Source: Planctomycetaceae bacterium (lineage in GTDB: Bacteria; Planctomycetota; Planctomycetia; Planctomycetales; Planctomycetaceae). Taken from it: 40,927 nucleotides of DNA. Of the stretch, positions 1 to 40,927 are shown in pieces. Where the stretch lies: NCBI GenBank assembly GCA_046318755.1, contig JBKCTR010000474.1:1-40927 (forward strand), in the 5' to 3' direction. The position numbers were made by a program, and so were the translations under genes. Within the stretch, counting starts at the first letter, position 1; each line of letters begins with the position of its first letter. The notes below the pieces were generated by a model. It made no database searches. It was not told where the DNA came from and saw nothing but the letters and a program-made list of their open reading frames with translations.

Positions 1-706
1 TCTTCAGGTCCTGCAGGACCGACTCGGGACGCATCTGCTGCAGGTTCACATAACAACCGGCATACGCCCCCGGCAGGAAGCGGTTTCCCCAGTTCGCCTG
101 CTGCCCGCGGGGCTGGGCGCGGGGAGAGAGGGCCACAAACCCGGGCAGGTTTTGGTTCTCGGTCCCCAGTCCGTAGACCAGCCACGAGCCGAGGCTGGGA
201 CGATTCGGCTGCAGGTGCCCCAGGTTCATCATCAAAATCGCCCCGGCATGTTCCGGGATGTCGGTGTGCATCGAGTGGATGAAGCAGATGTCATCCACCT
301 GACCGGCCACATGGGGGAAGAGATCGCTCACCCACTTGCCACAGTCGCCGTATTGCCGGAAGGTGAACGGCGAGGGGAACAGCCCTCCCTTGGTATTCCG
401 CAGCGATTTGCGGTCGACCTCGCTGGGACGCTGACCGGCGTGCCGGGCAATGGCGGGCTTGTAATCAAACGTGTCGACCTGCGACGGACCACCCGGCATG
501 AAGAGTTGGATGACGTGCTTCGCCCGCGGTGGGAAGTGCGGCGTGCCGGCGGCCAGAGGACTGGCCACCGCGTCCGACACCGTCGGGCCGGCTGTCGCCG
601 CCGAACCCAGCATCGCGGCCAGGCCGACCGAGCCAAACCCCGCCCCCATCCGGCCCAACAGATCACGACGGGTCAAACAGGCTGGCAGGGGCGGCTGGAT
701 GTGCAT
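1..706 (-). CDS. DUF1501 domain protein (sulfatase-like fold, Tat leader), N-terminal ~235 aa; the 3' end lies beyond the window start
   Basis: Absent from the ORF track because it runs off the edge. Hand translation from ATG 706-704 gives MHIQPPLPACLTRRDLLGRMGAGFGSVGLAAMLG...HFPPRAKHVIQLFMPGGPSQVDTFDYKP...DDICFIHSMHTD. It has a twin-arginine leader and the same GGPSxxDxxDxKP block as the full-length paralog at 25870-27333. Confidence 0.8.
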   Translation of the reverse strand, partial: MHIQPPLPACLTRRDLLGRMGAGFGSVGLAAMLGSAATAGPTVSDAVASPLAAGTPHFPPRAKHVIQLFMPGGPSQVDTFDYKPAIARHAGQRPSEVDRKSLRNTKGGLFPSPFTFRQYGDCGKWVSDLFPHVAGQVDDICFIHSMHTDIPEHAGAILMMNLGHLQPNRPSLGSWLVYGLGTENQNLPGFVALSPRAQPRGQQANWGNRFLPGAYAGCYVNLQQMRPESVLQDLK

Positions 707-835
707 GGTGGGACAGGGTTGAAGGGAGGCGGGAGGAGCGGGTGGAAGGAACGGATCAGGTCAGCCGGGCGTCCCAGCCAGCCGGATCGATGGACCCCGT
801 GCGTCAGCGTGTTGTCCGACGGTGCATCGCGGACT

Positions 836-3800
836 TCACTCGCCGGGTTTGCTGGGAGGATCACCCACGGTGTTGTCGGTCGCAGGGGGCTCACCCGTCT
901 TCCCCTGGGGCGTGGACTCTTCGGCGGAATGGTTTTCGGCCGGTTTGTCTTCCGCCGGCTTGATGGCGGGCTTCGCGTCGGCCGGTTTCGCGTCAGCGGC
1001 GTCCGCCGGTTTCTTGTCTTCGGGTTTGGCCTCGCCGGGCTTCGTCTCGACCGGCTTCGCCTCAGGGGTGGGTGGAGTGACCGCCGCCGCCCGCTCGGTG
1101 GGGTACAGGCGCAGACGGTCGTTCCAACCCCGCAGTTCAATGAAGCGGTCGCGGGCGTTGATGGTCAGGCTGCGGAAGCCAGGCTGCTGGGCCGACTTTT
1201 CGTCGAGCTTCCGCACTCCGGTCGCCTTGTCGAGTGCCACCAGGTGCATCGACCAGAAGTTCATCTGCCCCTTGTTCTCGAACTTGCGCGAGACGAACAG
1301 CAGCACCGGCGAGAACTCGAGCCGTTCAAGCAGCAGGTTCTGCCCCAGCACCTGCTGCTTCCAGCGGGGTTGGCCAGTGGCCAGTTCGAACGCCGCCACA
1401 GTGCCGTTGATCCGCACGTAAGGCAACTGTTCGTTGTAATAGTTCTGGATCGAACCGGGGCGATTGACCACCAGGTAGATCTGCTCGCGATCGGTGAAGA
1501 CAAACAGTTCATTCTTGGCCTTGATGTCGATCTCCGAGACATCGAGCGTCTGCCGCGAGCCGTCGGCCAGATCCAACACCCCCAGCGTGGCGGTCTTCAC
1601 GTCTTTACCCGCCGGTTCGACGTAGGCCAGCCGCTCGTCGTCGAGCAGAGTCACCAGGGCCCCCTTCCGTACCTGGGTCTTCCAGACGTCCTGTTCCGCC
1701 AGCGGGTTGTAGCGGCGCAGCTCAACCTCCTTCTCAGACGTGGTCGCCAGCAGCAGGTCGTCTCCCAGGGCATGCAGCGACTTCTGCTGCAATTCCCGCA
1801 GCTTGGGAACTTCGACCGGACGGCCATCGAGCGTGCGCAGCGCCTGCGGTCCCCCCGCGGGCGCATTCCGGACCATTCCCGACATGGGGATCGACGACCG
1901 CATGCCAAGTTGTGTCATCGCCTGCGCCTGCAGATCGAGTCCTCCCAGATACACCACCCGATCCCCCCCCGTCAGTCCCAAGCCATTCCGAGGGACCCGC
2001 ATTTGCCAGCGCACCTCCCCCGTCTCGGCATCCAACACCTGCAGATACCGCCGTCCCAGCACACCAATCACCTCCTCGCCCATCAACGACAGGGGGCCGG
2101 CCGAGGTCTGCACCTGCAGCGGCTGCCGATTGTTGCCCGTGGGAATGGTCCGCAGCGGCAGGAACGGTGTCTGCGCCCGCCCGTAGTATTGCTGGGCCGA
2201 CCGGGCCTCCAGCGGCCTTGTCCACAATGTCTGTTTCTCGTACGGCGAGAGCGCATGCAGCACCCCCTGGAACAGCAGCAGCATGCGGTGCCCCTGGCCA
2301 CGGGCGAACGCCATCCCCCCCTCATTCCCGCCGGTGCCCGATCTCAGCGGCAGGGTCCAGAAACCCCGGTCGCTCGCCCCCTCAACCATCTCCAACCGCT
2401 GCGATTGCGGATCGACATTCAGACGGTATCGCCCAAACAGCGGCGTGCGGGGTCCCAGCCCACCCAACTCCATGGTTGTGTAATTCTGATAGTTCGCCGC
2501 CATGCGCTCGGTCCGCAGTCCCGCCTCGGGCCAGACCACTCCCCGTGCCGGAGCCCCCTCCAACGACCATTCCTTCAACAGGCTCTCACTGACTTGGGCA
2601 CCGGTCCGGCCATCGGCGAGCGTCGTGTCGCGGTAACGGGTTCCGAGGGACTGCGCCACCACCCGGGCATCTTCCCGCAACCCAAACTCCTCCAGCAGCC
2701 GCGCGAGCCGCTCGACCGCCCGCACCCCCAGCTCGGGGCTGCCCCGGCGGGCGACCCGCTGCAGGTGAAACTCGGCCCGGCCGAGGTGCTTGTCTGCGGC
2801 CAGATCGTCGGCGTACTTCAGCCGCACCTCATGGGACTGTGGTTGATCCGGGAAACGATCGAGAAACCGCCGGCGATCTTCGGGACTCCCCTCCAGAGCC
2901 CGCCGCACCAGCTCAGCCACCCGCGCTTCGAGGGCGGGCTTTTGCTCGGGGGTCAGGTTCGCCAGCAGATCGACCAGCTTCCCCGCCACCCACCAGTCGG
3001 CCCGCACCTGAACCGCCGGGTGATGGTCTTGGGGAATCATCTGCCGTCCCGAATCGTCGGCCAGTTTCAGGTAGGCATCGAACGCCAGTTCAAATTGCTG
3101 ATCGGCCAGGTGCCGGTCCGCCTGCAGCCGACGCAGCGCCAGCACCTGCTCGGGCGACTCGGCCAGTTCCTGCAACTGCCGCATGTCAGCGTCGATCGAC
3201 GGCCGATGAAAGTCGGCCCGCACCAGCGTCTGGAGCGAACTGAACAACAACCCCCGGCGACGCGCCTCGTAGGCTTCGGGCAGCGAGCCGGCGGGAATAC
3301 GCCGCAGCAGCTCGACCGCCGGCTCGTGGCTGCGCTGCAGCAGGGCCATCTCGGCCTCGCGCAGCAGGGCCAGCGGATCTTCGGGGTTTGTGGCCTTCCT
3401 CCGGGCGATTTCCCCCGTGATGGTTTCCCGGTCTTCGTAGGCCGTGATGGCGAACGGGTCGACCGACACCAGCAAACCGTCCGCCAGCACCAGATTCCCC
3501 ACCCCTCCCGTGGCCGAATCGGGCAGATAGGTCTGCGAGACGATCGCCCCCTTCGCCAGGTCCAGCGTGACGATCTCACCCCCGGCGAGCGGCAGGTGAT
3601 AGCGGTTCTCGCTGGCCACACCCCGACCAGAAGGGAGCGCATGGCTGGCCGTCCAGACCTGTTCCCCATCGGTCAAACGATAAGCGACCGTCATCTCGCG
3701 TCCCACCACCACCACCAGCCCATCAAACACCCCCGCCACGTACAGCCCATTGCCCCGGGGCTTGTTCCACAGCTCTTTCCCCGTCGACTGGTCGAGGCAA

Positions 3801-6013
3801 TACAAGAAGCCCTGCTGAGGATCGATCGGGGCATGCAAGACCCGCCCTCCCGCCGCGATGGGAGGAGTGGGCTGCCAGACTCCCCCCAGCGAGTACTGTG
3901 TCACCATCTGTCCCAAGGCACTGCCGTCGGGGCCGGTCATTTGCGGTTGCTGCGGCCGGGCAGGACGATAGCCCCAGGTGACCGAGTGGGTCGTGCGGTC
4001 GACCGCCACCAGCCAGCCCACCGTCGTTGGGCAGAGAATCTGTCCGTTGTCGATCGCCGGCTGCGCGGTAAACCACCGGCGGCCCACGTCTTTGCCGATG
4101 GCCGTGTCGGCATACGCCACCAACTGCGACCACAACTCGACCCCCGAGGCGGGATCGAGACACAGCAGCCGAATCTGTCCCGTGCGGTCTCCCGAAGTGG
4201 CCTCCCCCAGCACGAACATCTCTCCACGATCGACCACGGGCGGTCCGAACAAAAAGTACCCCGCCAGCGGCGGATCGAGATCTTCTCCCTGCGCGGGCCC
4301 CCCCACTTCCCACAGCGGCCGCCCCGTCCGCAAGTCGTACGCCGTCAGTTGGGTCGAGACCTCAAACATCTGCTGCGGCATGCCATTCCAGCCCCAGTGC
4401 TGCCCCGGCTGCAATTGGGTCAGAAACTGGTTGTCTTCCAGCACAAACAGGCGCGAGCCGTCGGAACTGACCAAGCCAAAGTTCGCGTTCCGAAAGACCA
4501 GGTGGGCCAGGGGGGTGTTTTCGCCGGCACCGGGGGAATACCCGAAGTTGCCTCCCCCCGGCATCATCCCCCGGATGAATGCGCCGCCGCCGAAGAACTG
4601 GTTGTGCTCGACCTGCTCGGTGTTGCCCCGCAGCAGCGAGTCGATCGGCTGCCGTTCGAGGGAAGACCACAACAGCCGCCCGCTCACCGCCTCGATCACC
4701 TGCACCCCATACAGCGTCCGCACCGCCAGCAGGCCGTCAATCAAGACCGGGTTCATCACCGGGATTGTGGGAATCTGGGCGTCGGTCAGGTCTTCGATCA
4801 GGTTGGTCAACTGGTCGTGGGCCGTTTCACTCTGGGTCAGGCGTTGCTGCCAGCGGAAATACAAGAGGGGCGTGCCTCCCTTCTGCCGCCCGGCATGCGC
4901 TGCATTGCCATAGAATTGGGGCCAGTCACGCTGCGGCCCCGCATCGAGCCCGATGGGGGTGGTGCGTCCCTGCCACCAGGCGGTCGGTTCCTGGCGAGTG
5001 CCGGCCAGGTCGACCCCCTTCGTCCCGGCCGAGGCCAAGAGCGTCTGGGCCGGTTCGTCGAGCCCCGCGGCACGCAGGGCGAACGCGCTTTTCAGACGCC
5101 ATTGCGAATCATCGGTCAGGCCGGGTTTTGCCTTCCACAGCGCGGTAAACCAGCGGGCGGCGGCGGCATACTCCCCCCGCTCGAGGTGGTAGGACCCCAG
5201 GCGGTTGGCCGCCTCGTAACCGGCGGGAGTGTGGAAATAGCCCCGTGCCACCCGGCCCAATCCCGCTGGACGCCCCGTGGCCAGAGCTTCGGTCAGCAGT
5301 TGCTGGGCCAGACCGCTGTACTGCGTGCGGTATTGTTCCAGCAGTTCAGCCGGAGCCTGGCCACGCAACTCGTCTGCCGCTCCGCGCAACGAACTCCAGG
5401 TCCCTTCGGAATCGAACAGCGAGTCTTCGGGCAACTCCGAAATCTTTTGCAGCAGTTCCAGGGCGGCGGGCCAGTCTCCCGCCTGCACCAGCCCCTTCGC
5501 CTTGATCAGATACCCAGCCCCCTTTTGGTCATAGGGGGCGGTGGGATCTTTCGAATGCTTCTTCGCCCCGGGTTTGTCGGGGACCGGTTCGGTCGGGACG
5601 GTGGGATTTGGCTTGGCCCCCTTCGCCGGTCGGAAGTTGCGGATCAACAGATCGGTCAGCGGATTCCGCGGCTTCTCCTTCTTCTCCCCCTCTTTCTCTT
5701 TGCCATCCGCTTTGCCGTCGGCGGGCTTGGCCTCTCCCTCTTTGGCCTCTCCCTCTTTGGTCTCGGCTTTCGGCTGGTCCGCCCCCGGCTTCTCGGCGGC
5801 TGGTTTGCCGTCTTCGCCCGTTTTGCCGGGCTTCGACTCGCCAGGCTGGGATTGGCCCTTGTCCCGAGCCTTCGCACCGTTCTCAGCCTCCTCAGATTTG
5901 GCAGGCGAGGTATTACCGGCGGCGGGCGGATCATCGCCTCGGGCGGACGGGGTGAACGGCCCGTGCCAGACCAGCGTCAGAAAGACCAGCAGCGGCCAGA
6001 GGCTGTGGGGCAT
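836..6013 (-). CDS. Giant exported PQQ-like (BamB-type) beta-propeller repeat protein with a TPR-like region and K/E/P/A-rich termini
   Basis: ORF 836-6076. I moved the start to ATG 6013-6011 (MPHSLWPLLVFLTLVW, signal-like). It carries many copies of the PQQ-like propeller signature (LLCLDPASGVELWSQ, LYCLDQSTGKELWNK, LQVLDAETGEVRWQM, AAFELATGQPRWKQQ, LVALDKATGVRKL, LTAYDLRTGRPLWEV). Both ends have low-complexity KPxEAKP-type tracts. Confidence 0.85.
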   Translation of the reverse strand: MPHSLWPLLVFLTLVWHGPFTPSARGDDPPAAGNTSPAKSEEAENGAKARDKGQSQPGESKPGKTGEDGKPAAEKPGADQPKAETKEGEAKEGEAKPADGKADGKEKEGEKKEKPRNPLTDLLIRNFRPAKGAKPNPTVPTEPVPDKPGAKKHSKDPTAPYDQKGAGYLIKAKGLVQAGDWPAALELLQKISELPEDSLFDSEGTWSSLRGAADELRGQAPAELLEQYRTQYSGLAQQLLTEALATGRPAGLGRVARGYFHTPAGYEAANRLGSYHLERGEYAAAARWFTALWKAKPGLTDDSQWRLKSAFALRAAGLDEPAQTLLASAGTKGVDLAGTRQEPTAWWQGRTTPIGLDAGPQRDWPQFYGNAAHAGRQKGGTPLLYFRWQQRLTQSETAHDQLTNLIEDLTDAQIPTIPVMNPVLIDGLLAVRTLYGVQVIEAVSGRLLWSSLERQPIDSLLRGNTEQVEHNQFFGGGAFIRGMMPGGGNFGYSPGAGENTPLAHLVFRNANFGLVSSDGSRLFVLEDNQFLTQLQPGQHWGWNGMPQQMFEVSTQLTAYDLRTGRPLWEVGGPAQGEDLDPPLAGYFLFGPPVVDRGEMFVLGEATSGDRTGQIRLLCLDPASGVELWSQLVAYADTAIGKDVGRRWFTAQPAIDNGQILCPTTVGWLVAVDRTTHSVTWGYRPARPQQPQMTGPDGSALGQMVTQYSLGGVWQPTPPIAAGGRVLHAPIDPQQGFLYCLDQSTGKELWNKPRGNGLYVAGVFDGLVVVVGREMTVAYRLTDGEQVWTASHALPSGRGVASENRYHLPLAGGEIVTLDLAKGAIVSQTYLPDSATGGVGNLVLADGLLVSVDPFAITAYEDRETITGEIARRKATNPEDPLALLREAEMALLQRSHEPAVELLRRIPAGSLPEAYEARRRGLLFSSLQTLVRADFHRPSIDADMRQLQELAESPEQVLALRRLQADRHLADQQFELAFDAYLKLADDSGRQMIPQDHHPAVQVRADWWVAGKLVDLLANLTPEQKPALEARVAELVRRALEGSPEDRRRFLDRFPDQPQSHEVRLKYADDLAADKHLGRAEFHLQRVARRGSPELGVRAVERLARLLEEFGLREDARVVAQSLGTRYRDTTLADGRTGAQVSESLLKEWSLEGAPARGVVWPEAGLRTERMAANYQNYTTMELGGLGPRTPLFGRYRLNVDPQSQRLEMVEGASDRGFWTLPLRSGTGGNEGGMAFARGQGHRMLLLFQGVLHALSPYEKQTLWTRPLEARSAQQYYGRAQTPFLPLRTIPTGNNRQPLQVQTSAGPLSLMGEEVIGVLGRRYLQVLDAETGEVRWQMRVPRNGLGLTGGDRVVYLGGLDLQAQAMTQLGMRSSIPMSGMVRNAPAGGPQALRTLDGRPVEVPKLRELQQKSLHALGDDLLLATTSEKEVELRRYNPLAEQDVWKTQVRKGALVTLLDDERLAYVEPAGKDVKTATLGVLDLADGSRQTLDVSEIDIKAKNELFVFTDREQIYLVVNRPGSIQNYYNEQLPYVRINGTVAAFELATGQPRWKQQVLGQNLLLERLEFSPVLLFVSRKFENKGQMNFWSMHLVALDKATGVRKLDEKSAQQPGFRSLTINARDRFIELRGWNDRLRLYPTERAAAVTPPTPEAKPVETKPGEAKPEDKKPADAADAKPADAKPAIKPAEDKPAENHSAEESTPQGKTGEPPATDNTVGDPPSKPGE

Positions 6014-6263
6014 GTGGGGACCGGCGATCGAACGATGTGGCGGGAACGACAGCTCGCAAGAAGCAAACGACATCACAACCTCGGGTCACACGCGGCCAGC
6101 CGGGGAAACGGGGTCGCGACCAACCGCGATTTCCGGCAAAAATCAAAGGCAATTGTCAGCCCCCCTCTGGCAAAACGCAAGGTGAATACCGGTCCCGTCT
6201 GGAATTCGCAGTCCCCGCGGGTTACCATATGCAGGGGTGTTCTTTGATGGGAACCGTCGTTGC

Positions 6264-6731
6264 ATGTTGTGTCCATTTTGTCGCAAGAGCGAAACCCGCG
6301 TGATTGATTCGCGGGCCAGTGAAGATTTCGCGATTCGTCGTCGACGGGAATGCCTCAACCTCAAGTGCGGCCGACGGTTTACCACGTATGAAAAGATCGA
6401 AGAAACCCCGCTGAAAGTGGTCAAAAAAGACGGCACGCGGGTGCCGTTCGACCGGGGAAAGATCTATCGCGGGGTCGAAAAGGCCTGCTACAAGCGTCCT
6501 GTCAGTGCCGAGCAGATCGAACGGCTGGTGGCCCAGGTCGAAAGCGAGATCTACCAGAACTACGAGGGTGAAGTTCCCTCCCGCTCGATCGGTGAGCTGG
6601 TGTTCAATGCCCTGCGGGAAGTCGACCAGGTGGCGTTCGTCCGGTTCGCCTCGGTCTACCGTGAGTTCCAGGACGTCAACGACTTCGTGGAAGAACTCGA
6701 GCCGATCCTGCGGCAGTCGGGCCGGTCGTAA
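6264..6731 (+). CDS. nrdR: Transcriptional repressor NrdR (zinc ribbon + ATP-cone)
   Basis: [47 protein letters not shown]... is the canonical NrdR N-terminus (CxxC...CxxC ribbon), followed by an ATP-cone. Start set at the ATG at 6264 inside ORF 6237-6731. Confidence 0.95.
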
Positions 6732-7201
6732 CCGCCCCGCTCGCCGGGGTTGGCTGATCTTCCGGGCCAACCGTGTTGACGAGGCCTTTCCTGGAGTCAG
6801 GGCCCGCCCACGCTCCTTCTCTCCGGGCCAATTCCGCCGATCCTCGCGGTCCCGCAGTGATTGACCACGGCCGCCGTAATCTCGAAAGCCGCCAGCGTCG
6901 TCCCACGGACAAGGCCGAGAGGCATGATCGAACAGTTTCGCACTAAAGCAGTACGATCCACCCAATATGAATGTCTCAATCCCGGGAAGGGTCCACACTG
7001 GCAACCGCCTCCAGTTATCACTGTGGGAATCTGCCGAAGCTGTTGGTTTTCTGGGCATTCCGTTACGCTCCCTGTGAAGTGGTGTTTTGGCCTGCCGCCG
7101 ACCGGTCACCCAGAAAAGTTTCCCGGGGAGTCGCGAGCTGGTTGTGGCACTGGCAGCGGGCTCGCGCACGCGCGTCCTTTCCTTTTCCTTCGGCACGGGT
7201 C

Positions 7202-8218
7202 ATGGCGTTCTTCGTTGGCATAGAGATCGGTGGCACCAAACTGCAATTGGCTGTGGGCGACGGTCAAGGCCCGCCCCTCCGTGCACTCGTCCGAGACACG
7301 GTAGCGTCGCCCAGCACCGCCCCGCTCATCCAACAGCAGATTCTCGATGGGTATCATCGCCTGTTGCGCGAGGTGCAACTGCCGGCAGAGCAGATCGCCG
7401 GGATTGGAATTGGCTTTGGAGGCCCAGTCGACACCCAGCGGGGAACGATCGTCACGAGCCACCAGGTCGCCGGCTGGAATGACTTCCCGATTGTGGAATG
7501 GCTGCACCGTGAACTGGGCCGCCCCGTGTTGCTGCACAACGATGCCGATTCGGCCGCGTTTGCCGAGGCTCAGTTTGGCGCGGGACGTGGGTTCGACCCG
7601 GTCCTCTACGTCACCGTCGGTTCGGGAATTGGCGGAGGTCTGGTCTTTCGCGGCGAGGTGTATCGGGGCCTGGGTGCCGGGGCCCTTGAGATTGGGCACC
7701 TGCGCCCCCTGGGAACCCCCACCCACATTCCCCTTCCCGGGACCACGGTCGAATCGATCGCCAGTGGATTTGGCATCACGCAGCGCGCCCAGCGCCTGCT
7801 GACGGAACAGGGATTGGCCGCGCGGCTGGCAGTCGGCTCCACCGACGGACTGGCCCGGGTGTGCGGCGGGGACCCAAGCGCACTCAACACCCGGTTGATT
7901 GTGGAGGGGGCCCGAGGGGGAGACCCGGTCTGCCAGAAGCTGCTCGACGACGGCACCGACACCTTGGGTTGGGCGCTGGCCCAGGCGATTGCCCTGTTGA
8001 ATCCGGCCCGCATTGTCATTGGGGGCGGCGTCTCGTTGCGGGGCGAGGTGGAGTTTTTTGAACCGGTCCGGGCGGCCTGCCAGCGGTACGCCTTTGCTCC
8101 GTTCCGCGCTCTGGCCGAGATCGTTCCAGCGTACCTGGAAGAAGAAGTGGTGGTGCATGGCGCGGTGGCCCTGGCTGCCCAGTACCACGCGGCCCGCCAG
8201 GCGTCCCGCACGACCTGA
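7202..8218 (+). CDS. ROK-family sugar kinase / regulator-like protein
   Basis: Start at ATG 7202 (MAFFVGIEIGGTKLQLAVGDG) inside ORF 6971-8218. Motifs GIGFGGPVD, HNDADSAAFAE and VTVGSGIGGG are typical of the ROK/ASKHA fold. The Cys-rich zinc motif of classical ROK glucokinases is not evident. Confidence 0.8.
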   Translation: MAFFVGIEIGGTKLQLAVGDGQGPPLRALVRDTVASPSTAPLIQQQILDGYHRLLREVQLPAEQIAGIGIGFGGPVDTQRGTIVTSHQVAGWNDFPIVEWLHRELGRPVLLHNDADSAAFAEAQFGAGRGFDPVLYVTVGSGIGGGLVFRGEVYRGLGAGALEIGHLRPLGTPTHIPLPGTTVESIASGFGITQRAQRLLTEQGLAARLAVGSTDGLARVCGGDPSALNTRLIVEGARGGDPVCQKLLDDGTDTLGWALAQAIALLNPARIVIGGGVSLRGEVEFFEPVRAACQRYAFAPFRALAEIVPAYLEEEVVVHGAVALAAQYHAARQASRTT

Positions 8219-8383
8219 GTCGACGGGCTCCCAGACCACCCGATCGGCCCGGACCGATTCGCATTCCCCCGGGATTTCTGGGATAATCCCCAGACGCCGG
8301 GGCCAGGCTGGCGCGTGCCAGCGCGGGGGACCGACCGGCCCGATGGGAACCTGTTCCCGTGGCTTTGCGCGAGCCTGTCCGCC

Positions 8384-10894
8384 ATGTCGAGTCGAATGCT
8401 GGGGCATTGGGAATCACCTCACCCGAACCTGTGCCGGCGAGGGAGCCCCGGCTGGTTCTGCCTGCTGGCGATCTTGCTGGGATTCGCTCCGTCCCTGTCG
8501 GCGGCCGAACGGCTGGCGATTCTGCCGGCCGAGATCGTGCTTGACGGCCCACACGCCACCCAGCGGGTGGTGGTGGAACGGCTGGTGGAGGGGCAGGCGG
8601 CGGGAGACCTGACGACGCAGGCCAAATGGCAGGTGGCCGATCCCGACGTGGCCGTGCTGGAGGAGGGGGTGCTGCAGCCGCGGCGCGACGGGCAGACCCG
8701 GCTGCGGGCCGAAGTGGCGGGACAGACAATCGAGGTTCCGGTCACCATTCGGGGCAGTAGCCGGCCGGAACCATGGAGCTTCCGCCACGATGTGCAGACC
8801 GCCCTGACCAGGTCGGGTTGTAACATGGGGGCCTGTCATGGAGCGCAGGCGGGAAAAAAGAGCTTCAAGCTGGCCCTGCGCGGCTACGACCACGAACTCG
8901 ACTGGAACACCATCACCCGCCACGTGAAGGGGCGGCGGATCGACCGCGAGTCGCCCCGCGACAGCCTGCTGCTGCGGAAGGGGCTGGGTGAACTCTCGCA
9001 CGGCGGGGGCACCCGCTTCGATGACCTGAGTCTCGAATACCGGATCTTGCTGGAATGGATCACCCAGGGGGCGGCTGGTCCCCGACCGGAGGATCCCGTA
9101 TTGGAACGGCTGGAGATTGTGCCCGGGCAGGTCCTCCTCACGCCGGGTTCCACGCAGCAGATGCTGGTGTTGGCGACTTACAGTGATGGCCGCCGGCGCG
9201 ACGTGACCCACTGGGCCAAGTACACCAGCACCGAGACCGGAGTCGCCACCATCGATGACGAAGGGGTGGTGACGGTGACGGGCCGGGGAGAAACGGCCAT
9301 TACCGTCTGGTTTTCGAGCAAGGTGGCGGTTGCGACCGTGGCTGTCCCCTACACCGAGCCTGTCCCTGCCGAAGTGTTCACGGCCAGTCCCCGGCGAAAC
9401 CTCATTGACGACCTGGTGATTGGCAAGTTGCGGCAGTTGAACATCCCGCCCTCGCCGCAGGCGGGAGATGCCGAGTTCCTGCGCCGGGCCTATCTCGACA
9501 CTTTGGGAGTTTTGCCAACCCCCGAAGAGACCCAGGCGTTTCTGGCCGACTCCGCCGCCGACAAACGCGACCGACTGATCGAGACTCTGTTGGCCAGACC
9601 CGAGTTTGTCGATTACTGGGCTTACAAGTGGTCGGACCTGCTGCTGGTGAGCTCGCGCAAGCTCAAAGGACCGGCCGTCTGGTCGTTCGCGCAGTGGATC
9701 CGGGGAGCGGTGGAGGCGAATGTTCCCTGGGATCAGTTCGCCCGCCAGGTGGTCACCGCCCGGGGTAGTACGCTCGAAAACGGGGCCGCCAACTACTTCG
9801 TGCTGCACAAGGATCCCAAGGGATTGAACGAGGCCACGACGGTCACGTTCCTGGGCCTCTCGATCGGCTGTGCCCAGTGCCACGACCATCCGCTCGAGCG
9901 GTGGACCCTCGACGACTACTACGGCATGGCCAACCTGTTCGCCCGGGTCCGCACGAAAGACACTGGGGTGGACGGAGAGTCGGTGGTGGTCGCAGCCCCG
10001 CTGGGGAACATCAAGCATCCGACCCGCACGACGGTCCCCACGCCGCGGCCGCTCGACGGGACGGCACTCGCCGAAAATGATCCCGCCGACCGCCGCGAGC
10101 ACCTGGCCAACTGGCTGACCGCGAAAGACAACCCCTATTTCGCGAAGGCGCTGGTGAACCGGGTCTGGGCCAACTACATGGGGCGGGGACTGGTCGAAAT
10201 GGTCGATGACCTGCGGGCCACCAACCCGCCGACCAATCCCGAACTGCTGCAGGACCTGGCCGACTGGTTCGTGCGCGAGGGTTACGACGTGAAGAAGCTG
10301 GTCCGGCTGATCATGCAGTCGGCCGCCTATCAACGAAGTGCCGTGGCGCTGCCGGGAAATGCCGCCGATGACCGGTTCTACTCCCACTTCCTGATCAAGC
10401 GGCTGTCGGCCGAGGTGCTGCTCGACGCGCTCTCGCAGGTGACGGGAGTGCCGACCGAGTTCCCGGACTATCCCTCGGGGCTCCGGGCTCTGCAACTGCC
10501 GGATAACAACGTGGTCAGCTACTTCCTCTCGGCGTTTGGCCGCCCGGCCCGCGAGTTCACCTGCGAGTGCGAACGGACCGATGACTCGAACATCACCCAG
10601 ACACTGCATCTGGCGAATGGCAAGACGCTGAATGACAAGCTGAAGGTCCCCGCAAATCGGCTCAAGCAATGGCTCGATGCCGGTTTGGCGGACGCCCCCC
10701 TGATCGAGCGGCTGTACCTGACCGCGCTGGGACGCGCCCCCACCGCTGACGAAACCGCCCGGCTCACGGCGGGGCTGGCCGAGGCGACAGCCGGCTTGAC
10801 CGACCAGGCCCAGGTGGCGGCCGCTCGTCGCGAGGCTCTCGAAGATCTGGTCTGGGCGGTATTGACCAGCAAGGAATTCCTGTTTGTGCATTGA
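8384..10894 (+). CDS. DUF1549/DUF1553 (PSCyt2/PSD1) domain protein with two Big_2-like Ig domains
   Basis: Hydrophobic leader GWFCLLAILLGFAPSLSAAE. DUF1549-type block DDLVIGKLRQLNIPPSPQAGDAEFLRRAYLDTLGVLPTPEETQAFL...YWAYKWSDLL. DUF1553-type block GCAQCHDHPLERWTLDDYYGMANLFARV. A GCNMGACHG motif sits at nt 8819-8839. The start is ambiguous (ATG 8384 or 8396; the ORF track opens at 8315). Confidence 0.85.
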   Translation: MSSRMLGHWESPHPNLCRRGSPGWFCLLAILLGFAPSLSAAERLAILPAEIVLDGPHATQRVVVERLVEGQAAGDLTTQAKWQVADPDVAVLEEGVLQPRRDGQTRLRAEVAGQTIEVPVTIRGSSRPEPWSFRHDVQTALTRSGCNMGACHGAQAGKKSFKLALRGYDHELDWNTITRHVKGRRIDRESPRDSLLLRKGLGELSHGGGTRFDDLSLEYRILLEWITQGAAGPRPEDPVLERLEIVPGQVLLTPGSTQQMLVLATYSDGRRRDVTHWAKYTSTETGVATIDDEGVVTVTGRGETAITVWFSSKVAVATVAVPYTEPVPAEVFTASPRRNLIDDLVIGKLRQLNIPPSPQAGDAEFLRRAYLDTLGVLPTPEETQAFLADSAADKRDRLIETLLARPEFVDYWAYKWSDLLLVSSRKLKGPAVWSFAQWIRGAVEANVPWDQFARQVVTARGSTLENGAANYFVLHKDPKGLNEATTVTFLGLSIGCAQCHDHPLERWTLDDYYGMANLFARVRTKDTGVDGESVVVAAPLGNIKHPTRTTVPTPRPLDGTALAENDPADRREHLANWLTAKDNPYFAKALVNRVWANYMGRGLVEMVDDLRATNPPTNPELLQDLADWFVREGYDVKKLVRLIMQSAAYQRSAVALPGNAADDRFYSHFLIKRLSAEVLLDALSQVTGVPTEFPDYPSGLRALQLPDNNVVSYFLSAFGRPAREFTCECERTDDSNITQTLHLANGKTLNDKLKVPANRLKQWLDAGLADAPLIERLYLTALGRAPTADETARLTAGLAEATAGLTDQAQVAAARREALEDLVWAVLTSKEFLFVH

Positions 10895-10964
10895 GAACGG
10901 CCGCGGTGCGATTGTGGTTGGTTCTGCCAGTGTCTCGCGCTGGTCTCTTCGTAGGATCATTCGG

Positions 10965-13900
10965 ATGTGCCATTCACGAACTGTCAGCCCCAGCGTCGAT
11001 CCCTTGAGATGGCTGCGGCGGGCCAGCCAGCGGCGAGCCACTCTGTTGCTGCGCACCCTGCTGCTGATGCTGTCTCTGGCAAATCGCCCGGCCCCGGCAC
11101 AGACAACGCGCGACACAGCCTCGGTGCCGCCAGCCCGTCGCACGCCGGTGACCGGAGTCGCCTTCCCTGGAGAAGGAACGGCCGTGGCCATTGCCCGTGG
11201 CCGCGAGGTGCTGCTGGTTGACTCCGCCACGGGGAAGGTCGTGCAGACGCTGCGCGGCTCGCGCCATGCGCTCAACAGCGTGGCCCTGCACCCTCGAGGC
11301 ACCCACGTGGCCGCCGCGGGAGGAGAACCGGGCGCGGCGGGGGAAGTGCTGGTTTGGCCTGTGACCGGGGGTGATCCGCAACGTTGGAGCGGCCATACCG
11401 ACGCGATTTATGCCCTCGACTACCACCCCGATGGCACCCGCCTGGTGACCGCCAGTTACGACCGGTTGCTGCAGTTGTGGAACACGGACACGGGCGAGGT
11501 GCTGGCCACCCTGCGGCATCACACCGCCCCAGTCTATGCCGGTCGGTTCAGTCCCGACGGCCAGACAATTCTCTCGGGGGGCGCCGACCAGACAGTCAAA
11601 TTGTGGAACAGCACCACGGGCGAGCGGATCCTGACCCTCAGCGAGGCGACCAAGGGAATCCAGGCAGTCGCCTGGCATCCCCGGGGGACCGAATTCGCTG
11701 CCGGGGGTGGAGACCGCACGTTGCGGATCTACGACTGGGACGGGACCGCAGCCCGGCTGCGCCGCAGCACGTTCGCCCACGACGCCACCGTGCTGACGCT
11801 GGCGTACAACCCGAATGGCGAAACACTCTATTCGGGATCGGAAGATGGGCGGGTCAAGGCCTGGGATGTGGCGACGCTGCGCGAACGGCATGTGTACGAC
11901 AAACTGGACGATTGGCCGGTGGCCCTCGCAGTCGACCCCCGGGGAGAACGCCTGGCCTGCGGTCGATTCGATGGAGTGGTCACCCTCTGGGACGCCACCC
12001 GTCCCCAGACTCTGCGCAATCTGTTGACCACACTTCCGCCCCGTCCCCATCGGGCGGATGGGTTGGGGCTGCCCGCGTGGGGCCGAAGCCTGCTGCCCGC
12101 GCTGTTCACTCAACAGCCAGCCGCCACGTCCCAGGAGGCCACATCCCCGAAACCGCAACCCAATCCCCCCACACCCCGCTTCGACGCAATCTCTCCCCGC
12201 TCGGCGGTTCGCGGGCAGACGGTCAAGCTGACCCTCAGTGGCCAGAACATCGCAGCCACAACGAAGGTCTGGGTGACCCCCTCCTCTCTCCCCCTTCGAT
12301 TGCTGGCGGCCGATCCGGCTCAGGCGAACCAGGTGGCTTGTGAAGTCGACCTGCCGGCCGATTTCACACCAGGCCTTGTCACTCTGCGACTGCAGACCCC
12401 GCTGGGGATGACGGGAGCCAGGTCGTTCCATGTCAGTCCGTTTGCCGAGGTGGCCGAACAGGAGCCCAACAACCTGCCCGCGCAGGCGACCACCTGCTCG
12501 CTCCCCGCCACGCTGACGGGAACGCTCAGCGCGCGCGGAGATCGCGATCTCTTTGGGTTCGAGGGGACGGAGGGGCAGGAACTGGTGTTTCAATTGGTGG
12601 GGCCGCACCTCGGCTCGGCGCTGCAAGGCCGCCTGACCGTGCGCGATGCGGCCAACTTCCAGGCTTTGGCATCGGAGGTTCGCCGGACGGGACGCAGTGA
12701 CGTGGTACTGGGAGTACGGCTGCCCCGCACGGGCCGTTACCTGTTGGAATTGGCCGACCGCGACAACACAGGCGGGGGCAATCACTTTTACCTCGTGCAC
12801 GCCGGCGAGTTTCCGCTGGTGACGGGGGTGTTTCCACTGGCGGTGCGGGCTGGTGCCGAGACCGAGCCGCGGGCGGGCGAAGTCGACAGCTTTGCCTGGC
12901 AGGGTTTTCACCTGCAAGAGACCGATCCAGTGCCGAGTCCCTCGGTGCCACAGGTCACACACGTCACGGTACGCCGGGGCGACAGGATGGCCCTGAATCG
13001 CCCGCGAATCGAAGCGTCGCCACACATCGAGTATGTCGAACGGGAGCCCAACGATACCCCCTCCACCGCGCAAGACCTGCCCATCCCGTCGGGGGTGAGT
13101 GGGCACATCGTTTCCCGCGACGATGCGCCGCAAGATGTCGATCAGTTCCGTTTCACCGCCCGCCGGGGGATCCCCCTGACGTTGGAAGTGTTCGCCCAGC
13201 GGTTGGGTTCCCCCCTCGATTCGGTCATCGAGATTCTCGATGGCTCGGGGAATCTGGTCCCCCGGGCCACACTGCGGTCGGTGGCCGAGACCTACACCGA
13301 ATTGCGCGATCACGACTCGCGCAGCCGGGGAATCCGCCTGCACAACTGGGAAGATCTGTTGCCCGAAGACCTGGTGATGCTGGGGGGAGAGGTGGTGAAG
13401 GTGCAAATTCTGCCTCTGGGTCCCGATGAAGACGTGAAGTTCTTTGAACGGGGCGGGCTGCGGCTTGGTTACCTCGGGACCACGCCCGAGGCCCATGCCG
13501 TCAACAGTGCGGCCTACAAGGTCGAAGTCCATCCCCCCGGGACGACTTTTCCACCCAACGGCATGCCGGTGGTGACCCTGCCCTGGCGGAACGACGATGG
13601 CGGGGCGGCGTATCAGAGCGACTCGGTTCTGTTCTTCGATCCCCCCGCAGAAGGTGAGTACACCGTGCGGCTGCGCGATGTGCGAGGACGCAGCGGAGCC
13701 GACTTGGTCTACCGGCTGGTCATTCGCGAACGCCAGGAAGACTTCCGCGTCTCGATCGATCCCGAACATCCCAATGTTCCTCGCGGGGGAGTGCTGCCGG
13801 TGAATGTGTCAGTCGAGCGGCTGGATGACTTCAACGGCCCGATCGAAGTCCGGCTCGAGGGACTGCCGACGGGATTCGCCGCCTCAACCACCACGATTGG

Positions 13901-14420
13901 CCCGAATCTGTTGACTGGTGTGATCCAACTGTCAGCCTTGCCCGGAGTGGAGACCCCCCCGCTCGAAAGCAGCCTGACCTGGCGGGCCGTCGCCTCGGCC
14001 CGTGTGCGGGGGGAACAGGTCGAACGCCGCAGCACACCCTCACTGGGGGCCCACGTTATGACGGTGACTTCGCCTCCCGATCTCGTGGTGACCGTGGAGC
14101 CGCAGGTGGCGACCATTCGTCCCGGTGAAGAGGTCCGCTTCACAGCCACCATCGAACGGAAGAACGGCTTCGTGGGACGGGTGCCGGTCGATGTGCTCAA
14201 CCTGCCCCACGGCCTGCGGGTGCTGGACATCGGTTTGAACGGAGTGTTGATCAACGAGAACGAGACCAGCCGGTCGTTCGTGGTGACCTGCGATCCCTGG
14301 GCCGTCCCCGGACGCTGGCCCTTCTTCGCCGCCGCCAGGGTGGAGTCGAAGAACGAACGCCACGGCTCGCCGCTGCTGTTCCTGGAAGTTCCCGCCCCGC
14401 CCCGTGTGGCGGGACCGTAA
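10965..14420 (+). CDS. Exported WD40 beta-propeller protein with two pre-peptidase C-terminal (PPC)-like domains
   Basis: Start at ATG 10965 (MCHSRTV...RRATLLLRTLLLMLSLANRPAPAQ leader). WD40 units include SGHTDAIYALDYHPDGTRLVTASYDRLLQLWN and GGADQTVKLWN. PPC-like blocks are EQEPNNLPAQATTCSLPATLTGTLSARGDRDLFGFEG and EREPNDTPSTAQDLPIPSGVSGHI...DVDQFRFTA. Confidence 0.85.
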   Translation: MCHSRTVSPSVDPLRWLRRASQRRATLLLRTLLLMLSLANRPAPAQTTRDTASVPPARRTPVTGVAFPGEGTAVAIARGREVLLVDSATGKVVQTLRGSRHALNSVALHPRGTHVAAAGGEPGAAGEVLVWPVTGGDPQRWSGHTDAIYALDYHPDGTRLVTASYDRLLQLWNTDTGEVLATLRHHTAPVYAGRFSPDGQTILSGGADQTVKLWNSTTGERILTLSEATKGIQAVAWHPRGTEFAAGGGDRTLRIYDWDGTAARLRRSTFAHDATVLTLAYNPNGETLYSGSEDGRVKAWDVATLRERHVYDKLDDWPVALAVDPRGERLACGRFDGVVTLWDATRPQTLRNLLTTLPPRPHRADGLGLPAWGRSLLPALFTQQPAATSQEATSPKPQPNPPTPRFDAISPRSAVRGQTVKLTLSGQNIAATTKVWVTPSSLPLRLLAADPAQANQVACEVDLPADFTPGLVTLRLQTPLGMTGARSFHVSPFAEVAEQEPNNLPAQATTCSLPATLTGTLSARGDRDLFGFEGTEGQELVFQLVGPHLGSALQGRLTVRDAANFQALASEVRRTGRSDVVLGVRLPRTGRYLLELADRDNTGGGNHFYLVHAGEFPLVTGVFPLAVRAGAETEPRAGEVDSFAWQGFHLQETDPVPSPSVPQVTHVTVRRGDRMALNRPRIEASPHIEYVEREPNDTPSTAQDLPIPSGVSGHIVSRDDAPQDVDQFRFTARRGIPLTLEVFAQRLGSPLDSVIEILDGSGNLVPRATLRSVAETYTELRDHDSRSRGIRLHNWEDLLPEDLVMLGGEVVKVQILPLGPDEDVKFFERGGLRLGYLGTTPEAHAVNSAAYKVEVHPPGTTFPPNGMPVVTLPWRNDDGGAAYQSDSVLFFDPPAEGEYTVRLRDVRGRSGADLVYRLVIRERQEDFRVSIDPEHPNVPRGGVLPVNVSVERLDDFNGPIEVRLEGLPTGFAASTTTIGPNLLTGVIQLSALPGVETPPLESSLTWRAVASARVRGEQVERRSTPSLGAHVMTVTSPPDLVVTVEPQVATIRPGEEVRFTATIERKNGFVGRVPVDVLNLPHGLRVLDIGLNGVLINENETSRSFVVTCDPWAVPGRWPFFAAARVESKNERHGSPLLFLEVPAPPRVAGP

Positions 14421-14724
14421 CACCCGCACGACACCTCCCAGGTGGTGGCGACGCATCACCCGGAACTCCGCGTCCCACCCCTGATTCGCCAACCGGGTCT
14501 GGCCGTGGAAATTCCCCGCCGTCGAAGACGTCAACCCCGCGTGCCGCGCTGGCCGGCATCTGGGCTTGGTCGAAAGTTCTCCGGACCACCACGCGCCGTG
14601 TCAGTGCACGGCAGGCCGTGACACCGCGAAACATCCCTCACACCACAACACACAATCCTCTCCGAGACCATCCGGGCCCACGGTGCGATCGTGAACCAAG
14701 GCACAATTCTGTCCCGCGGCGCGA

Positions 14725-17493
14725 TCACTGCGCTGGCGGTGGCAGGTCGACCAGGTAGGTGATGCCATTGCTGGCAGCCACGGCCAGTTTCTTGCCGTCG
14801 GGGAAGTAACTCCCCGTGTAGAGCACGACCGGCAGCTTGATGCTGTGCAGCGGCTTGGCGGGGTTGCCCACGTCCCAGATGTGGACTTCTCCCGAATAGC
14901 CAATCGACATCAACCGGGTTCCCGCGGGATTGAACTGCACCCGGTAAATGTCATCCTTGTGCCCCACGAGAATCGCGCCGGGCGAACCGCTGTTGGCATC
15001 GTAGAACCGGATCTTCCGGTCGAGCCCCCCAGCCGCCAGCAGCGCACCGTTGGGATGGAAGGCGACCGAATAGACCGCCCCCTCGGCCCCGGCACACTGC
15101 CTCAGTTCGAGGCCGTTGTTGGGATCGAAAATGCGAATCGTCTTGTCGTAGCCCCCCGACGCCAGCAGGTTCCCCTGGGGATTGAAGGCCACCGCATAGA
15201 CCGGGCCTCCCTGGGGGGGAATGGTGCGCAGTTCTTTGCCGGCGATCGCATCCCAGATCTTGATCGACTTGTCGTTCGAGGCCGACGCGAGCAGTTTGCC
15301 GTCGGGGCTGTAGGCCAGGTTGTAGATGAACGACTGATGTCCCCCGAGCGAGAAGACGGGTTCCGGCGCAGCGATCGGCCAGAGCCGCAGTTGCCCGTCC
15401 CCCGAAACCCCCACGGCCCGCGCGTTGTCATTGGGCACAAACGCCAGGCTGCGGGTCTGACCGGCGCCTCCCCGGAGTTCCTGGGTGGCAGCCAGCGGGG
15501 CTGGGGGAACTCCCTGCTGGGGCTGTTGGGGAACTGGGTTGAAGGTGCGCAGCACATCGTCGGCACAGGCGACAACCAGCTTCTTGCTGTCGGCACTGTA
15601 GGTCAGCGGGCCCCCCGCAGCAGGCAGTGTGAACTTGAGCTGTACGTTGCCGTCGTTGATGTTCCAGAGCAGCAGTGTCTTGTCTTCGGCCACCCCGGCC
15701 ACCTGCTGGTTGTCGGGCCGGAACGCAATCCCCTGCACCCCCTTGGTCAGCCCCTTGAACTCGCGCACGGGGTTTCCCGAGTTGATGTCGTACATCTTCA
15801 CCACCCCGTCGGCCGAGTCGGTGGCGTAGAAAGCCCCGTTCTGCGACAGGGCGAGCCGCTTGACTCCCTTGTCGTCGGCCAGGGCCAGCCGCTGTGCCGA
15901 GAGCGTCTGGATGATCACCTGGTTGTCGGCCCCCGACGAGACAATGGTCTTGTTGTCGGGAGACATCACAACACCCGTGGCGGCGGCGGTGTGACCAACG
16001 AACCGTTCCAGTGGCTTCAGCAGTTTCAGGTCCCAGACCACCACCGTGTTGTCGTTGCTCGACGAGACGACCCGCTGCCCGTCGGGCGAAAAGCCCACCC
16101 CGGTAATTTCTTTCTCGTGCCCAGAGAGAGTCTGCTGGGGAGCGCCGTCTCCCAGATTGAACAGCCGCAGTTGCTTGTCATCTCCACCGGTCACCACGCG
16201 GGCACTGTCGTTCGAAATGCCAATCGCCTGCACTGGGCTGGGGGTTTCGATGGTGCGCTGGGGGGCCCCGTCATTGGGGTTCCAGGTGCGGACGGTCTTG
16301 TCGGCACTGGCCGAGACCAACTGCTGGCCGTTGGGAGTGAAGGTCAACGCGGTGATCTTGCCCGTGTGGCCGGCCAGCGCCCGGACCTCGGCGGCGTCGG
16401 CCACGTTGAACACCTTGATGACTCCGCCGGCATCACCGGCGACCAGTTGCTGGCCGTCGGGACGGACGGCGACGGCGGTGACCGGGTTGGGCAATGCGGC
16501 GAACGCCTTGACAAGCTGCCCATTCCCCGCGTCGAACAGGCGGGGAATCTTGTCTTCGCACCCGGTCGCCACCTGCGCCCCGTTGGGACTGAACACCGCC
16601 TTCAACACCGCGCCGCCATGGCCGTCGAAGGTCCGGATCGCCGCGCCGTCGGCCACGTTCCACAGCCGGACGGTCTTGTCGGCGCTGGCCGAGAGAACCT
16701 GTTGCCCATTGGGGTGCAGCATCACCGAGGCCACCGGTGCACCATGCCCGGCCAGTTTGCGTGCCGGGGTTTGCACCACGGGCCAGAACCGCACCACGCC
16801 ATCGGCTCCGGCGGAGATCACCAACTGGTTGTTGGGGTGATACAGCAGACCGGCGACGGGGCCGGAGTGGGCGGCGAAGACCGCCTGCTGTTGGCCATCG
16901 GCGGCATTCCACAGACGCACCAGGCCCGATTCATCGACTGTGGCCAACTGGAGGCTGTCTTTGCGGAAGTCGACCGCGGTGACGGGGGCGGTATGCCCTG
17001 GCAGGTCACGCGCGGGCTGGAAGGCCTGGGGATTCCAGAGACGGACCAGCTTGTCGGCCCCCCCGGTGGCCCAGAACTGTCCGTTCGGACTGATCGCACA
17101 CGCGAAGGCACCCCCCGCATGTCCGGGGATCTCCTTGAGGGGCTTCGATACCGGGATGTCCCAGATCTTGACGGTGTTGTCTTGCGAGCCCGAAGCCAGC
17201 CGCAGCCCGTCCTTCGAAACCGCCACCGTCAGAACCAGGTTGGCATGTCCGGTGAGGGTTCGGGTGGCGACCCGGGTGCCGGGATCCCACAGTTTGATCG
17301 TTTTGTCGAAGCTCCCCGTGATGGCCATGGAACCATCGGGAGTGAACTCGACCGAGTAGACCGGATCGGTGTGGCCCACGAGGTTGGGAGTGTCAGCCGG
17401 AGGGGCCTGGGCGGCGGCGTGAGGGGTCGCCAGAGACGCGAGACCGGCCAGCCACAGCAGGGCCGGGCCAGTAAGGGGTGGGATCCGTGACAT
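14725..17493 (-). CDS. Exported WD40 repeat protein (about 20 WD repeats, probably three propellers)
   Basis: 922-aa ORF with signal-like MSRIPPLTGPALLWLAGLASLATPHAAAQA, followed by continuous WD40 units (GHTDPVYSVEFTPDGSMAITGSFDKTIKLWD, GSQDNTVKIWD, SADKTVRLWN, SNDKSIKIWD and others). Confidence 0.9.
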   Translation of the reverse strand: MSRIPPLTGPALLWLAGLASLATPHAAAQAPPADTPNLVGHTDPVYSVEFTPDGSMAITGSFDKTIKLWDPGTRVATRTLTGHANLVLTVAVSKDGLRLASGSQDNTVKIWDIPVSKPLKEIPGHAGGAFACAISPNGQFWATGGADKLVRLWNPQAFQPARDLPGHTAPVTAVDFRKDSLQLATVDESGLVRLWNAADGQQQAVFAAHSGPVAGLLYHPNNQLVISAGADGVVRFWPVVQTPARKLAGHGAPVASVMLHPNGQQVLSASADKTVRLWNVADGAAIRTFDGHGGAVLKAVFSPNGAQVATGCEDKIPRLFDAGNGQLVKAFAALPNPVTAVAVRPDGQQLVAGDAGGVIKVFNVADAAEVRALAGHTGKITALTFTPNGQQLVSASADKTVRTWNPNDGAPQRTIETPSPVQAIGISNDSARVVTGGDDKQLRLFNLGDGAPQQTLSGHEKEITGVGFSPDGQRVVSSSNDNTVVVWDLKLLKPLERFVGHTAAATGVVMSPDNKTIVSSGADNQVIIQTLSAQRLALADDKGVKRLALSQNGAFYATDSADGVVKMYDINSGNPVREFKGLTKGVQGIAFRPDNQQVAGVAEDKTLLLWNINDGNVQLKFTLPAAGGPLTYSADSKKLVVACADDVLRTFNPVPQQPQQGVPPAPLAATQELRGGAGQTRSLAFVPNDNARAVGVSGDGQLRLWPIAAPEPVFSLGGHQSFIYNLAYSPDGKLLASASNDKSIKIWDAIAGKELRTIPPQGGPVYAVAFNPQGNLLASGGYDKTIRIFDPNNGLELRQCAGAEGAVYSVAFHPNGALLAAGGLDRKIRFYDANSGSPGAILVGHKDDIYRVQFNPAGTRLMSIGYSGEVHIWDVGNPAKPLHSIKLPVVLYTGSYFPDGKKLAVAASNGITYLVDLPPPAQ

Positions 17494-17707
17494 CAGCCGA
17501 GACTCCTGGTCCAGCGGGAACGGAACGGGGCGGACGCGCCATGGTTCCGCCCATGGTCCGTAGTCTCTCGCCTCGGTGAGGACCCGTCAACGGGCTCGGG
17601 ACGAAGAGATCGACGGGCCGGCCCCGCCAGTCCCTGGAAACTCGCGCGAGCCCCTCCGACGCGCTCTGGTTGTTGACTCACACAACACCTCCACGCGAGA
17701 TCTGAAT

Positions 17708-19831
17708 TCACCCACGGCGGGCGCGCCGCGCGCGCAGAGCGCCCCGCAGAATCCCATAGGCCGCCGCCATCAGCGCCAGCACCAGCAACGTCCCCGCCAG
17801 GGCGTAGCCCAGCATCTGGTTCCGAATCTCACGGACCGGTTGCAGTGCGGCCGAGCGGGGCTCCTGCACCACGGCGATCCACTCGCTGCCGGCAACCGGC
17901 CAGAACGCCGCCAGTGACTCTTCCGGGGTCGCGGTCGGCAGTGGATCCCGATGCTGAAAGCGGAACTCGGTCCCCCGAGGATCCCGGCCCGTCGCCACCT
18001 CGCGCTGCAGTTGGCGAAGTTGATCGCGCAGGTCGTCTGGAAGCGCGGGATGACGGCTGGCTTCCGCGGGAACAACGCCAACTTCGGCACGCTGGGGTGC
18101 GGTCGCAGAGAACGAATGATCGAGCACCACGCCACTGTGCAGGTCATACAGGGCAATCGACCATTGCCCCCCCACCTGGCGTTGATCGGGATTGAGCACC
18201 CGGTTGCGATAGGTGGCCAACAGGCTGTCGAGGGGAATCGCCCGCCCCAACACCCCCCGCACCTCGCCGGTGCTGCGGTCGCGCAGTGGGACCGACAGCG
18301 CAATCAGCAGGTGCCGACTGACTTCGCTTTCGAACGGAACCGAGACATGTGGCTGGGTGAGAGGGGGAATGTCGGTCCGGTCGCGCCACTCGGGTCGGTC
18401 GGCTCCCTGACCATGAAAATAGTCGCGCCAGGCGTACGAGCGTCCCTGCGAGACCGTACTGCGGGGGCTGCGCCACTGCTGCACGCCGACCGCATCGGTG
18501 AGAAACCAGCTTTCATCGGTGGGCAGACCCTGTGCCGTGCGCACGCCATCAATCTCGGCGCGAATGCTGTCCAACTGCCGGTGGAGCGCAGCCCGAGCTT
18601 CGGGGGCCGCCGTGGTGTCGATCCCCGCGAACAGCCTCTGCAGCTCGTCAGCGGCGACCCATTCTTCCAGAAACCGCCGCCGCGAAAGCAGCTCGTCTTC
18701 GAGCGCATAGGCCAGCAGGCGCGCCGCGACCAAATCGCTTTCGAGCGCCCGCTCGGCCAGTGTCTGCTCATAAGCACGGGTGCTGCTGCGGATCGCCTGG
18801 ATCGCCAGCGGAACCAATCCCGCCAGCAACACCAGGGGCAGCAACACGCCCAGCCAGAGAGCCGGACGCAGCGACTGATAGTGGGCCCGGGCCAGAAACG
18901 CGTCGGTCACCGCCCGCGCCGTGGGATAACGCCGGGCAGGATCGACCGCCAGGCAGCGATCGACAATCGCCGCCAGTCGGGCATCGACCCCGGGACGTTG
19001 CCGGTGCCCGGCGGGCGCGGGCCCCTCGGCCACGATCTGCCGGTAGAGTGCCAGTTTCTCCTCCAAAGTGGCCGCCCGCCGCAGGCGCGCCTCGTTGTCT
19101 GCCGTGCGGTGCGGAGGCTGCCCCACCAGCAGGTGATGCAGCAGCGCCCCCAAGGCGTAGACATCCCAGCGGGCATCGGGGGTGGCCTGCAGGTCGGCCT
19201 GTTCCGGTGCCATGTAAAAGAGTGTCCCCAATGCAGGGCTTTGCTCGGAAGAGAGTCGCGCCTGGCCAAAGTCGGCCAGGCGCGGAGACAAATCGGCATC
19301 AAGCAGCACATTCGCCGGCTTGAGATCGCAGTGCAGAATACCCGCCTCGTGGGCGCAGGCCAGCGCGCGGGCAATTCCCTCGGCCAGGCGGGCCGCCTCG
19401 GCCGGGTCGACCGGCCCCTGTCGCAACCGCGATGCCAGCGACCCCTGGGGCAGGTACTCCATCACGTAGTAGGGGGGCTCGGCAGTCCACCCCACCTGCA
19501 GCAGACGCACCACATCGCGCGAGTTGTGCAGCGTGGCCAGCTTCTCGACCTCGCGGTTCAGCAGCGCCCAGTCGAGTCCCCGCCGATGCGTGTAAAACTT
19601 GATCGCCACCTGCTTGCCGGTGTTCTGCTCCACCGCCTGCCAGACCGTTCCAAACGCTCCCGACCCAATCTGCCATCCCAGGGTGAACCCGGGGATCGCG
19701 GCGGGAGGAGCCGCCGACTGCTCGCTCAATTGGCGCGATTCGGCAACAGACGCCTCGTCCTGGGGCAGGGTGTCTTCCGGAGAATCACCCAGGGAGGAAT
19801 CGCCCAAGATATCAGAAGAGGCACCGCTCAT
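17708..19831 (-). CDS. Membrane Ser/Thr protein kinase with an extracytoplasmic sensor domain between two TM helices
   Basis: Hanks kinase motifs GSGAFGTVW, VAIKFY, HCDLKPANVLL, LADFGQA and YMAPEQ. TM1 is LWLGVLLPLVLLAGLVPLAI. A ~330-aa region with a Cache-like YAWRDYFHG block follows (domain call inferred). TM2 is MLGYALAGTLLVLALMAAAYGIL, near the C-terminus. Confidence 0.9.
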   Translation of the reverse strand: MSGASSDILGDSSLGDSPEDTLPQDEASVAESRQLSEQSAAPPAAIPGFTLGWQIGSGAFGTVWQAVEQNTGKQVAIKFYTHRRGLDWALLNREVEKLATLHNSRDVVRLLQVGWTAEPPYYVMEYLPQGSLASRLRQGPVDPAEAARLAEGIARALACAHEAGILHCDLKPANVLLDADLSPRLADFGQARLSSEQSPALGTLFYMAPEQADLQATPDARWDVYALGALLHHLLVGQPPHRTADNEARLRRAATLEEKLALYRQIVAEGPAPAGHRQRPGVDARLAAIVDRCLAVDPARRYPTARAVTDAFLARAHYQSLRPALWLGVLLPLVLLAGLVPLAIQAIRSSTRAYEQTLAERALESDLVAARLLAYALEDELLSRRRFLEEWVAADELQRLFAGIDTTAAPEARAALHRQLDSIRAEIDGVRTAQGLPTDESWFLTDAVGVQQWRSPRSTVSQGRSYAWRDYFHGQGADRPEWRDRTDIPPLTQPHVSVPFESEVSRHLLIALSVPLRDRSTGEVRGVLGRAIPLDSLLATYRNRVLNPDQRQVGGQWSIALYDLHSGVVLDHSFSATAPQRAEVGVVPAEASRHPALPDDLRDQLRQLQREVATGRDPRGTEFRFQHRDPLPTATPEESLAAFWPVAGSEWIAVVQEPRSAALQPVREIRNQMLGYALAGTLLVLALMAAAYGILRGALRARRARRG

Positions 19832-19855
19832 GGGTTCCAGAGCCGGGGGGAATTG

Positions 19856-21229
19856 TCAGCTCGCAGCCGCGTCAACCTGCAGCAGCGCCTGGTACGCGCC
19901 ATCACACGGCTCTCCCGGCCAATGCAGCCGTTCTTCGACCAACCGCAGCCGTTTCTGTTTCCGCAGCACCCTCTGGATGAGTTGGCCATTTTCTTCGGGC
20001 TCGATGCTGCAGGTCGAATACAGCAGCCGGCCTCCAGGACGGACCAACCGCAGTGCCGCCTGCAGCAGGCGCGACTGGATCTGCGGCAGTTCCACCAGGT
20101 CAGCCGGGGTCAGTCGCCAGCGGACCTCGGGACGCTTCCCCAGCACGCCCGTGTTGGAGCAGGGCACATCCAGCAGTACGGCATCGAAGGGCCCCGCGGG
20201 AAGCCGCGAGGTGTCGGCCGGGATCGTCTCGCAGGTGATGATCGACGCGTGCAGACGACGGGCCGAGTCGGCCACCTGCTTCAGCCGGCGTTGATCGCTG
20301 TCGGCGGCGATGATCTCCCCTTCGTTCCGCATCAGGGCGGCCAGGTGCAGGGTCTTCCCTCCGGGAGCGGCACACAGGTCGAGCACCCGTTCGCCCGGCT
20401 GCACAGCCAGACGCGTCGCCGCCTCCATGGCCGATTCGTCCTGCACCGCGAACCAGCCCTCGTCGAAACCGGGCAGCGTGGTCACCCGGACCGACTGCGC
20501 CAGGCGGACGGCGTGCGGATGCCGTCCCTCTTCCGCCCCAATTCCCGCTTCACGCAGACGGGCCAGCAACAACTCGCGGGTGGTCACCAGCGTGTTGACC
20601 CGCAGCGTGGGCCGGGGCGGGGTGTTGAACCAAAAGCCCAGCCGCAACAGTTGGGGAGACTCCACCCGGCCCGCCCACCGCGCGACCAGCCACTCGGGAA
20701 AGCTGAAGGCGTCTCGGAAGTAACCCTGCGGATCGGTGGCCGGGTCGGGAAACGGGCTCGATTGCAGCACCCGGTAGTTGCCCGAATCGAGCGGCAGCGC
20801 ATTCGCGGCAGGCTGAAAGACCATGCTGTCCGTCAGGTCGCGGGTCAGCGCCCGCAGAACCCCGTTGAGAAATCCCGTCCACTGCGGCTGCCCCTGCCGC
20901 TTGACTGCTTCGGCGGTTTCATTCAGCACGGCATACGAGGGAGTGGTCGAGAACAGCAGCTCCCACGCAGCCACGCGCAGCCAGACCAGCGCCCCCGCCT
21001 CGACCTGCGGCAAAGGTCGGCGAATGAATCGTTTCAGCAGCAGATCGAGCGTCGGTTGCCGCCGCACCACCCCGTGAACGAGGTCGGTCGCATGACCGCG
21101 CTGCCCGGGCGAGAGCGGGCTGTCGGCCAGTTGCTCATCCAGCAGGCGGGAGGGAATCTGGCGCCGATCGGCGGCACGCAGCAGTACCTCTTGAGCAAGT
21201 TCACGAGCCGAGAGCGAAGCAAGGACCAT
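19856..21229 (-). CDS. rsmB: 16S rRNA (cytosine967-C5)-methyltransferase RsmB/Sun
   Basis: This is the 3'-terminal 457 codons of the 1831-aa ORF 19856-25351, starting MVLASLSARELAQEVLL. It has a NusB-like N-domain, SAM motif DLCAAPGGKT, and catalytic PCSNTGV and YSTCS. The remainder of the long ORF is antisense to gyrA. Confidence 0.9.
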   Translation of the reverse strand: MVLASLSARELAQEVLLRAADRRQIPSRLLDEQLADSPLSPGQRGHATDLVHGVVRRQPTLDLLLKRFIRRPLPQVEAGALVWLRVAAWELLFSTTPSYAVLNETAEAVKRQGQPQWTGFLNGVLRALTRDLTDSMVFQPAANALPLDSGNYRVLQSSPFPDPATDPQGYFRDAFSFPEWLVARWAGRVESPQLLRLGFWFNTPPRPTLRVNTLVTTRELLLARLREAGIGAEEGRHPHAVRLAQSVRVTTLPGFDEGWFAVQDESAMEAATRLAVQPGERVLDLCAAPGGKTLHLAALMRNEGEIIAADSDQRRLKQVADSARRLHASIITCETIPADTSRLPAGPFDAVLLDVPCSNTGVLGKRPEVRWRLTPADLVELPQIQSRLLQAALRLVRPGGRLLYSTCSIEPEENGQLIQRVLRKQKRLRLVEERLHWPGEPCDGAYQALLQVDAAAS

Positions 21230-21906
21230 CAGGCAGCAAGACGGGGAAGAGAAGTGACGACGGCGGGAGGGACCGGGCCGCGAGGCAACAGGTCGACCGC
21301 GAGGCGTAGTCTCCCGCGCAGTCCAACAGCATGTTACGGAGTGACAGGCTGAGGAGCGAGGGGGGGGCCAGCAGTCGCAGTCAACCACTCCACCCCCCCA
21401 CCTCCCAATCAGAAAATTTCCCTGTCGCAGCAACTCGCCCTCGTGCCCGCGCTGCACTTCGCCGTCCGGTTGGGGTGACGAGCAAAAGATCCTGTTCGGC
21501 AGCATCCCCAGCGAGGGGCAGCGTTCCAGACCACCCGAGGGCCGACTTCGGCAATCTCTGGGGACGATCGACGGGGGGCCAGCGTGTGTTGCCGACGCCC
21601 ATGTCCCACAGGAATTTGAGAGTCTCCATAGCCGCAATCGCAGGTTGAGAGAATCGCACCCGCGGGTCGGCGGGCTTGGAAAGCGAAACCAGAGAGGGTG
21701 TCGGCGGCTTCTATACCCACGCGGATCCTGGCTGGTGCACCCCGCGCCGACTCTCGACTTTGGCGGCGTGTGTCGGGCCGGTTTGTACAGCCCCCGCCCA
21801 AGGTCCTCAGAAGGAGCTGTTGGGCTGGCGTTGGAGTGAATGTAAGTTGTTGAAAAAAATGGGGTTACATTTTGTCGACAAGACCCCGTGGACCCCCTCG
21901 CCAGCT

Positions 21907-21935
21907 TTGCAATCCGCCCTCTCAATGTGTATGCT
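21907..21935 (+). promoter_or_regulatory. Candidate sigma70-like promoter (TTGCAA-N17-TATGCT) in the long gap upstream of gyrA
   Basis: TTGCAA at 21907-21912, a 17-nt spacer, and TATGCT at 21930-21935, next to the only AT-rich patch of the gap (ttgttgaaaaaaatggggttacatttt). Planctomycete promoter rules are poorly defined, so this is a pattern match only. Confidence 0.3.
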
Positions 21936-22462
21936 CTGTTCACTGTCCCGCCCGCACTGCCGGCAGGCACGGACGGCGCGGTTCCCGGGGTGGATGACCG
22001 TTGGCAGAATGACCATTCGCCCCGAAAGGGAACCGGTGTCGCGGCGACCTTGCGATGCGCCCATTCCGTTTGGCGGAAGCGCGGGTCGCAGGGCCGTCGG
22101 GTGGTCCCCCCCGAGGGGGCCAGGTGGCCCGGGCCAGCGAGAAGCGGGCCAGCGAGAAGACGGTACCGATCACAAGACGATCCCGGGCGCGTTTGGTCAC
22201 GGCTGCCCAGTGGCCATTCGGGCGGACGTGGTGGGTACCGGTCGGGGAGTCCGGCATTCGGGAACGGTCTGCGTTGTGTTCCGCGGGAGAGTGCCAACGG
22301 CGAATCGACGACCCGGGAATCTGCGACCTCGGAGTGTGGCCTCTGGAAGTGTGGTCTCTGGGGGTGTGGTGAGCGGGACGGTGGCGGTTGAGATGGGGTG
22401 AGTGAAGCGGGGGGCGGGGTGTCTGTCACCCTGGAGATTGTCTTCTTTGAGGAGCGTGTCTG

Positions 22463-25228
22463 GTGTCGACTGATGGCAATGTGAGCGACGATCGCATTCG
22501 TCCGCTGGATATCCAGGACGAGATGCGGACCAGCTACCTGACGTACGCGATGAGCGTCATTGTCAGTCGGGCGCTCCCCGATGTCCGCGATGGCCTCAAG
22601 CCCTCCCAGCGCCGCATTCTGGTGGCGATGAATGACCTGAATCTCTCCCCCGGCGCGTCGCGCACCAAGTGCTCGAAGATCGCCGGCGAGACGATGGGCA
22701 ACTACCACCCGCACGGCGACCAGGCGATTTATCCCACGCTGGTGCGCCTCGCCCAGTCTTGGATGATGCGCGAGGTGCTGATCGACAAGCAGGGGAACTT
22801 CGGCTCGCTGGCCGGGCTCCCCCCCGCTGCGATGCGGTATACCGAAGCCCGTCTCTCCCCGGTCGCCGCCGAGCTGCTCGATGACCTCGACCGCGACACG
22901 GTCGACTTCATTCCCACCTACGACCAGCAGCGGATGGAGCCGGTGGTGCTCCCCGCGCGGGCTCCCAACCTGCTCATCAACGGCTCGTACGGGATCGCGG
23001 TCGGCATGGCGACCAGCATCCCCCCGCACAACCTCGACGAGTCGTGCGACGCGGTGATGAAGCTCATCGACAACCCCGAGGCCTCCATCTGGGAACTGAT
23101 GGAGGTGCTGCCGGGGCCCGATTTCCCCACGGGGGGCATCATCTGCGGCCGCAATGGCATCCGGCAGGGTTACCTCACCGGCCGCTCGACCATCACCCTG
23201 CGCGCCCGCACCCACTTCGAGACCGAGAAGAACAGCGACGTCATTGTCGTCACCGAGATCCCCTACCTGGAAACCCGCGACCGGGTGCGCGAGAAGCTCG
23301 AGCAACTGGTCCGCGACGACCGCATCCAGGGCATCTCCAAGATCGTCGACCTGACCGACCGCAACACTCCCGATTGGCAGGTCCGGCTGCACATCGTGCT
23401 GCGCCGCGATGCCGACCGCGATGTCGTCCTCAACCAACTGTTCGAATTCTCTCCCCTGCAGGGAACGTTCAGCATCATCCTGCTGGCGCTGGTGGGGAAC
23501 CGGCCCCAGACCCTCACCATCAAAGAACTGCTGCAGGAGTTCATCCGCCACCGCGTCGACGTGCTGCGCCGGCGGACCGAGTTCCTGCTGGGAGAGGCCC
23601 GCAAACGGCAGCACACCGTCGAGGGGCTGCTGATCGCGCAGCTCAACATCGACGAGGTTATCGACACCATCCGCAAGAGCGCCAGCCGCTCCGAGGCCAA
23701 AGAACGCCTGCAGACGCTGCAGGTTCCTGGTGGACTCATCGAGCGGGCCCTCGGCGAAAAGGGGTGGGCCGCCTTCACCGCCGACCGGGGGGCCAGCGAG
23801 AACTACACCCTCTCGGCCACCCAGGCCGAGGCGATCGTCGCCATGCAGCTCGGCTCGCTCGCCGGTCTCGAACGCGACAAGCTGGGGGAGGAATTCCGCA
23901 AACTGCTCGACGACATCGCCGAGTACCAACGGCTGCTCTCCGACGAGGCCAACATCCTGGCTCTGGTCCGGGACGAGATGGAGGAAATCAAGCGCAAGTA
24001 CGGAGACAAGCGCCGCACCGCCATCAGTGATGAGGAAATCGGCGAGGTGCTGCGGGACGACCTGATCCCCGAAGAGACCATGGCGGTCACCCTCTCGCAC
24101 CGGGGCTACATCAAGCGGATGGAACTCTCGACCTACCGCGCCCAAAAGCGCGGCGGCCGGGGTATCGCCGGGGCCAAGACCGACGAAGAAGACCCCATCC
24201 AGCACCTGTTCGTCGCCAGCACGCACGACTACCTGCTGTTCTTCACCGACCGCGGCAAGGTCTTCTGGCAGAAGGTCTACGACTTGCCGCTGCTCAACCG
24301 CACCGCCAAGGGGCGGGCGGTGGTCAACCTGCTCAACCTGCAGGAGGGGGAAAAGGTCTTCAACTGCCTCGCCGTCCGGGACTTCGACGACGTCCGCCAG
24401 GTGGTCATGGCCACCCGCAATGGCGTGGTGAAAAAGACCAGCCTCTCCGAATACAGCCGCCCCAAGACGGGAGGCATCATCGCCATCCGCCTGGAAGAGG
24501 GGGATGAGCTGATCGACGTGGTGATTGTCTCGCCAGGGCAGGATCTGCTGATCGCCACCACCCGCGGCATGGCCATCCGCTTCTCGCAGGATGACGCCCG
24601 CAGCATGGGCCGCGCCACCTACGGCGTGAAGGGAATCGACCTGGCCGCAGGAGACTTTGTGGTGGGCATGGTGGTGGCCGACCCCGCCCGCGACCTGCTG
24701 ACCGTCTGCGAAAACGGCTACGGCAAACGGACCCCGTTTGGCGGCAGTGATGAGGCGGGTGAAGAGACCGAGCAACCCCCCGTCGAGACCAGCGAACCGG
24801 CTGCTCCCGCCGTGGACGGAGAGGCGACGGAAGAGGCGGCCAAGGGAGGTCCCGCGGGCTACCGCCGCCAACGCCGGGGGGGGAAGGGGCTGCGGAACAT
24901 CCGCTGCACCGACCGCAATGGCCTGGTGGTCGATGTGATTTCGGTTTCCGATCAAGACGAAGTCCTCATGGTCACCGCCAACGGGATCATCCAGCGCATT
25001 CGGGCCGTCGACATCAGCCGCATCGGCCGCAACACCCAGGGAGTCCGCGTCATTCGCCTCGACGACGGAGACAAACTGGTCGGGATGGCCCGGGTTCCCG
25101 CGGAAGACGTGGTCGAAGCGACCGCCGCAGCCGACCCGTCGGCTCCTCCCACCACCGAGCCTCCCACCACCGAGCCTCCCGCTACCGAACCCCCCACCAG
25201 CGAACCGCCCTCTTCCTCCGCCGAGTAA
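22463..25228 (+). CDS. gyrA: DNA gyrase subunit A
   Basis: [46 protein letters not shown] matches the conserved GyrA N-terminus. The GTG start at 22463 is needed to include it. The GyrA box AQKRGGRG is in the first CTD blade. The protein ends in an acidic/Pro-Thr tail. Confidence 0.95.
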
Positions 25229-25234
25229 ACCGCA

Positions 25235-25267
25235 CGCGACGGAACCATACCTGTCGTTCCGTTCGCG
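25235..25267 (+). terminator. Stem-loop 7 nt after the gyrA stop (11-bp stem with one bulge, 10-nt loop)
   Basis: cgcgacggaac (25235-25245) pairs with gttccgttcgcg (25256-25267). No U-tract follows, so terminator function is uncertain. Confidence 0.35.
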
Positions 25268-25751
25268 CGGGTCCCTCGGGACAGAGAGGCGGCGGTTGGG
25301 GACGGGGTTCACCAACCTGGTCCCGATTTCCAGATCCGCCCAGCCAGTCACGCCGTCGTGTCCCGTCCGCCGTTCGGATCATCACCGGACGAGAGCGGTT
25401 CCGTTCCCCCACGATCTGACTCTCTCGTCGCGTCGCATTCTCCCGTTCCACGGGGGAAGTCGCCCCAAGCGGGCCATCCATACGTCCCGATGCGCTCCCA
25501 ATCCGGGTGATGTCGCGCCGCACGCGGCTTTCGCGGCGATCACCCCCTCGTGTAGGGCCTCCGTGGAATCACCACCGGTCAGGTCACCGCGAACACCCGG
25601 AACCCGCGACATCCGTTCAACGCACGGGCCGTCGCGGCGGATCAAACCAGCAATTCGGTTTTCCAGATGGTGACACCGCTTTGGCGGGGACGCCCACTGC
25701 GGACCCTGGTGTGTTCCAGAAAATCCCGCGTGTCCCGCAACCGGAAAAATG

Positions 25752-25788
25752 CCCCAGGCCGTCTTTCCTGGGGAAAGACGGCCTGGGG
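25752..25788 (-). terminator. Intrinsic terminator: perfect 17-bp stem, 3-nt loop, T-run on the minus strand
   Basis: ccccaggccgtctttcc-tgg-ggaaagacggcctgggg. On the minus strand the hairpin is followed by cATTTTTcc. It lies about 80 nt downstream of the DUF1501 stop (25870), between convergent genes. Confidence 0.8.
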
Positions 25789-25869
25789 TGGATCAAGTCG
25801 ATACCGCCGCGGGAGTGTGGGTCGACCTGGGTCAGAACCGCGGCCACTCCCGGCGAGTCGCGCCTGGGG

Positions 25870-27333
25870 TCAGGCGAGAATTCCTTCGACGTGCTCGGCC
25901 TGCACCAGCTCGCGGGGCTGGTTGAGGTGGTTGTACTGGATCGTGTTGGGAGGAATGCCCATGCAGTGGTAGACGGTTGCCACCAACTGATTCGGGTGCA
26001 CGGGGTTCTCGGTGGGAGCCGAGCCGGTCTTGTCCGACTTGCCATGCACATAGGCCCGCTTGATGCCCGCCCCCGCCACCACGGCGGTGTAGCAGTACGG
26101 CCAGTGGTCGCGGCCGTCGTCCGAGTTCGAATTCCCCGAGGTGCTCACCCCGCGGATCGGGCTGCGGCCGAATTCACCCAGGGCCACCACCAGCGTCTCC
26201 GCCAGCATGCCGCGCTGATCAAGATCGCTGATCAGGGCCGAGAGCCCGCCGTCGAGCATGGGAGAGTTCTGGTTCTTCATCCGGCCCGACAGCCCCACGT
26301 GCACGTCCCACGAGTGATTGTCAGAGTTGGCGACCTTCGGCCAGATCACCTCGACGAACCGCGTCCCCGCTTCAATCAGCCGACGAGCCAACAGGCAGCT
26401 TTGGCCAAAGGTGTTGCGGCCGTACAGGTCGCGCACCTCGCTCGATTCCTTGGTGAGGTCGAACGCATCGCGGGCCTTCCCCGAGAGGACCAGCCCCAGA
26501 GCCTTGCCGTAGTACTCGTTGATGGCCGTCTTCGAAACCGCCTTGTCGAGCGTCGGCATGCCGGCGTTGATCGTGTCACGCAGCCGGGCCCGCCGCTCCA
26601 GCCGGGACGACGAAATCTCCTCCCGCAGCTTGAGGTCGTCGACGTTGATCCGGTCCAGCTTGTTCATGTCCATGTCGTCCCCCGAGGGGAACAGCATGTA
26701 CGGGTCATACGCCCGGCCCAGGAACCCGCCGGTCCCCCCCTTGCCAATCACGTTGCTTTCCTGCAGCGGGCGGGGCAGCATCTCGAACGGCAGCATGGCC
26801 GCCTCGGGAGGCTTGTGCCGGATGATGTTCGAGCCCAAGGTCGGGAAGTCGGCGGGGCTGGGGGGTTCCAACTGACCCGAAGGACTCACCTTGTCGGCCG
26901 TGTAGCCGGTGTGCAGTTGGTAAATCGCCGCCGTGTGGTTGAACAACCCGATCGGCGTGTAGCTCATCGAGCGAATCATGGTGAACTTGTCGTTCACAGT
27001 CGCCAGCTTGGGGAGCACCTCGGTGAAGTTCACCCCCGGCAGCTTGGTGTCAATCGGCTTGAACACGCTGCGCACGTTGTCGGGCACATCGGTCTTGGGA
27101 TCCCACAGGTCGAGGTGACTCGGCCCCCCCTGCAGGTAGACCAGGATCACATTCTTGGCCTTGCCGAAGCCCAGGCCACCGGCCGCCCCCCCTTCTTTCG
27201 CCCGGGCTTCCCCCGCGAGGACGTTCCCCAGGGTCACCCCCAGCATGGTCGACCCACCCACGCTCAGCAGCGAGCGCCGCGACAGGGTCCGATCGCAATT
27301 GTCGATGCCAAGTTGCCCGGGAATCACCAGCAT
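25870..27333 (-). CDS. DUF1501 domain protein (Tat-exported, sulfatase-like)
   Basis: 487-aa ORF. Tat-like leader [23 protein letters not shown], then [26 protein letters not shown] and [12 protein letters not shown] blocks typical of DUF1501. Confidence 0.9.
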
Positions 27334-27683
27334 GAGAGCGCCTCGTTTGAAAACTTCGGTGCAGGGGGGAACCAGCCGTCGTCCGAATCATCGGACCGCA
27401 GGGCCAACCAACATCACAACCGCTCCGCCAACGACTGACGCGAACGTACGGAGCTGTCGTCAACTTGCGGGGGTCGCAGGCTCCTCCCGCGAACGCATCA
27501 ACACAATCCGAGATGATACTGGCCCCCAGCCCGGGCTGTCAATCGCGACACCCTGGCGACCCGACTTCGCAACACGCGGGCAAAAAGGACGTAAACCGTT
27601 CCACAAAAAGACGTTGTGGCTTGTCATTCAGGCCTGGACTGACTGGCCGCTCCAGCGTCCCGTGGCCGCGGTTGGCACATCCT

Positions 27684-30600
27684 TCAATTCACCGTCTCGG
27701 CTCCGCCCTCGTTCAGATCGCTCACCACGTCGCCGGTGAATTGCCAGAACCAGTCGAGCGCCAGGCCCCCGATGAGGGTGTCGAACAGGCTGGAACCGTC
27801 GGTCTGGATGGTGGTGCTGTTCAACTTCGACGTGCCGTTCAGGCCTCCGCCGTTGCGGAGGTTGCTGATCCGTGTGGCATAGGGGAGGTCGAGCCGCGAC
27901 CACTCATCGCGAATCGCCTGAATGGCCGGCCGGGTCAAAACCTTCGTCGTCTCGCTGTAGTAGGTCGTCAGGCCCGGGGCGACGATGTCTTCGTCATCAC
28001 CCCCATCCAGCGTGTCGGCTCCCGTGCCGCCAAACAGAATGTCCCGCCCGGCCCCTCCCCAGAGAGTGTCGTTCCCCGCCCCCCCGAAGATCACGTTGTC
28101 GAGGCTGTTCCCCGTCAGGCTGTCGGCCGCCGCCGTGCCAATCAGCAGTTCGAACACATCCCCCGCGCTCAACCCCAGCGACAGGTTTGCGTTGACCGCC
28201 TGGACCGCCGTCGTTCCCAGGTCGACCGTCACCCCCACGGTCGTGGTCCCGAAGTCGAGCAGGTCGACTCCCTCGCCGGGCTGTTCGACCAGTGCGTCGG
28301 TCCCCTGTGCCGCGTTGGCGGCGAAGACGTAGCCATCATCGCCGGTTCCCCCGGCGAGCGTGTCGTTCCCCGCCTGGCCGGTCAGCGTGTCATTCCCGGC
28401 ATTCCCCTGCAGCAGGTTGTCGAGGGCGTTGCCGGTCAGCGTGTCGTTCAGCAGGCCCCCAATCACATTTTCCAACGCGGTCGCCAGCCCCAGCACCAGC
28501 GAGAGGTTGGTATTCACCACCTGCGAAGTGGCCGTCCCCAGGTTGATCGTCACTGCCAGTGCAGTCGTCCCCGAGAAGTCGAGCGTGTCGATGCCGCCGG
28601 CCGCTTCGTTCAGCGTATCGGCTCCCAGCGCACTGTTGGCGGCAAACAGGTAGGTGTCGTTCCCCAACCCGCCGGTCAGCGTGTCATTCCCGGCGAGTCC
28701 CGAGAGGGTGTCATCCCCGTCGTTGCCCGCCAGCGTGTTCGCCAGCGCATTGCCAATCAACAGATCCCCCAGCGCCCCCCCCAACACGCTTTCGAACGTG
28801 TTGCCCGCCCCCAGCACGAGACTGAGGTTGGCGTTCACCACCTGCATCGTGGCCAGTCCCAGATTCACCGCCACCCCCAGCGTGGTGGTGGCCGAGAAAT
28901 TCAGGACATCGACTCCCCCCGCCGCCTCATCCAGCGTGTCGGTCCCCAGGTTCTCATCCGCGGAGAAGAGGTAGCCGTCATTCCCCAAGCCGCCGACCAG
29001 GGTGTCATCTCCCGCGAGGCCGGCCAGGGTGTCATTCCCCGCCCCCCCCACCAGCCGGTTCGCCACACCATTCCCTGTAAGGGTGTCATTCAGGCTTCCC
29101 CCGGTGACATTCTCGAAGGTGTCGACGGCATTCAGCACGAGGCTGAGATTGGCGTTCACCAACTGGGTGGCGGCGAGCCCGAGGTTGACCGTCACCGCCA
29201 GCGAAGTTGTGGTGGTCAAGTCCAGCGTGTCGGTTCCTTCCCCGCCTGCCTCCTGCAGCGTGTCGGTCCCCAGTGCGGCGGTGGCTGCGAAGGCATAGGT
29301 GTCATCGCCGACTCCCCCCGCCAGGGTGTCATTCCCCGCGAGACCGGCCAGGGTGTCGTTGCCTCCGTTGCCCTGCAGCAAGTTGGCCAGCGTGTTGCCC
29401 GTCAACCTGTCGTTCAGTTGGCCTCCCGACACATTCTCAAACGCGGTCGCCAGCGTCAGCACCAGTGAGAGGTTGGGATTCACAACCTGAGCGGCTGTGG
29501 TGGCGAGATTCAGAGTCACTGCCACGTCGGTGGTGGCCGAAAAGTCGAGGGTGTCGTTGCCCCCCGCCGACTCGTTCAGCGTATCGGTTCCCAGAGGGCT
29601 GTTCGCCGCGAACAGGTACACGTCATTCCCCGCACCGCCGATCAGCGTGTCGTTCCCCGCCTCGCCCGACACCGAATCGTCGCCCCCATTCCCGGTGAGG
29701 GAATTGGCCAGCGAGTTGCCGGTCAAGAGATCGGCCAGCGGCCCCCCGCTGACATTCTCGAAGGTGTTGTCGGCCCCCAGGATCAGGCTGAGATTGGCGT
29801 TCACCACCTGTGCCGTGGCGAGCCCCAGATTGACTGTCACCCCGCTGGTGGTTGTCGTCGAGAAGTCGAGCGTATCCAGACCTCCCGCCGACTCATTCAG
29901 CGTGTCGGTCCCCAGACTGGAATCGGTCTTGAAACTGTAGCTGTCGTTCCCGAGACCCCCCGCAAGCGTGTCGTCCCCCCCCAAACCGATCAAGGTGTCA
30001 CTCCCGTCGCCACCACTCAGCACGTTCCCCAAGGCATTGCCGGTGAGCGTGTCGTTCAGGCTTCCACCCGTCACGTTCTCGAAGGTGTCGACCGCGTTCA
30101 GGATCACGGTCAGATTGCTGGCCACCATCGTCTGGGAGGTGGTCACACCGAGATTCACCACAACGGTCTTGGTGGTGGTGGCGGCGAAGTCGAACGTATC
30201 GAAACCCGCTCCCGCCAGCTCGGTCACACTGTCGCTCCCCAGCGCCACGTCGGCATCGAAGGCGTAGGTGTCATCGTCGTCCCCCCCCTGGAGAGCGTCG
30301 TTCCCCGCTCCTCCCTCCAGAGTATCGTTCCCCAGCCCACCCACCAGCGTGTCATTCCCGGCATTCCCACGCAGGCGGTTGCCCAGGGCGTTGCCTGTCA
30401 GCGTATCGTTCAGACCGCCGCCGAAGACGTTTTCGAACGTGTCGGCCGCACTCAACACCAGGCTCAGATTGGCGTTCACCACCTGTGGGGTCGCGAGTGC
30501 CAGATTGACCGCCACCGCCGCGCTGGTCGTCGTGCTGAAATCGAGCGTGTCGCTCCCCTCACCCGGCAGTTCGCCCAGAGAGTCTGTCCCCTGGCCAGAG

Positions 30601-33600
30601 CTCGCCGTGTAGGCGTAGGTGTCGTCTCCCAACCCCCCGGCCAGCGTGTCGTTCCCCGCCCCGCCAATCAGGATATTGGCGAGCGAATTGCCGGTCAGCG
30701 TGTCGGCCAGAGCCCCGCCCGTGGCCCCCTCGAAGGTCTCCCCCGAGTTCAGGGTCAGGTTGAGATTCCCCGCCACGACCGTCTGGGTCGTCTCCAGTCC
30801 CAGGTTCAACGTCACCCCCTTCGTGGTGGTGGTGGCGAAGGTGATGGTATCGCTCCCCTCCCCGGCGAACTCAACCAGAGTATCGCTCCCCACACCGCTG
30901 TTCGCGGCGTAGACGTAGCTGTCGTTGCCCAGACCTCCCGCCAGCGTGTCGTCGCCCAGCCCTCCAGTGAGGCTGTCATTGTTACCGGCACCCTGCAGAC
31001 TGTCGTGGCCCGCCCCGCCCGTCAGCACATTGGCCAGGGAATTCCCCAGCAGCACGTCGGCTCCGTCGCCCCCGGTGACGTTTTCGAAGACCGCGTCATT
31101 CTGCAGCGTCAGCGACAGGTTGGCATTCACCACCTGCAAAGTCGCCAGAGACAGGTCAATTGTCACCGCGGCGGCCGTCCCGGTGAAGTCCAGCAGGTCC
31201 GTACCACCTGTCGCGGTTTCGACCAGCGTGTCGGTCCCCAGCACGGTGTCGGCGTCGAACGCATAGATGTCGTTGCCGGTGCCTCCCGCCAGGGTGTCAT
31301 CCCCAGCACGGCCACTGAGTGCGTTGGCCTGTGTATTGCCCGTCAGGCTGTCATTTCCCCCACCGCCGATCGCATTTTCCAGTGCCGTGGCCGAGCCCAG
31401 AATCAGACTCAGTTGTCCCACCGCAACCACCTGCGTGGTTGCCAGCCCGAGGTTCACGCTGGCTCCCGTCATCACGGTGCGGGAGAAATCGATGGTGTCC
31501 AGGCCTCCGCCTGTTTCATCCACCGTGTCGGTTCCCAGCATCTCGTCGAGAGTGAACTGGAAGCTGTCATTCCCTGCGCCGCCGATCAGCGTGTCGTCGT
31601 CTCCCCCGCCAGCCAACAGGTCATTGCCGGCTCCCGCCGACAGCGTGTCGTTCCCACTGCCGCCTCCCAGGCTGTCGACCCCTCCACCCGTGGTCAATTG
31701 ATCGGCATCAGCCCCACCCTGGGCGAAGACCGGTTTGGTCTGGGCCGAGCTGTTGAAGACATCGGCCCCCCCCTGCAGCCGGGCCCGCCAGGTCGTCACA
31801 TCAGCCGAAGTGTAGTTGTAGAGAGTGCCGTTGACCGACAGTTGGAACGTTCCCGAGACTGTCACTGTGTCGGCGGCCCCCGTGCCATGGATCATCACCG
31901 GCCCCAGGGGGGCGTGATAGACCCCGGCGAACGCCGCGAGGTTGTCGACCGAGGGGCTCGCCTCCAGCTCGGACTGCTGATCCAGCCGGTCCACAAACAT
32001 CAGCAGTTGGTAGTCGGTGTCCGGCTCGGCCAGCCCGGCGCCCGGCAGGGCGATCTTGCCGGTCCCCGAGCCAATCGTCAATGTCTTGGTGTGCCGGCCG
32101 ATTGTCAGATCGCCAAACGCGGTGATTGGCACCGTCCCCAGCAGCAGGTCATTCGAGACATCGCCGTCGGCATCGGTGGCCCGATACAGCCCGATCTCGA
32201 ACGCACCCGAGGTGGAATAGAGCACGTCGTAGGTGAGGCTCAACTGGGTCAGCCCATTCGCAGTGAACGACACGGCGACCAGATTGGGATCGGGGGCGTC
32301 CGCTTCCCAGGAGGTGGCGGCGGTTCCCCATCCCTGGTGACCAGCCGCGTCGCGCACTCCGGTGGCGTCGATGGTGACGGTGAACGTCCCGTCGCTGGCC
32401 GTCCAGGTCGACAGCCCCGAGACCCCCCAGCGGTTCCCCCCCAGATCGGTGATGACCAACGAGGAATCGACAGGCATCGCAACCCCGCCGCGCGTCAGGC
32501 TGACATCGCGCCAGTCGAACGAACCAGGCTCAATCGCTTCCGAGAACTGCACGGTGACGGCATCCACCGGCACCGTCTGCGCTCCCGCCCAGGCGTCCTC
32601 AATGACCGCCGTGGGCCGGACCCACTCGAACACCAGGTTCTGCCCCGAAGCCAGGCGGGAATTCGCCGCGTTGAACGACACCAGCCGCCGCTGGGCCGAG
32701 TGGTTCACTCCGTCGGTCAGCCCCACCGTCGCGCTGGCCCCCTGGTCGCGGCTGGGCGTGCCAATCTGCGTGTCGATAAAGTCGATCCGGATTTCGGAAT
32801 TGTTCAGGCCTGTGTTGAGGGGCAGAGTCGCCTGGAACGTGACCGCACCGGTGGGCTCGCTGTAATGGGCCATTTCCCACCAGCACAGTTGCAACGCCTC
32901 GGGAACTCCATTGGCGTCGACGTCGACAAACCGCGCCAGAACCTGGTCGTCGGAATTCCGGTCGGTCACCGTGTCATCCCAGTAGACCGCCACGGCAGGC
33001 ACCGTCGGACTGGAGGCGAGGTTCGTGTTGGTCCAGGTGGTGACCGGACTTCCCAGGCTGATCAGCCCATTGTCGCTGACATACAGCGATGTCGCGCCGG
33101 TGTAGTCGACCCCCCACAGGCGGAACGTGTTGGTCCCCAAATCCAGGGGAACCGACACATCGTCCACCCCGTCGATGAGGGTGAAGACTCCCGGTGTGGT
33201 GGGGGTCAGGGGGTCCACCGCCGAGACCGGCGACACCACGACGGGCAGGATGGGTGCCGCGACCTGCTGCTGTTTCAGCCAGGCCAGCGTCGAGGCGGCA
33301 TTCAACCGTTTGCCTGACACCGTCTTCCCCGCGAGGGCCGCCAGCGAATCGCCACTGTCCATCACCGCCTGCTTCAGCTGCAGATGGGTGGCCCCTGGAA
33401 ACTGTGCGGCCGCCAGGGCCACCACACCCGCCACATGCGGGGCGGCCATCGAAGTGCCGCTGTAGGTGCCGTAGTTGTTCCCCGGCAAAGTACTGAAAAT
33501 CGCCGCACCCGGCGCGCCGAGGTCGACCTTGGTCGCTCCGTAGTTGGAGAAACTCGCCAGCAGGTCGGACGCATTTGTCGCGGCCACCGAGATGATGTTG

Positions 33601-34739
33601 TTGTTGCTGTACGCGGCGGGATAAAAGCCCCCGGTCTCGATGTTGGTCGCTTCGTTCCCCGCCGCCGCCACGAACAGCACTCCCTGGTCTCCCGCCGCCT
33701 GGATGGCGCTTTCCATCGTCGGGTCGTAACCGCCCCCCCCCCAGCTGTTGTTGGTGGCGATCAGGTTGACACCCCGCTCGCGCATCATCGTGGAGTAGTT
33801 GACGGCACGGATCGCGTCGGTGGTGAGTCCCGAGCCCGAAGCGCTCAGGAACTTCAGCCCCATCAGCTTCACATTCCAGTTGACCCCCACCACCCCCACG
33901 CCGTTGTTCCCGACAGCGCCAATCGTTCCCGCCACGTGCGTCCCGTGCCCGTTGTCGTCGAGCGGATCGTTGTCTTCGTTGAAAAAGTCCCAGCCATGGA
34001 TGTCGTCCACGAAACCATTGCCGTCGTTGTCCTGGCCATCACCCGCGATCTCCCCGGGATTGGTCCAGATGTTCGCCGCCAGGTCGGGGTGGTTGTAATC
34101 AATTCCCGTGTCGATGATTCCCACCACCACCGACGAACTGCCGGTGGTCACGTCCCAGGCGGCCGGGGCATCGATATCGGCATCGGCTACTTTCCCGCTG
34201 CCCCCCAGGTTTTCCAGTCCCCACAATTGTGAAAACGATGGGTCGTTCGACAGGCGGGCAAGGCTGACCTGCTGGTCCGGCGAAAAAGAGGCCACGGCCG
34301 ACTGCGTCTGCAGCCAGCGCCCAACCTCGGCCGGGCTGGCGTCAAACGTGCGCCATTGCAGCGTGCCGACGCCGCCCAGACCCCGCACCACCTGGGAGGC
34401 GAACGGAGCCTGGGCAAACAGCGGTGCCGTCGCCACCACGCTGGATACGTCGCCCGAGGTGCTCGTTAACTGCACGATCCAGTCGGTCCCCAACCCCCGC
34501 TCCAGGGAGGTCCCGTGCACTTCGGTCGTGTCCAGCGTCGGGCTGGACGCAGCCGCAGGACCGGCTGCGAACCAGGCGGGAGAGACCTTCGGTCCCAGGC
34601 CGGCGCTGGCCAGCAGCGCCCGCGATTCCAGCACTTCCCCCGCCGTGCCCCACCCGTTGATCGCCCGCCGAGTCCGTGCCACTCCCCGCCCCACCCCGCA
34701 CCAACCACGCAGCAGCTTCGACCAGACGGGACGCGTCAT
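27684..34739 (-). CDS. Giant secreted subtilase (peptidase S8) fused to about 11 tandem RTX-like calcium-binding repeat modules
   Basis: 2351-aa ORF. S8 catalytic triad contexts are VVVGIIDTGIDYNHPDL, HGTHVAGTIGAVGN and GTSMAAPHVAGVVALAAAQ. The C-terminal half is built of ~100-108 aa modules (LGTDTLxExxGGxDTLDFSxTT...VNLGLATxQVVNANLSLxL...FENVxGGxxNDxLTGN...GGAGNDTLxGGxGNDxY) containing GGxGxD nonapeptides. Confidence 0.9.
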   Translation of the reverse strand: MTRPVWSKLLRGWCGVGRGVARTRRAINGWGTAGEVLESRALLASAGLGPKVSPAWFAAGPAAASSPTLDTTEVHGTSLERGLGTDWIVQLTSTSGDVSSVVATAPLFAQAPFASQVVRGLGGVGTLQWRTFDASPAEVGRWLQTQSAVASFSPDQQVSLARLSNDPSFSQLWGLENLGGSGKVADADIDAPAAWDVTTGSSSVVVGIIDTGIDYNHPDLAANIWTNPGEIAGDGQDNDGNGFVDDIHGWDFFNEDNDPLDDNGHGTHVAGTIGAVGNNGVGVVGVNWNVKLMGLKFLSASGSGLTTDAIRAVNYSTMMRERGVNLIATNNSWGGGGYDPTMESAIQAAGDQGVLFVAAAGNEATNIETGGFYPAAYSNNNIISVAATNASDLLASFSNYGATKVDLGAPGAAIFSTLPGNNYGTYSGTSMAAPHVAGVVALAAAQFPGATHLQLKQAVMDSGDSLAALAGKTVSGKRLNAASTLAWLKQQQVAAPILPVVVSPVSAVDPLTPTTPGVFTLIDGVDDVSVPLDLGTNTFRLWGVDYTGATSLYVSDNGLISLGSPVTTWTNTNLASSPTVPAVAVYWDDTVTDRNSDDQVLARFVDVDANGVPEALQLCWWEMAHYSEPTGAVTFQATLPLNTGLNNSEIRIDFIDTQIGTPSRDQGASATVGLTDGVNHSAQRRLVSFNAANSRLASGQNLVFEWVRPTAVIEDAWAGAQTVPVDAVTVQFSEAIEPGSFDWRDVSLTRGGVAMPVDSSLVITDLGGNRWGVSGLSTWTASDGTFTVTIDATGVRDAAGHQGWGTAATSWEADAPDPNLVAVSFTANGLTQLSLTYDVLYSTSGAFEIGLYRATDADGDVSNDLLLGTVPITAFGDLTIGRHTKTLTIGSGTGKIALPGAGLAEPDTDYQLLMFVDRLDQQSELEASPSVDNLAAFAGVYHAPLGPVMIHGTGAADTVTVSGTFQLSVNGTLYNYTSADVTTWRARLQGGADVFNSSAQTKPVFAQGGADADQLTTGGGVDSLGGGSGNDTLSAGAGNDLLAGGGDDDTLIGGAGNDSFQFTLDEMLGTDTVDETGGGLDTIDFSRTVMTGASVNLGLATTQVVAVGQLSLILGSATALENAIGGGGNDSLTGNTQANALSGRAGDDTLAGGTGNDIYAFDADTVLGTDTLVETATGGTDLLDFTGTAAAVTIDLSLATLQVVNANLSLTLQNDAVFENVTGGDGADVLLGNSLANVLTGGAGHDSLQGAGNNDSLTGGLGDDTLAGGLGNDSYVYAANSGVGSDTLVEFAGEGSDTITFATTTTKGVTLNLGLETTQTVVAGNLNLTLNSGETFEGATGGALADTLTGNSLANILIGGAGNDTLAGGLGDDTYAYTASSGQGTDSLGELPGEGSDTLDFSTTTSAAVAVNLALATPQVVNANLSLVLSAADTFENVFGGGLNDTLTGNALGNRLRGNAGNDTLVGGLGNDTLEGGAGNDALQGGDDDDTYAFDADVALGSDSVTELAGAGFDTFDFAATTTKTVVVNLGVTTSQTMVASNLTVILNAVDTFENVTGGSLNDTLTGNALGNVLSGGDGSDTLIGLGGDDTLAGGLGNDSYSFKTDSSLGTDTLNESAGGLDTLDFSTTTTSGVTVNLGLATAQVVNANLSLILGADNTFENVSGGPLADLLTGNSLANSLTGNGGDDSVSGEAGNDTLIGGAGNDVYLFAANSPLGTDTLNESAGGNDTLDFSATTDVAVTLNLATTAAQVVNPNLSLVLTLATAFENVSGGQLNDRLTGNTLANLLQGNGGNDTLAGLAGNDTLAGGVGDDTYAFAATAALGTDTLQEAGGEGTDTLDLTTTTSLAVTVNLGLAATQLVNANLSLVLNAVDTFENVTGGSLNDTLTGNGVANRLVGGAGNDTLAGLAGDDTLVGGLGNDGYLFSADENLGTDTLDEAAGGVDVLNFSATTTLGVAVNLGLATMQVVNANLSLVLGAGNTFESVLGGALGDLLIGNALANTLAGNDGDDTLSGLAGNDTLTGGLGNDTYLFAANSALGADTLNEAAGGIDTLDFSGTTALAVTINLGTATSQVVNTNLSLVLGLATALENVIGGLLNDTLTGNALDNLLQGNAGNDTLTGQAGNDTLAGGTGDDGYVFAANAAQGTDALVEQPGEGVDLLDFGTTTVGVTVDLGTTAVQAVNANLSLGLSAGDVFELLIGTAAADSLTGNSLDNVIFGGAGNDTLWGGAGRDILFGGTGADTLDGGDDEDIVAPGLTTYYSETTKVLTRPAIQAIRDEWSRLDLPYATRISNLRNGGGLNGTSKLNSTTIQTDGSSLFDTLIGGLALDWFWQFTGDVVSDLNEGGAETVN
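28010..31715 (-). repeat. Intragenic tandem repeat region (about 11 units of roughly 300-330 nt) encoding the RTX-like modules
   Basis: Periodicity is visible in the protein. It also shows in the antisense track as a ladder of similar ORFs starting MSSPxPPxxVSFPAPP (29002, 29299, 29968, 30268, 30619, 30925, 31267). The boundaries are approximate. Confidence 0.8.
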
Positions 34740-35007
34740 CGCAACCTCTGTGAACAGGGCATCGGCCCGGAAATCTCCCCGTGCCGACGCAACACCAACC
34801 CGAAAGCGAAGACCCGGAACATCCGGATCTCTTCACGCAGCCTGCCCTCGAGTGGCCGGGGCCACCACGCCAACACCTTCGATTATACCCCGCGGACGGC
34901 CGCTCTCCAAAAAGCGAAGACGCCCGACACTCCACCGCCAGACTCCCGGCGTTCCACAGGGCCGCGACTTCGGTCCAGAACCGTCCGCGCCGCGGGGCAG
35001 GTCGGGA

Positions 35008-36204
35008 TCAGGAGGGGGGCGGAACGCTCCCCGTGGCCGACAACCCATCCGAGTGGCTGCCCGACCCCCCTTCGGACGAATCCTCGTCGGGTTCGCCGAC
35101 CTCATGGACCATCGTCTCCCCCTCGACCAGCCGCAGCACCACCGGAGAGACCCGCGACTTCCGTTCGATGGCCTCCGTCAGCGGCGTCGAGTGGGTCGTC
35201 ACCCAGACCTGCGAATACCGCGCCGCGTCGACAATCAACTCGGCCAACGGAGCCAGCAGGTCGGGGTGCAGACTCGCCTCGGGTTCGTTGAGGGCGATCA
35301 AGGCGGGGGGACGGGGCGACAACAACGCCGCCACCAGGCACAAATACTTCAGCGTTCCGTCCGACAACTCCCGCGCGACCAACGGACGCAGGCAACCCTC
35401 GGTACGCAACGCCACACACAGCTCGGTGGTGCGGGGAGAGCGATGGGTGGGATCGGGGTCGTTCGCCAGAATCTCCAGGGCCCGTCCCGGCAACGCTCGC
35501 GAGATCGCCTCCTGCAGCGTGCGGGCATCGCCCAATTCCAGAATTGTCTGCAGGGCCGCGGCCAGATCGCTGCCATCGTGGCTCAGCACCGGCGTCCGCA
35601 CGCTGATCTGCGGGGTCCGCACCGGAGCCTCGGCATCGGTCCGAAACGCATGGTAGAACCGCCACTGCCGCATCTCGTCCCGCAGGGAATACAACTCAGG
35701 AAACCGCTGCGGCTCCCGCAACTGCGACAGAATCGATTCGTTCTCGGTCAAGGCCGCGGGATATTCGACCGTCTCTCCCTCGGGATCGCGCAGCTTGGCC
35801 ATGCCTCCCCGGCGATCGACCAGGGTCGTCGAAGGCCGGCGGACCTTCCCCAGCCAGACCGCCTCTTCCTTGATCTGGGGGTCGTAGCCGAACAGGGTGT
35901 TTCCGGGGATCGGAAACCCGCAGTCGAGCTGAAACGAAAGCTGGTCGGTCCCGAACCCCAGCGACATCCGCCAGGGATCCTTGCTGCGACGGGGTCCCGC
36001 CCACAAAGCCGAGGCCAGGCCCCCCTCCTGGCACAGCGCCCGGGCGAACCCCCCCTCGGCAATCTGAGCCAACAGCCACAGTGCGCGGTAGAGATTCGAC
36101 TTGCCCGAGCCATTGGGGCCGGTCACGACGGTCAACCGTCCGAGCGCCAGCCGCACGTCACGCAGCGAACGATAATTGCGGAGGGACAGTTCGGTGATCG
36201 GCAT
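35008..36204 (-). CDS. ABC/SMC-like AAA ATPase (AAA_21 / COG4637-type predicted ATPase), no fused or adjacent effector
   Basis: Walker A VVTGPNGSGKSNLYRAL, signature-like LSDGTLKYLCLVAALL, Walker B/D-loop ALIALNEPEASLHPDL and H-loop VWVTTHS. I prefer ATG 36204 (MPITELSLRNYRSL); the ORF-track start at 36210 is a TTG. Confidence 0.8.
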   Translation of the reverse strand: MPITELSLRNYRSLRDVRLALGRLTVVTGPNGSGKSNLYRALWLLAQIAEGGFARALCQEGGLASALWAGPRRSKDPWRMSLGFGTDQLSFQLDCGFPIPGNTLFGYDPQIKEEAVWLGKVRRPSTTLVDRRGGMAKLRDPEGETVEYPAALTENESILSQLREPQRFPELYSLRDEMRQWRFYHAFRTDAEAPVRTPQISVRTPVLSHDGSDLAAALQTILELGDARTLQEAISRALPGRALEILANDPDPTHRSPRTTELCVALRTEGCLRPLVARELSDGTLKYLCLVAALLSPRPPALIALNEPEASLHPDLLAPLAELIVDAARYSQVWVTTHSTPLTEAIERKSRVSPVVLRLVEGETMVHEVGEPDEDSSEGGSGSHSDGLSATGSVPPPS

Positions 36205-36244
36205 GGGCAAGAGCCGGAATGGGACGGTCGGGAGGTCCCCGGCA

Positions 36245-36314
36245 CAACCTCACCGTTAAAAACTCACAGGGACCAACTCACCGGAGCCACCTCACCGGAG
36301 CCAACTCACCGGGG
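36245..36314. repeat. Tandem 14-nt repeats CCA(A/C)CTCACCGG(A/G)G, three good copies plus two degenerate, 35-105 nt upstream of the ATPase start
   Basis: ccaactcaccggag (36273-36286), ccacctcaccggag (36287-36300), ccaactcaccgggg (36301-36314). Degenerate caacctcaccgtta and aaactcacaggg lie just before them. Confidence 0.8.
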
Positions 36315-36463
36315 GGCGGGCAGACTGACCCACCCGCCGAGCGGGAAAGAGGCCGGGTTGTCGGCAGGCGAACGGCAGACCGGTTCGACCCGCGTCCAAG
36401 GCTTCCAGCGAGGACTCCCCCTGACAACAGCCCAGTTGTACCGCCGTATCCGCCATCCGGCCA

Positions 36464-36540
36464 CCCCGTGGTGACAAACTTCCAGTTTGTCAGTCCCCCA
36501 AAGCCCAACCCCACCCGGCATGACCTTTGGTGTCATAAAG
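36464..36540. repeat. 77-nt repeat, copy 1 (9-bp hairpin TGACAAACT-tcc-AGTTTGTCA; C-tract block)
   Basis: ccccgtggtgacaaacttccagtttgtcagtcccccaaagcccaaccccacccggcatgacctttggtgtcataaag. It matches copy 2 at 72 of 77 positions. Confidence 0.9.
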
Positions 36541-36625
36541 CGGAGTCCTTCTCCTCCTGACCACCCACGCTGTCACGCCGTCTCGTCATCCCGAACAGGA
36601 TTTCAATCTTGTTCTACGGAAAGCG

Positions 36626-36702
36626 CCCCGTGGTGCCAAACTTCCAGTTTGTCGGTCCCCCAAAGCCCAACCCCACCCGGCATGACCTTTGGATTGATAA
36701 AG
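36626..36702. repeat. 77-nt repeat, copy 2 (same orientation, 162 nt downstream of copy 1)
   Basis: ccccgtggtgccaaacttccagtttgtcggtcccccaaagcccaaccccacccggcatgacctttggattgataaag. Confidence 0.9.
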
Positions 36703-36704
36703 GC

Positions 36705-36790
36705 GGGTAACCGGGGCCATCGGGTAACCGGGGCCATCCAATGTTGGGCAACCGGGGCCATCCAACGTCGCTCGCAACCGGGGCCATCCA
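36705..36790. repeat. Array of four AACCGGGGCCATC(CA) repeats (spacing 17, 24-25 and 26 nt)
   Basis: gggtaaccggggccatc occurs twice (from 36705 and 36722). gcaaccggggccatcca occurs twice (36748-36764 and 36774-36790). The reverse complement is (G)GATGGCCCCGGTT. Confidence 0.85.
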
Positions 36791-36904
36791 TTGTTGACAT
36801 TGTTGAAACCCGGCCCGGCATCGACCGGCCGCAAATCAGTCATTTCGCCATAACCCTCATCCAGAATACGACTTGCAGTGAAACCCGCAGGCTCTTCCCA
36901 CAAT

Positions 36905-36933
36905 GGGTGGCCCCTCCTACTGGCCCCTCCTAC
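36905..36933. repeat. GGGTGGCCCCTCCT (left arm of a 14-nt perfect inverted repeat) overlapping a tandem duplication of TGGCCCCTCCTAC
   Basis: gggtggcccctcct at 36905-36918. tggcccctcctac at 36908-36920 and again at 36921-36933. On the minus strand each unit contains AGGAGG. Confidence 0.85.
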
Positions 36934-36961
36934 CCACCTATCTTTTCAATCTTTTCATCTT

Positions 36962-38380
36962 TTAGACGAGCTGTGAACCCACTTTGGCGAACAGGCTGCT
37001 CAGCCACGTGTTGCGAAACACGCCTTGAGAATCTCTCGACACACAGGCGGTGCGGAAGTCTTCGAACTGGGGATAAAGTGAGATGAGTGTTTCGGCCGAC
37101 AGTGGGCACCACTTACCCCAATGCGGTCTCGCGCCAAACTGAGCGGCCATCGTTTCGGCCAGAAATCTGGCCACCTGCTGAAATCCATCCCGGTCCACAG
37201 GTCGCGCATAGCTGATCAGGCTGATGGCATACCATGCCCCTTCATCGCCCGCCGTCATCGAAATCAGGGTGTCGTCGGCCAGGACGCGTCGGATGCAGAT
37301 CGGGTAATGATGGCAGTATCGCCCCCGGATTGAACGGAACTGGTCTGGACCCTGCGACCCGGAACTCGAGGTTTCGGGTACATCAGCTGCGGTTGCCAAG
37401 ACGCGACGGACGTAGTCAAGAGCTTCAGGGAGATGTTGACTCCGCACGAACAATTCAATTTCGATATGACGAAACAGTTCGTGCTCCATGACGAGCATCG
37501 CCGATGATTCATCCGTCACTCTCCAACCGCGGATGACCGTCCGCGGAATGATGTGACGATAGAGGAACTGCACGAATCGCCAACTCGCCGCCAGGCGAAC
37601 GGTAAAGAGCACGAGCAAGTGAAGGCCAACGTCGATGAACAGAAACCAGTACGCTCGATAGAGCCACGCAAGAGCCGAGCGGGGCAGTACGTTTTCCCGA
37701 CGATGCTGAGCCATGAAGGTCCATCGCCAGGGAACCAGAAAAAACTGCTGCAGCGGGAACTCTCGCTCCGCAGCCAGCACCGGGTCGAGTGTGCGATACT
37801 CTTGCCAGTGTTCTTCAATCGAGTACTGACGGCGGCAGCGAACGCGCAAACTGAGGATGACCCCAAGTCCACCCAGGGAACAACGCGCTGCTTGCAATGC
37901 GTCGCCCCCTTCAATCTGCTCGATAATCGACATCCCGGTCGCCTCGTCATAGCGTGCCAGACGAACTACATCGACGTAGTGTGACAAGCTATGTCGTCCG
38001 GAACCATGGGTTCCCGTCGAAATCGCTCCCGCAATCGTCTGTTCCGTGATCAGCCCAACGGAGGGGAGCGTTTGACCGTGTCGTTTCAGGTGGGCCAGCA
38101 GGGCCTTGATCTGGCACCCAGCCCCAACGGTCACCCAGCCAGCGTCATGGTCACACTGCACTTCGACCTGATTCAAGTGCCGCAGATTGATCACGACCCC
38201 ATCGCTGACGGGTGCAGAACTCCAGGAATGCAGACTGCCGATCGCTCGAATCTTCTCTCCGCGATGTCGGTCCAGGATTTCCAGAACCTCGCTCTCCATC
38301 CGAGGCTCATAGTAAGCCGACGGACGCAGATCGAGGTTGCGTCCGAAGTTCTGAAGATGTTTCCCGTGGCTCACGAGCAA
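36962..38380 (-). CDS. FAD-linked oxidase of the D-arabinono-1,4-lactone / L-gulonolactone oxidase (ALO) family
   Basis: 472-aa ORF. FAD_binding_4-type N-half (IRAIGSLHSWS, GLITEQTIAGAISTGTHGSG, GGLGVILSLRV) and ALO-type C-half (FGARPHWGKW). TTG start at 38380 is preceded by GAGGTGA, with 4 nt between the SD and the TTG. G+C is visibly lower than in neighbouring genes. Confidence 0.85.
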   Translation of the reverse strand: MLVSHGKHLQNFGRNLDLRPSAYYEPRMESEVLEILDRHRGEKIRAIGSLHSWSSAPVSDGVVINLRHLNQVEVQCDHDAGWVTVGAGCQIKALLAHLKRHGQTLPSVGLITEQTIAGAISTGTHGSGRHSLSHYVDVVRLARYDEATGMSIIEQIEGGDALQAARCSLGGLGVILSLRVRCRRQYSIEEHWQEYRTLDPVLAAEREFPLQQFFLVPWRWTFMAQHRRENVLPRSALAWLYRAYWFLFIDVGLHLLVLFTVRLAASWRFVQFLYRHIIPRTVIRGWRVTDESSAMLVMEHELFRHIEIELFVRSQHLPEALDYVRRVLATAADVPETSSSGSQGPDQFRSIRGRYCHHYPICIRRVLADDTLISMTAGDEGAWYAISLISYARPVDRDGFQQVARFLAETMAAQFGARPHWGKWCPLSAETLISLYPQFEDFRTACVSRDSQGVFRNTWLSSLFAKVGSQLV

Positions 38381-38608
38381 AGTATCACCTCACAGTTCCG
38401 AGGTTGCCGCATTGATGGCCGAGAACCAACCACCTCGATGCTAACACACTAACACAGATTGCCTTACCGATATTCAGCGTAAACCTGGAAATGATCGTGT
38501 AAAACGGACCCACCTGAGCGCCGAAATCAGACCCACCCGGGTGAGGGGGTGGAAGGTGCCGGGGGGAGGTCGGCACACGGGGGTCATTCAGGAGGTTGAA
38601 GAACAAAA

Positions 38609-38622
38609 AGGAGGGGCCACCC
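38609..38622. repeat. AGGAGGGGCCACCC, right arm of the 14-nt perfect inverted repeat bracketing the oxidase gene
   Basis: Exact reverse complement of 36905-36918. Confidence 0.85.
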
Positions 38623-38692
38623 TGTGTTTAATCGTCTCAAAAGATCGTCACAACCCGTTGCTGGATAATTGCTTACGTTGGTTTTGTGGCAT

Positions 38693-38744
38693 GTGTACGC
38701 ATTTTTGAGTGTACACTAGACAGTCAATAATATCGTGTGTACAC
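38693..38744 (+). promoter_or_regulatory. Candidate promoter TTGAGT-N17-TAATAT overlapped by GTGTACAC palindromes (putative operators) upstream of the RAYT-like gene
   Basis: TTGAGT at 38705-38710, a 17-nt spacer, TAATAT at 38728-38733. Perfect 8-nt palindromes GTGTACAC at 38709-38716 and 38737-38744, and a variant GTGTACGC at 38693-38700. This is the most AT-rich stretch I saw in the window. Confidence 0.4.
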
Positions 38745-38826
38745 AGTATTCACCAGAACCGGTTTGGCCAACGCTTGGTTCTCGCGCCCCGTTCCCTTTC
38801 CGCTTTCATTCCGCCCTGGGTGGTCC

Positions 38827-40167
38827 ATGTCGCGATTGCCGCGCCAGTTCTTGTTCGATCCGCTGGAGGTGGGGGTATATCACTGCATCAACCGCTGTGT
38901 CCGCCGGTCGTTCCTGTGCGGCTGGGATCCGTACACCCAGCGGTCGTATGAACATCGCAAGGTCTGGCTGCAGCAGCGTCTGATGTTCCTCGCCTCGGTC
39001 ATGGCCATAGATATCGAAGGGTTCTGCATTATGGCCAATCATCTGCACCTCATCGTCCGCAATCGACCCGATGTGGCCGGGCAGTGGTCTCCCGAGCAGA
39101 TCGCGCGGAAGTGGTTGCAGTTATGTCCGCCTTACAAGCCCGGCACCCGCGAGGTGGCCGAGAGTCCCTCGCAGGCGGACCTGGACGCCATTCTCAACAA
39201 TCCCACCCGGGTGGAACAGTTGCGTCTGTGGCTGTCGAATCCCTCGTGGCTGATGCGGTTTTTGACCGAGAAACTCGCCCGCGTCGCCAACCGGGAAGAA
39301 CGGACCACGGGCCGTTTTTGGGAAGGACGCTTCAAGATGCAGCGGCTGCTGGATGAATGGGCGGTCGCCGCGTGCCTGGTGTATGTCGATCTGAACCCGA
39401 TCCGGGCCGGCCTCACCAACACGCTGTCGCACAGCGAGCACACCGCGGTGTTCGAGCGCTTGGCCGGGGTGGTGCACTTCTTCGCGACCACCCTCTCGGC
39501 CCAGCAGCGGCAAGAGTATGGCCTGGAGGCAGAGGACCCCGCCTGTTCGCCCGAGCCAGCAACCGACCAGGCCGGGGGAGAAGAGCCGCCCGGAATCATC
39601 GAGGCCACCGGTTCCCAAGCGGTCGAGACCACACCCACCGGATCTCAGACAGCCCCGCCGGCCGGGTCCAAGGGACCGCCCCACTCGAAACCAGCCGATC
39701 GCAGCGCTTGGTCTCGCCTGCCGTCCGACCTGGTGAACCAGGCCTCGCGCGAAGCAGCGTTCGAGGGGCCGGCGACGTGGCTGGCTCCTCTGGAGATCAC
39801 CGAGCCGGCGTTGCAGCAGGCGGTCCCCGGCACCCGGGCGTCAAACCTGGGGTGCCTGAACATGACCTGCGCCCAGTACCTCGAACTGTTGGAGTGGACC
39901 GGACGGCAAGTCAAGGCGGGGAAAGTCGGGCGACTGCCAGCCGACGAACCCCCGATTCTGCAGCAACTGGGGGTCAAGGGAGAGGGCTGGCTGAAACTGG
40001 TGGCGAGCTTCCACACCAAACGCGGGGGACTGCGGCGAGCGATCGGACGACCCGCCGCTTTGGAGGCCGAGGCGGCCAAGCGCGGGCAACGCTGGATCCA
40101 GGGCATCGCCCTCAGCCGGGAAATCTTTGGCAAGACATCGGGCGATGGCCCACCTGAGACGAATTGA
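38827..40167 (+). CDS. RAYT-like HUH/Y1 protein (IS200-like transposase fold, COG1943 type) with a long Pro/Ala/Gly-rich linker and a C-terminal extension
   Basis: Start at ATG 38827 (MSRLPRQFLFDPLEVGVYHCINRCVRRSFL). HUH motif FCIMANHLHLIV, then GRFWEGRFK, then the catalytic-Tyr block ACLVYVDLNPIRAGL. Order and spacing match REP-associated tyrosine transposases. At 446 aa it is much larger than classical ~150-aa RAYTs. Confidence 0.8.
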   Translation: MSRLPRQFLFDPLEVGVYHCINRCVRRSFLCGWDPYTQRSYEHRKVWLQQRLMFLASVMAIDIEGFCIMANHLHLIVRNRPDVAGQWSPEQIARKWLQLCPPYKPGTREVAESPSQADLDAILNNPTRVEQLRLWLSNPSWLMRFLTEKLARVANREERTTGRFWEGRFKMQRLLDEWAVAACLVYVDLNPIRAGLTNTLSHSEHTAVFERLAGVVHFFATTLSAQQRQEYGLEAEDPACSPEPATDQAGGEEPPGIIEATGSQAVETTPTGSQTAPPAGSKGPPHSKPADRSAWSRLPSDLVNQASREAAFEGPATWLAPLEITEPALQQAVPGTRASNLGCLNMTCAQYLELLEWTGRQVKAGKVGRLPADEPPILQQLGVKGEGWLKLVASFHTKRGGLRRAIGRPAALEAEAAKRGQRWIQGIALSREIFGKTSGDGPPETN

Positions 40168-40257
40168 CGGGATGCGCCGGGCGAGGGGCCGTCATCCGAG
40201 ATCGCGAATCGGGCTCGGCTGGGGAGACGCTGCGCGACGAATATTGAACACCCGCCT

Positions 40258-40566
40258 GCATCAGGCGTTTTAGCGGGCAATTGCCGAATCGAAATGAGGC
40301 GCATCCAGACGCCAGCCAGCGACGACGGTAGAACTGGGGTGGAATCCGCGAGTGTGCCGAATCAACTTGAGCGGCCTGACAAACAAAGGGTGGCCCCGTG
40401 CTCCCAGTGCTCCCCCCAGCATCAGGCGTTTTAGCGGGCACTGGCCGAATCGAAATGTGTCGCTTCCAGGCGCCAGCCAGTGACGACGGGAGACCTGGGG
40501 GGGACTTCGCGAGTGTGCCGACTCAACTTGAGCGGCCTGACACACCATGGCTGGCCCCGTGCTCCC
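40258..40566. repeat. Two tandem 148-nt units (period 161 nt, about 88% identical) starting 90 nt after the RAYT-like stop
   Basis: Unit A is 40258-40405 and unit B is 40419-40566. Both begin gcatcaggcgttttagcgggca and end ..gcgagtgtgccga(a/c)tcaacttgagcggcctgac...tggccccgtgctccc. Confidence 0.9.
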
Positions 40567-40743
40567 AAAGAATGGCCCCGTGCTCCCACCAACAAAGGAT
40601 GGCCCCGTGCTCCGTAAAACAAAGGATGGCCCCGTGCTCCCCGCCCGTGCTCCCGTGGCCCCGTGCTCCCGTGCTCCAAGGGTGGCCCCGTGCTCCCGCA
40701 CGTGCTCCCGGAGAGTGCTCCCGCACACTACAACCGGGAGCAC
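40552..40743. repeat. Array of TGGCCCCGTGCTCC repeats (six copies here and one at 40391; spacing mostly 27 nt) with extra GTGCTCCC half-sites and a terminal 8-bp hairpin
   Basis: Copies start at 40552, 40573, 40600, 40627, 40656 and 40683. Half-sites gtgctccc are scattered through 40647-40722. gtgctccc (40715-40722) pairs with gggagcac (40736-40743) across a 13-nt loop. Confidence 0.85.
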
Positions 40744-40800
40744 CGCCGAGGCGGCTTGCAGCCGGGTGCGCGATTCCCCCCCCGACGCCGCAGGCACCGC

Positions 40801-40927
40801 CTACAGTTTCGCGAGGTAATTGATGCTCTGCCGGATGCTGGCGAGGGGGTCGGGCGACTGGTCCTGCTCGACGTGGCAGTGTTCCACCCCGGCGGCCTTG
40901 GCCGCCTCCAGAATCGGTTCCCACGAG
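40801..40927 (-). CDS. C-terminal 41 aa of a sugar phosphate isomerase/epimerase (xylose isomerase-like TIM barrel); the 5' end lies beyond the window
   Basis: Absent from the ORF track. Hand translation gives ...SWEPILEAAKAAGVEHCHVEQDQSPDPLASIRQSINYLAKL* with stop TAG at 40803-40801. The VEQD...DPL.S...S..YL ending is typical of this family. Confidence 0.55.
   Translation of the reverse strand, partial: SWEPILEAAKAAGVEHCHVEQDQSPDPLASIRQSINYLAKL

Follow-up and report, generated by a model that had tools for sequence, protein, structure and literature searches.

The window analysed here, a 40,927-nucleotide stretch of a Planctomycetaceae bacterium contig (JBKCTR010000474.1), contains close to its right edge a gene for a Y1/HUH protein, an oxidase gene upstream of it, and several groups of short oriented repeats, referred to below as left-end (LE) and right-end (RE) copies. 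Coordinates are summarized in Table 1. All sequence statements made in an initial annotation of this DNA were found again in place; its interpretations fared less uniformly and are discussed with the results that bear on them.

Table 1. Gene, repeats and associated features at the locus (window positions).
Feature	Position	Strand	Basis or remark
Isolated palindrome GTGGCCGGGGCCAC	34852..34865		Intergenic, after ATPase gene
Distal LE-type array, four units	36705..36796	-	Repeats and counts
RE-type copies ACAATGGGTGGCCCCTCCTAC and TGGCCCCTCCTAC	36900..36933	+	Inverted repeats I3, I4
Non-coding block outside proximal LE	38478..38582		Alignment to 84% ortholog (L001:5510-5605)
Proximal left end (LE)	38609..38629	-	Inverted repeat with 40381-40397; alignment
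TIRYT gene, Y1/HUH tyrosine endonuclease/transposase, 446 aa	38827..40167	+	ORF, profiles, invariant residues, AF2 model, Foldseek
Tandem duplication of sub-terminal 3' region, 161 nt x 2	40251..40567	+	88% identical copies
Proximal right end (RE), AAACAAAGGGTGGCCCCGTGCTCCC	40381..40405	+	224 nt after TIRYT stop codon
RE array, five more units of ~21-30 nt, (AACAAA)GG(A/G)TGGCCCCGTGCTCC(C)	40546..40726	+	Repeats and counts
Stable hairpin (GTGCTCCCGG...CCGGGAGCAC), outer RE-array edge	40702..40743	+	Fold

The protein contains an HUH motif, NHLHLIV (His72, His74), a tryptophan motif, FWEGRF, and a tyrosine motif, VYVDLNPIRAG (Tyr186), and its residues 236-289 then form a disordered linker that leads into a conserved C-terminal region; His72, His74 and Tyr186 are invariant across more than 25 diverse family members. 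The NCBIfam REP_Tyr_transpos model matched with E = 4.8e-9 and 36 bits, below the 80-bit cut-off of this RAYT model, while Pfam Y1_Tnp gave E = 0.08 and weak matches in 15 of 25 relatives. An AF2 model had a mean pLDDT of 77.7, and the top Foldseek match was E. coli TnpA-REP (4er8_A; E = 7e-4, target-normalised TM 0.69). Profile match, invariant residues and structural match together bear out the earlier reading of a RAYT-like Y1/HUH enzyme: the protein has a Y1/HUH fold with intact catalytic residues, structurally closest to TnpA-REP. As far as sequence motifs can assign it, it carries the signature of TnpA-Y1 subclass 2.3 of Quentin et al.

The plus-strand sequence of the proximal LE, AGGAGGGGCCACCCTGTGTTT, is the right-end motif AAACA(C/A)AGGGTGGCCCC in reverse complement. 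This LE precedes the start codon by 214 nt and pairs with the proximal RE over 17 nt at 94% complementarity (inverted repeat I8). Its position (-214 or -211) is kept in all orthologs of 74-100% identity, and AC..GG.TGGCCCCG is invariant among the right ends of orthologs of 53-100% identity. The non-coding block outside the LE matches its L001 counterpart almost base for base despite differing neighbour genes, contains the degenerate end-like pieces GGACCCACC and GACCCACCCGGGTGAGGGGGTGG, and probably represents the outermost left part of the unit; a terminator-like hairpin lies on the minus strand at 38553-38532. Under the interpretation favoured below, the core unit would span ~38478 to ~40745, with a left end reading GGGGCCACCC(T)TTGTTT and a right end reading AAACAAAGGGTGGCCCC plus a G/C-rich outer half-motif. 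No hairpins were found at these ends, which as single strands fold no better than shuffles (z ~0).

Compared with 100 dinucleotide-preserving shuffles, TGGCCCCG is found 14 times in the window (5.25 +/- 2.5 expected), GTGCTCCC 13 times (2.8 expected) and GGRTGGCCCC 10 times (1.09 expected), and none of the 100 shuffles held as many of any of them. Eleven of the 14 TGGCCCCG sites sit within two arrays and are oppositely oriented between them, which confirms the inverted arrays with a common core described initially. Nine of the ten GGRTGGCCCC matches fall between 36730 and 40689, including the recurrences already listed at 36905(+), 38613(-), 40388(+) and 40680(+). Away from 36.7-40.7 kb, over the remaining 36 kb, the motif is no commoner than chance predicts; with one mismatch allowed the whole window yields 22 matches versus 21.6 expected. 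Left-array copies read AACCGGGGCCATC(C) on the plus strand and GGATGGCCCCGGTT on the minus strand, within units of the form (G)GCAACC-GGGGCCATCC-AATGTTG (plus) or GGATGGCCCCGGTTGCC (minus). On the right, seven plus-strand TGGCCCCG copies (40391, 40552, 40573, 40600, 40627, 40656 and 40683) are each followed by GTGCTCC. The periods of 26 and 27 nt claimed for the arrays are not clean, spacings being 17, 24 and 26 nt on the left and 161, 21, 27, 27, 29 and 27 nt on the right. The seven-copy right array stands as to its copies but not as to its units, the first two copies being the ends of the 161-nt tandem duplication; since both duplicated segments end in the RE motif, the right end serves as the anchor of the duplication.

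Beyond the RE-array units, lone GTGCTCCC half-units continue to 40722 and end in the outer hairpin (-22.9 kcal/mol, z = -4.14, 0/200 shuffles equally stable), ~60 nt from the stop codon of a convergent sugar-phosphate isomerase gene. The array itself, as single-stranded DNA, has less structure than any of its shuffles (z = +3.07). Some 2 kb leftward of the unit, with the RE x7 copies on its other side, lie the LE x4 array and a gene-less LE...RE pair of ~140 nt, composed of the last LE unit (36779-36796) and the neighbouring RE-type copies. The pair has the appearance of a MITE-like mini element; single-stranded, 36777-36922 forms a ~19-bp stem, with an overall z of only -1.65. The inverted repeat reported downstream of the ATPase gene is also present: GTGGCCGGGGCCAC has a single exact match in the window (4 versus 0.52 expected with one mismatch), reads as overlapping RE-like and LE-like half-sites, and may be a solo or relic site whose link to the unit is uncertain.

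The association of repeats and protein was surveyed at 85 partly non-independent loci from Planctomycetota, Verrucomicrobiota, Lysobacterales, Bdellovibrionota and Chromatiales (32-100% protein identity), using a core, GG[GA]TG[GT]C[CA], generalised from the same loci in which it was then counted. Within 1 kb upstream of the gene, 133 copies are antisense and 13 sense, while within 1 kb downstream 132 are sense and 6 antisense. Core density is highest, at 4.45 per kb, over the final 250 nt before the gene, and is 0.1-0.3 per kb within genes and in most bins beyond ~1.25 kb (highest 0.56). Across the family, the median LE lies 88 nt ahead of the start codon. At positions beyond the 8-nt core, LE and RE of the same locus agree more than shuffled pairings do, both on the inner side (5.9/12 versus 4.9/12) and on the outer side (5.8/12 versus 4.5/12), with 0/200 shuffles reaching the observed agreement. 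By inspection, motif variants also seem to track protein and taxon groups. The proposed repeat-protein link is thus upheld by the same oriented motif beside relatives' genes across phyla, and, judged from sequence, the repeats belong to the TIRYT gene in a family-wide association.

In Pirellulaceae chromosome OZ244209.1, four copies of ~95% identity align from ACAGGGACACCCAA to TTGGGTGTCCCTGTTTTGTG; their flanks are unrelated and bear no target duplication. Copies in BPJV01 are 98% identical; because homology between copies in multi-copy genomes starts and stops at the motif, the motif corresponds to a terminal inverted repeat. The 84% ortholog (L001) occupies another gene context. At the neighbour gene identity is 93%, and there homology with the window breaks off within ~10 nt of the stop codon. 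Arrays are frequent, with at least three downstream copies in 22 of 72 loci and at least three upstream in 18 of 79, mostly 20-50 nt apart, and they vary among close relatives: contigs encoding an identical P0002 protein have 4, 6, 7 or 8 RE copies, and contigs encoding a protein identical to that of the window have 4 or 5 LE copies. The contig with five LE units (L011) also contains an LE-anchored duplication of the inner ~47 nt and, in common with L112, another RE-anchored duplication, of 281 nt, which begins 38 nt within the 3' end of the gene. Direct joining of RE to an internal site involves 281 nt in L011/L112, 161 nt in the window, 310 nt in L063 and ~1.4 kb in L032, where the junction falls inside the HUH codons, and the LE side mirrors these duplications in L095 and L011. 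Such end-anchored nested duplications recur in independent lineages. No single cleavage point is defined by the junctions of the window lineage, which are located 11 and 21 nt beyond the motif.

The two arrays had been taken to enclose the oxidase and RAYT-like genes as one 3.6-kb unit, and in such a composite the outer LE array (36705-36796) and RE array (40546-40726) would be the working ends of a 4-kb element with the oxidase as cargo. It is true that the outer arrays stand in the correct relative orientation (LE ... RE), that their units are closer to each other than to the proximal single copies, and that the block of LE array, oxidase and gene is intact in four other assemblies; the lower GC content of the oxidase region is likewise confirmed (0.55-0.59 versus 0.65-0.70 in the flanks), but low GC also extends over the 5' part of the transposase gene. 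Moreover, this gene has its own LE and RE, and both the RE copies at 36900-36933 and the LE at 38609 turn their outer sides to the oxidase gene, which by end orientation lies outside the unit. A 74% ortholog (L095) has the same layout of array, right end and left end with ~150 nt in the oxidase's place (~10 LE units at the equivalent position, then ~100 nt, then CGACAATGGCTGGCCCC), the L001 unit lacks the oxidase, and no motif lies near the closest oxidase homologs (76% and 70%). We consider the composite highly improbable; most likely, the oxidase gene is simply adjacent, outside the unit and between two sets of ends.

The initial annotation proposed a candidate REP/BIME-like system. Read as a classical REPtron, REP/BIME-type hairpins would be spread genome-wide, as a large extragenic population, by a single-copy domesticated RAYT. 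The fold, with 4ER8 as top structural match, the inverted flanking repeats, the palindromic site at 34852, one solo copy (CAAAACAAGGGTGGCCCCG) in intergenic DNA of a related genome (L116:481-510) and the many assemblies that break at the repeats are compatible with this view, but the identity as REP/BIME is not borne out, and we regard it as very unlikely: the motif is non-palindromic and without a GTAG or CGTC tag, its copies are direct rather than alternating, ends and array fold poorly, and it is not scattered, being no denser than chance over the remainder of the window and at background density in most distant bins of the 85 loci. In ~71 kb of neighbouring-locus contigs from this and a related lineage the exact motif occurs five times, and only the copy common to L116 and L119 has the inner AAACAA signature. 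Some genomes contain 95-98% identical copies of the entire unit, gene included, as for an insertion sequence. Domestication could also take a different form, that of an immobile gene whose arrays are iterons or operators for a host function or self-regulation and change length by slippage, with no enzyme cleavage. In its favour, each contig set of this lineage seems to contain a single locus, vertical inheritance and single-copy status are common among RAYT groups (PMC5581495), slippage readily affects short direct repeats, and the LE occupies a promoter-like place across the family. We nonetheless judge this unlikely, given the invariant His/His/Tyr residues, multi-copy relatives with unit boundaries at the motif, and an orthologous unit in differing contexts; plain slippage, furthermore, does not predict that duplications share the element terminus in several lineages.

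The explanation we favour, with a probability of roughly 0.7, is that the locus is a TIRtron, consisting of a gene for a RAYT-like Y1/HUH protein (TIRYT, with subclass 2.3 motifs) and its own terminal inverted repeats. The enzyme would recognise a ~20-nt end sequence at both ends and nick at or near the termini through Tyr186 with an HUH-bound metal, and strand rejoining would move or copy the unit, with no target duplication arising. If a cleaved terminus were occasionally joined to a site deeper within the element, or if the template switched at an enzyme-bound end, the outcome would be tandem duplications that share the terminus; these would build the arrays, render their lengths unstable and provide several binding sites per end. 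To our knowledge, the Y1 enzymes studied so far act on single-stranded DNA hairpins, the two ends being on the same strand. Ends that are inverted and lack hairpins depart from this scheme unless an extra assumption is made, such as LE-RE pairing in single-stranded DNA or double-stranded recognition by the C-terminal region. Even as part of a TIRtron, this lineage's gene may be domesticated and immobile, and arrays could form and change size without the enzyme, through replication slippage or unequal exchange among short direct repeats.

Among known systems, REPtrons (Nunvar 2010; Ton-Hoang 2012, PMC3333891; Messing 2012, PMC3479197, PDB 4ER8) offer the closest solved fold and likewise have a gene flanked by cognate inverted repeats with which it co-evolves. 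REPs, however, are 20-40-nt imperfect palindromes that carry a GTAG/CGTC tag, number in the tens to hundreds outside genes and alternate in BIMEs, whereas here palindrome and tag are lacking, arrays are direct and copies are concentrated at the gene. TnpA proteins of IS200/IS605 elements (IS608, ISDra2) share the Y1/HUH fold and the lack of target-site duplication seen at the ends of repeated copies, but their sub-terminal hairpins, ends on one strand, Y---Q motif, ~150-aa proteins and frequent tnpB have no counterpart here. Rolling-circle HUH Rep proteins have tandem binding repeats (iterons) beside the HUH nick site, and illegitimate recombination anchored at that site was reportedly described for M13 and pC194 by Michel and Ehrlich in 1986. 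Repeats near a nick, and rearrangements with one end point there, make this an analogy of function only, as the locus has no replication origin, helicase or plasmid/phage context and its enzyme belongs to the transposase (Y1) branch.

Subclass 2.3 (Quentin, Siguier, Chandler & Fichant 2018, PMC6006769) combines NHYH / WE / YVDLNP with a beta3-alphaC insertion and a C-terminal tail that are both long, occurs mainly in Chromatiales and Alteromonadales, and was reported without associated repeats. The present family shares YVDLNP, WE, N-H-u-H, the long insertion, a long two-part tail with conserved Thr/Ser, multiple copies in the genomes of some hosts, and relatives in both orders; it differs in being large in Planctomycetota, in its consistent flanking by an oriented motif, and, in the window protein, in length (446 aa versus a median of 325) and in the central HUH residue, Leu instead of Tyr. 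Subclass 2.1, which has a helix-turn-helix tail, accounts for 20 of the 26 described TIRYTs, and subclass 2.3 for none (PMC6006769). TIRYTs and TIRtrons were defined by Di Nocera, De Gregorio & Rocco 2013 (PMC3733652), whose repeats share GGGGWSAS, lie at similar distances from the gene and are sometimes clustered. The system described here resembles them in its RAYT-like Y1 protein longer than RAYTs, in inverted flanking repeats that are not REP hairpins, in the similar spacing of these repeats from the gene, in occasional dimers or clusters with few solo copies elsewhere, and in a G-rich core, GGGGCCAC here and GGGGACAC or GGTGCCAC in relatives, although the literal consensus is matched at only 7 of 8 positions, with position 5 differing. 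It goes beyond the published description (PMC3733652) in its amplified arrays of up to 7-12 ends, in copy-number variation between near-identical strains, and in end-anchored, nested tandem duplications in several lineages.

The 446-aa protein of the TIRYT gene, which had been called RAYT-like, contains the motifs NHLHLIV, FWEGRF and VYVDLNPIRAG. The Pfam model proposed for confirming its fold, PF01797 (Y1_Tnp), stayed below its cut-off (E = 0.08, 13.5 bits against 23), as did NCBIfam NF047646 (REP-associated tyrosine transposase; E = 4.8e-9, 36.2 bits against 80). Across 25 aligned relatives (43-100% identity), 15 of which give weak Y1_Tnp matches, His72, His74 and Tyr186 with the DLNP that follows it are invariant, and an AlphaFold model (mean pLDDT 77.7) finds its best PDB match in 4er8_A (E = 7e-4, probability 1.00, target-normalised TM 0.69), a structure of E. 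coli TnpA-REP in complex with a REP hairpin, followed by the IS200, ISDra2 and IS608 transposases. The Y1/HUH fold is thus borne out by the conserved HUH and catalytic tyrosine residues, the NF047646 match and the structural match, although not by Pfam, and the protein is a distant and much longer relative of the RAYTs (chain 4er8_A has 165 aa). Its family is large, with more than 6000 proteins at E <= 0.001 among 8000 candidates scored, mostly from Planctomycetota where the source names them, and many of its members carry the JGI label 'REP element-mobilizing transposase RayT'. Assembly GCA_046337825.1 contains the same locus (contig JBKCYT010000280.1), and the family is represented in the complete genomes OZ244209.1, CP197422.1 and CP129486.1. 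A PDB sequence search with the family profile returned only marginal matches (E ~0.3), which aligned the HUH strand with IS200 transposases, and PADLOC and PHROGs searches with the protein returned no match. The C-terminal region modelled alone was unusable (mean pLDDT 58); in the full model, residues 300-360 exceed pLDDT 90, which would suit packing against the core better than a free-standing DNA-binding domain. Metagenome contigs L097 and L105-L111 hold partial genes only (residues 1-257, 1-228, 128-257 or 280-444; 70-90% identity), which may be truncated or interrupted copies with breaks around the disordered linker.

Reading of positions 34500-40927, together with repeat tools, recovered both of the arrays described in the initial annotation, the palindrome at 34852 and the additional motif copies at 36905(+), 38613(-), 40388(+) and 40680(+). 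The similar periods of 26 and 27 nt ascribed to the arrays did not hold, since spacings are irregular (17/24/26 on the left, 161/21/27/27/29/27 on the right). Seven plus-strand copies of TGGCCCCG, each followed by GTGCTCC, do lie between 40391 and 40690 as claimed, but the first two are the ends of a tandem duplication and not part of an array. Against 100 dinucleotide-preserving shuffles, none of which reached the observed counts, the window holds 14 copies of TGGCCCCG (5.25 in shuffles), 13 of GTGCTCCC (2.8) and 10 of GGRTGGCCCC (1.09); a window scan found the motif at chance level outside 36.7-40.7 kb. We refer to plus-strand GGGGCCACCC as the left end (LE) and to GGGTGGCCCC as the right end (RE), and summarize the features of the region below.

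Features of the TIRYT locus and its surroundings in the window.
Feature	Position	Strand	Remarks
Peptidase S8 / hemolysin-type gene	27684-34739	minus	2351 aa
Four tandem repeats, 27-nt period	28677-30977		coding, inside the peptidase gene
AAA_21/AAA_15 ATPase gene	35008-36204	minus
14-nt tandem repeat AACTCACCGGAGCC	36261-36312		x3.7; TRF score 76; starts 57 nt upstream of ATPase start codon
77-nt direct repeat	36464-36540, 36626-36702		94% identical, 162 nt apart; just outside left array
Left array, LE x4	36705-36796		four units containing CCGGGGCCATC(C)
RE x2	36900-36933
Oxidase gene	36962-38380	minus
Conserved non-coding block	38478-38582
LE	38609-38629
Promoter-like TTGAGT-17 nt-TAATAT	38705-38733		within 38705-38749
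Two GTGTACAC palindromes	38709-38716, 38737-38744		within 38705-38749
TIRYT gene	38827-40167	plus	446 aa
161-nt tandem duplication	40251-40567
RE	40381-40405		then a second RE, closing the 161-nt duplication
Further RE units, n=5, then lone GTGCTCCC half-units			beyond the second RE
Strong hairpin	40702-40743		~60 nt short of the stop codon of a convergent sugar-phosphate isomerase gene

Array units consist of an A-rich inner part (AACAAA), the core, and a G/C-rich outer half-motif that varies by array and lineage, being GTGCTCCC on the right and GGTTGCC on the left of the window, GGCTTCCCC in the 84%-identical ortholog locus (L001), and GGCCTCG and GGGTGGACC in the 74%-identical one (L095). 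The ends next to the gene form a 17-nt, 94% complementary inverted repeat (38613-38629 / 40381-40397) that is kept in orthologs. The last LE unit of the left array and the RE-type copy at 36900 make up an LE...RE pair that spans ~140 nt, lacks a gene and can form a stem of ~19 bp, and a homologous layout occurs in L095.

Several further sites lie around these ends. The conserved non-coding block is near-identical in L001 despite differing neighbour genes, exceeds the coding sequence in conservation and includes a terminator-like minus-strand hairpin (38553-38532). Between the left end and the start codon, the two GTGTACAC palindromes, kept in L001 and slightly altered in L095, surround a weak promoter-like sequence (8/12 match by eye); a sigma-70 scan returned nothing at threshold, and the site may be a promoter with operators. 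The strong hairpin at the outer edge of the right array (-22.9 kcal/mol, z = -4.1) contains one direct and one inverted GTGCTCCCGG and has no T-run after it. Copy 1 of the 77-nt repeat, which among the loci compared is found only here, has a 9-bp hairpin GACAAACT...AGTTTGTC (z = -2.8); because two other assemblies have contig breaks within this repeat (L113, L115), it is possibly multi-copy in the genome. The best PADLOC matches of the ATPase, HEC-01A (E = 6e-50) and AriA of PARIS (E = 2e-33), make it a candidate anti-phage defence ATPase beside the mobile unit. The repeats inside the peptidase gene have no sequence in common with the arrays despite their equal period.

What the motif delimits can be read from relatives whose genomes hold several copies. 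Four copies of ~95% identity on a Pirellulaceae chromosome (OZ244209.1) align from ACAGGGACACCCAA to TTGGGTGTCCCTGTTTTGTG, with unrelated DNA beyond these boundaries and no visible target duplication, while the copies in BPJV01 are 98% identical and arranged in tandem and inverted. Since the alignment of near-identical copies ends at the motif, these multi-copy genomes indicate that it is the terminal inverted repeat of a gene-bearing repeated unit. Beyond the 8-nt core, LE and RE of the same locus agree at 5.9 of 12 inner and 5.8 of 12 outer positions, compared to 4.9 and 4.5 for random pairing between loci, an agreement reached by 0 of 200 shuffles, which points to a co-varying repeat of roughly 20 nt. 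As single-stranded DNA, none of the end regions folds better than shuffles (z ~0), and the right array folds worse than all 200 of them (z = +3.07). With the exception of the 40702-40743 hairpin and the LE/RE stem of the mini element, a hairpin search of ends, sub-terminal regions and arrays gave nothing beyond shuffles. An Rfam scan of 34700-40927 (E <= 1) gave one sub-threshold chance match only, and the repeats and conserved non-coding blocks are not explained by a known RNA family.

The proposed link between repeats and gene extends far beyond this locus, as the oriented motif flanks relatives in 85 loci. In orthologs of 53-100% identity on metagenome contigs, TGGCCCC is antisense upstream and sense downstream of the gene, and at identities of at least 74% every ortholog has a proximal copy 211-214 nt ahead of the start codon and another 221-244 nt past the stop codon. 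Among 80 loci of distant relatives (32-53% identity, contigs from one genome per species) spanning Planctomycetota, Verrucomicrobiota, Lysobacterales, Bdellovibrionota, Chromatiales and others, the 9-mers that recur most often in inverted orientation around the gene are versions of a single core (TGGGTGGCA, TGGGTGTCC, TGGATGTCC, TGGATGGCC, GGGTGGCCC). Counted in generalised form, GG[GA]TG[GT]C[CA], within 1 kb of the gene in the 85 loci, this core occurs 133 times antisense and 13 times sense upstream, and 132 times sense and 6 times antisense downstream. Copies are densest (4.45 per kb) in the 250 nt immediately preceding the gene, and 1.6-3.0 per kb are seen over the 750 nt that follow it, compared to ~0.1-0.3 per kb inside genes and in most bins past ~1.25 kb (highest bin 0.56). 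The nearest left copy precedes the start codon by a median of 88 nt, and the first right copy follows the stop codon by a median of 237 nt. While the core was derived from the same 85 loci in which it was counted, some of them related, neither the strand asymmetry nor the confinement to the flanks is produced by this derivation. We consider the repeats to be the cognate terminal inverted repeats of the TIRYT gene, with a probability of about 80%; a large branch of long proteins carries one conserved, oriented end motif across phyla.

The enclosure of both the oxidase and the RAYT-like gene by the arrays had suggested a single unit, and a composite element carrying the oxidase is the corresponding alternative. 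The orientation of the ends speaks against it: the oxidase falls within neither the mini element nor the gene-bearing unit. In L095 the order is LE array, RE, ~150 nt, LE and gene, with the oxidase absent; in L001 the upstream neighbour is a HEAT/SEC-C gene; and the nearest oxidase homologs (76% and 70% identity) lie in other contexts with no motif beside them, for which reason the oxidase was dropped as cargo. The low GC content that sets it apart extends over the first third of the transposase gene. Taken together, these observations make the oxidase most likely a neighbour and not part of the mobile system, and a composite element unlikely. In another planctomycete, a reverse-transcriptase gene (RVT_N + RVT_1; L127:2130-3107) lies immediately upstream of the closest oxidase homolog.

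On the right-hand side, the neighbour gene has 93%-identical orthologs in samples that also contain the 84% ortholog of the unit, the latter located elsewhere. These orthologs lose all homology to the window no more than ~10 nt from the stop codon, with unrelated DNA beyond, a synteny break instead of the clean empty site that had been considered. The comparison shows that the unit changed position or that the region was rearranged. In a related genome, one solo end with the inner signature (CAAAACAAGGGTGGCCCCG; end-like copy CAAAACAAGGGTGGCCCCGTCCCCCC at L116:481-510, also in L119 near 845) lies in intergenic DNA ~260 nt upstream of an AP_endonuc_2-like gene, with the TIRYT gene absent within the contig.

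The ends themselves are unstable. Contigs encoding the identical protein (P0002) have 4, 6, 7 or 8 RE copies, strains with the window's protein have 4 or 5 LE copies, and three or more motif copies are present on the downstream side of 22 of 72 loci and on the upstream side of 18 of 79, mostly spaced by 20-50 nt. Tandem duplications of very different lengths share the element terminus as one boundary: 161 nt in the window, joined from after RE to a 3' non-coding site; 281 nt in L011, which encodes the window's protein, and L112 (junction GTGCTCCCGTT/TGGCAAGAC, 38 nt inside the 3' end of the gene); 310 nt in L063 (junction GTTATTGTCCT/GGCAAGCTC); about 155 nt in L095; and about 1.4 kb in L032 (junction AAGTTTC/CAACCACTTGC, in the HUH codons), where the outermost copy ends in the same AAGTTTC. 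Left ends show the mirror image of this pattern. The junction sequence GGCAAG is found in two of four nested duplications, too few to tell from chance. Rearrangements anchored at the nick site are known for other HUH enzymes, as at the M13 and pC194 origins.

A boundary fixed at the terminus is not predicted by plain slippage, and this patterned instability is the main reason to infer enzyme action at the ends. That the enzyme nicks and rejoins at the repeats, thereby making the arrays, is a tentative reading to which we give somewhat less than even odds. A more elaborate scheme, doubtful when taken as a whole, would have the enzyme itself write the arrays, either by nicking the terminus and religating further inside or by inserting new ends beside old ones. 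TIRYT would then keep making nested duplicates of its own ends, ranging in size from 21-nt units to partial copies of 1.4 kb, and would shed solo ends as well as LE...RE pairs that lack the gene. The family would represent a hairpin-free Y1 transposition system whose two inverted ends might pair in single-stranded DNA as a 'split REPIN', a living link from insertion sequences to repeat populations of the REP/REPIN type. Inverted, hairpin-free ends could be accommodated by LE and RE pairing in single-stranded DNA, as those of the mini element can, or by the extra parts of the protein reading double-stranded DNA. The locus and its relatives define substrates of 20-27 nt, offer predictions on Y1/HUH action without hairpins, and bear on the origin of short repeat families from transposon ends. 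In Planctomycetota, the arrays explain frequent assembly breaks beside genes labelled RayT by JGI.

Di Nocera et al. (2013) described RAYT-like genes that have terminal inverted repeats, not REPs, on either side; they named the proteins TIRYTs and the units TIRtrons, and found that many such repeats share GGGGWSAS at similar distances, some being clustered or moderately repeated (PMC3733652). In the classification of Quentin et al. (2018), 20 of 26 TIRYTs fall into subclass 2.1, whereas subclass 2.3, found mainly in Chromatiales and Alteromonadales with several copies per genome, has the motifs NHYH, WE and YVDLNP, long insertions (~55 aa between beta3 and alphaC) and a long tail with a TS motif, and no associated repeats were described for it (PMC6006769). 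Two works in the literature searched mention TIRYTs, and a text search turned up no later study of them; the class, though known, has received little attention, with no function or mechanism in that literature.

The REP/BIME-like label of the initial annotation has to be given up, and such a system was rejected as a candidate: a REPtron would have REP hairpins formed by short imperfect palindromes, whereas this unit lacks self-complementarity and any GTAG or CGTC tag, and its protein misses the cut-off of the curated RAYT model. REPtrons also have an abundant extragenic repeat population throughout the genome; no sign of one appeared in the remaining 36 kb of the window, and ~71 kb of contigs representing this lineage and a related one contained a single copy with the inner AAACAA signature. 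The feature so labelled is nevertheless real, conserved and correctly linked to the gene. Unlike those of IS200/IS605 elements, which carry sub-terminal hairpins on one strand, the ends are inverted and unstructured, and the protein has Y-VDL-NP rather than Y---Q and 446 aa rather than the length of a short TnpA. As in TIRtrons, a RAYT-like Y1/HUH protein with conserved HUH and catalytic tyrosine, longer than RAYTs, is flanked by non-REP terminal inverted repeats free of stem-loops. The window sequence GGGGCCAC agrees with GGGGWSAS at 7 of 8 positions, position 5 being C and not A/T, and the repeats of relatives read GGGGACAC, which fits the consensus, GGGACACC or GGTGCCAC, so that some match it fully. 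FWEGRF, VYVDLNP and NHLH (the central residue differing from NHYH) resemble subclass 2.3, and the relatives include Chromatiales and Alteromonadales sequences; helices 81-157 lie between strands 72-79 and 170-174, and Thr206 is invariant, as judged from sequence and model. On its motifs, the protein appears to match subclass 2.3. This makes the locus a TIRtron whose protein is 2.3-like and whose ends are amplified, and what it adds to the earlier descriptions is a family-wide set of oriented repeats for the 2.3-like branch, where none had been reported.
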